64,000 nucleotides of DNA from Eubacteriales bacterium. GTDB taxonomy: Bacteria > Bacillota > Clostridia > Oscillospirales > CAG-272. Below are positions 1-64,000 of the stretch, piece by piece; within the stretch, counting starts at the first letter, position 1, and each line of letters starts with the position of its first letter. The stretch covers positions 11,716 through 75,715 of the forward strand of contig JAZREL010000062.1 of NCBI GenBank assembly GCA_045660785.1, written 5' to 3'. The notes beneath the pieces are model-generated. The model saw only the letters and a program-made list of their open reading frames with translations. It did no database searches and was not told where the DNA came from. A program made the translations under genes and the position numbers.

Positions 1-305
1 GCTACGATTACGAAAAAGCAACCGTCGATTACTACAAAAAGCTCACCGAGCTATATAAGGGCAAGCAAATAATTGCCGTTTCTCCCCTTTGGCGCGGCGA
101 CGATATAGACAGGAAAAGGTTTGATTGGTGCAGGAGCACCATAAAAAGGGAATGCGAGAAATACGAAAGCATAACCTTCGTTGACGGCTACACCCTTGTG
201 CCAAACGTAGAAGAATGCTTTTGCGACAAAATACACCCGAATGAATACGGCTGCCTTTTACTTGCCAAGAATTTGCACAAGATAATTAAAAAGGTTAAAT
301 TTTAA
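1..305 (+). CDS. SGNH/GDSL hydrolase, 3' partial
   Basis: Frame starting at base 3 is open to TAA at 303-305: ...IIAVSPLWRGD...FVDGYTLVP...FCDKIHPNEYGC..., containing the block V DxxHPN motif. Not in the ORF track (no start codon in window). Confidence 0.75.
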   Translation, partial: YDYEKATVDYYKKLTELYKGKQIIAVSPLWRGDDIDRKRFDWCRSTIKRECEKYESITFVDGYTLVPNVEECFCDKIHPNEYGCLLLAKNLHKIIKKVKF

Positions 306-342
306 GAAGAAAATTCTTTTATAAAAATGACTTTGAACATAT

Positions 343-371
343 AAGGGCAGGCTTCTCTGCCCTTTTTATTT
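343..371 (+). terminator. Rho-independent terminator
   Basis: AAGGGCAG-gcttct-CTGCCCTT hairpin followed by a T tract, just after the SGNH stop codon. Confidence 0.75.
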
Positions 372-375
372 TAGG

Positions 376-404
376 TTGACATTTCAAAATGATTAGTATA
401 TAAT
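376..404 (+). promoter_or_regulatory. sigma-A promoter
   Basis: Perfect TTGACA (376-381), 17-bp spacer, TATAAT (399-404). Confidence 0.75.
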
Positions 405-468
405 TATATTGCATAACAAATGAAAATCGTCTTTGGGGAGCTCTTTTAGAGTTCTTTTTCTTTTTCTC

Positions 469-497
469 TTGACAAATACGTCTTTGTGGTCTATAAT
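469..497 (+). promoter_or_regulatory. sigma-A promoter
   Basis: Perfect TTGACA (469-474), 17-bp spacer, TATAAT (492-497). Confidence 0.75.
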
Positions 498-502
498 AGC
501 AG

Positions 503-580
503 CAAGATTTCAGCCAATGCCCATACTTTGTTTATGGGAACTCGATGGAAACGTCACTCGGGTTGAAATCTTTTTATTTT
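503..580 (+). ncRNA. candidate structured small RNA (three-way junction)
   Basis: Downstream of a consensus promoter; AAGATTTCAGCC (504-515) pairs with GGTTGAAATCTT (561-572), enclosing CCCATA/TATGGG and GATG-GAAA-CGTC hairpins, followed by a U tract; no ORF with an RBS. Confidence 0.45.
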
Positions 581-585
581 AATGT

Positions 586-619
586 AAAAAGGGAACAAGC
601 CGAGCTTGTTCCCTTTTTG
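586..619. terminator. bidirectional terminator
   Basis: AAAAAGGGAACAAGC-cga-GCTTGTTCCCTTTTT with A/T tracts on both sides, between convergent units. Confidence 0.8.
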
Positions 620-657
620 TCAAGTATGACAAAGTGTATTTTATGATTGTAAGCTTA

Positions 658-828
658 TCAGAAAATGCTTTCAAAGAAAGAGCCAAACGTGCCTTCCTTG
701 CCGAAGATGGTGTTGCCCTTTTCGTCGGTATAGGATGATTCACCGTTTTCGGTTATACCGGAGGTGAGAATAACGTCGGCAACCTGAAGCTCAATAAAAT
801 CAATGCTTGGCTTAATATACTTTTTCAT
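658..828 (-). CDS. 56-aa small peptide with MKKYIKP leader-like N-terminus
   Basis: AAGGAGG RBS upstream of ATG at 828; MKKYIKPSIDFIELQVADVILTSG...FFESIF; directly downstream of 842..3280. Confidence 0.75.
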   Translation of the reverse strand: MKKYIKPSIDFIELQVADVILTSGITENGESSYTDEKGNTIFGKEGTFGSFFESIF

Positions 829-841
829 TGTTCTTTCCTCC

Positions 842-3280
842 TTAGTCCTTGTAAACAGGTGTGTAAATGATAAACTTGCTTGTGCCAACCTCTTCAGCTG
901 TTAAGTCAGTTGTCGGCACCTTATCGTATGCGTGGTCCTTTGTGGAAACGGTAAAGCATACCTCGCTTTTGCCGCTCCACCATTCCTCTGTGATCTCAAT
1001 GAAAGTATCCTCGTTTGTTTTAACGTAGCTGTTGGAATATTTTCCTTCTGCATTTTTGACAATCAATCTGTATTGCCAGCCCGCCGCCAAGAAAATCTTA
1101 GAGCCGACGGGTAAGGTTTCCTTTGTGAATTTCTTTACTGTATAGAAGCCCGGGTAGCATACGTTTGTGCCCTTTGAGATCGTTCCGTTGCTTGTATTGT
1201 AGTATTGATTTCTTGTTACTTCCATTTCACTGACGGTAAGCTGCTTGTAGCCATCAATTTCCGTGCTTGGTGCGTCGGGCACATTCTCGTTATCTCCCGA
1301 GCCATCTCCGCCAACTTCTCCGCCCTCGTTTCCTCCTGCGTTGTCACCGCCTGTACCGTCGCCTGTGTTGTCACCGCCCTCGCCAACGTCGGGGGTTTGT
1401 GGAGGTGTGATTTCACCGCTGTCCTTATATTGCGATTCTGTCACCGCAAAAGGTGTTATAATTGCATTTTTAATTGCTTCAATTCCGACTGTAAGGGCCT
1501 TGTCGTCATTTATCTTATTATAATTCGTTGTATTAACGCCGTCAATTTCTACGCCTGTTAATGCATACACTAAAGCCAATGAAGCAATTTGTCTGCCGAT
1601 TGATTCGTTTAAGTGGTAGCCGTCTCGTGTTAACGTGTCACCTATATATGAGGTTCTTACGTTTTGAATTACCGTACCTGTGGGAACGATGATTTCAAGC
1701 TTGTCGTTTGGCACAATCTTTTCTTTCGTTGCAGAAATGATAGCACCGTACATTTTTGCTTGATCCCTTTCGTATCTGTCAAAGCGAGAATCGTTAAAAT
1801 CGCTTTGATATGCCCACGTCATATTCCAAGCCAAGCGCGCTGACGGACACATTGGCTCGACAATATCGATAAGCGCGTTTACTGACTCGAAGGAGTAAAC
1901 CTCACCGCTAAGTGGGCTAACCTGTTGAAGCACGATAAAGTCCCAGTTTTTGCTCTTTACAGTTTCTTCAAGAGTAGCATTTTTACTCGTCCAGTTTCCG
2001 CTCGATGATACTGTTTGGAGGTTGGCTGTTGCTCCCTGCTTGTGTCTGTAAATATGGTCGCTTATGCTTCCTGCACCGATATAAAGATTTGAAATTTCAA
2101 CGTTTTCAATTCCCATTGCCTTTGCCGCTTGGTATGAAAGATAGCAGGTGTCCTGTGAAAAGCTATTGCCAATCATAAGCACCTTTAATGCGCCGTCGTC
2201 GTTCCAATTTTGCTTGGTGTAGGTGTTTTCTTCAACAACCACATCTGTCGCGGGTACATAAATTTTGAGTGCGTTTTTTAGGTCATTTTCCGTGTAAGCG
2301 GAAAGGTCAACGCTTGGACTTGAGGACGTGTTTTCCGTTTTGTGCATCGCAAGGGTGAAGGATGCGGTTTTTGCACTTCCCCACCAATTTTCGTCGATTT
2401 TAAGAACGGATTGCTTTGTGTATGTGCCGCGCGTGGCGTCCTTATCAATTCTGTATTGCCAGTAGTTTTCACTATCGAGAATAATCAAAGAGCCAACGGG
2501 AAGGTCCTCGGGTGAAAGTGAAACTGCTGAAGCCCAGAACTTCTTGTTTAGATCCCATCCGCCTGCAGAAAGAGTGCCGCTTGACCAATAAGCACCCTTT
2601 GCAAAGGACATATCAAGCTGACGGTAGCTTACACCGTCGATTACCGTAACGTTTTCGCGTGTTGGCACTTCCTCCTTGGGCACGCCTGCCATAACGTCGC
2701 TATGCGAGCTTGCACCGCGATACGTTTTTTCAACAGCGTTGTCAAGATATGAAATTTTGCCGCGCGATTTTACGTAAAGTGAGCAGATAATATCCGCATC
2801 CCTGTTATCCTCGGGGATTGCTTTTACACATACGTTGATAAATGCAAAATCCGTATCTGTAAAATCATACGTTTTTACCTTGCTTGAAACGGGCTTTCCG
2901 TCGCTGTCAAGCGGGTTGCCCTCGCCTATTACGTTAACCGTTGATATAACCGCGCCAAACTCCAAGCTGTCGCCTGAAATTTCCTCGTATCTTGCAAGTG
3001 ATTGACGGTTAACGATATAGCTTTGTGTGTAGCCGCTTTCGTCGAAGGAATAGCCACGGTAAATGAAAATAGGGCTAACCGTTTCCTGTGTTTTTGAGTA
3101 ACACTTTGATGAAGTACATACGCCGTTTAACGTAATTTCACCAAAAAAGCCCTCTTCACTAAGCTCTACCTGATATTCATAGCTATGCTCGCCCGTGCAG
3201 GTAGCCGCGCTGATGCCAAATGCAAAAATGCAAATAAGCATAAACGAAAAAAGAGCTGTGATTAAAAGCTTTGCCTTCAT
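842..3280 (-). CDS. secreted multidomain protein with SGNH-hydrolase (DUF4886-like) domain
   Basis: Sec signal peptide; KVLMIGNSFSQD, WDFIVLQQVS, WNMTWAY and RDGYH motifs; Gly/Asp-rich linker; one domain repeated on each side of the catalytic domain. Confidence 0.75.
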   Translation of the reverse strand: MKAKLLITALFSFMLICIFAFGISAATCTGEHSYEYQVELSEEGFFGEITLNGVCTSSKCYSKTQETVSPIFIYRGYSFDESGYTQSYIVNRQSLARYEEISGDSLEFGAVISTVNVIGEGNPLDSDGKPVSSKVKTYDFTDTDFAFINVCVKAIPEDNRDADIICSLYVKSRGKISYLDNAVEKTYRGASSHSDVMAGVPKEEVPTRENVTVIDGVSYRQLDMSFAKGAYWSSGTLSAGGWDLNKKFWASAVSLSPEDLPVGSLIILDSENYWQYRIDKDATRGTYTKQSVLKIDENWWGSAKTASFTLAMHKTENTSSSPSVDLSAYTENDLKNALKIYVPATDVVVEENTYTKQNWNDDGALKVLMIGNSFSQDTCYLSYQAAKAMGIENVEISNLYIGAGSISDHIYRHKQGATANLQTVSSSGNWTSKNATLEETVKSKNWDFIVLQQVSPLSGEVYSFESVNALIDIVEPMCPSARLAWNMTWAYQSDFNDSRFDRYERDQAKMYGAIISATKEKIVPNDKLEIIVPTGTVIQNVRTSYIGDTLTRDGYHLNESIGRQIASLALVYALTGVEIDGVNTTNYNKINDDKALTVGIEAIKNAIITPFAVTESQYKDSGEITPPQTPDVGEGGDNTGDGTGGDNAGGNEGGEVGGDGSGDNENVPDAPSTEIDGYKQLTVSEMEVTRNQYYNTSNGTISKGTNVCYPGFYTVKKFTKETLPVGSKIFLAAGWQYRLIVKNAEGKYSNSYVKTNEDTFIEITEEWWSGKSEVCFTVSTKDHAYDKVPTTDLTAEEVGTSKFIIYTPVYKD

Positions 3281-3404
3281 AAAAATCTCCTTAATTTTAT
3301 AGAATTTGACATAACGTCAATTTTATGATACAATATATATAAGATATTTCATACTACATTTTAACAAAATAATAGCACATTTTGACACAAGGGGGTGAGC
3401 GAGT

Positions 3405-4271
3405 GTGTTGAAAAGTAACATATATCATTCACAAAAATTGAACAGACATACAAAATATACTGACGTGAATTACGGTAGCATAGAGTCTAACGAAGCGCCG
3501 CTTATAGTCAATATAGCAGGATGCATAAACGCGCCGTACAATCATCGAAATCTAAATAAAATCGGCAGAAACGATTACTATCTTATATATGTAATTCAGG
3601 GCGAGCTAAAGGGGAAAAATCCAAGCGGCGAAGCAACGATAAAGGCGGGAGAGCTTGTGGTTATGCCGCCTAAACAATGGTATTGCATTGACTGCTATGC
3701 AGATGATATGGTGTATTTTTTGTGTGTGCATTTTACGGGGTCGCAGGCGGCGGAAAAATTAAAAAAATACGGAATATCCATATTTCCGAGCGTGAATAAA
3801 TTGAGTGCTGACAATCAAGTGCAAAAAAGATTCAAGTCGATTTTTGATGCTTTTTCGCAGGAGGACGAATACCTTGGCGAGGAATTAGCCAATCTTTTGG
3901 AACGGCTTTTTATTGAAATTGCAAGAGGAATAAAAAACAAGGAAAACGATAAAACACCGCTGTCAAAATCAGTTAGATATATAAATGAAAATTATACTAC
4001 CGAAATAAGAATAACGGATCTTGCAAAAATGGAAAATATGTGCATGACCGCGTACAATAAGGCGTTCAAAAAGCAATTCGGCAAATCTCCAATAAATCAT
4101 ATAATAAGTCTGCGAATGCAGCTTGCAATAGAGCTTCTTGAAACAAGTAATATCTCAATAAAGGAAATCAGCTTTATGTGCGGCTATGATAATTTCAATT
4201 ATTTTACAAGAATATTCAAGCAATATATAGGCAAATCGCCGTCCAAATACAGAAAATACAAGCCCGAATAA
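3405..4271 (+). CDS. AraC family transcriptional regulator
   Basis: N-terminal cupin (DYYLIYVIQG) and C-terminal double HTH (SIKEISFMCGYDNFNYFTRIFKQYIGKSPSKYR). Confidence 0.92.
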   Translation: MLKSNIYHSQKLNRHTKYTDVNYGSIESNEAPLIVNIAGCINAPYNHRNLNKIGRNDYYLIYVIQGELKGKNPSGEATIKAGELVVMPPKQWYCIDCYADDMVYFLCVHFTGSQAAEKLKKYGISIFPSVNKLSADNQVQKRFKSIFDAFSQEDEYLGEELANLLERLFIEIARGIKNKENDKTPLSKSVRYINENYTTEIRITDLAKMENMCMTAYNKAFKKQFGKSPINHIISLRMQLAIELLETSNISIKEISFMCGYDNFNYFTRIFKQYIGKSPSKYRKYKPE

Positions 4272-4382
4272 GAAAAAACGTCTTAAAAAACGGGCGGCTT
4301 TGCAAAAATTATAATAAAAAAGCAGAATTTTGCGGCGAAATTATGCTATAATCAATTTAACGATATTTTAGGAGACGTCACG

Positions 4383-4979
4383 ATGAAAATATACGATATC
4401 TCACAAGAGGTTTTTTCATGCTCGGTTTACCCCAGTGATCCTGCGCCCGAAAAGACGGAAATTTGCTCTATTGCAAGGGGAGATGCTTGCAATTTGACCG
4501 CGTTTAGCATGTGCGCGCACAACGGCACACATATAGATGCGCCGCTTCATTTTATAAACGGCGGCAAGGGCGTGGATGAAATTTGCTTGGATGTTTTCGT
4601 GGGGATGGCTTACGTAGCGGAGCATCGCGGCACGGTTTTAGCATCCAACGCTGCGAAAATAATAGAAAAGGCGAAGGGGCTTTGCGGCGAGGCATCAAAA
4701 AGAATTTTACTCAAGGGAGAGCTTGAGGTTTCCTTAGATGCGGCAAGGGAATTTGCCTTGAGTGGAATATTGCTTTTGGGAAACGAATCACAAACGGTTG
4801 GCCCAAAGGATGCGCCGATGGCGGTGCATAAGGAGCTTTTGGGTGCGGGTGCGGCTTTGCTTGAGGGAATTCGCTTGGAAAACGTAGACGAGGGCGTTTA
4901 TTTATTAAACGCATCACCTCTTAATTTATCGGGTGCGGACGGTGCGCCCTGCCGCGCAATACTTATTGACCTAAAATAA
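4383..4979 (+). CDS. cyclase family protein (kynurenine formamidase-like metal hydrolase)
   Basis: HNGTHIDAPLH motif and C-terminal GADGAPCRAI. Confidence 0.9.
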   Translation: MKIYDISQEVFSCSVYPSDPAPEKTEICSIARGDACNLTAFSMCAHNGTHIDAPLHFINGGKGVDEICLDVFVGMAYVAEHRGTVLASNAAKIIEKAKGLCGEASKRILLKGELEVSLDAAREFALSGILLLGNESQTVGPKDAPMAVHKELLGAGAALLEGIRLENVDEGVYLLNASPLNLSGADGAPCRAILIDLK

Positions 4980-4989
4980 GGAGATAAAA

Positions 4990-5970
4990 ATGAAATCTTT
5001 TTGTCACGGTGAAATAAACGAATTTATTGATTGGCACGATACCGACGGAAATATAATAAATGCAAGCGACGGCGGAATTATATACGTAAACGGAAAATAT
5101 CATTGGTACGGAATGGCGTTTCGTCCGCTTCCCTTTTTAAGCGGCCCAAACGGCGGACAAATGACGGACGTCGGCGTTGTGATGTATGAGTCAACTGACC
5201 TACTTAATTGGAAATACGAGGGCGTTATTTTAGAGGTGAGCGATGACCCGACAAGCGAGCTTTATGGCCCTATGCGATTTGAAAGACCTAAGATTATCTA
5301 TAACGATAAAACAAAGCAGTTTGTTTTATGGTGCCATTATGTAAAATACCCCGGTAATCACGGAAAAAACGAGGGCGAGTGCGAAATGGGACTTGCCGTG
5401 TGCGACTCCGTTAACGGAAAATACAAGTGGCTCGGCTTTGATAGACCTATTGATAACGGTTGGGTGCGCGATATGACCGTTTATAAGGATATAGACGGCC
5501 AAGCATATTTAATTTACGACAGACACGTGGAAAACCCGAGCGCTGATAGATGCCTTCACGTGGTGAAGCTGAGCGATGATTATTTATCCTTTACAAGCAC
5601 GTACAAAAGAATAGAATCTGCCGCTTGGCGAGAGGCGCCTGCCATTGCCTACAATAACGGATATTATTATATTGTAACCTCAGGGCTTACCGGCTGGGAA
5701 ACCAATCAAGCAAAATCGTTTAGGACAAGGAGCTTGCTTGACGAGTGGGAGGACGTAGGCGACCCCTGCGTAGATGATTTTACCCATACAACCTTTAACA
5801 CCCAAAGCACCAACGTTTTTTCTGTCGAGGGCACAAGCACTCAAATTATAATGCTTGAAAGACACAATACCTCAAATTTTCTAAAAAGCTCATACGTTTG
5901 GTTGCCGATAGAATTTAACGACAACCACACTATTTCCTTGAACTATAAAAAGGAATGGTATTTTGAATAA
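4990..5970 (+). CDS. glycoside hydrolase family 43 (cytoplasmic)
   Basis: Five-bladed propeller motifs ERPKIIYN..T..FVLW, RDMTVYKD.DG.AYL, REAPA, TSGLTGW; no signal peptide. Confidence 0.85.
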   Translation: MKSFCHGEINEFIDWHDTDGNIINASDGGIIYVNGKYHWYGMAFRPLPFLSGPNGGQMTDVGVVMYESTDLLNWKYEGVILEVSDDPTSELYGPMRFERPKIIYNDKTKQFVLWCHYVKYPGNHGKNEGECEMGLAVCDSVNGKYKWLGFDRPIDNGWVRDMTVYKDIDGQAYLIYDRHVENPSADRCLHVVKLSDDYLSFTSTYKRIESAAWREAPAIAYNNGYYYIVTSGLTGWETNQAKSFRTRSLLDEWEDVGDPCVDDFTHTTFNTQSTNVFSVEGTSTQIIMLERHNTSNFLKSSYVWLPIEFNDNHTISLNYKKEWYFE

Positions 5971-5975
5971 TTACT

Positions 5976-6008
5976 AAAGGGAATAAGCTTCGGCTTGTTC
6001 CCTTTTCG
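5976..6008 (+). terminator. Rho-independent terminator
   Basis: AAAGGGAATAAGC-ttcg-GCTTGTTCCCTTT hairpin after GH43. Confidence 0.8.
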
Positions 6009-6061
6009 TTTTAAAGCTTTTGCGGCTGAAAATTGCACTTGTTACCAAAAGAGTAAGCAAA

Positions 6062-6360
6062 TGAAAATAATTTTCAAAAAAGTATTTCTAAAATGTGAAC
6101 TGTGAAAATTGACTTTTGAAACGGATTTTCAACAAAGTTGTCGAAAAAGTGAAAAAAATTTTCAAATTGAAAAATGAAATATGAGTGATTAACTATATAA
6201 AATATTACAGTATTTTGAAAATTTTGCGGAAATTGTTGACAAAACGGAAATTGTGTGCTAAAATCGGAATTGTGAAAGTAATTTTTATTATATTTGGAAA
6301 GAATTTTCAAAAAATCAAAATAAATACGAAAATAATTCTAAAAAATGAAAATAATTTTCA
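6062..6360. promoter_or_regulatory. BMC operon promoter with an array of 15-bp palindromic operator-like sites
   Basis: TTGACA (6236-6241), 17-bp spacer, TG-C-TAAAAT (6259-6264); TGAAAATAATTTTCA-like sites at 6062, 6117, 6150, 6273, 6295, 6327 and 6346. Confidence 0.6.
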
Positions 6361-6383
6361 AAACATTGAAAGGAGGCAAGTAT

Positions 6384-7223
6384 TTGAACAGGACTTTACT
6401 GCAGGCACAGCTCTTGTATAACGACATGGGCCGTTCCGAAAAGAAGGTCGCTGACTGGTTGTTTTCTCACTCTGGTGAGCTGCTTCCCTATTCCATAACC
6501 GATCTTGCCTCTAAATGTCAAAGCAGTGAGGCAACCATAGTTCGTTTTTCAAAGCGACTCGGCTGTTCGGGCTATCAGGATTTAAAAATCACTCTTGCCA
6601 AGGAGCACGAAAAGAAGGTTATCGTTCCTATGATAACAAGCGGGGACGATTGCTTCGCTATTTTCGAAAAGGTATGCAACGACGCATATATGTCACTTGA
6701 GCGCACAAAGAAAACTCTTTCTGCGGAGAGCATGACAAAAGCAACGATTGCAATATCGGAGGCAAGGAGGGTGGTTCTTATAGGACTTGGTACGTCTGCA
6801 CAGGTTGCGGAGGATGCGAGCAACAAGCTTCTGCGCGCGGGCTGTAACTCAAGTGCATATGCCGACACACATATGCAGGCAATTGCAGTTTCTCAGCTGA
6901 AGGCGGGCGACGTGGTTATCGGAATATCTCAATCGGGCTCATCTAAGGATATTGTAGAATCAATGAAGATGGCAAGGGCGCACGGGGCAACGACAATCTC
7001 GATTACCTCAAAGGAGCGCTCACCGATAGCAAGGCAAAGCGATATTCTTTTGCTCACAGATACCGAGGAAACAAGGCACAGCACCTTAGGGCTTAATTCC
7101 CACATCTCAAGGTTAGTCGTTATCGACGCCTTGTGCTACAAAATCGTTTATCAAAACTCTGCAAGAGCGCACAGCGTTGGCGAAAGCGAAGCAGAGCTTC
7201 AATCCAAGCGTATAATAGAATAA
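6384..7223 (+). CDS. RpiR/MurR family transcriptional regulator (HTH + SIS)
   Basis: SITDLASKCQSSEATIVRFSKRLGCSGYQDLK HTH and SIS domain (GISQSGSS). Probable start is TTG 6384 after AAAGGAGG (ORF track begins at 6345). Confidence 0.92.
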   Translation: MNRTLLQAQLLYNDMGRSEKKVADWLFSHSGELLPYSITDLASKCQSSEATIVRFSKRLGCSGYQDLKITLAKEHEKKVIVPMITSGDDCFAIFEKVCNDAYMSLERTKKTLSAESMTKATIAISEARRVVLIGLGTSAQVAEDASNKLLRAGCNSSAYADTHMQAIAVSQLKAGDVVIGISQSGSSKDIVESMKMARAHGATTISITSKERSPIARQSDILLLTDTEETRHSTLGLNSHISRLVVIDALCYKIVYQNSARAHSVGESEAELQSKRIIE

Positions 7224-7241
7224 TTTAAAAGGAGAGTAAAA

Positions 7242-8432
7242 ATGAAAATTCTCGTTGTAAATGCCGGAAGCTCATCACTTAAATATCAGCTTTTTGATAT
7301 GGAATCCGGCGCGGTTCTTGCAAAGGGCTTGTGTGAGAGAATTGGCATTGACGGAGTCATCACCCACAAGCGTCCAGGCAAAGAGGACTACAAGTCAGAA
7401 GCAAGTCTTGGTGACCACAAGGCAGCTATTGAGCTTGTGCTTAAGCTTCTTTGTGACAAAGAGCTCGGCGTTATATCAGGCGCTCACGAAATCGGTGCTG
7501 TCGGACACAGATTTGCCCACGGCGGCGAAAAAATCCGTCAGTCAAGCATCCTTGGCGAAAAGGAGCTTGAATATCTTGAAAGCATAGTTGAAATCAACCC
7601 GTTACACGGTCCGCCTGCGATAAGCGGATTCAAGGCGTGTAAGAGTGTAATGCCAAACATAAAGCACGTTGGCGTATTTGACACCTCTTATTATTCAACT
7701 ATGGAAGAAAAAGCGTACATATACCCTATTCCCTACGAGCTTTACCAAAAGCATAAGATTCGCCGTTACGGCTTCCACGGCACCTCACACAGATTTGTGT
7801 GCCAAAAGGCCGCTGAGCTTATAGGTAATAAGGATGCAAAAATAGTAACCTGCCACCTTGGCAACGGCTCGTCAATAACGGCAAGCGCACAAGGAAAAGC
7901 GGTTGACACATCAATGGGCTTCACCCCACAAGAGGGCGTGCCTATGGGAACAAGAAGCGGAACCATCGACCCAACGGTTGTTTCTTATATAATGAAAAAG
8001 GAAGGAATTTCACCCGAGGAGGTTGAAAAGCTTCTTAATTCAAAATCGGGACTTCTTGGCATTTCGGGCGTCTCAAGCGACTGCAGAGATATTACCGAGG
8101 CAAAGGAGCAAGGAAACAAGCGTGCGGAGCTTGCAATGGACGTTTTGGTTCATTATATTAAAAAGATTATCGGCTCATACGTTGCTGAAATGAACGGAAT
8201 TGATGCACTTGTGTTTACAGCGGGCATCGGTGAAAACGACAGATACGTAAGAGAACAGGTATGCAAAAATATGTCTTATCTCGGAATAGAGATTGACGAG
8301 GAGCTTAATATGACTTGCCCACGCGGCGAGGACGTTGAGCTTACAAAGGCAGGGGCTAAGGTAAGAACGTTCGTGCTTCCTACAAACGAGGAATATATGA
8401 TTGCTCTTGACACGTATGCCCTAACAAAATGA
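7242..8432 (+). CDS. ackA: acetate/propionate kinase
   Basis: MKILVVNAGSSSLKYQL, RRYGFHGTSH, CHLGNGSS, FTAGIGEN, PTNEE. Confidence 0.95.
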   Translation: MKILVVNAGSSSLKYQLFDMESGAVLAKGLCERIGIDGVITHKRPGKEDYKSEASLGDHKAAIELVLKLLCDKELGVISGAHEIGAVGHRFAHGGEKIRQSSILGEKELEYLESIVEINPLHGPPAISGFKACKSVMPNIKHVGVFDTSYYSTMEEKAYIYPIPYELYQKHKIRRYGFHGTSHRFVCQKAAELIGNKDAKIVTCHLGNGSSITASAQGKAVDTSMGFTPQEGVPMGTRSGTIDPTVVSYIMKKEGISPEEVEKLLNSKSGLLGISGVSSDCRDITEAKEQGNKRAELAMDVLVHYIKKIIGSYVAEMNGIDALVFTAGIGENDRYVREQVCKNMSYLGIEIDEELNMTCPRGEDVELTKAGAKVRTFVLPTNEEYMIALDTYALTK

Positions 8433-8475
8433 TTATTAAAAAAATTTATATACAAATCGAAAGGAAAAAAACAAA

Positions 8476-9225
8476 ATGAAATCAGCTTACGAAATTAAAA
8501 AGGAAATCTGTGAAGTTGGCCACGCGCTCTATCACCTCGGCTTCGTTGCCGCAAACGACGGTAATATCTCCGTTAAGGTTAGCGAAAATGAGTACTACTG
8601 CACACCAACAGGCGTATCAAAGGGTGCGCTTACCCCTGATATGATTATCAAGGTTGACAGAAACGGAAACAAGATTGAGGGCAAGCTCAATCCATCATCA
8701 GAAATCAAGATGCACATGCGCGTTTACCAAAAGCGTCCTGACGTTGGCGCGGTAGTTCACGCACATCCACCGATTGCAACTGCATTCACAATTGCAGGCA
8801 TCGACCTTGACCAATACATCTTGCCTGAGGCAGTTCTTACAATCGGCGAGGTTCCAACCTGCGCATACGGAACTCCTTCAACTATGGAAATTCCTGACTC
8901 ACTCGAGCCATACATCGAAAACCACGACGCTTTCCTTCTCCAAAACCACGGCGCTTTGACAGTTGGCTTCAGTCTCCAAAAGGCAATGTTCGTTATGGAA
9001 GAGGTTGAGTTCAACGCAAAGATTTGCAAGTACGCTATGGAGCTTGGTGCAGTTCACGAAATTCCTAACGATCAGTTAAAGAAGCTTATGGAGCTTCGTA
9101 AGAAGATGAACATCCCTGGCCGTCACCCCGGTATTGATTACGGTGAAGCAGAATGCAAGTGCGGCGCAAACGAGGAGCTTGTTGCTGAAATCACACGTAG
9201 AGTTATCGCGGCTCTCGGCAAATAA
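8476..9225 (+). CDS. fucA: class II aldolase (L-fuculose/L-rhamnulose-1-phosphate aldolase) with C-terminal encapsulation peptide
   Basis: DGNISV, PSSEIKMH, VVHAHP, LLQNHG; C-terminal amphipathic helix EELVAEITRRVIAAL. Confidence 0.85.
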   Translation: MKSAYEIKKEICEVGHALYHLGFVAANDGNISVKVSENEYYCTPTGVSKGALTPDMIIKVDRNGNKIEGKLNPSSEIKMHMRVYQKRPDVGAVVHAHPPIATAFTIAGIDLDQYILPEAVLTIGEVPTCAYGTPSTMEIPDSLEPYIENHDAFLLQNHGALTVGFSLQKAMFVMEEVEFNAKICKYAMELGAVHEIPNDQLKKLMELRKKMNIPGRHPGIDYGEAECKCGANEELVAEITRRVIAALGK

Positions 9226-9261
9226 TTTTCTCCTGATATAAAATAAAAAAGGAGATTTAAT

Positions 9262-10719
9262 ATGGCTATAAATTGGACAGACGCGCAAATTGAAGAAATC
9301 GTTGCATCTGTTATGAAGGGACTTAAGGGCGACTCCCCTGCTCCAAGGTGTAAATACGACGGCGCTTCTTATAACGGCAAAAAATATATCGGCGTTTACG
9401 ACGATATGAACGAAGCAATAGATGCTGCCGAGCTTGGTTATAAGGCAATTCGTGCAATGTCACTTGAGGAGAGGGAAAAGGTTATTTGGCAAGTTCGCGA
9501 CCTTTGCCGTAAGGAAGCTCCGACAATGGCATCACTTGGTGTAAGTGAGACCAAAATGGGCAGAGTTGACCATAAAACCGCCAAGCATATGCTCGTTGCC
9601 GACAAAACTCCCGGCACAAGCGATATTGCCGCGCAGGTGAAAACGGGTGACTACGGTCTTACGCTTACTGAAATGGCTCCCTTTGGAGTTGTTGGAAGCA
9701 TTACTCCAAGCACAAACCCGTCCGAAACCGTTATTTGTAACAGTATAGGAATGATAGCCGCGGGCAACGGTGTTGTATTTAACCCACACCCCAACGCTAT
9801 TGCAACCTCTAACTATGCAGTAGATCTTATCAACCGCGCAAGCGCATTAGCAGGCGGCCCTAAGGTTCTTGTTACCTCAGTTGCAAAGCCAACGCTTGAT
9901 ACCGCATCCGTTATGTACAAGGACCCAAGAATTAAGCTTCTTGTTTGTACAGGTGGCCCGGGTGTTGTTAAGAGCGTTTTGTCAAGCGGCAAAAAGGCGA
10001 TAGGCGCAGGTGCGGGCAACCCACCAGTTATCGTTGACGACACAGCTGACATTAAGAAGGCGGGCAAGGACATTATCGACGGATGCACCTTTGATAACAA
10101 TCTTCCCTGCATTGCAGAAAAGGAGGTATTCGCACTTGCTAATATCGCAGACGAGCTTATCGATGCAATGAAAGCAAACGGCGCGTATCTTATAACCACC
10201 GCTCAAGCAAATAAGCTTGCAAGCGTGGTTCTCGTTGAAAAAACAAACCCAAAAACAGGCATAAGCACAAAGGTTGTCAACCGTGATTGCGTTGGCAGAG
10301 ATGCAAAGGTTTTACTTGAAAAAATCGGCATTTACGTAGGTGACGACGTTCGTTGTATCATCTGTGAAACAGACTTTATGCACGATTTCGTTCAAGAGGA
10401 GCTTATGATGCCTATTCTTCCTATTGTAAGAGTTGATAATATTGACAAGGCAATCGAGCTTGCTGTAAAAGCTGAGCACGGTAACCGTCATACAGCGCAT
10501 ATGCACTCTAAAAATCTTGACAATTTAACAAGATTTGCAAGAGCCGTTGAAACAACTATTTTCGTAAAGAACGCCCCATCCTATGCAGGCATCGGCTTTG
10601 GCGGAGAGGGACACACAACCTTTACAATTGCAGGACCTACGGGCGAGGGCATCACAAGCGCAAAAAGCTTTACAAGACAACGCCGCTGCGTTCTCTCTGA
10701 AAGCTTCAGAATAATCTAA
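9262..10719 (+). CDS. pduP: CoA-acylating aldehyde dehydrogenase (PduP/EutE-like) with N-terminal encapsulation peptide
   Basis: ITPSTNPSET, TGGPGVV, AGAGNPP, FDNNLPCIAEKE, GPTGEG; N-terminal QIEEIVASVMKGL helix. Confidence 0.92.
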   Translation: MAINWTDAQIEEIVASVMKGLKGDSPAPRCKYDGASYNGKKYIGVYDDMNEAIDAAELGYKAIRAMSLEEREKVIWQVRDLCRKEAPTMASLGVSETKMGRVDHKTAKHMLVADKTPGTSDIAAQVKTGDYGLTLTEMAPFGVVGSITPSTNPSETVICNSIGMIAAGNGVVFNPHPNAIATSNYAVDLINRASALAGGPKVLVTSVAKPTLDTASVMYKDPRIKLLVCTGGPGVVKSVLSSGKKAIGAGAGNPPVIVDDTADIKKAGKDIIDGCTFDNNLPCIAEKEVFALANIADELIDAMKANGAYLITTAQANKLASVVLVEKTNPKTGISTKVVNRDCVGRDAKVLLEKIGIYVGDDVRCIICETDFMHDFVQEELMMPILPIVRVDNIDKAIELAVKAEHGNRHTAHMHSKNLDNLTRFARAVETTIFVKNAPSYAGIGFGGEGHTTFTIAGPTGEGITSAKSFTRQRRCVLSESFRII

Positions 10720-10733
10720 GAAGGGACAAAGAA

Positions 10734-11933
10734 ATGAACATTTCATCATCACAGGTAGAGAGCATAGTTCGCAAAATTCTTGGCGAGATGTCACCCGCAA
10801 GCGGTGTATCGGGCGCTAAGGTTCCAAAGACCGCTAAGGTTGCAATGCTCACCGCTCCTAAAAAAATCGAGGTTAAGGAATTTCCAATTCCAACCGTTGG
10901 TGACAACGATATTCTCGTAAAGGTTGAGGGATGCGGCGTTTGCGGAACTGACGTTCACGAATGGAAGGGCGATCCTTTCGGTATAATTCCTGTTACTCTC
11001 GGTCACGAGGGAACGGGTGAGATAGTTGCTCTCGGTAAAAACGTAAAGGCAGATACAGCAGGAAATCCTATAAAGGTTGGCGACAAAATCGTTACCTCAG
11101 TTATCAGCTGCGGCGAATGCTTCGTTTGCCGTAACAAGCCCGCAAACACTAACCTTTGCGACAAGCAGGGCGTGTTCGGACTTATTCCACACAGTGATGC
11201 AAATCCGTTAACAGGTTGGTTTGCTTCACATCTTCTTATCAGCGGAAAGGGCTCAACCTATTTCGTTGTAAACGACCTTGACCTTAAAGAAAGAATGCTC
11301 CTTGAGCTTGCTTGCGTTTGCGTGCATGCACTTAAAAGAGCAAATACCACGGGCTTAATTAACTTCAACTCAAAGGTTCTCGTTCAAGGACTTGGCCCTG
11401 TTGGACTTGTTATGATAAGCGTGCTTCGTGCAGCGGGTGTAAACCATATCGTAGCAATTGACGGAACACCTAAGCGCCTTGAAATGGCAAAGAAGCTCGG
11501 TGCTAAAACAGTTATCAGCTTCAAGGAAATTGCCTCACTTGAGGAAAGAGTTAACCTTGTTAAAAGCGTTTCAAACGGCGTAGGCGTTGACTTTGCATTC
11601 CAATGCACAGGCGTGCCTATGGCGGCAAAGGACATCTACGAATACATCCGTCGTGGCGGCGGAATGTGCGAAATGGGCTTCTTCGTAAACAACGGAGAAT
11701 ATACAGTAAACCCACACTTCGCTATGTGCAACAAGGAAATTAATATTGTCGGCTCTTGGGATTACAGTGCTGACGACTACCCAACAACAATGGCATTCCT
11801 TCGTCAGGCAAGAGAGATGAATATTCCTATTAAGGAGCTTATCACTCACACCTTCCCACTCGATCAGCTTAACGAGGCGATGGAGGTTAACGTATCTCAA
11901 GCGGGCATCAAGATTTGCTACGTTGCTGAATAA
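10734..11933 (+). CDS. zinc-dependent (MDR) alcohol dehydrogenase with encapsulation peptide
   Basis: GCGVCGTD, LGHEGTG, CGECFVC...C structural Zn site, GLGPVG; N-terminal QVESIVRKILGEM helix. Confidence 0.9.
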   Translation: MNISSSQVESIVRKILGEMSPASGVSGAKVPKTAKVAMLTAPKKIEVKEFPIPTVGDNDILVKVEGCGVCGTDVHEWKGDPFGIIPVTLGHEGTGEIVALGKNVKADTAGNPIKVGDKIVTSVISCGECFVCRNKPANTNLCDKQGVFGLIPHSDANPLTGWFASHLLISGKGSTYFVVNDLDLKERMLLELACVCVHALKRANTTGLINFNSKVLVQGLGPVGLVMISVLRAAGVNHIVAIDGTPKRLEMAKKLGAKTVISFKEIASLEERVNLVKSVSNGVGVDFAFQCTGVPMAAKDIYEYIRRGGGMCEMGFFVNNGEYTVNPHFAMCNKEINIVGSWDYSADDYPTTMAFLRQAREMNIPIKELITHTFPLDQLNEAMEVNVSQAGIKICYVAE

Positions 11934-11944
11934 GGAGTTAGCTT

Positions 11945-12262
11945 ATGGCTCTTGGAATGATTGAGGTTTATGGCTTTGCTACTGCAATAGTGGTGGCTGA
12001 CGCTATGGCTAAGGCGGCGGACGTAAAGGTCGTTGCCATTGATAAAAACAAGCCCGCGGGCGGTGACTCGGCAAAGGTGCCCCTCGTTATGGCTATAAAA
12101 ATTGAGGGCTCTGCTGCTGCAGTAGAGGCGGCTATATTAGTCGGCAAGGCAGAGGCAGACAAAAGAGAGCTTTATATCACCCATAAGGTGATAGCAAGAC
12201 AGAGCGAGGATATTGAGTGGTTTGCACACCTCTCTGCCCTCGGTCACGATAAACTTAGATAA
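11945..12262 (+). CDS. BMC hexamer shell protein (divergent BMC-H)
   Basis: [26 protein letters not shown] motif. Confidence 0.9.
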
Positions 12263-12288
12263 TAATAATTAAAAGGAGAATAAAAACA

Positions 12289-12564
12289 ATGATGGAAGCA
12301 CTCGGAATGGTAGAGACAAGAGGTCTCGTTGCTGCAATTGAAGCAGCAGACGCAATGGTAAAGGCAGCTAACGTAGTTCTTATCGGCAGCGAAAAGATCG
12401 GTAGCGGACTTGTAAGCGTTATGGTTCGCGGTGACGTTGGTGCAGTTAAGGCAGCAGTTGAAGCAGGAAGCGCAGCTGCTAACTCACTTGGCGAGGTTAT
12501 TGCAACACACGTAATCCCAAGACCGCACGCAGACGTTGAAAAGCTTCTTCCTATTATAAAATAA
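12289..12564 (+). CDS. BMC-H shell protein (PduA/PduJ/EutM-like)
   Basis: [27 protein letters not shown]...GDVGAVKAA...VIPRPH. Confidence 0.95.
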
Positions 12565-12581
12565 TTTGAGGATTTTATAGT

Positions 12582-12854
12582 ATGAAGGCAATAGCGTTAC
12601 TTGAAGTGCAGGCAATGGTAGCCGCAATAGCAGGACTTGACGCTATGGTAAAGGCAGCAGACGTAAAGCTCATTCACGTGGAAAAGCGCCTCGGCGGCAG
12701 ACTTGTAACAGTTGTCGTTGAAGGCGAGGTTTCCGCGGTGAAGGCGGCGCTCGAGGCAGGTGCCATCGAAGCTGCTAAAGTAGGAAACGTTAAGTGTTGC
12801 GAGGTTATCGCTCGCCCACACCCCGATGTTATGAGATTTTTAACAACGGGCTAA
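12582..12854 (+). CDS. BMC-H shell protein
   Basis: DAMVKAADV...GEVSAVKAA...VIARPH. Confidence 0.92.
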   Translation: MKAIALLEVQAMVAAIAGLDAMVKAADVKLIHVEKRLGGRLVTVVVEGEVSAVKAALEAGAIEAAKVGNVKCCEVIARPHPDVMRFLTTG

Positions 12855-12953
12855 TATGCCATATTTGGCAAGCAATTAAGATTTTTAAAGCTTCGGCTTT
12901 GAAATAAACAAAACAAAAAATAAAAAATAACAATAAAACAGGAGGATTTTCAA

Positions 12954-13226
12954 ATGGAAGCACTCGGAATGGTTGAAACAAGAGGTCTTGTAGCTGCAAT
13001 CGAGGCGGCAGACGCTATGGTAAAGGCGGCTAACGTAGTTCTTATCGGTAGCGAAAAGATCGGTAGCGGACTTGTAAGCGTTATGGTTCGTGGCGACGTT
13101 GGCGCAGTTAAGGCAGCAGTTGAGGCAGGAAGCGCAGCAGCTAACTCACTTGGTGAGGTTATTGCAACACACGTAATTCCAAGACCACACGCAGACGTTG
13201 AGAAGCTTCTTCCATCTATTAAGTAA
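12954..13226 (+). CDS. BMC-H shell protein (PduA/PduJ/EutM-like), near-identical paralogue of 12289..12564
   Basis: Same protein sequence except the near-terminal PSIK vs PIIK (and an extra initial Met). Confidence 0.95.
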
Positions 13227-13370
13227 TAATTAATAGAAGGAAGGCAATCTCAGTATCCAAAGGGCTTTGTGCCCTTTGGGTACTGCAAAAGAGCTTAAAG
13301 AAAAACGGTTGAGCTTTTTTGCAGTACGAGGCAATATGCAAAAGTAAGCATTATACGGAAGGAAATAAAA

Positions 13371-14027
13371 ATGGATATTTCTAAAGAACAAATAGCCGAA
13401 ATGGTAAGACGCACGCTTCTTGAAATGAGCGGCGAAGCAAAAATTGAAAATGCAAAGGGCGAAATTCCGATTGGCGTTTCAAACAGACATATACATCTGT
13501 CAAAGGGCGACCTTGAAACTCTTTTCGGCGCGGGCTACGAGCTTACCCCTATAAAGGAGCTTTCTCAGCCGGGGCAATATGCCTGCCGCGAGGTGCTCAC
13601 TATTATCGGCCCATCAATGCGCCCAATAGAAAACGTAAGGGTGCTTGGCCCTGTAAGAAAAGCATCTCAGGTTGAAATCTCGGCAACGGATTCATACGTT
13701 TTGAAGGTTAAGCCACCGGTAAGAGAATCGGGCAATATAAAGGACTCGGCTCCTATAAGAATTGTCGGCCCGAAGGGTGTTGTTGAGCTTAACGAGGGAT
13801 GCATAATTGCAAACAGACATATTCATATGTCACCCACTGAAGCCGAGGTGTTTGGTATTAAGGACGGTGACTACGTAGATATTGATGTAAACGGCAAGCG
13901 CAGAACGAGATGGTTTGACGTTCAGGTAAGAGTTCACAAGGACTTCCGCTTGGAAATGCACGTTGACACAGACGATGCAAACGCGGCGGGCATAGGCAAC
14001 GGGTTTACCGTAAATATAGTAAAGTAA
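13371..14027 (+). CDS. pduL: phosphate propanoyltransferase PduL with encapsulation peptide
   Basis: GVSNRHIHLS, LSQPGQYA, PVRESG, RHIHM, EMHVDTDDANA; N-terminal EQIAEMVRRTLLEM. Confidence 0.95.
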   Translation: MDISKEQIAEMVRRTLLEMSGEAKIENAKGEIPIGVSNRHIHLSKGDLETLFGAGYELTPIKELSQPGQYACREVLTIIGPSMRPIENVRVLGPVRKASQVEISATDSYVLKVKPPVRESGNIKDSAPIRIVGPKGVVELNEGCIIANRHIHMSPTEAEVFGIKDGDYVDIDVNGKRRTRWFDVQVRVHKDFRLEMHVDTDDANAAGIGNGFTVNIVK

Positions 14028-14043
14028 AAGCGAGGTAATAAAC

Positions 14044-14292
14044 ATGTTAAAGGGAATTATCAGAGGAAACATCGTTTCCACAAGAAAGCAAGAATCTTTA
14101 GTAGGCAGCAAGTTTATGGAGGTTCAGCTTATTAAAAACGGACAGTTCACAGACGAATATATAATAGCTATCGATTCCGTTGGCGCGGGTATCGGTGAGA
14201 CCGTTCTTATTACCACGGGAAGCTCAGCTCGCTTGGCATTACATAACACAAGCAGTCCTGCTGACGCGGTTATTGTCGGTATAGTTGACTAA
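14044..14292 (+). CDS. eutN: BMC pentamer (vertex) protein, EutN/PduN/CcmL family
   Basis: AIDSVGAGIGETVLI..GSSAR...DAVIVGIVD. Confidence 0.93.
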   Translation: MLKGIIRGNIVSTRKQESLVGSKFMEVQLIKNGQFTDEYIIAIDSVGAGIGETVLITTGSSARLALHNTSSPADAVIVGIVD

Positions 14293-14323
14293 GAAATAAA
14301 TGAATCCGCGCGTGACCTGAAAA

Positions 14324-14348
14324 GCGGGAGGGAGAACCCCTCCCCTAC
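14324..14348 (-). repeat. GTAG-type REP-like palindrome
   Basis: Minus strand reads GTAG-GGGAGGG-GTTCT-CCCTCCC-GC, in the eutN-pduS gap. Confidence 0.5.
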
Positions 14349-14401
14349 GAAGGTAATTTTTGGCGCGAATTCTTGGAAAATCATTTTGAAAGAGTGAAAA
14401 G

Positions 14402-15721
14402 ATGCAGGAACTTAAGAATTTAATGCGCGATTTTGGCGTCGTTGGCGCCGGAGGAGCGGGGTTCCCCTCTTACGCTAAGCTTGCGGAGGGGGCAGACCTC
14501 CTCCTTATAAACGGCTCTGAATGTGAGCCGCTTTTATACACCGACTACGTTATTTTGAAAAATGAGCTTACTATGGTTCTTTTCGGAATTTCGACGGTGC
14601 TTTTACATACGGGCATCCCAAAAGCTGTCTTAGCTGTAAAGGAGCACACGGCAAAAAAGCTCGGCTTTGAAAACGGCGAAAAGTTATCGGACAAAATTTT
14701 TGTCAAGGTTTTGCCAAACGTGTATCCGACGGGTGATGAAATAGGACTTATCTACGAAGCAACGAAACGTCTTGTAAAGCCGGGAAAATTGCCGATTACC
14801 GAGGGCGTTATAGTATATAACGTCGAAACGATGTATAATCTTGGCAGAGCGAAAAAGTTTTCTGAGCCCGTAAACAAAAAATATATCACAGTAGGCGGAG
14901 ATATCAAGAATCCAACCGTAATAAGAGTGCCGATTGGCGCAAAAATAGATGATATTTTCAAAATGCTTGATATAACGGTTGAGGATGGCTACACCGTGCT
15001 CGACGGCGGCCCCTCAATGGGTAAAATAGTAAATCCAAGAACGCACGCGATAACCAAAACAACAAAGGGAATATTAATTCTTCCCGATGACTCGCCTGCG
15101 GTTCTTTCTAAAAAAATAAATGAAAAAATGGCGATAGCAAGGGCTGAAACCGCTTGCTGTCAATGCACAAGATGCACCGATATGTGCCCAAGAAACTTGC
15201 TTGGCTACCCCTTGGAGCCACATAAAATGGTAAGAACTGCAATGGGTGTTGCCGAAATAATGCCCGAGATGGTAATAAGCGCGTCGCTTTGCTGCGGATG
15301 CGGCATTTGCGAGTCCCTTGCTTGCAGTCAAGGCATTTCTCCAAGGGCGGTAATTGCAAACTATAAGGAGCTTCTTGCAAAAAACAAGCTTCGCTTTAAT
15401 GGCTCCGACGAATATGAAGTAAGAAACGAAAGAGATTATAGAATGATTTCATCCGAAAAATGGATGAGCACGCTCGGCGTGACTAAATTTGATAAGGTTG
15501 CTGATTTCGGCGGCGAAATGAATGATTTTTCAAGAGTTGAAATTTCACTTTCAAGCCATATAGGCGCACCAAGCATTCCTTTGGTAAGCGATGGCGATTT
15601 CGTAAGCTCAAAGGATTTGATTGCAAAGGCACAGAACGGTCTTTCCTTGCCACAGCACGCTTCTCTTTCAGGCATGGTAACCGTAGGAAACGGTAAAATA
15701 ATAATTGATAAGGTAAGATGA
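14402..15721 (+). CDS. pduS: PduS-like Fe-S flavoprotein (RnfC-related, SLBB domain)
   Basis: GVVGAGGAGFPSY, NGSECEPLL, GGPSMG, CCQCTRCTDMCP and CCGCGICE clusters, HIGAP. Confidence 0.9.
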   Translation: MQELKNLMRDFGVVGAGGAGFPSYAKLAEGADLLLINGSECEPLLYTDYVILKNELTMVLFGISTVLLHTGIPKAVLAVKEHTAKKLGFENGEKLSDKIFVKVLPNVYPTGDEIGLIYEATKRLVKPGKLPITEGVIVYNVETMYNLGRAKKFSEPVNKKYITVGGDIKNPTVIRVPIGAKIDDIFKMLDITVEDGYTVLDGGPSMGKIVNPRTHAITKTTKGILILPDDSPAVLSKKINEKMAIARAETACCQCTRCTDMCPRNLLGYPLEPHKMVRTAMGVAEIMPEMVISASLCCGCGICESLACSQGISPRAVIANYKELLAKNKLRFNGSDEYEVRNERDYRMISSEKWMSTLGVTKFDKVADFGGEMNDFSRVEISLSSHIGAPSIPLVSDGDFVSSKDLIAKAQNGLSLPQHASLSGMVTVGNGKIIIDKVR

Positions 15722-15722
15722 A

Positions 15723-16268
15723 ATGTATAAGGCAATAGGCGTTATTGAATTAAAAAGCATACCAAAGGGCGTTGAGGCGGCAGATGCTGCACTTAAAAGC
15801 GCGGGAGTTGAAATGGTTTCGGCTCACCCCTCCTGCCCCGGTAAATATGAGATTGTGCTTACGGGCTCAATATCAAACGTGACGGCTGCAGTTTCTCACG
15901 TTACGTCAAAATTTGACGGCTACGTTATAGATTCAAGCGTTATGGGTAGAATTGAGGAGCAGGTTATAAAAGCACTCTTCGGCACTCAGACAGGAGAGCG
16001 CGAGGGCTCACTCGGACTTATTGAAACCTTCTCCGCGGCAAGCGCGATTAAAGCGGCAGATATAGCGGTAAAGACTGCAAGAGTAGAAATATACGACCTT
16101 CGCGTTTCAAGAGGTATGGGCGGCAAGGGTGTAGTAATGCTCACGGGTGAAATCGGCGACGTTACTGCGGCAGTTGAGGCAGGTGCAAATTATGCAAAGA
16201 GCGTTTCCACTCTTTCATCATATACAGTAATTGCGGCTCCGCATAAGGAGCTTTGGAAGCAAATGTAA
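15723..16268 (+). CDS. pduT: BMC trimer shell protein PduT-like
   Basis: Two BMC domains; SCPGKY pore cysteine motif; GMGGKG. Confidence 0.9.
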   Translation: MYKAIGVIELKSIPKGVEAADAALKSAGVEMVSAHPSCPGKYEIVLTGSISNVTAAVSHVTSKFDGYVIDSSVMGRIEEQVIKALFGTQTGEREGSLGLIETFSAASAIKAADIAVKTARVEIYDLRVSRGMGGKGVVMLTGEIGDVTAAVEAGANYAKSVSTLSSYTVIAAPHKELWKQM

Positions 16269-16289
16269 AAAATTCACGGAAAGGAGAAC

Positions 16290-18827
16290 GTGACTGTGGA
16301 AAACATTAAATTCATAATTGAAAAAAGCTCAAGAATACAAAAATTAGTAGATAATCTTTATGAAAAAATGCCCGAGATTGAAGCATCAAGAGGAAAGCTT
16401 GTAACAGAAAGCTACAAAATGACTGAAAATCTCCCGATAATCAAGCGCAGAAGCGCCGCATTTGCTCATATTTTAAGAAATATTCCGATAGTTATACGCG
16501 ACGGCGAGCTTGTTGTAGGAAGTGCAACGGTTGCTCCGCGCTCATGTCAGGTTTTCCCCGAATATTCATACGAGTGGCTACTTTCGGAGCTTGACACCGT
16601 ATCAACAAGAGCTGCTGACCCGTTTTACATAAGTGAAAAAACAAAATCGGAGCTTCGCGAAATTTATCCTTGGTGGCAAGGAAAAACCACGAGTGACCTT
16701 GCAAAAGCAAATATGTCACCCGAGGCGTACGAGGCGTTTACCGAGCATTCTGTGTTCACCCCCGGAAACTATTTTTATAACGGTATAGGACACGTTTGCG
16801 TAGATTACGGCAAGGTGCTTAAAATCGGTTACAGAGGAATTATAAAGGAAGCAGAGGATGCACTTTGCAAGCTTGACGTGTCGGATGGCGATTACGTTTC
16901 AAGAAGCAATTTCCTTTACGCGGTTATCGAAAGCTGTCAAGCGGTAATTGAATATGCGCGCAGATATAGCGCACTTGCACGCGATATGGCAAGCAAGGAA
17001 GCATGCCCTCAAAGAAAGCGCGAGCTTGAAATGATTGCGCGTAACTGTGCAAGAGTTCCCGAATCCCCCGCGACAAGCTTTTACGAGGCGTGCCAGTCAT
17101 TTTGGTTTATTCAGCTTCTTTTGCAGGTTGAATCAAGCGGACACTCAATCTCCCCGGGCAGATTTGACCAATATATGTATCCTTATTTTAAGAAGGATAT
17201 CGACGCGGGAAAAATCACCTACGAGCAGGCGCAAGAGCTTCTTGACTGCATTTGGGTAAAATTCAATGATATAAATAAGGTAAGAGATGCGGCGTCAGCA
17301 GACGGCTTTGCGGGCTACGGAATGTTCCAAAACCTCATCGTTGGCGGACAAAACGAGCACGGAATGGACTCAACAAACGACCTTTCGTATATGTGTATCG
17401 AAGCTGCTATGCACGTTCCGCTTCCACAGCCGTCAATTTCAATCAGAGTTTGGAACGGCTCACCCGAACCGTTACTTATCAAGGCAGCATCACTCACCCG
17501 TCTTGGCACTGGCTTGCCTGCATATTATAATGACGAAATAATTATTCCATCCATTATGGCAAGGGGACTTACCCTTGAGGATGCAAGAGATTATTGCATT
17601 ATCGGTTGTGTAGAGCCGCAAAAGGCAGGAAAAACCGACGGATGGCACGATGCGGCATTCTTCAATATGTGCCGCCCAATGGAGCTTGTATTCTCAAACG
17701 GCTACGACAAGGGCAAAAAAATAGGCCCCGACACTGGCGACGTTGCCGAAATGAAGACCTTTGAGGAGTTCTACGAAGCATACAAGACACAGCAAAGCTA
17801 TATGATAAAGCTGCTTGTAAATGCAAACAACGCAATAGATATGGCACACGCGGTAAGATGCCCACTTCCCTTCCAATCCTGTATGGTTGAGGATTGCATC
17901 GGCAGAGGAAAATCACTTCAAGAGGGCGGAGCTATATATAACTTCACAGGCCCGCAGGGCTTTGGTATAGCAAATAATACCGACGGCTTGGCGGCTATTA
18001 AAAAGCTCATATTCGAGGAAAAGAGATTTACCCTTTCAGAGCTTAAGGAAGCGTTAAGCGCAAACTTCGGCTACGGTGTGCAAGGGGCGCACGCGGAAAA
18101 GCTTGTTACTGAAATTGCAACCGAGCTTGTAAGACAGGGCGTTAGCGTAAACGAGGATGCAATTCGTATAATTTACGATGAGGTGACAAACCAAACCGCA
18201 CTCTCGACAGCGCAAAAATCAAGATATAAGGAAATTAAGCGACTTATCGAGGAGGAAGCTCCTAAGTACGGAAACGATATTTACGACGTTGATATGCTTG
18301 CCAGAGACGTAGCCAACAGCTACACAAAGGAAGTTGAAAAATATAAAAATCCAAGAGGCGGTATTTTCCAAGCGGGTCTTTACCCCGTATCGGCTAACGT
18401 GCCGCTTGGCGCATCAACGGGCGCAACTCCCGACGGACGACTTGCATATACTCCCTTGGCAGACGGCATAGGCCCCGCCTCGGGCAGAGATATAAAGGGC
18501 CCAACTGCAACGGCAAACTCCGTTGCTAAGCTTGAGCAGGGCGTTGCATCAAACGGAACGCTTCTTAACCAAAAGTTCCATCCGTCAGCGCTTGAGGGAA
18601 TGAGCGGCCTTTCCAAGTTCGTTGCCCTTATTCGCTCATACTTTGACCAAAAGGGTATGCACGTTCAGTTTAACGTTGTAACTAAGGAAACCTTGATTGA
18701 CGCGCAAAACAATCCCGAAAAATATAAGACCCTTGTTGTAAGAGTTGCGGGATATAGCGCACTGTTCACAACGCTTTCGCGCTCACTTCAGGACGATATT
18801 ATAAACAGAACCGAACAGGGTTGGTAA
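16290..18827 (+). CDS. glycyl radical enzyme, B12-independent 1,2-propanediol dehydratase
   Basis: RVAGYS glycyl loop, IIGCVEP Cys loop, NGIGH, SSGHSIS, WHDAAF; GYGMFQN and LYPVSAN have the Phe/Val of propanediol-type rather than the Tyr/Ser of glycerol-type enzymes; BMC plus aldolase context. Confidence 0.88.
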   Translation: MTVENIKFIIEKSSRIQKLVDNLYEKMPEIEASRGKLVTESYKMTENLPIIKRRSAAFAHILRNIPIVIRDGELVVGSATVAPRSCQVFPEYSYEWLLSELDTVSTRAADPFYISEKTKSELREIYPWWQGKTTSDLAKANMSPEAYEAFTEHSVFTPGNYFYNGIGHVCVDYGKVLKIGYRGIIKEAEDALCKLDVSDGDYVSRSNFLYAVIESCQAVIEYARRYSALARDMASKEACPQRKRELEMIARNCARVPESPATSFYEACQSFWFIQLLLQVESSGHSISPGRFDQYMYPYFKKDIDAGKITYEQAQELLDCIWVKFNDINKVRDAASADGFAGYGMFQNLIVGGQNEHGMDSTNDLSYMCIEAAMHVPLPQPSISIRVWNGSPEPLLIKAASLTRLGTGLPAYYNDEIIIPSIMARGLTLEDARDYCIIGCVEPQKAGKTDGWHDAAFFNMCRPMELVFSNGYDKGKKIGPDTGDVAEMKTFEEFYEAYKTQQSYMIKLLVNANNAIDMAHAVRCPLPFQSCMVEDCIGRGKSLQEGGAIYNFTGPQGFGIANNTDGLAAIKKLIFEEKRFTLSELKEALSANFGYGVQGAHAEKLVTEIATELVRQGVSVNEDAIRIIYDEVTNQTALSTAQKSRYKEIKRLIEEEAPKYGNDIYDVDMLARDVANSYTKEVEKYKNPRGGIFQAGLYPVSANVPLGASTGATPDGRLAYTPLADGIGPASGRDIKGPTATANSVAKLEQGVASNGTLLNQKFHPSALEGMSGLSKFVALIRSYFDQKGMHVQFNVVTKETLIDAQNNPEKYKTLVVRVAGYSALFTTLSRSLQDDIINRTEQGW

Positions 18828-18929
18828 GACTGAGAGGGAAACACCTTAAGGCACAAACATAAACCACAAAAAACAATGAACTTTGTTTTTCTGTCACCGC
18901 TTGAAAAATAAGGTTGAAAAACTACGTTT

Positions 18930-19122
18930 TTCTTCTTAATTGTGGTTTATTATCGCCGATTTTTACTCTACCGTACTAAGTACGCCGACGTGAAAAAAAT
19001 CGACGATTTCTGCTCTTAATCTGTCCCCCTCGGCTACGTTCTACAGAAATATAGTGCTGCGCACATTATAACGCTTGCGCGAATTATAGCTCGCAAGCTC
19101 GCATTATAACGCTTGCGCGAAT
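18930..19122. repeat. intergenic palindromic/repeat-rich insert
   Basis: CGTACTAAGTACG palindrome inside an imperfect inverted repeat (ATCGCCGATTTTT / AAAAATCGACGAT), then a 21-bp direct repeat CATTATAACGCTTGCGCGAAT in two copies. Confidence 0.5.
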
Positions 19123-19148
19123 AAAAAATGAGAAGGAGGAAAACCACG

Positions 19149-19928
19149 GTGTCAGATATAAAAGGCAGAATATTTAATATTCAACGCTTTTCAATTCACG
19201 ACGGGCCGGGAATAAGAACAATTGTCTTTTTCAAGGGCTGCTATATGAGATGTGCGTGGTGCTGTAATCCCGAATCTCAAAACAAAGAAATTGAAACGAT
19301 TATAGAAAAAGGCAGAGAAAAAACGGTTGGCTACGACGTTAGGGTATCTGACGTTATGCCCGAAATTTTAGCCGACCTTCCCTACTATAAAAGAAGCGAG
19401 GGTGGCGTTACCCTTTCAGGTGGCGAGGTGCTTTGCCAAGCGGATTTTGCAAGGGAGCTATTAATTGCCTGCAAGGAGGCAGGGCTTCACACAGCCGTGG
19501 AGTCAGCCGCGTCCGCACCGATTTCTGAAATAGAAAAAATCCTTCCTTACGTTGATTTATACCTTATGGACATAAAGCATATGGACAGCGCAAAGCACAA
19601 GGAATATACGGCGGTTGGCAACGAGCGCATACTTGAAAATGCAAGAAAAATAGCCGAAAGCGGAGTTGAGCTTATAATAAGAACGCCCGTCATCCCCGGC
19701 TTTAACGACACACCCGAGGAAATAAAAGCAATTTCGCATTTTGCAAAAACCTTGCCGGGAGTAAAGGAGCATCACCTGCTTCCCTATCACCGCCTCGGCT
19801 CGGACAAATACCAAGGGCTTGGCAGAAAATATTCCCTGCCCGAAATTTTGCCGCCGACCAAGGAAAAAATGGAATATCTTTTGTCTTATGCAGAAACATC
19901 GGGGCTTAGATGTAAAATTGGAGGATAA
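19149..19928 (+). CDS. glycyl-radical enzyme activating protein (radical SAM)
   Basis: HDGPGIRTIVFFKGC, CxxxCxxC (CYMRCAWC), GGVTLSGGE, LLPYH; GTG start at 19149 after AAGGAGG (ORF track 19128). Confidence 0.93.
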   Translation: MSDIKGRIFNIQRFSIHDGPGIRTIVFFKGCYMRCAWCCNPESQNKEIETIIEKGREKTVGYDVRVSDVMPEILADLPYYKRSEGGVTLSGGEVLCQADFARELLIACKEAGLHTAVESAASAPISEIEKILPYVDLYLMDIKHMDSAKHKEYTAVGNERILENARKIAESGVELIIRTPVIPGFNDTPEEIKAISHFAKTLPGVKEHHLLPYHRLGSDKYQGLGRKYSLPEILPPTKEKMEYLLSYAETSGLRCKIGG

Positions 19929-19930
19929 CA

Positions 19931-20290
19931 ATGGAACTACGTGAAAATATGAGAATAGTGCAGGAGTTAGTACCGGGTAAGCAAATAACTCTTTGCCATA
20001 TAATCGCAAATCCCGACGACGTGCTTTACACCAAGCTCGGACTTGACCCAAAAACTGACTACACAAGAAGCGCAATAGGCGTGCTTACCGTTTCCCCTGC
20101 TGAAAGTGCGGTTATCACTGCCGATATTGCTATAAAATCATCGGGCGCGGACATCGGCTTCGTTGATAGATTTACAGGAACGTTAATTATCACGGGAAGC
20201 GTATCAAGCGTGGAATCCGCATTCGGTGCAATAAGAGAATATTTCACCTCAAAGCTTTCCTACGTTTGCTGTGAAATAACAAGAACGTAA
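19931..20290 (+). CDS. pduU: circularly permuted BMC shell protein PduU/EutS
   Basis: RIVQELVPGKQITLCHIIANP...GFVDRFTGTL...CEITRT. Confidence 0.92.
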   Translation: MELRENMRIVQELVPGKQITLCHIIANPDDVLYTKLGLDPKTDYTRSAIGVLTVSPAESAVITADIAIKSSGADIGFVDRFTGTLIITGSVSSVESAFGAIREYFTSKLSYVCCEITRT

Positions 20291-20739
20291 TGAAAAAAAT
20301 TATTTTAATAGGCAGAGTTGCGGCGGGCAAAACCACCCTAACTCAAGCGTTAAGCGGCGAAAAAATCCACTACTACAAAACGCAGTATATAAACTATCTT
20401 GATTCGATAATAGACACCCCCGGTGAATATACGGAGCTTAGGCAAACAAGCGGCGCACTCGCGCTTTATTCGTATGAAGCGGACGTTGTTGGACTTGTGC
20501 TTTCGGCAAACGAGCCGTACTCTATTTTCTCACCCTGCATTACAAGCTTGGTTAACCGCGAGGTTGTTGGCATTATCACTGGCATAGACAAGCCCGATGC
20601 CAATCCCGAAAGAGTTGAAAGATGGCTACGCTTGGCGGGCTGTAAGAAAATATTTCCCGTCAGCGCTTATACAGGCGAGGGGCTTGACGCGCTTTTAGAA
20701 TTTCTCGCCGAGGATGAAAAGGATTTCAAAGAAAATTAA
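20290..20739 (+). CDS. pduV: PduV/EutP Ras-like GTPase
   Basis: IILIGRVAAGKTTL, YYKTQ, IDTPGEY. Confidence 0.92.
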   Translation: MKKIILIGRVAAGKTTLTQALSGEKIHYYKTQYINYLDSIIDTPGEYTELRQTSGALALYSYEADVVGLVLSANEPYSIFSPCITSLVNREVVGIITGIDKPDANPERVERWLRLAGCKKIFPVSAYTGEGLDALLEFLAEDEKDFKEN

Positions 20740-20793
20740 CGTCGATAACGGATTTTGACCGTTTATAAATCGGCATATAGGAGGCAATGCAAA

Positions 20794-21585
20794 ATGAGCA
20801 GAACCCAAATAATAGCGTTTGCAAATAACAAGGGCGGAAGCGGAAAAACCACAAGCTGCTCCAATATAGGATGCGCACTTGCGCTTATGGGCAAAAGGGT
20901 GCTTTTGATTGACGGAGATATGCAGCTTAATTTGACGCTTTCCTTCTTCGATGAGGAAAGAGCGCTTGAATATGCAAGCAACGGAAAAAATATATATACG
21001 GCAATAAAGGAAGAAAAGGACCTTTCCGATTTCGTGGTAGCCACGGAATACGAGGGGCTTGATATAATACCGTCAACTTCACTTATGAGCGCGGTTGAGT
21101 TTGACCTCTTTTCCAAATGGCAAAGAGAATTTATACTTAAAAAATGCTTGGAGCCGATAAGAGCTCGCGGCTATTACGATTACATACTTATAGATTCACC
21201 ACCGACGCTTGGCGGATGGGTAATGAACATTATGTGCGCCTCTGACTTCGTTGTTATTCCCGTGGAGGCAAGCCCTTGGGGTCTTTTCGGCCTTGCAAAT
21301 ATGTTTGACTTCATAGGTAAGGTGAGCGAAATATCCCCTCGCCTTGAGGTTATGGGAATTATGGTGACCAAGGCGGACGAGAGAAAAACCTACTTTAAGG
21401 AAACCTTGAAAACCTTAAGAGAAAGCGAAAACGTAAGAGTTTTTGACGGCTACGTAAGGGTTGACAGTGCAGTTGAGTGGTCGCAGGACAACAGTAAGCC
21501 CGTTGTTGCTTACAAAAAATACTCAAGAAGCGCACTTGAATATACTAAGCTCGCAAAGGAGATTTTAAAGTATGCCAATAGGTAA
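20794..21585 (+). CDS. ParA/MinD family ATPase within the BMC operon (McdA-like candidate)
   Basis: Deviant Walker A NNKGGSGKTT, LLIDGDMQ, ILIDSPP; ATG 20794 after AGGAGG (ORF track 20755). Confidence 0.9.
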   Translation: MSRTQIIAFANNKGGSGKTTSCSNIGCALALMGKRVLLIDGDMQLNLTLSFFDEERALEYASNGKNIYTAIKEEKDLSDFVVATEYEGLDIIPSTSLMSAVEFDLFSKWQREFILKKCLEPIRARGYYDYILIDSPPTLGGWVMNIMCASDFVVIPVEASPWGLFGLANMFDFIGKVSEISPRLEVMGIMVTKADERKTYFKETLKTLRESENVRVFDGYVRVDSAVEWSQDNSKPVVAYKKYSRSALEYTKLAKEILKYANR

Positions 21586-21976
21586 AAATGCGATAAAAAG
21601 AGTAACGAATAACGGCTACTCGAGTGTAAAAACAGAAGCACCCGATATGGAAAACAGTGTTGTAGCCGAGGAAAAAACCGCGACAGAGCCAAAAAAGCCG
21701 ACAGCGAAAAAAGCAGCTCCTAAAGCAGCTGCAAAGACAGCCGAGCCAAAGAAAACAGCCGAGCCAAAGAAGGCAGCTGAGCCAAAGAAAGCGGCTGAAC
21801 CAAAGAAAACCGCCCCAAAATCATCCACCTCACCCAAAAAGAGCATGGAAAAGGAGCCCGACCTTGCACCTGTAAAAACACTTGAAAAGGTTGTTGCCAA
21901 AACCGATGAGGCGAAAAAAAGAGAGGGCGATGGCTACGTAAATCTTGGCGGGGATTTACCGTATTACTTGTTATAA
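21572..21976 (+). CDS. small disordered Lys/Ala/Pro-rich protein overlapping the ParA stop (McdB-like candidate)
   Basis: 14-nt overlap with parA; basic N-terminus MPIGKNAIKRV, AEPKK repeats, aromatic C-terminus GGDLPYYLL. Confidence 0.75.
   Translation: MPIGKNAIKRVTNNGYSSVKTEAPDMENSVVAEEKTATEPKKPTAKKAAPKAAAKTAEPKKTAEPKKAAEPKKAAEPKKTAPKSSTSPKKSMEKEPDLAPVKTLEKVVAKTDEAKKREGDGYVNLGGDLPYYLL
21737..21808 (+). repeat. 18-bp coding tandem repeat x4 (T/AAEPKK)
   Basis: RCRGCYGARCCAAAGAAR units in tandem. Confidence 0.85.
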
Positions 21977-21978
21977 TT

Positions 21979-22011
21979 AAAAGAGCAGAATTCCCTGCTC
22001 TTTTTTATTTT
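21979..22011 (+). terminator. Rho-independent terminator ending the BMC operon
   Basis: AAAAGAGCAG-aattcc-CTGCTCTTTT plus T tract. Confidence 0.8.
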
Positions 22012-22131
22012 TGTAATGCAAATATAAAATACGTAAGCCACGATTAATCAAACTCACTTGAATTAGTGGAAAAATTGTTGTATACTTGAATTATAAAGAA
22101 AAGCGGTCGAGCTTGACAGAAATGAGGTTTT

Positions 22132-25071
22132 ATGAAAAAGCTTTTATGCGCGTTTTTTGCGCTTCTTTTAGTGGTATTGTTGGTTGGCGCGTGTGCGCCC
22201 GTTATATCAAGTGATACCTCAACTGATACCGAAACGGGTGGAGGGACAAATAGTGACACAAATGATAACGTTTCAAGTGACACCTCAACCGACACGGGCG
22301 AAAATAAGCCAAGCGATACGGACACAGACGAAAATAAGCCGAGTGACACGGACACCGATGAAAATAAGCCGAGCGACACGGACACTGACGAAAACAAGCC
22401 GAGTGACACGGACACTGACGAAAACGAAAAGCCAAAGGACGTTGAAAACAGCGTGTCTAAAACCGCCACCGAAATGGCAACAAGCATTGGCAAGGGCGGA
22501 AACGGTGATATTGTAAGCGGTGCGGAAATAAAGCTTGATGACAATATTTCGGTTAGCTTTGGCAAGGGCACTGCCAACACCGAGCCCGCTTTGTATAGCG
22601 AAGCAATTCGTATTTATCAAAACGGCGGCACGCTTACAGTTAAAGCAAAGAACGGCACAACACTTAAAACCGTTATTATAACCTTTGACGATTCAAAATC
22701 GGGAAACAACAAGCTCACCGTTTCAGGAGGCAGCAAGCCAAGTGTCAACGGTGACACGATTACAGTAAATGCAAATAGCGGTGTTAGCGAAATTACAATT
22801 ACCGTTAGCGGTACGTCAAAATCAGACCGCCTTTACGTTTCCGAAATAGAGGTTATTTACGTAGGTCAGGGCACACCAAGCGAGCCAAGCAAGCCCGACA
22901 CAGGAGACGGTGACGAAAACGGCGGAGACAGAAGCCATCTTTACACCGATTTTACAGCAAGTGAAAAAAGCACGTATAACGAGTACGTTGGATTTGTAAT
23001 TCCGTTTTTTAAAAACAATGAATATTACATAGAAAGCTACGACGAGGACGGCTACCGCGGAGTTTACTTCTCTGCCATTTGCCAAAGCAAGAGCGATTTT
23101 GACAGCTATCTTACCGCCTTCTCCTCATACGTAAGTGACGGCACGGACGTTGACGAATACGGCGACACTTGGTACTTATATTCTAAAAACGGCGTTTACG
23201 TGGACGTTTGCTACTACGAATACGAGGGTGCTTACTACGTTGACGTTGATGCATATTCCGAGTCGAATGGCGGAAACGGTGGCGGCGGAAACGGTGGCGG
23301 CGGAAACGGCGATAGCGGAAGCGACGATGACGGCGACGGCAGCGAAGGAAGCTATCTTTACTATGAATTTACAGCAAGCGAAAAAAGCACGTATAACGAG
23401 TACGTTGGATTTGTAATTCCGTTTCTTTCAAACAATGAATATACCGTAGAGGGCTACGACGAGGATGGATACCGCGGTGTTTACTACTCTGCCCTTTGTG
23501 AGAGTGAAACGTCCTTCACTTGGTATCTTGCGATGTTCTCCTCATACGGAAGCGACGGCACAGACGTTGACGAATACGGCGACACTTGGTATTTATATTC
23601 CAAAAACGGCGTTTACGTGGACGTTTGCTACTACGAATACGAGGGTGCTTACTACGTTGACGTTGACGCGTGGCTTGAATCAAGCGGCGGCGACAGTGGT
23701 GACGGTGACAGTGGAAACGGCGACAATAGCGGTAACGGCGGCAACGAGGATGACGAAAACGTTATCACAAACGCAGGCGCATCCTTGCCAAACGACAACG
23801 GAAGCGGAATATATGATGTGAATTTCAAGGACGCAGACAAGGTAAAGGACGTGACCGATCAGGGCTATTATCTTGACGGCTGCCCAACAACGGGTGCGCC
23901 CGCTGTGCTTGTTATTCCCGTTGATTTCAGCGACAGAAGCGCGTCCTTGCTTGGCTACGACATAGACAAGATAAAGAACGTGTTTTATGAAAACGGCGAA
24001 AACGACTACTACTCCGTGTACGATTATTACTACATATCAAGTATGGGTCAATTAACCCTTGATATTACCGTGGTTGACAGTTGGTTCAGACCGTCAAACC
24101 CAAGCACCTATTACGCCAAGCGCACAATGAATTACGACGGTGAAAGCGTATTTATAGGCGATCAGCTTATTATGGACGAGGCGCTTGCGTACCTTGCAAA
24201 AACAATGGACCTTTCAAAATTCGATTCGGATTCTAACGGAAGGATAGACTCAGTTGTGCTTGTGACGTCACTTGAAATCGACCCCGACACCGATTTTTAT
24301 TGGGCGTACAGATATTGGAACATATATACCGATAGCAACGATTACTACTACGAATACGACGGAGTTAGCGCAAACGACTACGTTTGGGCATCCTATTCCT
24401 TTATATATGACGATATGAACGACGGCTACTCCGACACGTCAATTTCAAATCCGTACACCTTTATTCACGAGTTTGGACATATTCTCGGCGTTGAGGACTA
24501 TTACGATACCGCGTACGCCTCATCCCCGCTTGACGGCTACGATATTATGGACTCTATGATAGCTGACCATAACGCGTACACAAAGTTTAACCTCGGTTGG
24601 ATTACCTCGTCGCGCCTTGTGGTGACTGACACCTCCGTCACCGTAACGCTTGAAGCGTTTTCGCAAAGCGGAGATACGCTGATTTTAGCAAACAATTGGG
24701 ACCCAACCCTTGGCGTATATCAGGAATATTATATTTTAGTTTACTATACCGAAAGCGAGCTTAACTCGGGAATGGGCGGCTTGTTTGATGAAGCGGGAAT
24801 AGTTGTCTATCACGTAAACGCTTCCCTTTTCTTTGAGGAGTACGAGGGCGAGATATATTACGACGTGTATAATAACAACACCGACCCCTCAGACGATTAC
24901 GGCACGAAAAATAACCTTCTTGAGCTTGTAAAGGGAAATGACGACTACGTTTACCAAGCGGGCGAAAGTATGCCCACGGTTTATGACGACTACGGCACGC
25001 CGCTTTCATATACCTTTACGGTAACAAGCGTTCAAGACGGCGCGGCAACGCTTACAGTAAGCGTAAGATAA
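22132..25071 (+). CDS. lipoprotein with M6-like (immune inhibitor A type) zinc metalloprotease domain
   Basis: Lipobox LVGAC; VLVIPVDFSD, HEFGHILGVEDYYD zinc motif, YDIMD Met-turn, LGW; Asp/Thr/Gly-rich linkers. Confidence 0.85.
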   Translation: MKKLLCAFFALLLVVLLVGACAPVISSDTSTDTETGGGTNSDTNDNVSSDTSTDTGENKPSDTDTDENKPSDTDTDENKPSDTDTDENKPSDTDTDENEKPKDVENSVSKTATEMATSIGKGGNGDIVSGAEIKLDDNISVSFGKGTANTEPALYSEAIRIYQNGGTLTVKAKNGTTLKTVIITFDDSKSGNNKLTVSGGSKPSVNGDTITVNANSGVSEITITVSGTSKSDRLYVSEIEVIYVGQGTPSEPSKPDTGDGDENGGDRSHLYTDFTASEKSTYNEYVGFVIPFFKNNEYYIESYDEDGYRGVYFSAICQSKSDFDSYLTAFSSYVSDGTDVDEYGDTWYLYSKNGVYVDVCYYEYEGAYYVDVDAYSESNGGNGGGGNGGGGNGDSGSDDDGDGSEGSYLYYEFTASEKSTYNEYVGFVIPFLSNNEYTVEGYDEDGYRGVYYSALCESETSFTWYLAMFSSYGSDGTDVDEYGDTWYLYSKNGVYVDVCYYEYEGAYYVDVDAWLESSGGDSGDGDSGNGDNSGNGGNEDDENVITNAGASLPNDNGSGIYDVNFKDADKVKDVTDQGYYLDGCPTTGAPAVLVIPVDFSDRSASLLGYDIDKIKNVFYENGENDYYSVYDYYYISSMGQLTLDITVVDSWFRPSNPSTYYAKRTMNYDGESVFIGDQLIMDEALAYLAKTMDLSKFDSDSNGRIDSVVLVTSLEIDPDTDFYWAYRYWNIYTDSNDYYYEYDGVSANDYVWASYSFIYDDMNDGYSDTSISNPYTFIHEFGHILGVEDYYDTAYASSPLDGYDIMDSMIADHNAYTKFNLGWITSSRLVVTDTSVTVTLEAFSQSGDTLILANNWDPTLGVYQEYYILVYYTESELNSGMGGLFDEAGIVVYHVNASLFFEEYEGEIYYDVYNNNTDPSDDYGTKNNLLELVKGNDDYVYQAGESMPTVYDDYGTPLSYTFTVTSVQDGAATLTVSVR
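22300..22425 (+). repeat. 30-bp coding tandem repeat x4 (ENKPSDTDTD)
   Basis: GAAAAYAAGCCRAGYGAYACGGACACHGAY units. Confidence 0.9.
22931..23670 (+). repeat. internal domain duplication (about 323 bp x2, offset 417 bp)
   Basis: 22931-23253 and 23348-23670 encode near-identical FTASEKSTYNEYVGFVIPF...YYVDVDA domains. Confidence 0.9.
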
Positions 25072-25278
25072 AAAGTATTACAAAGCGGCTAACGAAGAAC
25101 TAAAAATCAAACACCCCTCGGGCAAAAAACTGTATAAAAATTCAAAAAGAGAGAAAGACGGCAAAGCCGCTTCTCTCTTTTTTATTGATGCTAATTTCCA
25201 AGCCGCCAAAAATCTTATTGAACTATTTTATATTTTATGGTACTATATAATTGAACGAAAAAATAAACGGAGTGCTTT

Positions 25279-27321
25279 ATGAAAATAAAAAAGCTTTTAT
25301 TATTTATTTGTCTTGCTTTAACGGTGCTTTCTTTGGTAGCTTGCCAAACGGGCACGGTCAATACAGGCGGCGGGACACAAACAAACGAGGATGAAATAAA
25401 CAAGGACACATCTACCTCGACGGATACCTCGGGGGACACCTCGACGGGTAGCTCGGGTGACACATCAACCGACACCTCGGGGGACGTTGGCAACGGGGAT
25501 GACGCGACAACTAACTATTTTGTGGCAACTGTAAACACAAACTCATACGTTAAGCACTCTCCCTACACGGGCGGCACCTCATTGCCGAGTGAGCTTGAGG
25601 GCATATACTATTCCGCCACGTCCCCAGGGGCAACCCCGACAGGCGACGGCACGGGCGATATATGGCTGACCCTTACCCCCTTAAAGGATATGCGCGTTTC
25701 AAGAGTTGTAATAGAGGGCGAGTTTGCATATCTTACCGAGCATGACGGAGATGTTTACTGCATAAACGACGTAAAATCCGACCTTGACGTAATTGTTTAT
25801 ACCGCGCCGCTTATCTCATCGCAAAGCGAGATGCTTTTGGATTACGGCTACGGCATTTCGGACGACGGAAAATTGACGGTGACGTGGCAACAAAGCCAAG
25901 ATACTCCCCTTCGCTACGTTGAAATAATATATACGGATAGTAGCGGCAGCCATACTGAATATATTGATGCAAGCTTAGGCGAAAAAGAGCTTTTTACAAT
26001 GACGGAAAATAAGATTTACAACCTTTCGATAAGCGCGCTCGGCAAAAAAGAAATAGGCAAAAAAATCGATATTTCCTGCTGCTATATGAAAGCGCCAAAG
26101 GAGGTAAAATTCCCGCGCGTTGAAATTACGACACAGAATTTCGTATGGCCAAGCTGTGATTTCGTTTCATCTCCCGATGATTGTTGGGGCGCAGGCATTA
26201 CAAACGCATTTTACGAGCAATGTATAATGACGCTATATAACGAAAACAACGAGGTTGTGTATGCATCCTCCCTCGGCGGTGAAAACGGCCACGACTATAA
26301 CGGCGCAAAGCTGAAAATCCGCGGAAACACAAGTGCCCGCTATGCATCGAAGGCAAGATACCCCTACAAGCTGAAGCTTGAGGAAAAGTTTGACTTGTTA
26401 GCTCCCTTGATTGGCAGAAGCGGTGAACTGGACGGCTACGCCGACAGAGATTGGGTGCTTCTTAATTACGGAAACGATGGCTACCGCATAAGCGGAGATG
26501 CAATTGCGGATGCAGTCGGCACGGAGTGGTCACCCGATTACTGCTACGTCAGCTTATATTTAAACGGTGAGTACAGAGGACTTTACGTTTTGTCCGAGGC
26601 AGTTGAGGAAGGAAACGGAGAGGGCGATGAGGCGTGGCGAGTAAACGTGGACAGTGACGGCTTCGTTTTCGAGTGCGATGCGTATTGGTGGAACGAGGAC
26701 TACTATTTCAGTACTCCGCTTACAAAGGACACGCCTATGTATTTTACCTTTAAATATCCCGACCCCGATGAAAAGCCCGACTATACCTATTTAAGGGATT
26801 ACCTTATAAAATTCGAGGAGGCGCTGAAGAAAAACGACGACTCCTACCTTGAGTACATCGACCTTGACTCCTTTGTAAAATGGCTACTCGTTTCGGATTA
26901 CCTGTGCATTAACGACGGCGGCGGCTGCAACATCTTCCTATATAAAAAGGATGCAACCGACGAAACGAAGCTTTGTATGGGCCCAAATTGGGATTTTGAT
27001 TCCTATATGGGAAGCGTCGAGGGCTTGTCTGTAATTCGTATGGATTATGACGGCGCACCCTTCTATTATCGGTATTTGATAAAAAAGCCATCCTTCCAAA
27101 AGAGGTATAACGAGCTGTTTTTTGAAACGCGCCAAAGCTTAGAGGAATACGTAAACGATGCCTTTGCCAGAATTGACGAAAAAGCACACACGGAGCTTTT
27201 AAGATACGATAACTTGCGATTTGGCACGTCGGTGAAATCACTTTCCACAAGAAAAAACACCTTCTTAAGCTGGCTAAGCGATCATCTTTGGTGGATGGAA
27301 ACAAAATTCCAAAATCAATAA
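25279..27321 (+). CDS. lipoprotein with CotH kinase-like domain
   Basis: Lipobox LVAC; KIRGNTS, YKLKL, DWVLLN, LNGEYRGLYVLSE, GPNWDFD. Confidence 0.85.
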   Translation: MKIKKLLLFICLALTVLSLVACQTGTVNTGGGTQTNEDEINKDTSTSTDTSGDTSTGSSGDTSTDTSGDVGNGDDATTNYFVATVNTNSYVKHSPYTGGTSLPSELEGIYYSATSPGATPTGDGTGDIWLTLTPLKDMRVSRVVIEGEFAYLTEHDGDVYCINDVKSDLDVIVYTAPLISSQSEMLLDYGYGISDDGKLTVTWQQSQDTPLRYVEIIYTDSSGSHTEYIDASLGEKELFTMTENKIYNLSISALGKKEIGKKIDISCCYMKAPKEVKFPRVEITTQNFVWPSCDFVSSPDDCWGAGITNAFYEQCIMTLYNENNEVVYASSLGGENGHDYNGAKLKIRGNTSARYASKARYPYKLKLEEKFDLLAPLIGRSGELDGYADRDWVLLNYGNDGYRISGDAIADAVGTEWSPDYCYVSLYLNGEYRGLYVLSEAVEEGNGEGDEAWRVNVDSDGFVFECDAYWWNEDYYFSTPLTKDTPMYFTFKYPDPDEKPDYTYLRDYLIKFEEALKKNDDSYLEYIDLDSFVKWLLVSDYLCINDGGGCNIFLYKKDATDETKLCMGPNWDFDSYMGSVEGLSVIRMDYDGAPFYYRYLIKKPSFQKRYNELFFETRQSLEEYVNDAFARIDEKAHTELLRYDNLRFGTSVKSLSTRKNTFLSWLSDHLWWMETKFQNQ

Positions 27322-27325
27322 CCTA

Positions 27326-27354
27326 AAAAAGGACAGAATTTTCTGTCCTTTTTT
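27326..27354 (+). terminator. Rho-independent terminator
   Basis: AAAAAGGACAGAA-tt-TTCTGTCCTTTTT. Confidence 0.75.
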
Positions 27355-27423
27355 CTGCTTTTATTGCATTGTTAATTCGTTTGTGATATTATGTAATTAG
27401 AATATTATAAGGAGCTTTGGTCA

Positions 27424-27683
27424 ATGGAAGAAAAAAGCTTGAAAAAGATACATATGATATGCAACGCGCATATCGACTCTGTATGGCAGTGGGACTTGCC
27501 CGAGGGCATTAGTGCAACGCTGTCAAGCTTTTATTCCGTCTGATTAACAACACTCCAAGCAGTGAAAAATCGTATATCGCGGTAAACGGCGCGCGCCTTG
27601 ATTTAACCTTCGGTAAATACGAGGTTAAAACCGTGGTTTACGAAAACGGCGCATTAAAAGAGCATTACGAAATGATTGTATAA
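27424..27683 (+). pseudogene. alpha-mannosidase (GH38) remnant with large internal deletion
   Basis: AAGGAG RBS, then MEEKSLKKIHMICNAHIDSVWQWDLPEG (GH38 N-terminal HxD..W motif) stopping at 27541-27543; a shifted frame reads FRLINN...LTFGKYEVKTVV...MIV* (GH38-like C-terminus). Confidence 0.7.
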
Positions 27684-27702
27684 CAAATTAAAGAGGTAAA
27701 TT

Positions 27703-28323
27703 ATGAGAATTTTATTTCAAGGCGATTCAATAACAGATGCAGGCAGAGATTATAATAACGACACCTTGCTTGGCAGGGGCTACGCACATCTTGTTTCTGC
27801 ATCCCTCGGCTTTAGTGAGCCAAATAAGCACACCTTTGTAAACAAGGGCATCAGCGGCAACCGTATAGTTGACCTTTATGCGCGCATAAAGAGAGATATT
27901 ATCAATTATCAGCCGGAGGTAATGAGCATTCTTATCGGTGTAAACGACGTATGGCACGAATTGGGCGAAAGTCCGAACGGCGTAGATGCGGACAAATTCT
28001 TTAAGATTTATTCGATGCTTATCGAGGAGGTTAAGGAAGCGCTTCCTAATATCAAAATTATGATTTTGGAGCCGTTTGTTTTAGAGGCGTGCTCAACTGA
28101 GGGCTCTTGGGAATATTTCAGCACCGAAACCGAAAAACGCGCTGAAATGGCAAAGAAGATTGCAGAAAAGTACAATTTGACGTTTATTCCGCTTCAAAAC
28201 GGCTTTGATATGCTTGCGAAAAATACCGAAAACAGCTATTGGCTCGGTGACGGCGTGCATCCGACGGCGGCAGGCCACGAATATATCAAAAACGAGTGGC
28301 TTAAGGCATATAACAATTTATAA
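27703..28323 (+). CDS. SGNH/GDSL lipase-esterase
   Basis: FQGDSITD, NKGISGN, IGVND, DGVHP. Confidence 0.93.
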   Translation: MRILFQGDSITDAGRDYNNDTLLGRGYAHLVSASLGFSEPNKHTFVNKGISGNRIVDLYARIKRDIINYQPEVMSILIGVNDVWHELGESPNGVDADKFFKIYSMLIEEVKEALPNIKIMILEPFVLEACSTEGSWEYFSTETEKRAEMAKKIAEKYNLTFIPLQNGFDMLAKNTENSYWLGDGVHPTAAGHEYIKNEWLKAYNNL

Positions 28324-28340
28324 TTAATTAAGGGGAACGT

Positions 28341-28880
28341 ATGAAAAAGCACAACAGCATTTTAAGACTTGTTATATCAGCACTTTGCTTGGCGCTTTCA
28401 TACGTGCTTCCCTTTTTGACGGGACAAATTCCCGAAATCGGTTCTATGCTCTTGCCTATGCATATTCCCGTTTTGCTTTGCGGCTTTATTTGCGGCTGGC
28501 AATGGGGGCTTGGCGTTGGCTTTTTAGCTCCGCTTCTTCGTTCGCTCACGCTTGGTGTGCCGCTATTTTTCCCAATGGCACTTTGTATGGCGCTTGAGCT
28601 TGCCACCTACGGGGCAGCGTCGGGGCTTGCCTATAAGCTTTTGCCAAAGAAGAAAATATTCATCTACGCTTCTCTTTTGGGCGCAATGACGCTTGGCAGA
28701 ATAGTATTTGGAATTTCAATGACAATTTGTATGTGCGCAAAGGGCAACTCATACACGTTTAGCGCGTTTATTGCAAGCGCCTTGACGGGTGCAATACCGG
28801 GTATTTTAATCCAAATTATACTTGTCCCTGTCTTAGTTATGATATTAAAAAGCCAACGAGGATTGAAATTAAATGAATGA
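28341..28880 (+). CDS. ECF transporter S component
   Basis: Hydrophobic; LLPMHIPVLLCGFICG, PGILIQ motifs. Confidence 0.85.
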   Translation: MKKHNSILRLVISALCLALSYVLPFLTGQIPEIGSMLLPMHIPVLLCGFICGWQWGLGVGFLAPLLRSLTLGVPLFFPMALCMALELATYGAASGLAYKLLPKKKIFIYASLLGAMTLGRIVFGISMTICMCAKGNSYTFSAFIASALTGAIPGILIQIILVPVLVMILKSQRGLKLNE

Positions 28881-29475
28881 TTTAAGAGCGGTTTTGACAA
28901 AAACGGACGAAAACGAAATATTTTTTCCGCTTTTTGAAAAAATAGACGCGCTGCTTGAAAATGGCGCATCGATTATTGCCATTGAGGGTGGAAGCGCAAG
29001 CGGAAAAACCACACTTGCTTCCCTGCTTTTTGAAAAATACGGCGCAACCGTTTTTCATATGGACGATTTCTTTTTAACGCCGAATATGCGTACGCCCGCG
29101 CGCCTAAGTGAAATTGGCGGCAACGTGGACAGAGAGCGGTTTGAGAGTGAGGTGCTTATCCCACTTAGTAAGGGTGAGGCGGTAAACTACCGTCCTTACG
29201 ACTGCAAAACGTGTAAAATTAAGGAAGGCGTGGCGGTAAAGCCCGAAAAGCTTGTAATAGTAGAGGGCGCGTACTCAACGCATCCTGCACTTTTCGGATA
29301 CTACGATTTTACGGTCTTTTTAGATATTGACCAAATAAAGCAAAGGGAGCGCATACAAAAGCGCAACGCGCCCGAGCACGCAAGGCGTTTTTTCGAGGAA
29401 TGGATTCCCCTTGAAAACACCTATTTTGAAAAAACAAATGCAAAGCAAAGATGCGATTTGGTAATTTCCGTGTAA
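28873..29475 (+). CDS. uridine kinase/phosphoribulokinase-like P-loop kinase
   Basis: IAIEGGSASGKTT, HMDDF, IVEGAYS, WIPLE..YF. Confidence 0.8.
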   Translation: MNDLRAVLTKTDENEIFFPLFEKIDALLENGASIIAIEGGSASGKTTLASLLFEKYGATVFHMDDFFLTPNMRTPARLSEIGGNVDRERFESEVLIPLSKGEAVNYRPYDCKTCKIKEGVAVKPEKLVIVEGAYSTHPALFGYYDFTVFLDIDQIKQRERIQKRNAPEHARRFFEEWIPLENTYFEKTNAKQRCDLVISV

Positions 29476-29508
29476 GGAGTACCACACGCTTATATAAAGG
29501 AGAAAAAT

Positions 29509-30258
29509 ATGGAATTAAAGGTAATTAGCTTTAACATCAGATGCTGTGACGATAAGGACGGGCACTCGATTAGCGAGCGCGCGCCACGCTTAAAAAAGGT
29601 AACGGAAAAATATGATGCCGATATAATTGCATTTCAGGAATTTACCGTGCCGTGGGAAAAGGAAACCCAAAAATTCTTCCCCGAGTATGAAATGTTCAAC
29701 CTTTACCGTTCTAAAAACGAGCTTGAGGGTGCGCCTATTCTTTGGAAAAAGGGCAAATTTGAGCTGCTTGACAAGGGGAATTTTTGGTTATCAAGCACGC
29801 CTGAGGTTGAAAGCCGCGGCTGGGACGAGCTTTATAACTGCTGGCGTATGTGCGAGTACGTAATTTTGAAGCATATTGAAAGCGGCAAGATTTTTACCCA
29901 TATGAACACACACTACGGCTTTGGCGACAAGGGACAAACCGACAGCTCCAAGCTGATGTACGAATATTCAAAGAAAATATCAGACAATCCGACCTTTATA
30001 ACGGGCGATTTTAATATGTTCCCGACAAGCTGTGGCTACGAGGAGATGGTAAAGCATTTTACCGATGCAAACGCGGTTACCGCAAACGACAGAAGAACTA
30101 CTTACCACGGCTACGGCACGGTTGATAACGCGCATATTGACTACTGCTTTGTAAACGACAAAATCAAGCCGCTTCACTTAGAGCTTATTTGCGAAACGGT
30201 TGACGGCAAATACCCATCCGACCACTACGGCGTTTACACTGTGCTTGAAATAAACTAA
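29509..30258 (+). CDS. endonuclease/exonuclease/phosphatase (EEP) family protein
   Basis: SFNIR, AFQE, FWLS.TP, NTH, GDFN, IDY, SDH. Confidence 0.92.
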   Translation: MELKVISFNIRCCDDKDGHSISERAPRLKKVTEKYDADIIAFQEFTVPWEKETQKFFPEYEMFNLYRSKNELEGAPILWKKGKFELLDKGNFWLSSTPEVESRGWDELYNCWRMCEYVILKHIESGKIFTHMNTHYGFGDKGQTDSSKLMYEYSKKISDNPTFITGDFNMFPTSCGYEEMVKHFTDANAVTANDRRTTYHGYGTVDNAHIDYCFVNDKIKPLHLELICETVDGKYPSDHYGVYTVLEIN

Positions 30259-30354
30259 GCAAAAAGCCGATAATTCAGCAAAATCAACGCGCTGAATTAT
30301 CGGCTCTATTTAGTGCTTTATATTTAGAAAGGGGCAGATTTCTGCCCCTTTTGT

Positions 30355-31179
30355 TTAGTTCGTTTCCTTGTCAAGATACTCCATCATTTTTTTGATGTAG
30401 TCGAGCTTGTAGTCGAGAATTACGTCGGGCGCTTGGCGCTCACCGGGGATTTCGAGGTTGTAAAGCCCCTCGTAGCCGAGCTTTTTCATTTCACGAAGAA
30501 CAGTGAAAAAGTCCACGCTTCCCTTGCCAAACGGCATAAGGTGTTGATCCCTTTCGCCCTCGTTGTCAGCTAAGTGAAGTGCTTTTATGTTGTTCCCTGC
30601 CGTTTTTATAAATCTTGCTTGATCCTTGTCCTTTAAATTAAGGTGTCCTGTGTCAAGGCAAATTCCAAGATTTTCGCTCTTAAAGTGGTCGATAAAATAC
30701 ATCAGTCCCTCAACCGAGTTTACAGCTTCACTGCTGATGAGGTTTTCAAGACAGATAACGATGCTTGTGCCCTTTACGTGCTCCAAAAGATCTGAAAGCG
30801 CTTTGATATTTTCTTCTCTTGTTACGTCAAGTGGCGGCCTTGTGCCGTCCTCTTTTGCTAAATTGTCGCAATGCAAAACCGCATTTTTAATGCCCATGGC
30901 TAAAAACAAATCAAGCTGCTTTTTAATCAACTCTCTATGCTCGGGTGTGCAAATTTTTATGCCGTAGAAGAAAAGGTGACCCTGCAAAAGCTCAACTCCA
31001 AGCTTGCGCGCATACTCGCCGAATTCCTTGCCGACAATTTTTGGGTCTCCTCTGTCAAGAAGCACCTCGGAATGCTCACACGAAAGCTCACAAAAATCAT
31101 ACCCGCGCGCCTTGAGCTTTGATAAGGCATCCTCGGGAGTTAAGTGGCAAAAATAGCTTGACCAAACACTTAGTTTCAT
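30355..31179 (-). CDS. sugar phosphate isomerase/epimerase (xylose isomerase-like TIM barrel)
   Basis: CLEN, CLDTGH, LHLADN.G..DQHL.P..G, NLE. Confidence 0.88.
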   Translation of the reverse strand: MKLSVWSSYFCHLTPEDALSKLKARGYDFCELSCEHSEVLLDRGDPKIVGKEFGEYARKLGVELLQGHLFFYGIKICTPEHRELIKKQLDLFLAMGIKNAVLHCDNLAKEDGTRPPLDVTREENIKALSDLLEHVKGTSIVICLENLISSEAVNSVEGLMYFIDHFKSENLGICLDTGHLNLKDKDQARFIKTAGNNIKALHLADNEGERDQHLMPFGKGSVDFFTVLREMKKLGYEGLYNLEIPGERQAPDVILDYKLDYIKKMMEYLDKETN

Positions 31180-31196
31180 AAATCCTCCGTTTATTT

Positions 31197-31259
31197 AAAG
31201 GGAACAGCTATTTTGAAGTGAACCCCATTTAGTTCACTTCATTTTGCCGTTCCCTTTTT
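31197..31259. terminator. long hairpin terminator containing a 28-bp IS3-end-like insert
   Basis: AAAGGGAACAGC...GCCGTTCCCTTT stem enclosing TGAAGTGAACCCCATTTAGTTCACTTCA. Confidence 0.6.
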
Positions 31260-31266
31260 AGTAGCT

Positions 31267-32541
31267 TTAATTTAATCCTGCAATTTCAGAAACCGTTTGT
31301 CCCTCTGTCCAGGTGATGCTTTCGTAGGTCACCTCGCCATAGGTTAAAAACTCGCGTGCTATGCCCGCTTTGTGAAGCTCATGAAGCTCGTGCGGAGAAA
31401 CGATTCCCTTAAAGTCGTTATAATCGTTTGTGTCCCAGTTGTAAAAATCAATAACGATGTATTTAATGTCTGCTGAATAAGTCTTTACGCCGTCAATTTC
31501 AGTAACGGTCAGGTTAATTACGTCAACGTCGTCGAAGTATGAGCCAAGGGCGTATCTGTAATTGTCCGTTGCAAGCTCCCATTGCATTGGGTGACCCTCG
31601 CTAAGCTGACCCACGGTTAAGGTTTTGCCCTTTCTTGCAAGCGCTTCAGCTGCGCGAAGAGCATTGTTAATTGCATTGTTTCTGCAAGTGAGCGCGCCTG
31701 AGTCCTCCGCCATAAACTTTTCAACGTTGAGGTTATAGGTTGCGCCCGTGTTCTTAAGATAATGGCTCATTAAGCTTGATGCCATAGGCATATTGATAAG
31801 ACTTCCGCCTGCCGCAATAAGCTGTGCCATGGTCTTAACTCCCAAAAATCCCGTAAGCTGGGAGCTACTAAGTGAGCTACCCTTGTCATAGTCGCCGTTT
31901 GATGCGTTTTGCTGCTTAACTCTGTCGTATGCTTGCTCGGTAAGTGCATCTATGGCATACGTCATATTACCGATTTTAACCTCGGTAACGGGTGGCACAG
32001 CAGGAGTTGCACCCTTTTCCTCTTTTGCATCAGTAAGTGAAATTGACTCAGGTCCCTCGTATGCGGTTTCGCTTCCTATGTAAGCAACGCCAAGGTCAGG
32101 GTCAACAACGAAAAGTGACATAATAAGGTGTGTGTCTAAATTTTCCTCGGGGATTTCCTTAAACGATGCGGAAATTCTTGAAAATTCATTTTCAAAGCCG
32201 ATAACGTAAACCTTGTCGTTTCCTTCAATTGGGTCGCCGTTTTCATCAAGCGGCAAGGTGTCGCCAAGAATGTCCTTGAGCGTTATAACAAGACCGTATT
32301 TAAGCGCCTCGCCTGTTTTTTGCTCGTAAGCTGCGAGTGCGTCAGTGTCAACTGTGTAGCCAATACCGATGCTATTGCCGTTTTCGGAAATTGAGTAGCC
32401 GAGGTACTTGAAAATCGGGTCCTCTCCGTCCTTGCCCGCTTCGGTAAAATCGTCATATATACTGTCCGCACTTGCAAAAACGGTAAAGATGCAAAGTGAC
32501 AACGCTAAAAGTGTCAAAAACAAAAAAACTCTCTTTTTCAT
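31267..32541 (-). CDS. secreted hypothetical protein (N-terminal domain shared with 842..3280)
   Basis: Sec signal ending VFASA; AAAGGAG RBS; promoter TTGACA-17-TATGCT at about 32584-32612 on the minus strand. Confidence 0.8.
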   Translation of the reverse strand: MKKRVFLFLTLLALSLCIFTVFASADSIYDDFTEAGKDGEDPIFKYLGYSISENGNSIGIGYTVDTDALAAYEQKTGEALKYGLVITLKDILGDTLPLDENGDPIEGNDKVYVIGFENEFSRISASFKEIPEENLDTHLIMSLFVVDPDLGVAYIGSETAYEGPESISLTDAKEEKGATPAVPPVTEVKIGNMTYAIDALTEQAYDRVKQQNASNGDYDKGSSLSSSQLTGFLGVKTMAQLIAAGGSLINMPMASSLMSHYLKNTGATYNLNVEKFMAEDSGALTCRNNAINNALRAAEALARKGKTLTVGQLSEGHPMQWELATDNYRYALGSYFDDVDVINLTVTEIDGVKTYSADIKYIVIDFYNWDTNDYNDFKGIVSPHELHELHKAGIAREFLTYGEVTYESITWTEGQTVSEIAGLN

Positions 32542-33022
32542 TTTAGCTCCTTTTAAGTAGCAATATTAAAAAATACTGATTTAAGCATACCACAAAATAA
32601 TGTATTTGTCAACAGCATACTAAATGATAAACGCTCCCTTGGCTATTTCTTTTCCTTGTACCACGTTGCGCCCTCTGACGGCGTTTTGCCCGTGGTTTTT
32701 TTGAACACCTTGGAAAAATACGAAATTGAGCAAGGTGAAAACCAAACGGCAAACGTTATAATGAAGGCGTTTGATTTGTTCAACTAAAGAAAATGGCTGT
32801 CGCAAATCGCGGCAGCCATTTGTTATATAAGCTTGTCCTTCCCTAAATTTACATTTAAATTCTAAACGGTTGTACCAAGTGGCAAGCTATGTGCGGTTTT
32901 GGGGCACGGACGGGCGGATTTTAAAGGATAACGGGGCTCAGCGGAGAAATTCCTTGCTTTGAATAAAACAAGCCGAAAACGCCTTAAATAAGCGCAGAAA
33001 CGTCACAACAATTCTAAAAACA

Positions 33023-33052
33023 AAAGGACTGACATCTTCGTCAGTCCTTTTT
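33023..33052 (-). terminator. terminator downstream of the parAB operon
   Basis: AAAAGGACTGAC-atcttc-GTCAGTCCTTTT. Confidence 0.7.
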
Positions 33053-33115
33053 AATGTTGAATTTTCCTTGCCGCTGTAAGCGTAGGCGGGAGATTTTCCC
33101 CTGCACCCATCGAGA

Positions 33116-33604
33116 TTAAAGCAACGGTAATGCCTCGATAAACATGGGCATCAAAACAGCCATTAGAGCTGATAAAATTGTTGACAAGACAACAAAAATC
33201 GGTATATAAAACCATTTTTGCGGTGTACCATAGGCGGACTTTGCCTTTTGGAGCTTTGCTTCGTCAATGTAGAACCTTGCATTCTCCCAATCAGGCCCCT
33301 CAACGCCCTCAACGTTTATGGCTCTCGGTATGGTGTTGCCAACTACGCTGATAATACGTCTTAGGTTACTTGAATCCTTCAAGGTGACCTTGTGGAAAAA
33401 TGAGAATTTAGTGTAGCCAAGCTCAGGTAGAGTTTTTGCGCTCTCTTCGCTTGTTGCACCTGCATTCAGTAAACGGCGCACAACCTCGCCAACGACGTTG
33501 TTTGAAAAGTAGTTATACAAAAAACCAAGATTTACACCTATGCAAATCGACCAAATTATTAAATTTACGGGTAAAGCGTAAATTGCATCTGCAAATAGAA
33601 TCAT
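33116..33604 (-). CDS. hypothetical membrane protein
   Basis: N- and C-terminal hydrophobic segments; 8 bp downstream of parB. Confidence 0.75.
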   Translation of the reverse strand: MILFADAIYALPVNLIIWSICIGVNLGFLYNYFSNNVVGEVVRRLLNAGATSEESAKTLPELGYTKFSFFHKVTLKDSSNLRRIISVVGNTIPRAINVEGVEGPDWENARFYIDEAKLQKAKSAYGTPQKWFYIPIFVVLSTILSALMAVLMPMFIEALPLL

Positions 33605-33612
33605 TTAGCGCC

Positions 33613-34509
33613 TCAACCTTCGATAATGCCTTTGCCGCAAAGCTTGATGAGGATGTCCTCAAGGTCGTCGTTTCCGTAGAAATCAATCTCCACTGTTGAA
33701 ACCTTGCCCTTTTGCTTAATCTTTACGCGCTTGCCTGTTATATGCATTGCTCTTTTTTCGAGGTCCTTTATGTAATCAACCTCGATTTCCTCGCCCTCGT
33801 TTTCCTCTGTGGGGACAAGTCCCTTTTCGTATTCCTTGTTTAGCTTTTTGACAAGTGCTTCTGTGTCACGTACGGAAAGTGAACGTACCAAAATCTGCTC
33901 CGCAGTATCTACGATACTGTCCTTGTTTTTAAGACCCAAAAGTGCACGCGCGTGGCCTGCTGAAATATCACCTGTTTTGAGCATCTCAAGTACGTCATCA
34001 GGAAGGTCGAGCAAACGCATTGAGTTTGCAACCGCGCTTCTTGATTTTCCAACCTTTTCGCTAACCTCCTCTTGGGTTAAGCCGTATTGGTCGATAAGTG
34101 CCTTATAAGCTGATGCTTCTTCGTATGGATTGAGGTCTTGACGTTGAATATTCTCGATAATCGCTATTTCTGCCGCCTCAAGCTCGTCCGCTTGCATAAT
34201 AATTGCGGGAATTTCTGAAAGTCCTGCAAGCTTTGATGCGCGCCATCTGCGCTCACCTGCGATAATTTGATAATAGCCCTGTGCATCCTCGCTTTCGCGA
34301 ACGATGATTGGTTGAAGCAAGCCGTGGCGTTTGATTGAATCGGAAAGCTCAAAAAGTGCTTCCTCGTCAAAATGCTTTCTCGGTTGGTCTGCCTTTGGCT
34401 CTATTTGTGATAAACGAAGCGTTTGAATTCCGTCGTCCTTTGATGATGAAACGTCAATGTAGTTGTCTGCGAATATGGAGTCGAGTCCTCTTCCAAGTCC
34501 TTTTTTCAT
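33613..34509 (-). CDS. parB: chromosome partitioning protein ParB/Spo0J
   Basis: KKGLGRGLDS N-terminus, IIAGERRWRA, ENIQRQDLNPYEEA, GHARALL. Confidence 0.96.
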   Translation of the reverse strand: MKKGLGRGLDSIFADNYIDVSSSKDDGIQTLRLSQIEPKADQPRKHFDEEALFELSDSIKRHGLLQPIIVRESEDAQGYYQIIAGERRWRASKLAGLSEIPAIIMQADELEAAEIAIIENIQRQDLNPYEEASAYKALIDQYGLTQEEVSEKVGKSRSAVANSMRLLDLPDDVLEMLKTGDISAGHARALLGLKNKDSIVDTAEQILVRSLSVRDTEALVKKLNKEYEKGLVPTEENEGEEIEVDYIKDLEKRAMHITGKRVKIKQKGKVSTVEIDFYGNDDLEDILIKLCGKGIIEG

Positions 34510-34525
34510 TTGCTTTTCTCCTTTT

Positions 34526-35317
34526 TTATATTATTCCTTCGGTTCTTTCTATGATTTCTCTTGCTACCTTTTGGTATTCTAAGCTTGATTTTGAATATTT
34601 TGAGTAGTAGTTAATTGGCTCTGCATAGCTTGATGCTTCGCTAATAACTATGCTCCTTGAAATCTTTTGGTCGAAAATCATTCCAAAATAGTAATTTTCA
34701 AGCTCACTAAGTACCTCTTTCGATAGCTTGAAGCGAGGGGTAAACATCGTTACCAAAATTCCTGTTATAACGAGGTTTTTGTTATATCTCGCTTTAATTG
34801 CCTTGACCGTCATCATAAGCTGAGTGAGTCCTTCAAGTGCAAAATATTCACACTGCGTGGGAATAATCAACCCTGTGCTTGCAACAAGCGCGTTAATTGT
34901 AATCATGCCGAGTGATGGCGGACAATCGATAATAACGTAGTCGAACAGATTTTTTTCTGATAATTTTGACAAAATTCTTTTTAGATATGATTCTCTACCA
35001 CCCTCTGTTGTTAGCTCGGCTTCAATGCTTGCAAGCATCATGTTTGAAGGAATTATAGACAGATTTTTGTATTTAGTTTCAACTATTGCAAGGGAGATGT
35101 CCTCTGCCTTGCCTGTAAATACGTCGTATATCGAATATTTAAGCCCGTTTTTGGCAATTCCAAGTGAGCTTGTTGTGTTTGCTTGTGGGTCAAGGTCGAT
35201 AAGTAAAACGCGCTTGCCGAGCGCACCAAGTGATGATGCACAGCTTAAAGCGGACGTCGTTTTACCAACCCCGCCCTTTTGATTGGCGAATGAGATGATA
35301 TGCACGGTAGCACGCAA
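34526..35317 (-). CDS. parA: chromosome partitioning ATPase ParA/Soj
   Basis: ANQKGGVGKTT, DLDPQAN, IDCPPSLG, QCEYFALEGL; directly upstream of parB. Confidence 0.95.
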   Translation of the reverse strand: MRATVHIISFANQKGGVGKTTSALSCASSLGALGKRVLLIDLDPQANTTSSLGIAKNGLKYSIYDVFTGKAEDISLAIVETKYKNLSIIPSNMMLASIEAELTTEGGRESYLKRILSKLSEKNLFDYVIIDCPPSLGMITINALVASTGLIIPTQCEYFALEGLTQLMMTVKAIKARYNKNLVITGILVTMFTPRFKLSKEVLSELENYYFGMIFDQKISRSIVISEASSYAEPINYYSKYSKSSLEYQKVAREIIERTEGII

Positions 35318-35536
35318 CCTTTCGTTTGTGATTTTCTAATAAAAGTATAACATCATTTTCGCACAAAATCAATAGAATTTATTGAAAATTTTTAGAAAAG
35401 TAAATAATACCAATGGTGTACTAACCAATTTACTAACCAATTGGAAATATCGGAGAGCACATCAAAACGTTGCAAATTTTTCCTCAAATATAGTTCTCTG
35501 ATATGAAATGGACTACCTGCAGGGCTTGAAACGCAG

Positions 35537-35552
35537 TGTTTCACGTGAAACA
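35537..35552. promoter_or_regulatory. parS centromere site
   Basis: Perfect palindrome TGTTTCACGTGAAACA. Confidence 0.95.
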
Positions 35553-35707
35553 TTCAATCCTAATGGCGCAGCATATTGCCCCTTTTTTATCTTACCCTAT
35601 AAAAATGACCCCGTCTGCTCCATAATGTAATCCCCTCCCTTTTTTTACGCACCATCCTCTCCTCTTTTCGCCCCATCCCCCTCTGCTGCTGCTCTTGCTT
35701 GCTAATA

Positions 35708-35723
35708 TGTTTCACGTGAAACA
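35708..35723. promoter_or_regulatory. parS centromere site
   Basis: Perfect palindrome TGTTTCACGTGAAACA. Confidence 0.95.
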
Positions 35724-36014
35724 ATAGAATATTGCGACTTCTTTGCTGTGCTTGATTATGAATATAAATGTATGTTGTTTTGCTTTCGTTGCTTTATGCT
35801 GTATGTTTTATAATGTTCTGTCGGTGGGGGCCGCTCCTGTTCCTCCTCTTTTTCCTCCTTCTCTCTGTGTGCTGGATTCGTTTTTTGCTTTTACAATCTC
35901 TTCTGTTGCCTCTGTACGCCTGTTTTTGTCTCTCTTGTACTCTCTTAGCGGTATGCCCTGTTTTGTTCTCGTTTCCTTTTCCTTACTACATTTATGCACT
36001 GAGGTTTTGTGAAA

Positions 36015-36030
36015 TGTTTCACGTGAAACA
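36015..36030. promoter_or_regulatory. parS centromere site
   Basis: Perfect palindrome TGTTTCACGTGAAACA. Confidence 0.95.
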
Positions 36031-36228
36031 TTGAAAAAACCCAACCGCGATTGCGATTGGGTTTTAGCCATTTTTGTGGTCTTTTTTGTTAAGGCATAGC
36101 TATCTACCTGCTCTATGCTTTAATCTTTGTTTTGGTTATCAACCTTTTGTTGATAACCGCGTGGAAAAGTGCGTAGATTTTGTCGAAAAATGGAAAAATA
36201 TGGAAATAAAGATGTTTTTTGCACTTAA

Positions 36229-37068
36229 TCACTCGCCGCCGTTGCTTTTGAGTGCTTCGGTTGCGACTTGCAACTCTTCCCCTTTTGGCACTAAAATTGT
36301 TATTTCGGTGTATGAATCGTTCTCTACCTTGCGCCGCTTTATTTTAATCCCGCTGTTTTCAACGGATGAAATTGCGCGGTTTATTGCGTCGTAAAAGCAC
36401 TCAATTGACTTAAAGGTGTGCTTTTTAACTTCCTTTGTGCTTGGATTTTCCTTGGAGAGTAGCTTGTCAACGTGTGCTTCCGATTCTGATACGTTTAGCT
36501 CCTTACTGATTATATCTTCAAGCGCCTTTTCGCGCAAATTATCGTCTTTTATTCGTAAGAGTGCTCTTGCGTGACGTTCGCTTAAATCGGCTCTTAAAAT
36601 CATTGCGCGCTCCTCTCTTGATAGGCGCAATAGGCGCAGCTTGTTGGCTATGTATGATTGGCTAACGCTCAACTTTTCCGCAATTTTTTCCTGTGTTTGC
36701 TTGTGAATATCTATGAGCGCTTCTATTGCCTCTGCCTCCTCGAAAATGGTTAAATCCTCGCGCATTAGGTTCTCAATTATTGCCATTTCGGCGCTCTTTT
36801 CTTCGCTTGCTGATGCCACCACGCACGGCACACGTGTCATTCCGATTTCCTTGGCGGCACGTAGTCTTCTTTCCCCTGAAATAAGCTCGTATTCGCCACC
36901 GATTTTACGCACTGAAAGCGGCTGAATTATGCCATAATGCCTTATGCTGTCGGCAAGCTTTATAATACCCTCGTCACGAAAGGATTTGCGTGGTTGGGAA
37001 GGGTTTGGCGTTATTTTTTCAACCTCTAAATACAAAATTTGTTCGTTTTCTTGCTTTTCTTCCTTCAT
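36229..37068 (-). CDS. noc: ParB paralogue, Noc-like (nucleoid occlusion family)
   Basis: PNPSQPRKSF, LISGERRLRAA, SQSYIANKLRLL, SERHARALL; lies upstream of parA-parB as noc does in Bacillota. Confidence 0.8.
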   Translation of the reverse strand: MKEEKQENEQILYLEVEKITPNPSQPRKSFRDEGIIKLADSIRHYGIIQPLSVRKIGGEYELISGERRLRAAKEIGMTRVPCVVASASEEKSAEMAIIENLMREDLTIFEEAEAIEALIDIHKQTQEKIAEKLSVSQSYIANKLRLLRLSREERAMILRADLSERHARALLRIKDDNLREKALEDIISKELNVSESEAHVDKLLSKENPSTKEVKKHTFKSIECFYDAINRAISSVENSGIKIKRRKVENDSYTEITILVPKGEELQVATEALKSNGGE

Positions 37069-37619
37069 TTTTGCTCCCTTGCTTGTTTTTACTAAATTTT
37101 GCGGAAATTCTTCCTATTTATTATAATAACATCCTTGTTTCGAGGTTTTTGTCGCGTTTTGGGCAAAAATAAGCACTATTTTTGGTTTTTAATGCCAAAA
37201 GAGAAGGAAATTTGTTTAAAAGCTTGAAAATGTGCTTAAAACGCCTTATTTTGCGCCGTTTTTGCTTAGCAGTGCGGTTTTTTCGCCGTTTGTCGCTTTT
37301 GTTGTCTATGTGGCACTTTTTCCGCGCTAATTGATAAAAATGCGCCAAAAAAGCGTGTTTTCTTGTTAATTTGTGCGAATAATTATTAATATAAATAAAA
37401 TCATCAAAAAATCGAATTACAGATAAGGGGTCGGGCAAAATGATGCTCTTTTAATTATTGCTATTGCATAAGTATGCATAAATGATAAATAAATATGCAA
37501 TAAAGATGTTGCAAGAAAATGCGAATTACAGACACAGGGTCGACCGAATTTGAAAAAATGCAAAATTTCACGATGGAATAAATTTTCATATTACCTCTGA
37601 ATTAGCGAGTGTGACGCGA

Positions 37620-37651
37620 AAAGCCGCACCCTCGTGCAGGATGCGGCTTAA
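37620..37651 (-). terminator. hairpin downstream of the capsid gene
   Basis: AAGCCGCACCCT-cgtgc-AGGATGCGGCTT; reads into TTTT on the minus strand. Confidence 0.6.
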
Positions 37652-37787
37652 CTTTATGGGCGCGAAATAACGCGATTTAAGGGCGTTTGATGATAAATAT
37701 GGGAATTCCATACGAAAGCTTGATTTTGCCTTAAATTTGGCTTCTGTGCGCCTGATATTGATACTTGAGAGCTTTTTACTCGACGCT

Positions 37788-38630
37788 TTATGCGTACTTA
37801 ACGTTTACGTTGATAATTTCCTTAGGTCTTACCACCTTGCCGTCGAAAAGAGCATAGCCCTTAACTGCATCGGCAAATGATTTCTCGGGGCGGTATGCCT
37901 CGGTGTGAGTAAGTGGGTTGACAAACGCGATAGCGCGCTTAGTTCTGATCATGATATTATCAACTGCACCTGAGTCGGTCTTTGCAACGTTGTTTGAAAG
38001 CTTTACCGTTACGTTGCCGTAGGTTGCGATCTTGCCGTTTTCGAGCATTTGGCTGTTGTTTGTGTCGTTTGACACGTACGCCTGCTTGAAGAGCTTGTAG
38101 AAGCGCGGTGAAACCGTAACTGTGATACCGCTTGCCATGTTGACGTCGTTTTCCTGAAGCTTCTCGATTGCATCGTCGAGAATTGAGAGCACGTTCTCCT
38201 TGGTTACGAGTGTTGGCGCTGATGTGAGCGCGTTAACGGATGAGTCAAGCACCATATTGGCGATGTACTTGTCCATTTCGTTTGCAAGACCCTCGCTTGT
38301 TTCTGCGCTGAGCGCATCCATCAAGCCGCCGATTGCTTGCGCCTTGTCAATGTCACCAACCTTGTAGTTGAAGTATCTGATTTGATTTACGTTTAAGATA
38401 ACGGATGTGTCGCTTACCTCCTTGGCACTGTCGATCTCTCCGCTTGCGTTTTCACGCGTGATTGATTTAATGGTGGGCTTGCCAACGCCGAGAATGTGAA
38501 CGCTGTCGCCCTTTTTGGAAACGTCGCCCTCGTATTGGCGGTTGCAGTCCTCAACGAACACACAAGCGCGCTCGAGCTCTCTGTTGATTGATTCTGACCA
38601 AACTGATGGGATGAAATTTGAATATGCCAT
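37788..38630 (-). CDS. phage major capsid protein (P22 gp5-like, HK97 fold)
   Basis: MAYSNFIPSVWS, NRQYEGDV..KGDSVHI, YFNYKVGDIDKAQ, TEAYRPEKSFADAVKGY..FDGKVVRP; AAGGAG RBS before ATG 38630; follows terminase-portal-scaffold. Confidence 0.85.
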   Translation of the reverse strand: MAYSNFIPSVWSESINRELERACVFVEDCNRQYEGDVSKKGDSVHILGVGKPTIKSITRENASGEIDSAKEVSDTSVILNVNQIRYFNYKVGDIDKAQAIGGLMDALSAETSEGLANEMDKYIANMVLDSSVNALTSAPTLVTKENVLSILDDAIEKLQENDVNMASGITVTVSPRFYKLFKQAYVSNDTNNSQMLENGKIATYGNVTVKLSNNVAKTDSGAVDNIMIRTKRAIAFVNPLTHTEAYRPEKSFADAVKGYALFDGKVVRPKEIINVNVKYA

Positions 38631-38781
38631 AATGTTTTTCTCCTTGCATAATTTTGCGAAGGGCAAGGGAGTGGCGCCAACTATTGCCACAAACTTAATT
38701 TACGCCTAAAGGGCTGACTTTTTGGCTAAATGCTGGCGCGTGTTGCTAAATGACATGAAAATCATAATAAATCCGCTTATA

Positions 38782-39465
38782 TTACCATTTTTGTTGGCTT
38801 TTTCTTATAATATCGTAATTTTTCGAGATTTGCTCGGCACTCATTTTCAAAACCTGCTCTTTTGTGAAGAAAACCTCGCTTGTTTTCTCGCTTGAAGCAA
38901 GAGAGCCGGGGGAAACGAGCTTGTTTTGCAGCGAAACGAGGGATTTTTTGGCAAAATCGCCCTCGATTGCGTTGATTAGGCGCAAATAATTAGTGTAAAG
39001 GTCTGAAATCGATAAATTTTGACCGTTATGGCTTGAAAACAGGCAGAAAAGCTCATCCTTGCGCAGTTTTTTCAAAGAAACACTCGGAAATAGTCTTGAA
39101 AATACTAAATTTTCGTCTTCGCTCAAGGTGGATTGCGATGAGTTTTCCACGCTTTGTTGATTGTCAATTTCAGACAAGGGGTCAAGTATATTTGTTGACG
39201 TGTCTGACTTTTGAATTTTGGAAAGTTTTGCTTCGTCTGTAAAATTAATAGTATTATTTATACTATTTTGCTTGATTTCTGCCTTTTTTTCCGCTTGAGA
39301 GGAGGTGTCATCGTCAAACGTGCATTTTTCCTCACCTGAATTGGGAAAATTCAAAGGATTTTCAGTGTCACCTGTGTCGTTTTTGACATCGATTGCTTCG
39401 ATTTTTGCGCCTGATGTGTCTGAATTCTTCGTGTATTGAGAAATTTTTTCTTTACCTTGCATCAT
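38782..39465 (-). CDS. putative capsid scaffolding protein
   Basis: Between portal and capsid; C-terminal SPGSL...FFTKEQVLKMSAEQISKNYDIIRKSQQKW typical of the gene preceding such capsids; low-complexity N-terminus. Confidence 0.65.
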   Translation of the reverse strand: MMQGKEKISQYTKNSDTSGAKIEAIDVKNDTGDTENPLNFPNSGEEKCTFDDDTSSQAEKKAEIKQNSINNTINFTDEAKLSKIQKSDTSTNILDPLSEIDNQQSVENSSQSTLSEDENLVFSRLFPSVSLKKLRKDELFCLFSSHNGQNLSISDLYTNYLRLINAIEGDFAKKSLVSLQNKLVSPGSLASSEKTSEVFFTKEQVLKMSAEQISKNYDIIRKSQQKW

Positions 39466-41164
39466 TGTACCTCGTTTGCCCCTTTAGCTTTGCAAGCTCT
39501 TCCTTGAGCGAGGTAAGCTCTGATTCCTTTTCGCGGCGAATTTGCTTAAGAATTTCTTCTTTATTTGTAATTGCGGACTCGGGATAAGCGCGAATGTAGG
39601 TTTCAAGCGAGATGCTTCCGTTCTTTAAGCAGGTGTCAAGCAATGAAATATCCGACGCAAGAGATGATTTTGTGCCGCCAACCGCCTCAACGTAAACCTC
39701 GAAGCACGCGCCTTCGTACTCGTTTGAGGAAAATTCATCATACTTTGAGCATTCTTCGCTGTTTTCGACGTTTACTTTATCGATGTAAGCACGCTTAAAG
39801 TAAAAATGTCTTAAAAACTGTGCGACAACCATGCCCTGCTTGCGCTTTGTGTGCCAAAACGAGCTTCTTAATTCGTCAATCGGCACTTGCGCCTGTGATT
39901 GTAGGTAAGCAATTGCCGCACCTGAAAGGTTTGAGCTAAACGCATCGCCCGTCATAACGCTTGATGCGCCGCTCACCGTCCTTGTCATTTCCTCAAGGGC
40001 AAGTGTTATATTCATTGGTGAGCTTGAAAGCTCGCCCTCGGGCATTCTCTTAATTCCCTCGCCCGTGCCTGAAAAATCAATCAATACCTGACCGGGCACG
40101 TTCGAGATTTTTTGGTTGCCGAGTGCGTTTGGCAGGGCGATATATTTGCCCCACGCGCATTGTTGCGCGTTCAGTAGGTTCATCGCGATGTTGAAATTGA
40201 TTGCCTTTTGGTTTGGAATCAACCCTTCAACCTCGCCCATACCGTATATTGAGTGTTCTTTTCTTTCGTACTGCCCGCAAACAATCGGATAAAGCTGCTT
40301 GATTTTATTGCGTTTGTGCGAAAAATGATTGAAGCTTGGGTTAATACCGCTTTCGTTAGCGCTTTGCTCGTTTTTGGCGTTTGATATTTGAGCTAAGAGT
40401 TGATTCATCTCTTTACTGTCGGGAATAATCTTAAACGGCTCGGTCACGGTGTTATATTTCGTTTGTCTTTCGCAATATATCTCGCCGTCCATTTTGAAAT
40501 AGCGCGTTAAGAGAAGCATCGTTTCCTTTTCGAGTGAAATTTCACCCTTCCCCTCACAGGATTCAAGCAAAATTGAGTTAATCAGCTTCGTGTCGGTGAT
40601 GCCTGAAATAAGCTTCTTGACTACAACCTGTGAAGCAATTATAATCCAATCCTGCTTTTGCTCGTCAATCTCCTGCGGATTTGAAAAGAAGACGTTAAGC
40701 GGGTCGATGAGCTCGCACGAAAGAGCGCCAAGCTCGCCGCTTTCATTGGAAATTTCCTCCGAGTCCCAATAATAATGGAAGAAGTACGAGCCCTTTTTGA
40801 TTGCGTCGTCGATTGCTCGTCTGTCTAGCTCATCCTGACCCATTTCGCGGAAGACGCTTGCGGCAAAGCTGTTGAATTTGTCTACGTTTATAAGAGGTGA
40901 GTACGATTTATACTGTATTCTTACGGGAGTAGAGAGAATTGCGCCCTTTTTTGCACGGCAAATCATTTTTACGATATTCACCACAGGGCGCGGTAAATTT
41001 TTTGTGCTTTCCGTTGGCCTTGGCCACTGTCTGCCCTCGTAAAAGTCAACGCACTCCGGTATTTTTTCACGCAAACCCGTCATTGCTTGATTTTCGAGCG
41101 CTTCATTGTAAAGGCGGTAGCATTTTGTTGTCTCACGACTTAAATTTTCTTGCCGTTGAGCCAT
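39452..41164 (-). CDS. phage portal protein (P22-like)
   Basis: FYEGRQW...LPRPVVNIVKMI, IDPLNVFF.NP, SIYGMGEVEGLIPNQKAIN, SGAAIAYLQ; position after terminase. Confidence 0.8.
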   Translation of the reverse strand: MAQRQENLSRETTKCYRLYNEALENQAMTGLREKIPECVDFYEGRQWPRPTESTKNLPRPVVNIVKMICRAKKGAILSTPVRIQYKSYSPLINVDKFNSFAASVFREMGQDELDRRAIDDAIKKGSYFFHYYWDSEEISNESGELGALSCELIDPLNVFFSNPQEIDEQKQDWIIIASQVVVKKLISGITDTKLINSILLESCEGKGEISLEKETMLLLTRYFKMDGEIYCERQTKYNTVTEPFKIIPDSKEMNQLLAQISNAKNEQSANESGINPSFNHFSHKRNKIKQLYPIVCGQYERKEHSIYGMGEVEGLIPNQKAINFNIAMNLLNAQQCAWGKYIALPNALGNQKISNVPGQVLIDFSGTGEGIKRMPEGELSSSPMNITLALEEMTRTVSGASSVMTGDAFSSNLSGAAIAYLQSQAQVPIDELRSSFWHTKRKQGMVVAQFLRHFYFKRAYIDKVNVENSEECSKYDEFSSNEYEGACFEVYVEAVGGTKSSLASDISLLDTCLKNGSISLETYIRAYPESAITNKEEILKQIRREKESELTSLKEELAKLKGQTRYNDAR

Positions 41165-41298
41165 TCGTCAACAACCTCCTTGTATGAAATTTCAGCCACA
41201 GGGTCGGTTGTTTTTGTTTTTTCGAGGCTATTCACTCTTTCCTTTAGCGAATAAACCTCTTTGATTAGTTTTTGAAGGTTTTTCTTTGAAATAAACAT
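41140..41298 (-). CDS. 52-aa hypothetical protein coupled between terminase and portal
   Basis: MFISKKNLQKLIKEVYSLKERVNSLEKTKTTDPVAEISYKEVVDEWLNGKKI*; starts 1 nt after the terminase stop and overlaps the portal start; below the ORF-track cutoff. Confidence 0.6.
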   Translation of the reverse strand: MFISKKNLQKLIKEVYSLKERVNSLEKTKTTDPVAEISYKEVVDEWLNGKKI

Positions 41299-41299
41299 T

Positions 41300-43081
41300 T
41301 TACCACTCCATGTAGTTTTCAGATTGCAAGGGGAAGGGAGTGAAATTTTGCTTCAAAAAGTCAGTGGTGGCATTGGTTGCTTTTGGCTTGTGCTCATAAT
41401 CAATGCCGATAAAGTGTGCAATTGCACTTGCCATAACGAGGTCATCGTGGCTTCCGTCAGCTGCGGCACTTTTTCCGTCGCTTCTTTTTACAAAGGTAGT
41501 CATTTCGTAAAGCGTTTGCCTGTCCGTTTCAAGGTAAATACATTCGCGCATTACCGAAACAAGGTTTGAAATGATAATTGGACGGGTAAGCGCGCTTGTG
41601 ACAAACCCGTAGGATTCAAGCGCGTCGTCGGCTGACTGTCTTTTTGCGTGCGAGTACAGATTTTCGTACCCAAGAGAGCGCAAAACCCTGATGGGGTGTC
41701 TTGAATAGTTTGTTTCAACTCCGATAAGGGCGGTGTTATAATGCTTGCCAAGGCAATAAAGCTGATGTGCAAACAAATCCTCATCTATATTTTTAATATG
41801 TAGAGTTGCAACACAACGCGAGGTTGTATTGTCGATAACCTTTGCAGAAAAGTAGTCCTGACCTGTGCCTGCTGTGTCCGCACCGATAACGTACGGCTTG
41901 ATAAGCCCGTTTGAATTTTCGTTTGGCGCCTCAACTATCGAGATGTAGCCGTTTTCGCTTTCCTCAAATTTAATATCGGTAAGCGTTGTTTTGTATGACC
42001 CGATCTCGCCGCTTGGCAAATATACAGGTAGCGGCTTGATTTTATAGGAGAAATATCCGCGCCTTGATTTTATACTGAAGGTGCTTAGATAATCCCCAAT
42101 TTTTTCCTTGTCAAAAATGCAGTCCCCACTTGAAACGAATGCTTCCTCAGGCGTGCATGGATATTCCTGCCGAATAGAGCTTTTATCAATATAAGAATGA
42201 TATTTCTTTGCATACCAAGCAAGCTGGTCCTTGGTTAAGCCCTTTTTTTCAAGCATCTTAAGTCGGTTATTTAGCCACGTGTCGCCACTTTTTAAGTATT
42301 CGTGCTCGTTTGAGGTGTATTCCTTGGTTTTGTACCACTCGTAGAAAAGATTGTGACAAGCGCCACTGTCCCAAAGCTCCTTTGACTCATTAAAGCCGTT
42401 TGCCGTCGTTTCAAAAATGCAAATTGCATCGCTTGTTGCCGCCTCGCCTATCGATTTTTGCAAATCCTTTATGGGGCACTTGAAAAATGCCGCCTCGGAA
42501 TAGTGAATGAACGAAAGGGTGCGGCTTCTGCCGACGTTTGAGGTTGCCGAGGCAATTCTCCAAGACGAATTTAGCTTGTCAAAGTATAGCTCGTTAACGG
42601 AATTGAATTTTTCCGTCGGGCGTAGCCGCCTTGGCAAGCTGTTATACATTGCTTTTGCCTTATCAACGAAAATTGCCTTGGTGTTGTCGTCACGGTCGGC
42701 AAGCGTAAACCCCGAAAAATTGCGACGGACAACTGCGTAAGCAAGCATAAGCGCCGTAATAAGTGAGGTAAATCCCTGTTGTCTTCCTTTTAATATGAAA
42801 TACGGTTTTTTGCTACACTGTGTCTGTAATTTAGACAAAAAGTCGCGTTGCACGTCGTTTAAAAAGAACGGAACCGTCTCTCTTTTCTTGTCAACAATAG
42901 AGAAGCACGCCTCGATTAAAAGCTCGGGATGCTCCTTGATTTTTTCTCGCAAGCTTTCCGTGTCAAGAATCCTGTCGGCAATCGCGGCGCACAGTGCTTG
43001 GTCCTTTGATATGTCCCTGCTGACTTCCCAAAGCTCACGCCGTTTTTCCACCATTTGGTTTATTGAAATTTCTTCTGCCAT
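41300..43081 (-). CDS. phage terminase large subunit
   Basis: ILKGRQQGFTS (Walker A), FIHYSEAAF (Walker B), FETTANG, QEYP..PEEAF, YVIGADTAG and HDDLVMA nuclease motifs; AAGGAGG RBS before ATG 43081. Confidence 0.92.
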   Translation of the reverse strand: MAEEISINQMVEKRRELWEVSRDISKDQALCAAIADRILDTESLREKIKEHPELLIEACFSIVDKKRETVPFFLNDVQRDFLSKLQTQCSKKPYFILKGRQQGFTSLITALMLAYAVVRRNFSGFTLADRDDNTKAIFVDKAKAMYNSLPRRLRPTEKFNSVNELYFDKLNSSWRIASATSNVGRSRTLSFIHYSEAAFFKCPIKDLQKSIGEAATSDAICIFETTANGFNESKELWDSGACHNLFYEWYKTKEYTSNEHEYLKSGDTWLNNRLKMLEKKGLTKDQLAWYAKKYHSYIDKSSIRQEYPCTPEEAFVSSGDCIFDKEKIGDYLSTFSIKSRRGYFSYKIKPLPVYLPSGEIGSYKTTLTDIKFEESENGYISIVEAPNENSNGLIKPYVIGADTAGTGQDYFSAKVIDNTTSRCVATLHIKNIDEDLFAHQLYCLGKHYNTALIGVETNYSRHPIRVLRSLGYENLYSHAKRQSADDALESYGFVTSALTRPIIISNLVSVMRECIYLETDRQTLYEMTTFVKRSDGKSAAADGSHDDLVMASAIAHFIGIDYEHKPKATNATTDFLKQNFTPFPLQSENYMEW

Positions 43082-43123
43082 TTTTCCTCCTTTCCCTTGC
43101 AAGAGTATTATTGCATAAAAAAA

Positions 43124-43268
43124 GCGGTACCGAGCGGTACAGTTTCGCCAAAAAATGAAAAAATTCTTTGTCACAAGGATTTGCAGCTCTCCCTCCGTCT
43201 GCTTTGCAGCCACCTCCCTCAAAGAAGGAGGCATGGGCGGTACCGAGCGGTACAATTTCACCAAAAAA
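43124..43268 (-). promoter_or_regulatory. duplicated direct-repeat element upstream of terminase
   Basis: GCGGTACCGAGCGGTACA(G/A)TTTC(G/A)CCAAAAA at 43124 and 43237; the proximal copy sits at the -35 position of a TG-C-AATAAT box (43107-43115, minus strand). Confidence 0.6.
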
Positions 43269-43306
43269 AGAAGAAATTTCAGAGAAAACTTTTGACGTCC
43301 ACTCAC

Positions 43307-43335
43307 TTGACATACGCGCGCGCAGGTGATATAAT
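43307..43335 (+). promoter_or_regulatory. sigma-A promoter of the ACT-UPF0210 operon
   Basis: TTGACA, 17-bp spacer, TG-A-TATAAT. Confidence 0.75.
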
Positions 43336-43364
43336 CATTATAATATATAAAAGGAGATTAAAAT

Positions 43365-43634
43365 ATGAAGGCGGTAGTAACTGTAATCGGTAAGGACTCT
43401 GTCGGCATTATTGCTGACGTTAGCGTGGAGTGCGCAAAGCACAACGCAAATATTGTTGATATCACACAAAGCGTACTCAAGGATTATTTTGCAATGATTA
43501 TGCTTGTTGAAATAGAAAAAATGGAAACGGAATTTGCCGTTTTCCAAAAGGAGCTTGCCTCCCTTGGCGAAAAGCGCGGACTTGATATACGCGTAATGCA
43601 CGAGGAAATTTTCAATTCAATGCACCGTATTTAA
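43365..43634 (+). CDS. ACT domain protein (UPF0237)
   Basis: AVVTVIGKD..GIIA.VS...NIVDITQ...EEIFNSMHRI. Confidence 0.92.
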   Translation: MKAVVTVIGKDSVGIIADVSVECAKHNANIVDITQSVLKDYFAMIMLVEIEKMETEFAVFQKELASLGEKRGLDIRVMHEEIFNSMHRI

Positions 43635-43643
43635 GGGGATATT

Positions 43644-45002
43644 ATGGTAAACATTAACGATATACTTGAAACTGTCAATATGATAAAGCAGGAAAATCTT
43701 GATATTCGTACTGTAACTATGGGTATCTCGCTTTTCGACTGCATAAGCGACGACCAAAAGCGTCTTGAAGCAAAAATTTACGATAAAATCACAAAGAGTG
43801 CCGAAAATCTTGTTTCCACAGCAAACGAGCTTGAAGCAAAGTACGGCATTCCGATTATAAATAAGAGAGTTTCCGTAACCCCAATTTCCTTGGTTGGTGC
43901 AGCTTGCGATAAGGACGGCTTCGTTCGCTTGGCACACGTGCTTGAAAGAGCGGCAAACGAGGTTGGCATAAACTTTATCGGCGGCTACGGCGCGCTTGTT
44001 CAAAAGGGAATGACAAAGGGTGCGGCAAATCTTATAGACTCAATTCCCGAGGCGCTTGCAACCACGACAAAGGTTTGCTCAAGCATAAACGTGGCAAGCA
44101 CAAAGGCGGGCATTAATATGGATGCCGTTGCGCGTATGGGTCAAATAATGAAGGAAACGGCGTATCTTACTCGCGATAATGATTCAATCGGCTGTGCAAA
44201 GCTTGTTGTCTTTGCAAATATTCCTGAGGATAACCCCTTTATGGCAGGCGCAATTCACGGCATAGGTGAGCCGGACACCGTTATAAACGTTGGTGTTTCA
44301 GGCCCCGGCGTTGTTGCTTCCGCAATTAAAAGGGAGGGCTTTTGCGACTTTTCGCACCTTGCCGACGTAATAAAAAAGACTGCGTTCAAAATCACGCGCG
44401 TCGGTCAGCTTATTGCTTACGAGGCATCAAAGAAGCTCAATACCCCGTATGGAATTATTGACCTTTCACTTGCACCTACCCCCGCAGTTGGTGACTCCGT
44501 TGCAAGAATCCTTGAAAATATGGGTCTTGAAAGATGCGGCACTCACGGCACGACAGCGGCGCTTGCAATGCTTAACGATGCGGTTAAGAAGGGCGGCGTT
44601 ATGGCTTCGTCCCACGTTGGCGGCTTAAGCGGCGCGTTTATTCCCGTTTCGGAGGACGCAGGTATGATTGAGGCGGCAGAAATGGGCGCACTCAGCATTG
44701 AAAAGCTCGAGGCGATGACCGCGGTTTGCTCCGTTGGTCTTGATATGATTGCCGTTCCGGGGGACACAAGTGCATCAACACTTAGCGGAATTATTGCAGA
44801 CGAAATTGCAATCGGTGTAATTAACAATAAGACAACGGCTGTGCGCTTAATTCCCGTTTACGGAAAGGGCGTTGGCGAAAGCGTTGAGTTTGGCGGCCTT
44901 CTTGGACACGCTCCTATTATGAAGCTCAGCGAATATTCAAGCGAGGACTTTATTGCGCGCGGAGGAAGAATTCCTGCGCCGATCCATAGCTTAAGAAACT
45001 AA
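43644..45002 (+). CDS. UPF0210/DUF711 (PFL-family annotated) protein
   Basis: [48 protein letters not shown]. Confidence 0.92.
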
Positions 45003-45060
45003 TAAAATACGCGACCCCGTGTCGGTAATTATCATATTATCGCGCGGAAAAGGAGAAAAT

Positions 45061-46329
45061 ATGAAAAAGCTTGATACAATATGTGTGCAAGGCGGCTACA
45101 AGCCAAAAAGTGGAGAGCCACGCGTTGTGCCGATAGTTCAAAGCACTACCTATTATTATGAAAAGGCAGGCGAAATGGCAGACCTTTTCGACTTAAAGAG
45201 TGAGGGTTATTTCTATACTCGCTTGGCAAACCCAACGGTTGACGCGTTTGAAAAGAAGCTCTGTGAGCTTGACGGCGGCGTTTTGGGAATTGCAACTGCC
45301 TCGGGTATGAGTGCAACGCTTCTTGCTATACTTAATATTGCGGGCGCAGGCGATAATATCGTTGCCTCACGCGCAATTTACGGCGGTAGCTACAACCTAT
45401 TCTCAGTTACATTGCCTAAATATGGAATTACGACAAGGTTTTTTGACCCCGACGACAGCGAGGAGGAGATTGACAAGCTTGTTGACGATAAAACAAGAGC
45501 AATCTTTACCGAAACTATTGCAAATCCAACAATTGTTGTGCTTGATTTTGAAAAAATCGCAAGAATTGCAAAGCGCCACAAGGTTCTTTTTATGGTTGAC
45601 AACACCTTGGTGACACCTGTGCTTTGCCGTCCTCTTGATTTTGGCGCAAACATTGTTATTTATTCATCATCAAAGTATCTTGACGGTCACGCGGTTGCAC
45701 TCGGCGGCTGTATCGTTGATGGCGGTAACTTTGATTTTAACGCAACCGACAGATATCAAGAGTTTTTAGTGCCTGACGAAAGCTACCACGGTCTTGTTTA
45801 TGCATCTCTTGGCAAAACCGCGTTTGGCGTAAAGTGCAGAGTTCAAATGATGCGCGACCTCGGTGCTATTATGAGCCCTGAAAACGCTTTCCTTACAAAT
45901 CTTGGTATGGAAACCTTGGCGCTTCGTATGGAAAGACATTGTCAAAATGCGAAAAAGGTTGCAGAATTCTTATCAAACCATCCAAAGGTTGAGTGGGTGC
46001 TTCATCCATCGCTCGCGGACAATAAATATAACGCGCTTGCAAACAAATATATGCCAAACGGACAAGGCGGTATGATGAGCTTTGGCGTTAAGGGCGGCTG
46101 TGAAAAAGCATCTAAATTTATGGAAGGCCTTGAAATGATTGCTATCGTAACTCACGTTGCAGATAGCCGCAGCTGTGTTTTGCATCCTGCATCAACCACA
46201 CACCGTCAGCTTTCAAGCGCTGACCTTGAAGCGATTGGCATTAAGGACAACTTGGTGCGCCTCTCAGTTGGAATTGAGAACGCGGACGACATAATCGCTG
46301 ACCTCCAAAACGCTCTTGACAGAGTGTAA
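45061..46329 (+). CDS. metY: O-acetylhomoserine sulfhydrylase (PLP)
   Basis: FYTRLANPT, ASGM, VDNT, SSSKYLDGH (PLP Lys), HPASTTHRQL; ATG 45061 after AAAGGAG. Confidence 0.92.
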   Translation: MKKLDTICVQGGYKPKSGEPRVVPIVQSTTYYYEKAGEMADLFDLKSEGYFYTRLANPTVDAFEKKLCELDGGVLGIATASGMSATLLAILNIAGAGDNIVASRAIYGGSYNLFSVTLPKYGITTRFFDPDDSEEEIDKLVDDKTRAIFTETIANPTIVVLDFEKIARIAKRHKVLFMVDNTLVTPVLCRPLDFGANIVIYSSSKYLDGHAVALGGCIVDGGNFDFNATDRYQEFLVPDESYHGLVYASLGKTAFGVKCRVQMMRDLGAIMSPENAFLTNLGMETLALRMERHCQNAKKVAEFLSNHPKVEWVLHPSLADNKYNALANKYMPNGQGGMMSFGVKGGCEKASKFMEGLEMIAIVTHVADSRSCVLHPASTTHRQLSSADLEAIGIKDNLVRLSVGIENADDIIADLQNALDRV

Positions 46330-46393
46330 AAATACGAATTATCGACACAGGGTGGACTTTTTTGTCGGCACACTGTGAAAAAAGGAGAAAGAA

Positions 46394-47302
46394 ATGCCCA
46401 TTATTATTCCAAAGGACATTCCTGCATATTCAACGCTTCTTAACGAGAATATTTTCGTTATGAATCAAGAAAGAGCAATGACACAGGACATCCGCCCTAT
46501 CGAAATTGCCATTCTTAATCTTATGCCCACTAAAATTGAAACGGAAACTCAGCTGATACGCCTTCTTTCCAACTCACCGCTTCAAATTAAGGTTACGCTT
46601 ATCGGTACGGAGAGCTACGTAGGCACACATACTCCGCTTGGTCACCTTCAAAGATTTTACAAAACCTTCTCCGAGGTGAAAAATCAACACTTTGACGGTA
46701 TGATTATCACGGGTGCGCCTGTTGAAATGATGGAGTTTAGCGAGGTTAAGTATTGGAGCGAGCTTACGGAAATTTTAGATTTTGCCAACACAAACGTGCA
46801 AAGCACAATCTTTATTTGTTGGGGCGCGCAGGCGGCAATGCATTATTATTACGGTCTTGATAAACAAATTTTGCCAAAGAAGCTCTTTGGTGTTTTCAAG
46901 CACAAAAAGTTTGTAAACTTCGACCCGATTCTTAAGGGCACGGATGAGGAGTTTTATATGCCGCACTCCCGTCATACAACCGTTGATATAGAGTCAATTC
47001 GCAAGGTTGATGATTTGCTTATTCTTGCCGGCTCAGACAAAATCGGCGCTTCAGTTGTGCGCTCACGCGATGGCAGACGAATATTTCTTATGGGTCATAT
47101 GGAATACGATAAGGATACCTTAAAAAACGAGTATTACCGTGACCTTGGCAAGGGGCTTGACATCGACCCGCCCGAGAATTATTTCAAGGACGAGGAAAAA
47201 ACAAAGGTTGTTCCAAATTGGTATTCCGTTGCTAATTTGATTTATTCAAATTGGCTCAACTACTACGTATATCAAATGACACCGTACGATTGGAAATCTT
47301 AA
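46394..47302 (+). CDS. metA: homoserine O-acetyltransferase (MetA/HTS family)
   Basis: QDIRP..IAILNLMP, ITGAPVE (Glu typical of acetyl specificity), ICWGAQ, PHSR, GHMEY. Confidence 0.93.
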   Translation: MPIIIPKDIPAYSTLLNENIFVMNQERAMTQDIRPIEIAILNLMPTKIETETQLIRLLSNSPLQIKVTLIGTESYVGTHTPLGHLQRFYKTFSEVKNQHFDGMIITGAPVEMMEFSEVKYWSELTEILDFANTNVQSTIFICWGAQAAMHYYYGLDKQILPKKLFGVFKHKKFVNFDPILKGTDEEFYMPHSRHTTVDIESIRKVDDLLILAGSDKIGASVVRSRDGRRIFLMGHMEYDKDTLKNEYYRDLGKGLDIDPPENYFKDEEKTKVVPNWYSVANLIYSNWLNYYVYQMTPYDWKS

Positions 47303-47394
47303 AATTCAGACACAGGGTCTAATAAAAATAAAATAGCGATGGACAAAAAGTCCATCGCTATTTTGTTTAATTGTGATATCAAGGCAAGGTGTGA

Positions 47395-48633
47395 TTATTG
47401 ATTTGCGCCTGACAAATAGTAGTAGTCAAGCTCGTTTGCCTTAACTGATGCGAAGGTGTAATCTACAATTTTTGAGGAAATTGTCACCTCGTAGGGGAGT
47501 GAGCTTTGATGCTTGGAAAGTGCTTCAAAGAAGGTGTAGTTTGCAACGCCTGCCTCAAAGGATTCTCCAAAGAAAATTTCGCTCTCGCGTCTGTCGTATG
47601 CGCCACTGTCAAGCTCAAGGCGTTGAACGAAAATAGAGCCGTATTCAAAATAGTCACCCGGCTTAATTGTTACGTCCTCACCCTCAAGTGAGGAATCTCC
47701 CTCGAAATAACGCTTTGCGGTAACAACCTTAACCTCGCCCGGCTTGCTTTGGTATGCCGCGGACAATACGTTTGAGTTGCTTAGCTGCTCAGGGTCGGGG
47801 TTTGACGTTTCGTATAGGCCGCTTGGGTAGAATTTATCGTCGGAATATTTTTCCCAAAGCTCCATATAGGAAAGGTTTTTGTCATCCTTTAATAATATAT
47901 AGTCAAAATCCATGTTTTTGTTGACAAGCAGCTCGCGAAGCTCTAAAACAAGGCGCTCCTTTTCTGCCTTTTCGTATTCGTCAAGCAAAACGAATTTCAC
48001 CTCACCGCTTGAGTCTGTGTGAAGCTTATAAAGTGTGTTTACTATTAAAGTTTGGTAGCGAAGGTAAGCGTATCTATAATATGATTCGCGGTCGCTTTCC
48101 TTAATGTTGGAGTCGTTTTTGCCCAAAATATGCTCGCGCACCTTGTTTTCCTTGTATTGCATTTCGTAAACGGAGCGCATTGCCTCATCGTCAAAGCCGT
48201 ATTGCTTTGCAATTTGGTTAAACTCCTTTACGCTGTAATTGCCGTAGTAGGCAACAACGGCGGTGGCGGTTGCATTTATATGGCTAAGCTCCTCGTCTGT
48301 CAAGGAAAGTCCAAGCTCGTCAAAGAGTGACTGAGCGTAGAGAAGTGACATTAAGCTTTGCTCAAAGCCCTCGCGGTAGCGTGCTTCTAAGTAGTCACCG
48401 AGGGTAACGCCCGAGGAAAGCTCCAAGCTAAGACTGTCGTCGGTAAGGGATGAATCGAACGTGACAAGCACCTTCTTTTTGAACATTCCCATTAAATAGT
48501 TGTATTCCTTTTCCGTTATTTTATATTCTCCAAGCTCGTACATAACGCGTCCGCCCTTGCAGGAGGAAAGCATCGGAACGAAGAGAATTATTAGAAATAA
48601 CAGACACAGGGTGCGGCAAATTGTTTTTTTCAA
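47395..48633 (-). CDS. lipoprotein, PrsA/SurA-like foldase candidate
   Basis: Lipobox LSSC; ITEKEYNY, ELGLSLTDEE, KYSDD segments; position downstream of mfd. Confidence 0.55.
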   Translation of the reverse strand: MKKTICRTLCLLFLIILFVPMLSSCKGGRVMYELGEYKITEKEYNYLMGMFKKKVLVTFDSSLTDDSLSLELSSGVTLGDYLEARYREGFEQSLMSLLYAQSLFDELGLSLTDEELSHINATATAVVAYYGNYSVKEFNQIAKQYGFDDEAMRSVYEMQYKENKVREHILGKNDSNIKESDRESYYRYAYLRYQTLIVNTLYKLHTDSSGEVKFVLLDEYEKAEKERLVLELRELLVNKNMDFDYILLKDDKNLSYMELWEKYSDDKFYPSGLYETSNPDPEQLSNSNVLSAAYQSKPGEVKVVTAKRYFEGDSSLEGEDVTIKPGDYFEYGSIFVQRLELDSGAYDRRESEIFFGESFEAGVANYTFFEALSKHQSSLPYEVTISSKIVDYTFASVKANELDYYYLSGANQ

Positions 48634-48651
48634 GGTATTTCTCCTTTATGG

Positions 48652-51600
48652 TTAGTTATTTATCTCGCTTGATTTTTCAAGATAAAATTCAAGCATTTTT
48701 ACGGATTTTTCGTGGATGGTGTCACCGGGCGAGAGCTTAACTGAAATGTAAGGCACGCGTCCAACGCCTGAAACTGAAATGTTTTGGCGGTCGAGCTTTG
48801 AAATTTCCACAAGTAAGGGTAGTGAAACCGTTTCGGGATAGAAGCGGATTTCGCCCTTTAGATGCTCAACCTTTTTCATTTTGGCTCTTGCGGCATAGGA
48901 TTTTACAAGCGCGATAGAAAGAAGCGTTTGCGTTTCCTTTGGAATTTTGCCAAAGCGGTCGGTAAGCTCTGTTTCTATATCGTTTTTGTCCTCGCAGGAT
49001 TCGATATGAGCGATTTTTTTGTAAATTTCCACTCTTTGCGATGCGGACTCGATATATTTTTGAGGAATAAATGCGTCGCTGACTGTGCTTATCTTCGTTT
49101 CGTAGCGCTCTTCCTTGTAAACGCCCTTTTCCTCGAGCACCGCCTCGTTAAGCAAGCGAATATATAAATCGTAGCCGACAGCGTCAAGGTGACCGTGCTG
49201 CTCACTGCCAAGAAGATTGCCCGCACCTCTTATTTCAAGGTCGCGCATGGCAATTTTGAAGCCCGCGCCAAACTCGCAAAAGTCGCGAATGGCATTTAAG
49301 CGCTTTGATGCAATCTCGGAAATTTCCTTTCCGCGGCGGTATGTGAAAAACGCGTAGGCGCGGCGGTGGCTTCTGCCAACGCGGCCTCTGATTTGGTGAA
49401 GCTGAGATAGACCCATTCTGTCCGCGTTTTCAATGATTAACGTGTTCGCGTTTGGAATGTCAATTCCCGTTTCAATAATGGTTGTGCTTACTAAAATGTC
49501 AATATCGCCAAGGACAAGCGCCTGCCAAATTTCTTCAAGATGCTCTCTGTCCATTTGACCGTGTCCAACGGCGATTCTTGCTTCGGGAAATGCTGACTTT
49601 AGCGCGCTTGCCGTATGGTAAATCTTGTTTGTGTCGTTTTGCAGATAGAAAATCTGTCCGCCACGGTGAAGCTCGCGCTTTATGGCATCGTTTAGTAAAT
49701 TTACGTCGTGCTCAAGCACGTAGGATTGAACGCCGACTCTGCCCTCGGGTGCTTCCTCAAGCAAGGAAAGATCACGGATTCCACCCATTGCCATACTGAG
49801 CGTACGCGGAATTGGAGTGGCGGAAAGAGTCAAAACATCGACACAGGGCCACGCGTTTTTGATTTTTTCCTTCTGTGCAACGCCAAAGCGCTGCTCCTCG
49901 TCGATGATTAAAAGACCGAGGTCCTTAAATTCAATATTCTTTGAAAGAAGCTTGTGTGTGCCGATTATAATATCAAGGTCGCCGCGCTTAAGTGAGCGTA
50001 AAGTAGCGCTTTGCTCCTTTGCGGTTCTGAACCTTGAAATCATACCGATATTAACGCCCGTGCCTGCAAAGCGCGCGGTTGCAGTTTGGTAATGCTGCAT
50101 AGCAAGGATAGTCGTCGGCACTAAAATTGCAACCTGCTTGTTGTCCGCAACCGCTTTCATAGCCGCGCGGAAGGCAACCTCGGTTTTGCCGTAGCCAACG
50201 TCACCGCAAAGGACCCTGTCCATTGGGTATGGCTTTTGCATATCGGAAAGAATTTCGCTTATCGCAAGTGCTTGTGAGGGTGTTTCCTCATGCTCAAACG
50301 ATGCGGCAAATTCGTCCTCAATCAGTGAGTCGCCCGAAAATGCGTGACCCTCTATTCTTTGACGGCGCGCATATAGGTCAATTAGCTCCTTTGCCATATC
50401 CTTAGCAGAGGTTTTTGCCCTTTGTGTTGATTTTTTCCACTCAGCACCGCCCATTTTTGAAAGCTTAACGTCACCGTCAAGTGAGCCGGCACCGATGTAT
50501 TTTGCAACCATATCAAGCTGGTCAACGGGCAAATAAAGCTTATCCGTGCCTGCGTACTGAATTGTGATATAGTCGCGGTATGCACCCATAACGAGTAGGT
50601 TTTGTATGCCGAGGTATCTGCCAATGCCGTAGCTGACGTGCACAACGTAGTCACCTACGTTTAAGTCGGCGGAGGAAAGGATTTTTTCGCCCGCGTTTTT
50701 GGCAAATATCTTGTTTTTGAAGGTTTTCTTCTTTTCCTTTCCCTGCTTGGAGGAAAGCACAACAACCGACAGCTTTGCTTCGGGAATTTCAAATCCCTCG
50801 GGGAAGGAGTCGGCAACTACAGAGACAACACCCTCCCTCAAGCAATCAACCGTTTTTTCCTTGGAGGAAAGTGGACGCGCGGGAATGTCAAGTGATAAAA
50901 GCGATTTGACAGCACCCTTTGATTCCTGCTCGGTTTGGCAAACGAGAATTGTTTTGTAGCCGTTTTTGGTGAAAAAATCAAGGTCGTCGCGAATAACGCT
51001 GACGGAGTGGTTTGCAAAGGACGTGCCCTTGGTGCTGAAGTGGTAAAGCCCACCCTCCTTGTCAAAGCGCGACATTATATATGTGTCAATATTTATTGTC
51101 TGATGAGATTTTGAAAAATGGTCAATTTGCGACACAGGGGCGCCAAAATCCGCATATTTTGACGGTAAAAGCGAGCTTTCAAGAAGCCCCTTTACAATCT
51201 CGTTTTCGTAAGCGCGTGAGTCCTTTGATTTTGCTTTAACTCCGTTTGTATCACAAATTATCAGTGACGTATTTTCGTCGAAATAGCTTAAAAGTGAATT
51301 TTTTTCGGGATAAATTAAAGAAATATATTTGTCAAAAAACGAGTGTGAGTAGCCGCCCTGTCTTACCGCTAAAAGCTCGCTGTTTAGGCGCTTTGTTGAT
51401 TCCTCGCTTGTTGCTAAATCAAGCAGCTTTTCAATTTCGCCCTCGATTTTTTTGAGCTGCTCATCACTTGCGACAATTTCCTTTGACGGTGTGATTTTGA
51501 AGGACATAATTTTCTCGTCCATTCGTTGAGTTTCAACGTCAAAGGTTGCCATACGGTCAATTTCATCACCGAAAAGCTCAATTCTTATCGGCTTTTGCTC

Positions 51601-52218
51601 GTTTATTGCTTTTTTGCCCGCGTAATATTCGCATTTAGTCGGAAAAACGTCAATTATTCCGCCGCGCACCGCGTATTGACCGCGCCCCTCAACCGCATCG
51701 GTGAGGGTGTAGCCCATATTAAAAAGCTTGGCTGAAAACTCGGAAACGTCAAGGGACGTGTCTGAATTTACGGAAATTATCGAGCTTTCAAGCACACTTT
51801 TCGGCACCGTGTACTGAAGGCAAGCGTCGGGCGTTGTGATAACCGCGTCTATTTCGTCAAGCAAAATGCCCGAAAGCACGCGCAAGCGCTCATGTTCGAC
51901 GTCGTGAGAGGCGGTAATATCGTAAAAATTAAAATCACGTACGGGATAAAACTCGCTTTTTATTCCGCTTTTCTTAAGAAATTCGTTGAGCTTGTTTGCG
52001 CGGCGCTCCTCACCCGTTAAAATAAGAAGCGGCGATTTTGTCCTGCACTTAATATCGGTTGCGAGGGAGTAAAGAAGCGAATATATCGCGCCGTCACTTA
52101 TTCCGTCAACCAAAAGCGGCAGCTTTTCGTCTGATTCTCTCAGCTCGTCAAACCGTGCAAGCAGCTTTTGATACTGTGAGCTATGCCTTATAGCGCCGTT
52201 TATAATGCTTTTTTCCAT
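48652..52218 (-). CDS. mfd: transcription-repair coupling factor
   Basis: RGGIIDVFP, GDYVVH..YGIG, GDVGYGKTEVA, IDEEQRFGV, SATPIPRTL, QIRGRVGR. Confidence 0.97.
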   Translation of the reverse strand: MEKSIINGAIRHSSQYQKLLARFDELRESDEKLPLLVDGISDGAIYSLLYSLATDIKCRTKSPLLILTGEERRANKLNEFLKKSGIKSEFYPVRDFNFYDITASHDVEHERLRVLSGILLDEIDAVITTPDACLQYTVPKSVLESSIISVNSDTSLDVSEFSAKLFNMGYTLTDAVEGRGQYAVRGGIIDVFPTKCEYYAGKKAINEQKPIRIELFGDEIDRMATFDVETQRMDEKIMSFKITPSKEIVASDEQLKKIEGEIEKLLDLATSEESTKRLNSELLAVRQGGYSHSFFDKYISLIYPEKNSLLSYFDENTSLIICDTNGVKAKSKDSRAYENEIVKGLLESSLLPSKYADFGAPVSQIDHFSKSHQTINIDTYIMSRFDKEGGLYHFSTKGTSFANHSVSVIRDDLDFFTKNGYKTILVCQTEQESKGAVKSLLSLDIPARPLSSKEKTVDCLREGVVSVVADSFPEGFEIPEAKLSVVVLSSKQGKEKKKTFKNKIFAKNAGEKILSSADLNVGDYVVHVSYGIGRYLGIQNLLVMGAYRDYITIQYAGTDKLYLPVDQLDMVAKYIGAGSLDGDVKLSKMGGAEWKKSTQRAKTSAKDMAKELIDLYARRQRIEGHAFSGDSLIEDEFAASFEHEETPSQALAISEILSDMQKPYPMDRVLCGDVGYGKTEVAFRAAMKAVADNKQVAILVPTTILAMQHYQTATARFAGTGVNIGMISRFRTAKEQSATLRSLKRGDLDIIIGTHKLLSKNIEFKDLGLLIIDEEQRFGVAQKEKIKNAWPCVDVLTLSATPIPRTLSMAMGGIRDLSLLEEAPEGRVGVQSYVLEHDVNLLNDAIKRELHRGGQIFYLQNDTNKIYHTASALKSAFPEARIAVGHGQMDREHLEEIWQALVLGDIDILVSTTIIETGIDIPNANTLIIENADRMGLSQLHQIRGRVGRSHRRAYAFFTYRRGKEISEIASKRLNAIRDFCEFGAGFKIAMRDLEIRGAGNLLGSEQHGHLDAVGYDLYIRLLNEAVLEEKGVYKEERYETKISTVSDAFIPQKYIESASQRVEIYKKIAHIESCEDKNDIETELTDRFGKIPKETQTLLSIALVKSYAARAKMKKVEHLKGEIRFYPETVSLPLLVEISKLDRQNISVSGVGRVPYISVKLSPGDTIHEKSVKMLEFYLEKSSEINN

Positions 52219-52227
52219 ATAGACCTC

Positions 52228-52860
52228 TTATTTTGAGATTCCGTTAAAATCACACATTGCCTTATCTGTTTCGCCCTTTAACATAAGGGTAAGAATGCTT
52301 GGGATTTCCTCAAGCACGGAGAAAAAGCGCGGCTCCTCCTCCTTTGGCAAGCGCGCAAGCACCCAATCTGCAATATCGTACTCAGGATGCGGCTTTTGAC
52401 CGACACCGAGCTTTATTCTTGGGAATTTATCGCTTGAAAGACGCTCGATTATGTTCTTTAAGCCGTTGTGGCCACCCGCGCTTCCGTTTTTTCTTATTCT
52501 GAGCTTCCCAACGTCAAAGGATGCATCGTCGGAAATTACTATTATGTCCTCGGGCGCAATTTTATAAAAGTCTGCTGCCTCGCGCACTGCCTCTCCCGAT
52601 AAATTCATAAAGGTTTGCGGCTTCATAAGAAGCGCACGTACGCCGCCTATGACAACCTCGCCGCAAAGGGACTTGAACCTTATTCTGTCACACTTAACGC
52701 CGTATTTTTGCGTAACGTAATCAATCGCCAAAAAGCCCGCATTGTGTCGTGTAAAGGTATATTTTTCACCGGGATTACCAAGACCAACAATGATTTTTGT
52801 TATCGGTGCTTGGCTCTCGCTTTTTTCAATTTTCTTAAAAAGGTCAAAGATGCTTGCCAT
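52228..52860 (-). CDS. pth: peptidyl-tRNA hydrolase
   Basis: IVGLGNPG..Y..TRHNAGF, KPQTFMNLSG, GSAGGHNGLK; ATG 52860 after AAGGAG. Confidence 0.96.
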   Translation of the reverse strand: MASIFDLFKKIEKSESQAPITKIIVGLGNPGEKYTFTRHNAGFLAIDYVTQKYGVKCDRIRFKSLCGEVVIGGVRALLMKPQTFMNLSGEAVREAADFYKIAPEDIIVISDDASFDVGKLRIRKNGSAGGHNGLKNIIERLSSDKFPRIKLGVGQKPHPEYDIADWVLARLPKEEEPRFFSVLEEIPSILTLMLKGETDKAMCDFNGISK

Positions 52861-53150
52861 ATTATCTCCTTGCAATTTATTTATAGCCACAAATTATTTA
52901 TAACGCGCAATAGCCCACATTCGTGGGCGTGCATTTTTATAAAGTATATCATAAAATGTGCGCGCTTGCAAGCAAAAAATAATATTATAATAAAATACTT
53001 TACAAAAATAGAAATTTCTGTTATAATGTAATATACATTAATTTACGCTTGCGCATATACGCGTGGGCGACGGTTGATGCTTTTATGAAGGGAGCGGAGC
53101 GGCTTGTGCCGTTTTCCGTGTATATAGAACTCTTTTAAGGAGGAAATTTT

Positions 53151-55154
53151 ATGAAGAAAAACAGAAATATATTAAGGTCGATAGTTGCGTTTGGAATTCT
53201 TCCCCTGCTTGCACTTGTTGATATTGCACTTGCAGGCGTGCTTGTTTCAAAGCTCGGCGGGTATGAGCTTCCTATTATCACTGCGTGCGTGTCACTTTAC
53301 GTATCGTTTGCGATAATTTTCGGAATTCTTACCTCGGTTGTGGGAAAGAAAAGAAATGCGGACGGTGCAAAGAAGGGCCCTGTGCTCGGTAACGTAATGT
53401 ACGACAAGATAAATTACGAAAACGAGCCCGCGTTTATCTGTGACGAAAACCACAAAATAGTATGGGTAAACCGTTTTGCATCAAGTCAAATCGGCGCAAA
53501 AAAGACTCTCGGCGCAAATATCAACACCATCTTCCCATATGACTTTTCCGCACAAAACGGCAAAAAATCAAAGGAAATCCGCGTTGAGCTTTTGGGAGAA
53601 ACTTATATCGTTGAGGAAACGAAAATAGACACGTCAAGCGAGCAATACTATCTTCTTTACTTAACGAACATTACAAAGCAGGCGGAGCTTGAAAAGCTTC
53701 AGCGCGATAAGGAAAAGATTGTTGCGTACATCGTTGTTGACAACCTTGACGCGCTTTTCCAATTCGAGCAGGAGCAATACCGTGAAACCGCGGCTAAGGT
53801 TGAAAAAATCGTACGTTCCTCTGTTGAAGCCGTAAACGGTATTATCAAGGAGTACGAAAAGGATAAATTCGTTGCCATATTTAATATGGAGGACCTTGAC
53901 AAGTTTATAAACGACAATTTCTCTATGCTTGATAAGGTAAGAGATATTCGCTTAGGAAGCGGCAGTGTCCCCGTTACTCTTTCAATAGGCGTTGCCAAAA
54001 TGGCGGAGGCAAACCTTGCAGAAAAGGATAAGCTTGCCCACATCGCCCTTGATATGGCTCTTCAGCGCGGCGGTGACCAAGCGGTTGTTAAGCTTGAGGA
54101 CGAGGTTTTGTTCTTCGGTGGCAGAACGAATGCCGTTCAAAAGAGAACAAAGGTGCGCGCACGTGTCGTTGCAAACGAGCTTGCGATGAGAATTTCAAAA
54201 TCCTCAAACGTTATTATTATGGCGCACGCATTCCCCGATTACGATGCTATCGGTGCATCTGTCGGTATGGCGCGTCTTGCTAAATTCTGCGGCACTAAGG
54301 TTAATATCGTTACAAACTTTAAGGACATCAACGTAAAGAAGATGCTTAAGCACTTCGACGGAATTGAGGAATATAAAAACGTATTCGTTGATTCCTCTAA
54401 GGGTCTTGACCTTGTTAAGGCGGACACGCTTCTTATTATCGTTGACGTAAATAACATCAATATGTTTGAATCCAAGGATATTGCGAAAATGGTTGATAAC
54501 GTAATTATTATCGACCACCACCGTAAAACCGCGGAATATGAAAAGGAGCCGATTATTTCGTATATCGAAACCTCGGCATCGAGTGCAAGTGAGATAGTTG
54601 CGGAGATTCTTGAGCAGGCGCTCCACCTTTCACAGCCGATTGCCGCTGAGGCAAACGCGCTTTATGCGGGCATTTTGCTTGACACAAAGCACTTTACAAA
54701 GGGCGCGGGCACAAAAACACACGCTGCGGCTATGTATTTAAGAGATAACGGTGCATCGTACGAAAACGTGCAGGATCTTTTCAAATCAAACATTAACGAA
54801 TACAAAAAGGAAGCATCCTTTGGCGATAAAATCGAGATATACCGTAACTGTATGGCAATTGCACTTAACCCATACGGCAAGGACAATTCCGACAGAATTA
54901 TGGCGGCAAAGGTTGCAGACAATTTGCTTGGGCTTGAGGACGTTTCGGCATCCTTCGTGCTTGTGCAAATAGACAACGTGGTTCACATTTCCGCGCGTTC
55001 AAACGGCACGGTAAACGTTCAGCTTATTCTTGAAAAGCTAAACGGCGGCGGACGGTACGACGCGGCAGGCGCTCAGGTTAAGGGCACGGGCGTTGCAGAT
55101 ACATTATATATGCTTAAGGAAGCGATTGATGGCTACATCAATCCGGAGGAATAA
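53151..55154 (+). CDS. gdpP: c-di-AMP phosphodiesterase GdpP (TM-PAS-GGDEF-like-DHH/DHHA1)
   Basis: Two TM helices, RGGDQAV, IDHHR, SARS, GGG; conserved position upstream of rplI-dnaB. Confidence 0.92.
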
Positions 55155-55156
55155 TT

Positions 55157-55603
55157 ATGAAGGTAGTACTTTTACAGGACGTTAAGGCACAAGGCAAGAA
55201 AAATGATATTGTTGAGGTTTCAGAGGGATATGCAAGAAATTTCCTTTTCCCAAAGAAGCTCGCAATCCCTGCTGATGCCAAGGCAATAAATGATATTAAG
55301 AACAAAAAGAGCTCTGAGGCACACAAGATTGAGCTTGAAAGAGCGGCGGCAAAGGAGCTTAGCACAAAGCTTGAGGGAATTACAGTAAAGCTTCAGGTTG
55401 AGGGCGGAAGCGAGGGCCGTCTTTACGGTGCGGTTACCGCAAAGGATATTGCAGAAGCATTAAAGAGCCAATTCGGCGTTGAAATCGACAAGAGAAAAAT
55501 TATGCTTGATGCACCGATAAAAGCATACGGCACGTACAAAATCGATGCTAAGCTTTATCAGGAAATTTCGGGAAAGGTTACCGTTATGGTGCTTGAGAAA
55601 TAA
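55157..55603 (+). CDS. rplI: 50S ribosomal protein L9
   Basis: [13 protein letters not shown]...[11 protein letters not shown]. Confidence 0.98.
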
Positions 55604-56940
55604 TGGATATTTTACAAAAGAAAATGCCGTATTCTCTTGATGCGGAGCAAAGCGTGCTTGGCTCAATTATAATTGACCCCGAGTGCTTTGACGATATCGC
55701 ACAGATTGTCAAGGTTGACGACTTTTACCTTGAAATCCACAGAGAAATTTACGGCGCAATGTATGATTTTAAGTTTCAATCGAAGCCGATTGACGTTATA
55801 ACTCTCGTTAACTCGCTCGTTTCAAACGGTGTTTACGAGGATGAGGCGGCGGCGCGCTCGTATATCAAGCTTCTTGTTGATATTATTCCGTCGAGTGCAA
55901 ACGCAAAGGATTACGCTAAGATTGTTTACGACAAGAGCATTTTAAGACGTCTTATCGAGGCATCCGACGCAATTCAAAAGGATGCATATTCGGAGGGGGA
56001 CAGCGTTGAAAACATCGTTGACCTTGCCGAGCAAAGGGTTTTTGAAATCGCGCAAAAGAACGAAAAAAGAGATTTCGTGCATATAAGAGACGTAATTCAC
56101 CAAACCTACAACCGCCTAAGCGAGCTTCAAGAGGCGGAGGGCGACGAGGCAACGGGCCTTAAAACCGGCTTTGCAGACCTTGATAACGTCCTTGTCGGAC
56201 TTGGCAAGGGCAGCTTGGTTATCGTCGGCGCACGTCCGGGTGTTGGTAAAACCTCATTTTGCTTGAACCTTGCAACAAATATTGCGAAAAAATCAAAGAA
56301 GGCAGTTTGCATCTTCTCGCTCGAAATGTCAAACGAGCAGCTTGTTTCAAGAATTATTTCATCCGAGGCAACAATTGAATCGCACAAGCTTCGTACAGGC
56401 AAGCTTGAAGCGCGCGATTGGGATAATATGGCGAGTGCCGTTTCCGACCTTTCAGAAACAAATATTTATATAGATGATACAACCGACGTATCAATTACGG
56501 GTATGAAGGCAAAATTAAGACGTGTGAAAAACCTCGGCTTGGTTGTAATCGACTACCTTCAGCTTATGGAAAGTGAAAAATCGAGAAAGGACGGCTCCCG
56601 TGTAAACGAAATTGCCGACATTTCAAGAGGTCTTAAGAAGCTTGCAATGGAGCTTGACGTTCCGCTTATCACCTGCTCACAGCTCTCCCGTGGAACCGAA
56701 AAGGAAAAGGAAAGACAGCCAATGCTCTCCGACCTTCGTGACTCGGGCTCAATCGAGCAGGACGCCGATATGGTTATCTTCTTGTCGCGTGACTACTACG
56801 GCAAGGACCCCGACAAGGCAAATCAGGTTGACGTTATTATTGCAAAGAATCGTCACGGCGGTCTTGGCACTGTAAAAATGGCTTGGTACGGACAGTATAC
56901 GAAGTTCCAGCCGCTTGAAACTAATTTGAGTGAGGAATAA
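55603..56940 (+). CDS. dnaB: replicative DNA helicase
   Basis: AEQSVLG, GARPGVGKT, FSLEM, IDYLQL, SDLRDSGSIEQDAD, AKNRHG. Confidence 0.97.
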   Translation: MDILQKKMPYSLDAEQSVLGSIIIDPECFDDIAQIVKVDDFYLEIHREIYGAMYDFKFQSKPIDVITLVNSLVSNGVYEDEAAARSYIKLLVDIIPSSANAKDYAKIVYDKSILRRLIEASDAIQKDAYSEGDSVENIVDLAEQRVFEIAQKNEKRDFVHIRDVIHQTYNRLSELQEAEGDEATGLKTGFADLDNVLVGLGKGSLVIVGARPGVGKTSFCLNLATNIAKKSKKAVCIFSLEMSNEQLVSRIISSEATIESHKLRTGKLEARDWDNMASAVSDLSETNIYIDDTTDVSITGMKAKLRRVKNLGLVVIDYLQLMESEKSRKDGSRVNEIADISRGLKKLAMELDVPLITCSQLSRGTEKEKERQPMLSDLRDSGSIEQDADMVIFLSRDYYGKDPDKANQVDVIIAKNRHGGLGTVKMAWYGQYTKFQPLETNLSEE

Positions 56941-56942
56941 TT

Positions 56943-57236
56943 ATGAAAAAGTACGAAAGATTTATTGACAGACTTTTTGACGAGGATAATTTCGATCCGA
57001 TTGAAATTGTTGGCGAGGACGGAAAGACCTATAAGCTCAATCAGCTTGCGGTTGTTGAAACCGAGCACGGCTGCTACGCTGTAATGGTTGACGATAACGT
57101 TGCCGACGGCGAGGCGTACGTGTTCTTTATCGACGAGGAGCAGGACTGCCTCACCTACGTTGATAATGAGCTTGTTGCAAACGAGGTTTTGGCTGAGCTT
57201 GATGACGAATTCGATGACGACGATTACGGCGAATAA
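56943..57236 (+). CDS. small acidic protein, DUF1292-like
   Basis: Very acidic 97-aa protein, IEIVGEDGK, YAVM, AYVFFI pattern; RBS GAGG. Confidence 0.6.
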   Translation: MKKYERFIDRLFDEDNFDPIEIVGEDGKTYKLNQLAVVETEHGCYAVMVDDNVADGEAYVFFIDEEQDCLTYVDNELVANEVLAELDDEFDDDDYGE

Positions 57237-57380
57237 TTGACATATTAAGGCAAAATCATTAAAAAGCATAAACCATACTACCATATCAAAATAGGCAAAA
57301 GACCTTCCTTTGGGAAGGTTTTTGCATACGGAGATATTACGCAGAAAATGCGACAAAAAGCTGACAAAAGGAGAAAACGG

Positions 57381-59459
57381 ATGGAAAATCAGTTTTTACC
57401 CATAACTAAAAATGAATGTCTGTCTCGCGGTTGGGATGAGGTTGATTTTGTGTACGTAAGCGGTGACGCGTACGTTGACCATCCGTCGTTTGGCACGGCA
57501 ATTATAACAAGAGTGCTCGAAAATGCGGGATTTAGGGTTGCGGTGCTTGCTCAGCCGGACTACAAAAGCTGCGAGGAGTTTAAGCGCTTTGGCAAGCCGC
57601 GTCTTGGATTTTTAGTTAGCGCGGGCAATATTGACTCAATGGTTGCACACTATACCGCATCAAAGAAAAAGCGCTCATACGATTACTACTCACCCGGTGG
57701 AAAAATGGGCAAGCGCCCTGACCGCGCGGTAATCGTTTACTGTAACAGAATAAGAGAGGCGTACGGGGATGTGCCCATTATTATCGGCGGCATTGAAGCG
57801 TCACTCAGAAGATTTTCCCACTATGATTATTGGGATGATAAAATCAGACGAAGCGTGCTTGTTGACTCGCGCGCGGATATTTTGACCTACGGTATGGGTG
57901 AATCAATTATTTTGCGACTCGCCACCTTGCTTGACAAGGGTGTGCCGATAAAGAAAATCAGAGCAGAGCGCGGATGCGTATATCTTTGCAAGCGCGAGGA
58001 TGAGGTGCATTTCCCCGTTGCGGCTGAATTTGACTTTAATAAAATAAAAGAGGACAAGCGCGAATATGCACGCGCGTTTGGCATACAGTACAAAAATCAA
58101 GATGCCATAAACGGCGGTGCAATTGTTGAATATTACGACAACAAAAAGCTTGTTCAAAACCCACCTGCTTACCCGCTTGAAAGGGACGAGCTTGACAAGG
58201 TTTATGACCTTCCGTACGTGAGAACGTACCACCCTGTGTACGAAAAAGAGGGTGGCGTGCCTGCAATCAGCGAGGTGCGCTTCTCAATTACACACAACCG
58301 CGGATGCTTCGGCGGCTGCAACTTCTGTGCTCTTGCGTTTCATCAGGGTAGAAGCGTGCGCTCACGTAGTATAGAAAGCGTTGTCAAGGAAGCGAAGATT
58401 ATCACCGAAATGAGTGACTTTAAGGGCTACATCCACGATATAGGCGGTCCAACGGCAAACTTCAGATACCCCGCCTGCAAAAAGCAGCTGAAGGACGGAG
58501 TTTGCACGGGCAGAAAGTGCTTAGCCCCGACCCCGTGTCCGAATTTGGAGGTTGACCACTCCGAATACATAGAGCTTTTAAAAGCCGTTGAAGCGCTCCC
58601 AAAGGTGAAAAAGGTGTTCATTCGCTCGGGAATTCGCTTTGACTATATGGTTTACGATAAGAGCGATGCATTTTTCAGAAAATTAGTACGTGACCACGTT
58701 AGCGGACAGCTAAAGGTTGCCCCTGAGCATTGCTCGGATGCGGTGCTTAGATGCATGGGCAAGCCAAGCGTGGCGGTTTACGATAAATTCCGCGAAAAAT
58801 ATTTCGCCTTGTGCCGTGAATATAACCTTGAGCAGTATATAGTACCGTATCTTATGTCCTCACACCCCGGCAGCACACCAAAGGACGCGGTTGAGCTTTC
58901 GCTTTACCTAAAGAGCATAGGACTAAATCCCGAGCAGGTGCAGGACTTTTACCCAACACCCGGCACGGCATCAACGGTTATGTACTACACAGGCATAAAC
59001 CCCTTGGACGGCAAAAGCGTTTACTGTCCTACCGAATATCGCGAAAAGTTAATGCAAAGGGCGCTTTTACAGTATAAAAAGCCCGAAAACAGAAACCTTG
59101 TAAGAGAAGCGCTTGCTTTGGCAGGGCGCGAGGATTTGATTGGCTTCGGTGGCGATTGCTTGGTAAAGCCCGATATGCGCGTGGGCGCTGAAAACTCCCC
59201 GTTTGGTATAAATCAAGTGTCAAGCGGAGCAAGGAAGGGTGCGCAAGCAAGCCAACAAAAGAGGTCAAGTGCCACGGGCGCAAAAAACGCGAAAAACACG
59301 AAAAATTCTCGTGGAAACGATAAAAATTCGCCCAAAAATACAAAAAATTCAAAGAAATTTTCAAAAGATTTTCTAAAGGGTGAGGGCACGCAAAAGCACA
59401 AAAATACCCCTAAAAACAGACACTTCCCCGCCAAAAATGCAAAAAAGACAAAACGCTGA
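57381..59459 (+). CDS. ygiQ: YgiQ family radical SAM protein
   Basis: GDAYVDHPSFG, GGIEASLRR, RGCFGGCNFC, LKVAPEH, QVQDFYPTP; basic low-complexity C-terminal tail. Confidence 0.93.
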   Translation: MENQFLPITKNECLSRGWDEVDFVYVSGDAYVDHPSFGTAIITRVLENAGFRVAVLAQPDYKSCEEFKRFGKPRLGFLVSAGNIDSMVAHYTASKKKRSYDYYSPGGKMGKRPDRAVIVYCNRIREAYGDVPIIIGGIEASLRRFSHYDYWDDKIRRSVLVDSRADILTYGMGESIILRLATLLDKGVPIKKIRAERGCVYLCKREDEVHFPVAAEFDFNKIKEDKREYARAFGIQYKNQDAINGGAIVEYYDNKKLVQNPPAYPLERDELDKVYDLPYVRTYHPVYEKEGGVPAISEVRFSITHNRGCFGGCNFCALAFHQGRSVRSRSIESVVKEAKIITEMSDFKGYIHDIGGPTANFRYPACKKQLKDGVCTGRKCLAPTPCPNLEVDHSEYIELLKAVEALPKVKKVFIRSGIRFDYMVYDKSDAFFRKLVRDHVSGQLKVAPEHCSDAVLRCMGKPSVAVYDKFREKYFALCREYNLEQYIVPYLMSSHPGSTPKDAVELSLYLKSIGLNPEQVQDFYPTPGTASTVMYYTGINPLDGKSVYCPTEYREKLMQRALLQYKKPENRNLVREALALAGREDLIGFGGDCLVKPDMRVGAENSPFGINQVSSGARKGAQASQQKRSSATGAKNAKNTKNSRGNDKNSPKNTKNSKKFSKDFLKGEGTQKHKNTPKNRHFPAKNAKKTKR

Positions 59460-59515
59460 CAGACTGTAAAAATCACACGAAAGCAACAAAAAACTACATT
59501 TGCCGAAAAAAATAC

Positions 59516-59544
59516 TTGACAAATGGGAAACTCGTGTGTATAAT
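59516..59544 (+). promoter_or_regulatory. sigma-A promoter of rpmH
   Basis: TTGACA, 17-bp spacer, TATAAT. Confidence 0.75.
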
Positions 59545-59629
59545 ATTACTTGTCTTAAAAGATTCGAGATAACAACTTTCAGATTGCGTATTCATTACGA
59601 CTTCCAATTTGAAACAAGGAGGTGCTAAT

Positions 59630-59764
59630 ATGTTAAGAACTTACCAACCTAAGAAACGCCAAAGAAAAAAAGAGCACGGCTTCAGAAAGAGAATGAAAAC
59701 TGCTGACGGCAGAAAGGTTTTGAAGAGAAGACGCGCTAAGGGCAGAGCAAGACTTACTTACTAA
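59630..59764 (+). CDS. rpmH: 50S ribosomal protein L34
   Basis: [54 protein letters not shown]; below the ORF-track cutoff. Confidence 0.97.
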
Positions 59765-59964
59765 TTCAAATTGCGCATGCTTTAGATTCGGGACTGCATC
59801 TACTTATGCGGTCCCGATTTTTCATTTCTTGTATTTTTTGACAATTTATTGTCAAAGATAATTATGCTGTATATTACAGCGAAAAATTTAGTAATCGTGA
59901 TGGTAAAAGGTGCAGGGGTTTGCCTGCAGTAAATGGAATCATTTACAAAACGGAGGAAGCGGTT

Positions 59965-60348
59965 ATGAAGCATATAGCAATCGGAGAAAATCATTTATAC
60001 TCGAAAACCTACGCAAAGGGACAAAAATTCGTTGGCAAGCACGTAATAGTTTACGTTTTACGTGACCTTAAGGCAAAAAAGCTTATGCTTGCACACCCAC
60101 AAAAGCAGTATGTCAACCGCGTTGGTCTTACGGTTTCTAAAAAAATCGGCAAGGCACACGTAAGGAACAGGGTGAAAAGAATTTTGCGTGAGGGATTAAG
60201 ACAAGCGGAGAGAAATCTCGAAATCAAAAAGGGCAATTTAATTGTCCTCGTGGCAAAGGGCTCATGCGCATTTGCCAAAAGCACGGACGTTGCGCTCGAT
60301 ATGCAAAGGGCGTTTACGACCTTAAAAATGACAGTAGATAAAGTATGA
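59965..60348 (+). CDS. rnpA: ribonuclease P protein component
   Basis: [21 protein letters not shown] (RNR motif); ATG 59965 after GGAGG. Confidence 0.95.
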
Positions 60349-60728
60349 AGAAGATACTACTATTCTTTCTAAAAGCGTACAAAAAGGTAATATCGCCGAT
60401 TTTGCCGCCATCCTGCCGCTTTACTCCGACCTGCTCGGAATATGCAATGGAGGCAATTACAAGGTTTGGCGCGATAAGGGGGACACTGCTCGGTGCATAC
60501 CGCTTGCTCAGGTGCAATCCGTTTTGCCGTGGCGGCTACGACCCTGTGCCTGAAAAATTCACCTTCAAAAGAGTGCGCACACAACCTTCTTCATATACCG
60601 ACACAGACGAAAGCTTTGATTTTTGCGACGGTGATTGCGAAAATTCAGAGCATCAAACAGACAGCCAAAATCCTTGTGAGGCGGCTGAATGTACCGCGAA
60701 AGCGGAAAACAAAGGAGAAAACAACTAA
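60345..60728 (+). CDS. yidD: membrane protein insertion efficiency factor
   Basis: [16 protein letters not shown]...RCNPF..GGYDPVP; acidic C-terminal extension. Confidence 0.95.
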
Positions 60729-60730
60729 TT

Positions 60731-61831
60731 ATGATGGATTTATTAGCAGTTCCGTTTGGTTGGGTCTTAAAGGCATGCTACGCAATTTCAAATAACTATG
60801 TAATTGCACTTTTGATATTCTCAGTAGTAATGCAGATTTTGCTTTGCCCATTTGGTATTATCCAACAAAAAAATATGGTAAAGCAAGCGAAGATGCGACC
60901 AATGGAGTACATCATTCGTAAAAAGTACGCAGGCAGAACTGACCGTGCGACTCAACAAAAAATGCAAAATGAGATTATGGAGCTTTATCAAAAGGAGGGC
61001 TACTCCCCACTTAAGGGCTGTCTCCCTATGCTTTTGCAGCTCATTATCATTTTCCCACTTTACCAAGTAGTTATAAGACCGCTTCAATTCGTTGGCGGTA
61101 TTCCAAAGGCAGTATGTGCAAACATCGTTACTTGCTTTGAAAACTTCAAAAATGCAGACGGAGGCGCCGCATTCGAGCTTCCTAAGTCTGCAAAAGAGGT
61201 TTATATTTCAAATCTCATCAAGGACATGGATGCGGATAAGCTCAATGAGGTTCTCTCTCAGGTTGTAAACGACAAGGGCGAGACTGTTGTTTCCATGGAT
61301 CAAGCAGGCGAGGCACTTTACTACTTGACAAGCCGTATGGACAACATTCCAAACGTTTCAATCTTCGGTCAAAACCTTGGTGAACAGCCATTCTCCGCGT
61401 TTGGAGATTTCAAGGGACTTTGGTTCTTGCTTCTTATCCCTGTTATCAACCTTGGTCTTATGTACCTTTCACAGTTTATAACAAAGAAGCTCAACCCACA
61501 GGGACAAGAGCAAAACGCGGCTGCAGGCGGCGCTATGAACTCAATGAAGATTATGATGTGGACAATGCCACTTATGACCTTCTTCTTCACGTTCACGTTC
61601 CCTGCTGCAATCGGTGTTTACTGGATATTCAGAACACTTCTTTCAATGCTTCAGCAATTCCTTCTTTCAAAGATTTTCAAGCTTCCAACCTACACAGATG
61701 AGGAATTAAAGGCGCTTGAAAAGGAAATGAAGGATTCAAAGAGGGGACAAAGCAAGCGTCCCGACATCGTTTATAACAACGGTGAGCCAAGACAGTATAA
61801 GTCACTTCACCATATAGACGACGATGAATAA
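60731..61831 (+). CDS. yidC: membrane protein insertase YidC/Oxa1
   Basis: MELYQKEGYSPLKGCLPMLLQ, MMWTMPLM, PAAIGVYW; synteny with rnpA-yidD-jag. Confidence 0.93.
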   Translation: MMDLLAVPFGWVLKACYAISNNYVIALLIFSVVMQILLCPFGIIQQKNMVKQAKMRPMEYIIRKKYAGRTDRATQQKMQNEIMELYQKEGYSPLKGCLPMLLQLIIIFPLYQVVIRPLQFVGGIPKAVCANIVTCFENFKNADGGAAFELPKSAKEVYISNLIKDMDADKLNEVLSQVVNDKGETVVSMDQAGEALYYLTSRMDNIPNVSIFGQNLGEQPFSAFGDFKGLWFLLLIPVINLGLMYLSQFITKKLNPQGQEQNAAAGGAMNSMKIMMWTMPLMTFFFTFTFPAAIGVYWIFRTLLSMLQQFLLSKIFKLPTYTDEELKALEKEMKDSKRGQSKRPDIVYNNGEPRQYKSLHHIDDDE

Positions 61832-61853
61832 AATCTAAAGGAAACAATTTAAT

Positions 61854-62807
61854 ATGAAAACCGAATTTACACTACAAGCCAAAACGGTAGAGGAAGCGTA
61901 TGCTAAGGCAAACGAAATCTACTCATCCCTTGGCGAAATTTCAATCGAGGTATTAAACCCGGGCAAAAAGGGATTTTTGGGAATTGGCAGAGTGCTTGCA
62001 GAAATTAAGGTTATCGTAGATGACGGTAAGCCCGAGCGCAAGCAACCAAAGGAGCAAAAGCCAAGAGTAGAAAACAAGCCACAAAAGCCAATCGCTCCAA
62101 AGCAAGCTCAGCCAAAGCAAGAAAACAAGCAGGAGCCAAAGCCACAGAAGCAAAATGCTCCAAAGCAAGCTCAACCCAAGGCAGAAGCAAAGGCAGAGCC
62201 AAGAGAGGAAAACAAGCCACAAAAGCAAGCTCAACCAAAGGTAGCTCCCGTTGAGGACAAGATCCCTACAATTGAGGAAAAGGAAGAGCAAATTAACGTA
62301 ACCCTTAAGGAAAAGGAGCTTGCAGTAAACTTCTTAAAGAGCTTTATTGCTGACATCGGCTTCAACTGTGAGGTTAAGGCAGATATGACCGTTAACGAAA
62401 ACGGCTTCGTTCCACGTCTTATCACAATTGAGGGTGAGGACGCGCCAAGCTTGATCGGCCACAGAGGCGAAATGCTTGATGCACTTCAATACCTTTCCAA
62501 CCTTTGCTTAGCACGTAAGAGCGAGGGTGAGCACAAGGAATACGTAAGAGTAATTATCGATATTGAAAATTACCGCGAAAAGAGAGAAGCGACACTCCGC
62601 GCACTTGCAAGAAGAATGGCGCAAAAGGCACTTAAGTATCAAAGAAACGTGCTTCTTGAGCCAATGAATCCTTACGAGAGAATGATTATTCACTCCGAGG
62701 TTCAATCAATCGAGGGTGTTTCAACTCACTCAGTTGGCTACGATGACAACCGTAAGATTGTTATCACCTGCGAAAACAAGCGCAGAAACAACAATAATAA
62801 TAAATAA
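61854..62807 (+). CDS. jag: RNA-binding protein Jag/EloR/KhpB (Jag-KH-R3H)
   Basis: KTVEEA, KKGFLGIG, LIGHRGEMLDALQYL, LEPMNPYERMIIH. Confidence 0.95.
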   Translation: MKTEFTLQAKTVEEAYAKANEIYSSLGEISIEVLNPGKKGFLGIGRVLAEIKVIVDDGKPERKQPKEQKPRVENKPQKPIAPKQAQPKQENKQEPKPQKQNAPKQAQPKAEAKAEPREENKPQKQAQPKVAPVEDKIPTIEEKEEQINVTLKEKELAVNFLKSFIADIGFNCEVKADMTVNENGFVPRLITIEGEDAPSLIGHRGEMLDALQYLSNLCLARKSEGEHKEYVRVIIDIENYREKREATLRALARRMAQKALKYQRNVLLEPMNPYERMIIHSEVQSIEGVSTHSVGYDDNRKIVITCENKRRNNNNNK

Positions 62808-62896
62808 TAATGAAAAGACACTGACTGTTAAGTCGGTGTCTTTTTGTCTTGAATATATAAAAAACCCTCGGCATAAAACCGAGGGATTTTTAATGA

Positions 62897-63271
62897 TTAG
62901 ATTTCGTTTTTTGCTAAAGCATTAAGCATAATCTCTGCACTCTTTACGTTTGTTGCAAGCGGAATTGACTGAACGTCGCAAAGGCGCAAAAGTGCGGTAA
63001 CGTCGGGCTCGTGCGGTTGAGATGTGAGTGGGTCGCGAAGGAAAACGATTAAGTCAAGCTTTCCCTCAGCCACCATTGAGCCGATTTGTTGGTCACCGCC
63101 GAGAGGGCCGCTCTTCATACGGTTGATTGAAAGGCCTGTTTCTCCCATAACGAGAGTGCCCGTTGTGCCTGTTGCATAAAGCGTATGGAGCGCGAGCGTG
63201 TCCTTATACTTTATAGCAAGATTTATCATATCTGACTTTTTCTTATCGTGTGCAATAAGTGCTACTTTCAT
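62897..63271 (-). CDS. mgsA: methylglyoxal synthase
   Basis: [40 protein letters not shown]. Confidence 0.96.
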
Positions 63272-63288
63272 TTTTTACCTCTTTTTTA

Positions 63289-64000
63289 TTAAATATTGCA
63301 TTTATAGGTTGCTTTTTTCTTTGTTGTTACAAGCTCCTCGCCGTTTGGAAGAGTGATGTGCTTTTTAACCTTATCGTTCTTGCTTTCAACGGTAATTTCA
63401 AACACGTCCCCCGTCTTTTTCCAAGAAACGGAGATTTCACCCGCGATTGAGTTTACAGTTCCCTTGGCGTATTTTCTGCCCTTTATGTATGGCTTGATTG
63501 AAACTGATTTTTCGTTTACGTCATAGGTTCTGACACCAAGCACGGTTGCGCTGAATTCGTAAATTGCAAGCGCGCCCCACGCGTGGCAATCACTGCGTGA
63601 GTAGGTTGGAGTTTCGGGCACGGTTGTGCAGTTAAGCTTCAAAAGACCTCTGTATGAATCCATCATCGCCTTTGTCTTGTCGTACATTCCGCAAATTTCA
63701 AGCGCACGGAAGTAGAAGTATGCAAACGCGTAGGTTGCTTTTGCATCAAGGTCAAGTGAATTTTTCATAATTGATTTTGCACGTCTGCCCGTTGCTGTGC
63801 CGCTAAGGACACACCAAGCTTGCATATGCTGTGAATACTTTGTGTGATCAAGGTTGTCGGAGAAGAGTCCCTTTTCCTTGTCCCAGAAGTATTTTACTGT
63901 GTTTTTCTTGAGCATATCGGCAGTGGCAAGATATTCGTTTGCTACGTCGCATCTGCCCGAGATCGCGTTTAGCTTTGCCGCGCACTGTAAGAAATATGCC
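63289..64000 (-). CDS. alpha-L-rhamnosidase (GH78), C-terminal part, 5' truncated by the window
   Basis: Frame open to the window edge; YSQHMQAW, TTVPE, RSDCHAW motif, GTV....GEISVSW C-terminal beta domain. Confidence 0.78.
   Translation of the reverse strand, partial: AYFLQCAAKLNAISGRCDVANEYLATADMLKKNTVKYFWDKEKGLFSDNLDHTKYSQHMQAWCVLSGTATGRRAKSIMKNSLDLDAKATYAFAYFYFRALEICGMYDKTKAMMDSYRGLLKLNCTTVPETPTYSRSDCHAWGALAIYEFSATVLGVRTYDVNEKSVSIKPYIKGRKYAKGTVNSIAGEISVSWKKTGDVFEITVESKNDKVKKHITLPNGEELVTTKKKATYKCNI

Follow-up and report, generated by a model that had tools for sequence, protein, structure and literature searches.

The closest described systems to the gene pair reported here are the McdA and McdB proteins of carboxysomes. 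The N-terminal 20 residues of McdB bind McdA and detach it from DNA (PMC12139897), a C-terminal aromatic residue of McdB drives its association with the carboxysome (PMC11321042), and alpha-McdB has been described as biased in composition towards residues of the A/P/K/S/T type (PMC8359340). Putative McdA/McdB-like genes have also been reported at PDU and GRM loci, where the small protein carries a Tyr or Phe in its last 4-5 residues (PMC8359340, MacCready 2021; PMC11321042, Basalla 2024; such genes are also described in PMC8262871), and the occurrence of ParA at bacterial microcompartment (BMC) loci was noted by Axen et al. 2014 (PMC4207490). The positioning and inheritance of catabolic microcompartments are called an open question in the reviews PMC8262871 and PMC13052382 and, in the portions of text available for each, the latter review (2025) and a paper of 2026 (PMC12866334) still treat metabolosome McdAB-like pairs as untested. 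A search of the literature, mostly open-access, found no experimental test of a ParA/McdB-like pair for a metabolosome and no report of McdB-like proteins that bear a ParB_N domain.

The second body of relevant work concerns DNA segregation. ParB proteins contact ParA through the motif (L/F/I)G[KR]G(L/F/I) (PMC12704722), the mechanism of which is treated in PMC12462528, and PadC of Myxococcus xanthus (PDB 6RYK) resembles ParB, binds CTP and, as an adaptor, brings ParA to bactofilin (PMC12704722, PMC9178275). According to a survey of the ParB-CTPase fold (PMC12704722), the choice of nucleotide is not predictable from sequence; the word 'microcompartment' is absent from the available main text of that survey.

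Here we describe a ParA-type ATPase and a small partner, the products of the two last genes in a catabolic microcompartment cluster from the Clostridia, and follow the pair through related genomes. The pair is a real and well-conserved feature. New here are its strict co-occurrence with microcompartments and the existence of ParB_N-bearing forms inside GRM5 operons; the idea of positioning has already been published as a prediction.

Organization of the locus

The window, by which we mean the whole stretch of 64,000 nucleotides analysed, comes from a Eubacteriales bacterium and holds a complete glycyl-radical microcompartment cluster at 6345-21976 on the + strand (Table 1). The first part of the long upstream block encodes an RpiR regulator, acetate kinase, class II aldolase, AldDH and Zn-ADH, and the second part four BMC-H proteins, PduL, BMC-P, PduS and a BMC-T of PduT type. 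The glycyl-radical enzyme has the diol dehydratase 5I2A as its best PDB match, at 1181 bits over the whole length. Between the activase and ParA lie a BMC-domain gene (19931-20290), which we take to be PduU-like from its position, and PduV/EutP (20290-20739). The GRM5 type is defined by a glycyl-radical propanediol dehydratase with its activase, a class II aldolase, a PF00107/PF08240 reductase, PduS and PduT (PMC6325248), all of which are found in this cluster. Rhamnose and fucose isomerases are encoded elsewhere in the same genome (82% complete), in which the sole BMC locus found is this GRM5 cluster, with no carboxysome cargo.

Table 1. Features of the cluster, of the ParA/partner pair and of the chromosomal soj-parB region in the window
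Feature	Position	Strand	Basis
Rest of GRM5 cluster	6345..16268	+	Pfam/NCBIfam matches
Glycyl-radical 1,2-propanediol dehydratase and activase (GRM5 signature)	16290..19928	+	PDB match, Pfam
BMC-domain gene and PduV/EutP GTPase, directly 5' of ParA	19931..20739	+	PF00936, PF10662
ParA/Soj-type ATPase, 263 aa, candidate McdA-like positioning ATPase (ATG 20794, stop 21585)	20794..21585	+	Pfam AAA_31, alignment, model
134-aa partner ORF, candidate McdB-like adaptor	21572..21976	+	Conserved ends, low-complexity AEPKK linker
N-terminal motif MPIGKNAIKR at the start of the partner, predicted ParA-binding peptide	21572..21601	+	Conservation, likeness to ParB motif
18-nt tandem repeat, AEPKK[TA] units, variable linker	21734..21823	+	Repeat search
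C-terminal motif GGDLPYYLL at the end of the partner, predicted cargo-binding tip	21947..21976	+	Conservation
Intrinsic terminator closing the cluster	21979..22014	+	Hairpin fold and T tail
Separate chromosomal parB, soj and three parS (comparison only, outside the pair)	33613..36030	-	Pfam, parS pattern

The pair forms the last two genes of this propanediol-dehydratase (fucose/rhamnose) cluster, and the order after PduV is ParA, the overlapping 134-aa ORF and a strong terminator. A preliminary description of this DNA had reported that a ParA lies 3' of pduU-pduV, that it overlaps the 134-aa ORF by 14 nt and that a terminator follows, and this arrangement is borne out in each respect, the terminator hairpin (21979-22004, with a T tail) folding at -13 kcal/mol with a z of -5.2. 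From the gene spacing we infer that the pair is co-transcribed with the BMC cluster. An Rfam scan of 5000-24000 gave no match.

A separate segregation locus lies 12-14 kb from the pair, where Soj (34526-35317) adjoins a true ParB with both ParB_N and HTH_ParB domains. With a palindrome pattern that we take to be that of parS, perfect sites were found in the window at 35537, 35708 and 36015, all of them beside soj-parB and none near the pair, in agreement with the preliminary description.

The ParA ATPase

The ATPase gene has a GGAGG ribosome site just 5' of its start, and its product matches Pfam AAA_31 with an E-value of 6e-52. It has the deviant Walker A motif with signature lysine (KGGxGK[ST], here KGGSGKTT), the Walker A' and the Walker B motifs of the ParA/MinD family, as tabulated in PMC9178275. 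It is distinct from the nearby Soj, as had been claimed, the two sharing 35% identity, and descent as a local duplicate of soj was rejected because identity to distant members of its own subfamily is at least 55%. Residues K13, K18, D40, D42, D134, R197, K198 and R245 are invariant in 45 of 45 aligned subfamily members. A structure model (pLDDT 93) has its best fold matches among Soj/ParA proteins, with a TM of 0.91 to ParA 8RAY, and the McdA of Cyanothece ranks lower among the ParA matches. The basic residues K193, R197, K198, K202, R222, K241, K242 and R245 are kept in 95-100% of 105 rows; R197 aligns with the DNA-binding arginine of Soj, and on this comparison the basic patch would be the DNA-binding face of the protein.

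The subfamily is discrete, with full-length members at least 51% identical and the next proteins at about 40%. It is absent from 72,556 plasmid and 50,697 phage records, where the best among the matches listed reaches 38%. One 357-aa match (P0002), considered as a ParA-partner fusion, was rejected as such and is an internal duplication of ParA. In broader samples the subfamily was found in 0 of 400 other genomes across the phylum at 1e-58, in 4 of 398 genomes of the class (G102 and G352 being unscored) and in 0 of 140 genomes order-wide at subfamily level, though 17 of these 140 encode BMC-P; the pair is thus no general feature of microcompartments.

The partner protein

The partner is encoded directly 3' of a parA-type gene and has a charged N-terminus, as McdB proteins do. 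It has no Pfam or NCBIfam match, and a ParB_N profile derived from proteins related to it finds neither a match nor any trace of that domain in it. Searched against the PDB, the partner profile retrieved no McdB or other credible match, and the ESM Atlas matches, of low recognition score, are unnamed hypothetical clusters only. Nevertheless the ORF is not a chance one, because an overlapping partner is present in 79 of the best 80 of 243 related loci (the 80th is cut) and because, among 9,775 stop-to-stop frames of at least 60 aa in the genome, it is the sole ORF with the C-terminal motif.

Across 119 partners, which range from 69 to 207 aa, the ends are conserved and the middle is variable, the typical form being an N-terminal [IV]GKxSIxR peptide and a C-terminal PxYLL. 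The basic N-terminus KNAIKR that had been singled out is part of a conserved element, the conserved form of which is rather [LIV]GxxS/A[ILM]xR: the pattern [LIV]G..[SA][ILM].[RK] occurs in all 119 partners, [LIV]G[KR] in 115 and [LIV]G[KR]G in 14, and the strict ParB motif (L/F/I)G[KR]G(L/F/I) in none. Similarly, the C-terminal tip described as aromatic is conserved, but its invariant residue is a Pro at -5 (119/119). Position -3 is Tyr in 92, His in 17, Phe in 7 and Trp in 3, such that the aromatic residue, present in 102 of 119, is replaced by His in the other 17; an acidic residue lies near this position in 104 of 119. The window protein is strongly hydrophilic and basic (59% A/P/K/S/T, GRAVY -1.0), and its low complexity, biased composition, tandem repeat and variable linker make it likely to be disordered.

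Co-occurrence with microcompartments

Since the synteny of the closest loci is inherited, the informative part of any association with microcompartments is a link that survives separation of the genes, and wider families were therefore tested. The BMC vertex protein (BMC-P, PF03319) is encoded in 75 of 75 other genomes that carry the ParA subfamily, which fall in four families of Clostridia (here f1, f30, f67 and f69). In the window's own family, f1, it is found in 9 of 9 ParA genomes versus 16 of 75 overall, and in f30, sampled as 251 genomes with one per genus, in 30 of 30 versus 78 of 251 (Fisher p 6e-18, co-occurrence p-values being overstated because kin genomes are non-independent); these two families are the source of the background rates. 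In f67 BMC-P is present in 7 of 7 ParA genomes, always on other contigs than ParA, and in f69, where 29 of 116 genomes carry ParA, in 29 of 29.

The two genes are frequently far apart. In f30 ParA lies within 31 kb of BMC-P in 11 of 30 genomes and on a different contig in 17, and two further pairs share a contig with it at distances of 89 and 881 kb; in eight unlinked f30 genomes no BMC gene was found in the ~18-30 kb around ParA. The preliminary description had put forward a positioning pair for a catabolic microcompartment and had named pairs mostly unlinked to BMC loci as one of the findings that would refute it. The pairs are indeed often physically unlinked, yet every one of the 75 genomes encodes the vertex protein, and the proposal, although already in print, is strengthened to that extent.

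The type of microcompartment matters in f30. ParA is found in 29 of the 47 f30 genomes that encode a GRM5-type dehydratase together with BMC-P, and in 1 of the 31 BMC genomes without this dehydratase, namely G519 (G025 and G503, with partial dehydratase matches of 52-53%, were not counted as GRM5-type, and G379 was left out of the count). As 18 of the 47 are without ParA, it is dispensable for GRM5 genomes; and because 29 of the 30 f30 cases share one BMC type, the co-occurrence could reflect the fucose/rhamnose pathway and not the shell.

Gene neighbourhoods and partner-less loci

In the closest loci (the best 80 of 243), where ParA identity is 69-93%, PduV lies directly 5' in 79, and the remaining locus has 104 bases upstream. 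Overall the pair occupies at least three placements: after PduV, after a BMC-T and a DeoR-like gene, and divergent from a eutABC operon. The last of these is the locus of G519, which has a second, aldolase-type BMC cluster ~22 kb on from the pair. Five unlinked pairs lie upstream of orthologous Fe-ADH genes, the closest relative of which in the window's genome is 33-36% identical at best, that is, not a close one.

An adjacent partner is present at 64 of the 71 ParA loci examined and missing at 7 (the f69 loci of G1270, G1286, G1298 and G1299 were not cut out for this count). No partner was found elsewhere in the seven partner-less genomes by a DNA pattern with a positive control, nor in the five of them searched, control-free, by profile. 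Two of the partner-less ParAs precede an AraC-type gene, a sugar kinase and a rhamnose isomerase. We considered whether the adaptor of such ParAs is fused to a shell protein, given that the last BMC-H has a K/A/T-rich N-terminal extension in 7 of 7 partner-less genomes. In-frame BMC-H extensions of at least 23 residues also occur in 6 of 10 partner genomes and 7 of 10 ParA-less genomes, and on a scoring matrix for the partner N-terminus the BMC-H extensions reach at most 8 bits versus 18-25 for true partners; the idea was rejected as an established result and kept as a weak lead.

ParB_N-bearing relatives and the origin of the partner

That the partner lacks a ParB or HTH motif, as the preliminary description stated, is correct for the window protein but not for its family. 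Three families contribute partners in which a ParB_N domain sits between the same two end motifs, 26 of 64 in all (2 in f30, 6 in one f67 genus and 18 in five f69 genera, a taxonomically clumped sample); 13 of these matches are over the Pfam cut-off, 9 are below it and 4 appear only with a profile made from relatives. A protein search returned 10 clusters of the ParB_N form, 9 of them with both end motifs. The extended tail IHExKF...LPxYLL is common to partners with and without ParB_N. GxxR is present in each of the 11 aligned ParB_N rows, the glutamate of the canonical GERR is not kept, and a scan for HTH families detected none in the partners, including the ParB_N forms. The model of one ParB_N partner matches PadC, Noc and ParB, with PadC as the best fold match. 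In five f69 loci read fully, the ParB_N forms close a GRM5 operon of a different gene order, namely BMC-T, then a DeoR-like gene, present in all four loci read at that position, then ParA and the partner.

Descent of the partner from a ParB DNA-segregation protein is likely, because it has a peptide like the ParA-binding one of ParB, because many of its relatives bear ParB_N and because a conserved tail replaces the HTH; the lack of the strict ParB motif in all 119 partners counts against it. On quick, unrooted trees of ParA there are four changes of the ParB_N state and the members of one well-supported sister pair disagree, but a single clade of all ParB_N-linked ParAs is not rejected (AU p 0.23 and 0.12); repeated loss of an ancestral ParB_N is our preferred reading. 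Taken further, and held with slightly more doubt than conviction, the family may represent a Clostridia-specific organelle positioner in transition from a ParAB pair, in which an ancestral adaptor would have kept the ParA-binding peptide and a nucleotide-binding ParB_N, the HTH would have been swapped for a predicted shell-binding PxYLL tail, and ParB_N would have been lost in several lineages including that of the window, giving McdB-like disordered linkers. If this is true, the ParB_N forms would act as organelle adaptors switched or dimerised by NTP, and the rise of McdB-type adaptors would be readable from the series.

Proposed function and alternative explanations

We consider it probable that the pair is an McdAB-like system that spaces and partitions fucose/rhamnose/propanediol microcompartments over the nucleoid, with an adaptor that is likely descended from ParB. 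A role in spacing organelles is likely because the ParA relatives are found only in genomes that encode microcompartments. Building on the observed gene order, motifs, fold and co-occurrence, and on analogy with the McdAB of carboxysomes, the binding steps and the cargo are predicted as follows. ATP-bound ParA dimers would coat the nucleoid DNA via the conserved basic C-terminal patch, and the partner would dock on the shell by its C-terminal PxYLL tip. Its N-terminal IGKxxIxR peptide would stimulate ATP hydrolysis and free ParA locally, and the organelle would then follow the ParA gradient upward as a Brownian ratchet, which would prevent polar clumping and let both daughters receive organelles. 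The partner stands outside the carboxysome McdB family, given that it has no invariant Trp and its genome no carboxysome, but it most likely works in the manner of that family.

In Salmonella, loss of parA or minD leaves the Pdu compartments dispersed, and McdAB does not move them (PMC12866334); this result counts against the pair as a microcompartment positioner, as do the 18 of 47 GRM5-type f30 genomes that lack ParA, the 7 of 71 ParA loci with no adjacent partner and the His variants of the tip. The pair might instead serve the microcompartment without nucleoid-based spacing, through assembly, size control, anti-aggregation or a PadC/bactofilin-like tethering to a fixed site. The same co-occurrence data fit such a role, the ParB_N partners are like PadC, which brings ParA to a scaffold and is not itself moved by it (PMC12704722), and PduV, another proposed positioning NTPase (PMC8262871), is the gene next to ParA. 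We nonetheless regard it as unlikely, as the basic C-terminal patch of the ParA is near-invariant, its catalytic motifs are complete and the partner shows the two-ended anatomy of the McdBs that have been tested.

Two further explanations detach the pair from the shell. It is improbable, more so than the foregoing, that it positions or regulates some other component co-inherited with fucose/rhamnose catabolism, such as a transporter, an enzyme cluster or the Fe-alcohol dehydrogenase near some unlinked pairs, with an indirect link to the shell. The GRM5-type dehydratase in 29 of 30 f30 cases, the partner-less ParAs before rhamnose isomerase genes and the five pairs upstream of Fe-ADH genes would suit such a role; the pair of G519 argues the other way, standing beside an ethanolamine BMC operon in a genome with no such dehydratase (though with the aldolase-type cluster further on), as do the pairs that end the BMC operon itself in f1, f69 and the best 80 of 243 loci and the distant Fe-ADH relative of the window's genome. 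Least credible, and very improbable in our view, is that the GRM5 cluster once travelled on a mobile element whose DNA-partition cassette survives in the pair, either as a relic or still at work. A patchy distribution (9 of 75 genomes in its own family, none in the order-wide sample) and ParB_N domains in relatives would be expected of a mobile cassette, but none of the partners scanned has an HTH, neither parS nor a centromere-like repeat lies near the pair, plasmid and phage records hold no member of the subfamily, and conservation of the pair is strong, its retention at a distance from the operon being confined to genomes with a BMC.

The family offers a sharply defined two-gene candidate for the positioning of catabolic microcompartments, McdAB having been tested only for carboxysomes. 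Residues G4, K5, R10, P130 and Y132 of the partner and K13 and R197 of ParA offer themselves for mutation, and GRM5 loci that naturally have or lack the pair allow comparison. Should the ParB_N forms be ancestral, they would mark a route from a DNA-segregation system to one that moves a protein organelle, and PxYLL is a potential portable tag for engineering compartment spacing in Gram-positive anaerobes.

Comparison with known systems

The pair shares with Soj/Spo0J (ParABS) the fold of its ParA and an N-terminal partner peptide similar to LG[KR]GL; unlike that system, it has no HTH and no nearby parS, and a soj-parB-parS locus of the genome's own lies 12 kb off. With PadC the ParB_N relatives share a predicted ParA-binding peptide and an HTH-less ParB-CTPase fold in which GxxR is kept, and like it they would link ParA to a protein structure. 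The window partner differs from PadC in being without ParB_N, and its predicted target is a microcompartment and not a cytoskeletal scaffold.

As in the alpha-McdAB system of Halothiobacillus neapolitanus (PMC8359340, PMC12139897 and PMC11321042, in the parts available), a ParA with the signature lysine is followed downstream by a small partner that is hydrophilic and A/P/K/S/T-rich, begins with a basic peptide and ends in a conserved tip. The predicted cargo here is, by contrast, a catabolic GRM5 compartment in anaerobic Clostridia, and the tip differs from that of carboxysome McdB in being PxYLL, with Trp at -3 in 3 of 119 partners and so not invariant; the window protein ends in YYLL. The window ParA scores higher against Soj/ParA (110 bits) than against the solved McdA of Cyanothece (54 bits), the one McdA compared, which suggests that it was recruited separately from McdA.

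The closest likeness is to the published PDU/GRM pairs (PMC8359340, section 2.9 and Fig. 8f; PMC11321042, Fig. 4), in which a ParA and a small partner lie in or beside a metabolosome operon. The window partner agrees with the description of these putative non-carboxysome McdB-like proteins, being the product of a BMC operon gene with a Tyr within its last four residues, where the description gives Tyr or Phe in the last 4-5, and an acidic residue nearby. The comparison is with the text descriptions of those pairs, which fit, and the two may be the same family. ParB_N forms, a genome-wide test of co-occurrence and His variants of the tip are unmentioned in the available text, and it is Soj/ParB-type ancestry and the ParB_N-bearing forms that set the present family apart as a variant of the published pairs.

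Chromosomal setting and neighbouring genes

The soj-parB-parS set (33613-36030 of the window) lies about 12 kb from the end of the GRM5 microcompartment cluster (6345-21976), which is therefore probably near the replication origin. A second ParA at most 10 kb downstream is also found in three close loci (L009, L035 and L051). Within the cluster, the gap between dehydratase and activase contains two copies of a short direct repeat, CATTATAACGCTTGCGCGAAT, and an internal promoter or terminator here, if present, would bear on co-transcription of the ParA pair and the shell genes. The lipoprotein-like ORF carries a PSDTDTDENK repeat, a duplicated acidic, tyrosine-rich segment and, at its C-terminal end, a zinc-protease-like HEFGH motif; a Pfam search with it gave no match.

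Coordinates of features in the window and in loci from other genomes
Feature	Source	Position
300-base gap, dehydratase/activase	window	18828-19127
Lipoprotein-like ORF, 979 aa	window	22132-25071
BMC cluster	L125 (G519:C13, about 78.7-87 kb)	8724-16974
Fe-alcohol dehydrogenase near unlinked pair	L139	8679-9821
Fe-alcohol dehydrogenase near unlinked pair	L141	10077-11219
Fe-alcohol dehydrogenase near unlinked pair	L142	11722-12864
Fe-alcohol dehydrogenase near unlinked pair	L143	10916-12058
Fe-alcohol dehydrogenase near unlinked pair	L088	5395-6609
BMC-H with [ST][ILVA]x(1-2)RV extension	L127	7344-7862
BMC-H with [ST][ILVA]x(1-2)RV extension	L128	5585-6118
BMC-H with [ST][ILVA]x(1-2)RV extension	L131	4643-5086
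BMC-H with [ST][ILVA]x(1-2)RV extension	L132	5193-5612
BMC-H with [ST][ILVA]x(1-2)RV extension	L135	12059-12499

ParA without a partner

In five of the seven genomes with a partner-less ParA, the last BMC-H has an N-terminal extension containing a motif picked post hoc, on data already inspected (TIQRV, TLQRV, TAERV, TIARV or SVAKRV), which occurs in 0 of 13 extensions from other genomes. Given that choice, and since one clade supplies four of the five genomes, the motif is only a lead towards a possible shell-fused ParA activator. The two partial ParA matches of another genome, G379, both at contig ends (C38:7542-8243 and C25:3-596), are probably a single gene broken by assembly.

Unlinked pairs and a second BMC cluster

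Shortly downstream of five pairs located apart from their own BMC operon are orthologous Fe-alcohol dehydrogenase genes (70-84% identical), and such a satellite locus is possibly the source of the propanol-forming enzyme. G519, whose pair is divergent from a eutABC operon, has a further BMC cluster with shell genes for BMC-T, BMC-H and three BMC-P; a sugar ABC transporter is encoded ahead of it, as is a DeoR protein. The cluster also encodes PduL, PduS, a class II aldolase, an IF-2B-family protein, which we take to be methylthioribose-phosphate isomerase-like, and a RuBisCO large-chain-like protein; this is a RuBisCO-like enzyme inside an apparent catabolic compartment.

Follow-up and report, generated by a model that had tools for sequence, protein, structure and literature searches.

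The window, by which we mean the whole 64,000-nucleotide stretch of Eubacteriales DNA analysed here, probably contains the head and packaging half of a split regulon resembling a gene transfer agent (GTA), a podovirus-derived, host-owned and vertically inherited gene set that would form short-tailed particles filled with host DNA. Judged from the sequences, the head module is extended by tail, activator and replication loci to a multi-locus system. Below, G000 is the genome carrying the window (assembly 82% complete) and C-numbers are its contigs.

The head operon consists of five minus-strand ORFs, which follow one another without interruption, overlapping or lying 1-152 bp apart (Table 1). 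All five are preceded by purine-rich RBS-like stretches, the operon is closed by a terminator-like hairpin, and its GC and GC3 are host-like. The large terminase (TerL) has its Walker A, Walker B, coupling and acidic nuclease motifs, and an alignment of class A copies shows them to be conserved. The first-pass annotation, which had described an intact five-ORF module with good RBSs, intact TerL ATPase and nuclease motifs, a closing hairpin and housekeeping genes on both flanks, was correct on each of these points. On one flank the noc-like gene is followed by three parS 16-mers, parA and parB. The capsid protein had no NCBIfam match, no protease gene was found among the ORFs of the operon, and the matches to GenBank phages were distant only (at most 35% identity for the capsid, at most 28% for TerL).

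Table 1. Features of the head locus in the window and of the loci linked to it (positions refer to the window unless a contig is named)
Feature	Position	Strand	Matches and remarks
Noc-like ParB paralogue, host flank	36229-37068	-	TIGR04285, 277 bits, under the cut-off of 315
Terminator-like hairpin, 3' end of head operon	37621-37649	-	-22.8 kcal/mol for a 50-nt stretch
Major capsid protein, 280 aa	37788-38630	-	phrog_267 (E 7e-38); PDB 8e16 gp6 (E 6e-33)
Probable scaffold, 227 aa	38782-39465	-	no family match; named by position
P22-like portal, 570 aa	39452-41164	-	phrog_156 (E 7e-33); PF16510 P22_portal above cut-off
52-aa ORF	41140-41298	-	no family match; conserved, present in prophage relatives too
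TerL, 593 aa	41300-43081	-	phrog_2 (E 7e-20)
Promoter region	43107-43258		TerL start at 43081
Late-promoter signal	43107-43145	-	TACCGC direct repeat 10 bp apart, T run, -10-like hexamer
Dispersed hairpin repeat between both signal copies	43190-43238	.	similar stretches on C16, C21, C22, C41 and C69
Partial second signal copy, upstream	43237-43258	-	
ACT-sized ORF, DUF711, metY-like, metA; other host flank	43365-47302	+	
Tail operon	C65:16991-25473		
Orphan ArpU-like late activator, 131 aa	C29:25665-26060		
Barnase-barstar pair	C62:7481-8310		

The absence of small terminase, connector and tail genes, also noted in the first-pass annotation, holds within the window and not for the genome, where such genes are present on C65. 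The operon found there is led by a small terminase gene (TS), followed by genes for a head-tail adaptor, a tail nozzle, two proteins in fibre position and three membrane proteins, with a small ORF among them. The adaptor fold matches podovirus adaptors (9d80, E 2e-6) and the nozzle fold podovirus nozzles (9k09, E 2e-17; T7 gp12); the nozzle, which had no sequence match in PDB or in any named Atlas family, is identified by fold only. The TS had no HTH match; the prophage TerS has an HTH. Because the two are not detectably related (hhalign probability 0.4), we infer the cooperation of the TS with TerL only from its gene position (in other members of the order, all 22 of the 22 scanned proteins encoded downstream of a TS homologue are TerL) and from the C-terminal KFED[LF] tail that it has in common with prophage TerS. 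Comparison of the TS with solved structures gave nothing meaningful, and in the Atlas it falls in clusters without names, with DUF5681 (15% of members) as a weak lead. It had been proposed that the head might hijack the tails of other phages. A head-only machine of this kind, working in the style of a capsid-forming satellite with the tails of unrelated phages, would fit a window without a tail gene, but G000 encodes an adaptor, a nozzle and a small terminase itself, behind an identical promoter signal, there is no integrase or att context, the site is fixed and the tree follows the host. Capsid-forming phage satellites have an integrase and replication genes of their own, lack tail genes and are patchily distributed, features not found in the system described here. 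The idea is thus largely refuted, and we consider it very improbable.

The late-promoter signals in front of the head operon and the C65 tail operon are identical over 39 bp. With a signal matrix built without G000, six G000 sites scored above 39 bits, the next one 11, and shuffled sequences below 10. The signal variants co-vary across the unlinked loci of each genome: within a genome, 2.6 of 30 bases differ between the head signal and the tail signal, compared with 6.7 for the nearest relative's tail signal, and the own-genome pair was the closer one in 14 of 19 genomes, with three ties and two cases in which it was worse (G025 was excluded because its contig starts too near the TS). The candidate activator matches TIGR01637 with E 5e-7 but reaches only 30 bits against the ArpU cut-off of 43.1; it also matches phrog_36 and phrog_248 and, weakly, Sigma70_r4. 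In phages the genes of its homologues lie directly before terS, with direct repeats between, and the signal was found between activator and terS in 9/9 IMG/VR contigs in which both were called, with the same arrangement in prophages. On these grounds it is likely that the ArpU-like protein drives all signal-bearing loci through the shared signal. Its gene adjoins a ProX-like gene in 19 of the 20 clade relatives with a match.

In about 20 species of one clade, the head, tail and activator loci are found at conserved chromosomal positions. The head-only module occupies 20 places in 19 of the 36 other genus genomes, and the synteny between noc and the ACT gene, a check suggested in the first-pass annotation, was largely confirmed, met/ACT lying upstream in 14 of these 19 genomes and noc downstream in 15. 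Of 50 genus genomes, 32 have one copy of the TS, and tktAB comes directly after the tail block in 13 of the 20 relatives fetched. In G019 the system is unsplit, with TS, TerL, portal, scaffold, capsid, adaptor and nozzle in one row behind the same signal. In a sister clade of seven genomes the system is absent. In trees made by FastTree, the numbers of shared splits were 13/16 for head and tail, 9/13 for head and rpoB, 12/15 for tail and rpoB and 7/14 for activator and rpoB, against a shuffled mean of about 0.2. The trees exclude the second G026 head locus because it is near-identical to that of G009, host flanks included, while the rpoB genes of the two genomes are far apart; it looks mis-binned. 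Between G000 and G014 dN/dS was 0.02-0.35 for 14 genes, far below 1, with synonymous divergence near or above 1. Prophage pairs gave similarly low dN/dS, thus purifying selection alone cannot tell the system from a live phage. Host genes flank both structural loci, in which no integration/excision or self-replication module was found, and the only tyrosine recombinase match in G000 is on a different contig. The conserved flanks, rpoB-like trees and low dN/dS agree with the fixed, vertically inherited, split and host-kept layout that had been predicted.

Slow decay of a former prophage, or chimeric assembly, could account for the seemingly mis-binned G026 locus and for a few broken copies (TerL in G018, the portals in L193 and L203, and stops in the G446 TS and the G034 match), but the same flanks recur in 14-15 independently assembled genomes, and neither the substitution pattern nor the promoter co-variation is what such an origin would leave. 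We regard it as highly implausible in general, and for the clade the synteny and selection data rule it out.

Complete prophages of the same family, temperate, podovirus-like and roughly 36 kb long, occur in the genus (G005:C8, G036:C43, G031:C21), and there are viral relatives among IMG/VR contigs (L396-L415). The genus prophages have TerL (56-69% identical to that of the system), portal, capsid, adaptor, nozzle and membrane genes, gene order and signal type in common with the system, but differ in having an integrase, a repressor, a replication block, an HTH-containing TerS, a portal and scaffold of greater length, and a pair of large post-tail genes. Beyond the last tail-block gene, all 19 domesticated loci for which there was sequence continue into host genes, whereas all eight prophage and viral controls carry a coiled-coil gene, a giant ART-PolyVal gene or both. 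Neither gene was found in G000, or in well-assembled relatives free of such prophages, G003 (96%) and G012 (93%) among them. Genes of about 650 aa resembling the middle of the giant protein (G004, G014, G028) and a 779-aa piece (G034) had no signal and were not counted. The coiled-coil and ART-PolyVal proteins are likely to be the DNA-delivery proteins of the parent phages.

The related prophages with the missing genes are present in 10 of 37 genus genomes, and some of them carry a signal that reaches 15-41 bits on the host matrix. It is conceivable that the module depends on such helpers, being cross-activated by temperate phages or complementing them and borrowing their ejection and lysis proteins, or that it is defensive and floods an infection with defective or host-DNA-filled particles. 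We think this improbable: the host has its own activator, its signal variants co-vary although the loci are unlinked, the matrix gives negative scores for most terS regions of prophages, and the module is intact in genomes where no related prophage occurs.

Further copies of the late-promoter signal stand in front of two orphan replication-initiator genes of phage type (C7, C22), a decayed copy of such a gene (C69) and the barnase-barstar pair. Across the genus the replication genes are patchy and found at several different sites; the initiator genes stand alone at lineage-specific sites, mostly without a helicase loader beside them, and the prophage replication genes do not have the signal. 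Both initiator genes contain iteron-like repeats, but these are too weak for us to regard them as origins. Short matches between the C7 initiator and a 320-aa host gene were set aside as a C-terminal motif common to both. At six of nine distinct loci the signal lies upstream of barnase-barstar, and in G029 it also lies upstream of two RHS-repeat genes. Together with the loss of both large post-tail genes at every domesticated locus and the three conserved membrane proteins within the tail operon, this could point to a non-transducing particle with a PBSX-like outcome, which packs DNA and adsorbs but in the absence of ejection proteins delivers nothing, and serves as a weapon or toxin carrier with barnase-barstar and RHS proteins as cargo or co-released toxins. 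However, barnase matches were found in only 8 of 37 genomes and at different sites, the gene is broken by a stop in G000 and has no signal in G019, G032 and G034, there was no PF04233-type MuF match, and TerL has kept its ATPase and nuclease motifs. Such a particle is in our view unlikely, if less so than the helper-dependent or defensive module.

In the GTA-like regulon that we favour, the activator would bind the TACCGC direct repeat and switch on the head, tail, initiator and barnase-barstar loci together. The HTH-less small terminase could let TerL begin cutting without a pac site, so that headfuls of chromosome would be packed, and a possible role of the initiators is to amplify parts of the chromosome before they are packed, comparable to the run-off replication of the Bartonella GTA. 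No endolysin was recognised, and both large post-tail genes of the parent phages have been lost; DNA might enter a recipient by uptake through the host's ComEC. The search for orphan genes elsewhere in the genome, another of the suggested checks, thus yielded the tail and TerS genes but no endolysin: in the 82% complete G000 we recognised no Amidase_2 and no lysis gene with the late-promoter signal, the single M23 gene being without it. The three membrane proteins occupy the holin/endolysin-like gene position of related modules. A bolder proposal, which we put forward with considerable doubt, is that in this Gram-positive lineage a phage late promoter became a host regulon, with a single captured activator in control of a split podovirus particle, of initiators newly brought under it at several sites and of exchangeable toxin-immunity cassettes; host DNA would be moved without the parental ejection proteins, by way of recipient competence, and the same phage family would have been tamed at least twice in the genus, both large post-tail genes being lost and the small terminase being HTH-less on each occasion.

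It is instructive to compare the system with known GTAs. RcGTA of Rhodobacter capsulatus has a siphovirus-type tail and is controlled by GafA, in contrast to the podovirus tail and Ltr-type activator found here. It is likewise a multi-locus domesticated phage, and its small terminase of about 107 aa lacks an N-terminal HTH and has a conserved C-terminus (PMC6854486). FpGTA of Faecalibacterium resembles our system in belonging to gut Clostridia, in having two separated operons, a podovirus-type nozzle and a small terminase without evident DNA-binding domain, and in having no replication or integration genes in its structural loci (PMC12946183). Its capsid is labelled N4-gp56 family, with an adjacent Prp protease, which by description sets it apart from the phrog_267/8e16 capsid; its TerS gene has stayed in the head operon and its operon II includes a holin and an endolysin, whereas here TS heads the tail operon; and the text covered describes no activator or shared promoter (PMC12946183). 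FpGTA particles have been demonstrated (PMC12946183), whereas our system is known from its genes. Given the different capsid family, the best reading is that the regulon is independent of FpGTA. Ltr (RinA/ArpU/LtrA) activators of Gram-positive phages are small proteins with a sigma-70 region 4-like C-terminus, associated with direct repeats upstream of terS and with control by CI-type repressors (PMC3753634); here the activator gene stands alone, and copies of its putative site occur at several host loci that are not linked, replication genes included. The Bartonella GTA likewise combines structural loci with separate phage-derived replication genes (as summarised in bioRxiv 10.64898/2026.07.08.737213), whereas here there are several lone initiators at lineage-specific sites with a putative role in amplification. 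In the mainly open-access literature searched, neither this system nor a GTA under ArpU control was described.

Outside Alphaproteobacteria only a few GTAs are known, and work on gut viromes has reported GTA-like packaging in many Clostridia without the underlying genes (PMC12946183). In the present case one genus offers the structural loci, the activator and the operator together with a relative in the unsplit state and phage relatives that are still alive, so that it is possible to order and test the steps of domestication, which would include loss of the integrase, of pac recognition and of the two large post-tail genes, splitting, and the rewiring of replication genes. The late-promoter signal and the short TerS together offer a handle in the search for systems of this type, and other families of the order appear to have them.

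All five genes reported in the first-pass annotation were recovered as intact, closely coupled minus-strand reading frames. The operon ends in a hairpin, as had been claimed, and lies between housekeeping genes, with a noc-like gene, three parS sites, parA and parB at one flank and ACT-DUF711-metY-metA at the opposite one. PHROG and Pfam matches identified TerL, the P22-like portal and the major capsid protein; neither the 52-aa ORF nor the ORF in the scaffold position had any family match. The TerL catalytic motifs are conserved throughout the aligned copies, and the base composition of the operon is like that of the host (G000; assembly 1.94 Mb, 82% complete). The nearest capsids in named records come from assemblies titled as uncultured Clostridia, Eubacteriales or Oscillospiraceae, of which many are labelled ruminant hindgut or faeces.

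The statement that tail and small terminase genes are lacking is correct for the window but not for the genome. With tail proteins of prophage-type loci (class B) as queries we found, on contig C65, a set of nine genes flanked by dxs and a surface-protein gene at one end and by tktAB at the other. The predicted fold of a 202-aa protein resembles podovirus head-tail adaptors (pLDDT 91; top match 9d80, E 2e-6), that of an 824-aa protein podovirus nozzles (pLDDT 87; 9k09, E 2e-17; T7 gp12; TM about 0.4-0.5). In 20 tail loci of relatives tktAB follows directly in 13, the locus is cut in 4, and different genes follow in 3. With adaptor, nozzle and candidate small terminase (TS) in the same genome the head does not lack tail genes of its own, and it is very improbable that it takes tails from other phages, the second option offered originally.

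TS, the first C65 gene (about 108-121 aa), was matched in 29 of the 401 genomes searched throughout the order. Among 29 loci other than its own, the downstream protein was TerL in 22/22 scanned; two more had a TerL-type P-loop by eye, five did not. In G019, a genus genome with one unsplit module, TS stands immediately upstream of TerL. TS gave no HTH match and no profile similarity to class B TerS, with which it has a C-terminal KFED[LF] tail in common. It is single-copy in 22/36 genus genomes and 0/24 others (32/50 for the whole genus). We think it fairly probable, judging from the genes, that the two operons encode one activator-driven particle with a pac-free TerS and a short tail, exporting chromosome DNA. 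When the activator is on, both operons would be transcribed, TerL would fill proheads under the guidance of a TerS that lacks pac specificity, the short tail would be joined to the filled heads, and the particles would carry chromosome DNA out.

TerL matches occurred in 27 of 36 other genus genomes and in 1 of 24 genomes from other families, the latter match being partial. The class sorting, which covers 40 of 43 distinct TerL places, gave 20 that hold the head genes only, spread over 19 genomes (class A), the G019 module, five unsplit modules that occupy a different fixed site (class C), 13 class B places, in most of which an HTH small terminase was called, and one place with no TerL called. 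Integrase, repressor and replication genes were seen at three class B places, those followed far enough. The synteny check proposed earlier bore out the fixed position of class A, with ACT/DUF711 upstream in 14/19 and the noc-like gene downstream in 15/19; at the remaining places contig ends intervene or other genes lie on one side. Five related genomes (L035, L036, L040-L042) have a gene of about 670 aa and no known family between ACT and the head promoter. One head locus, L060 (G026:C31), is with its host flanks nearly identical to G009 despite distant rpoB genes, thus it is probably a mis-binned contig. In class C (L066-L070, L169, L175, L229) the same phage family was captured a second time, without splitting, at a fixed site of its own; the TerS there is the class B protein retained minus the HTH, and the scaffold has 117-120 aa. 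This class also has a signal variant peculiar to it, an orphan activator and orphan initiators.

In the rpoB tree (30 genomes, midpoint rooting) class A forms one clade with G019 adjacent, class C another, and seven system-less genomes a third. Class A head proteins are monophyletic and separate from those of prophages, and the head, tail and activator trees have many splits in common with each other and with rpoB. Between G000 and G014 dN/dS was 0.02-0.35 for 14 genes, with dS close to that of neighbouring host genes. Initiator-gene pairs gave a dN/dS of about 0.2; many other pairs were saturated. Prophage pairs are under purifying selection too, therefore place, tree and lost mobility are what the case for domestication stands on. 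A dying prophage seems to us a most unlikely explanation.

The orphan 131-aa protein of contig C29 resembles phage late activators, and has homologues in 26/36 genus genomes. Its neighbour is a ProX-like gene in 19 of the 20 relatives from the class A clade; within a 1.5-kb flank a repressor-like HTH gene adjoins it in 5 of those 20 (one, scanned, had phrog_4 and a UmuD-like domain) and is absent in G000. The subclade without this neighbour (L075, L099-L108) has a conserved sigma-A-like promoter before the activator, whose leader contains a hairpin, likewise conserved.

Locations of the features in G000 and, where indicated, G029
Feature	Location	Remark
Five head genes	window 37788..43081	minus strand
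Late-promoter signal	window 43107..43145	TACCGC direct repeat
Dispersed hairpin repeat	window 43190-43258	between two signal copies
Microcompartment cluster	window 7242-19928	bacterial; glycyl-radical enzyme and its activase, named from sequence
Region before activator	C29:25400-25664 (L075)	sigma-A-like promoter and leader hairpin
Barnase-like RNase and barstar	C62:7481-8310 (L290)	a little to the left of the window; behind late signal
Two RHS-repeat genes	G029, L296:2-1396 and L297	late signal immediately before

In G000 the same 39 bases stand upstream of TerL and of TS. With a matrix of 30 sites from relatives, G000 left out, six sites in G000 scored more than 39 bits and none exceeded 10 in three shuffles; the six are the head, the tail, two replisome-organiser-like genes, a decayed copy of one of them and the barnase-barstar pair. 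A strict pattern occurred in 16/37 genomes, every one of them G019 or a member of the class A clade (reversed control 0); it passed over several genomes of class A whose signals have diverged. Head and tail signals of one genome differ on average by 2.6/30 bases, those of different genomes by 9.4 and of nearest relatives by 6.7, the genomes being kin and not independent, so that no P value is given. The G026 signal is far-diverged, yet the same at both loci. In the IMG/VR contigs with activator and terS both called, the signal separates the two genes in 9/9; it is absent from two contigs in which the activator but not TerS was called. Ltr proteins (late activators) are described to bind direct repeats at this place (PMC3753634). 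Of 22 initiator genes examined, 13 had a signal that scored more than 20 bits, one had a weak variant and eight had none, the latter including both mapped prophage copies, hence early genes appear to have been placed under the late promoter after capture. The G014 head promoter has two hairpin-repeat inserts and three signal copies; this and the arrangement in the window suggest that the repeat may target or duplicate the signal site. In G000 one in-frame stop interrupts the RNase gene; its N-terminal cysteine/histidine stretch, without family match, resembles MuF. The pair is 99% identical between the distant genomes G010 and G020, thus it is mobile.

After the last membrane gene, prophages encode a 290-390-aa coiled protein, then a 2300-2700-aa protein with an ART-PolyVal domain. 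For polyvalent proteins of this kind, packaging and injection along with phage DNA have been proposed (PMC5512222), and we infer that the two are the ejection set. Domesticated loci (class A, class C, G019) with sequence there have host genes instead in 19/19; phage controls have the coiled gene, the giant gene or both in 8/8. The coiled gene occurs in 10/37 genomes, every time close to the giant one, and all ten genomes have a class B place. Scans recognised no endolysin in the domesticated loci, nor in the G005 prophage. With post-tail genes replaced and no endolysin recognised, release and delivery are the weak steps. Transpeptidases, Spo0A and ComEC are present in the host genome. A toxin or decoy particle that does not transduce is, in our judgement, unlikely, and a helper-dependent or anti-phage module improbable. 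Lone 646-677-aa genes similar to the middle of the giant protein lie amid host genes, without the signal, at L279, L280 and L281; one, scanned, had ART-PolyVal and MuF_C.

In two families the loci L387, L388 and L389 (f18, f20) are compact TS-TerL-portal-capsid-adaptor-nozzle modules amid host genes, with holin-like and M23-like genes as judged by eye, and are further GTA candidates. At L383-L386 and L390 (family f25, genera g60 and g143) homologues of a short TS, TerL, nozzle and portal occupy a fixed site after a ychF-like gene, in a stretch that contains no capsid gene; they form another split system. Our literature searches found no paper describing the present system. A 2026 preprint (bioRxiv 10.64898/2026.07.08.737213) reports clostridial GTA candidates, one with a transcriptional activator, and, in other families, a peak of coverage at phage replication genes. 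The layout is like that of the Faecalibacterium (FpGTA) and Rhodobacter capsulatus (RcGTA) agents, and makes the system a GTA-like candidate. As the FpGTA capsid belongs to another family by FpGTA's own annotation, the system is a separate capture.
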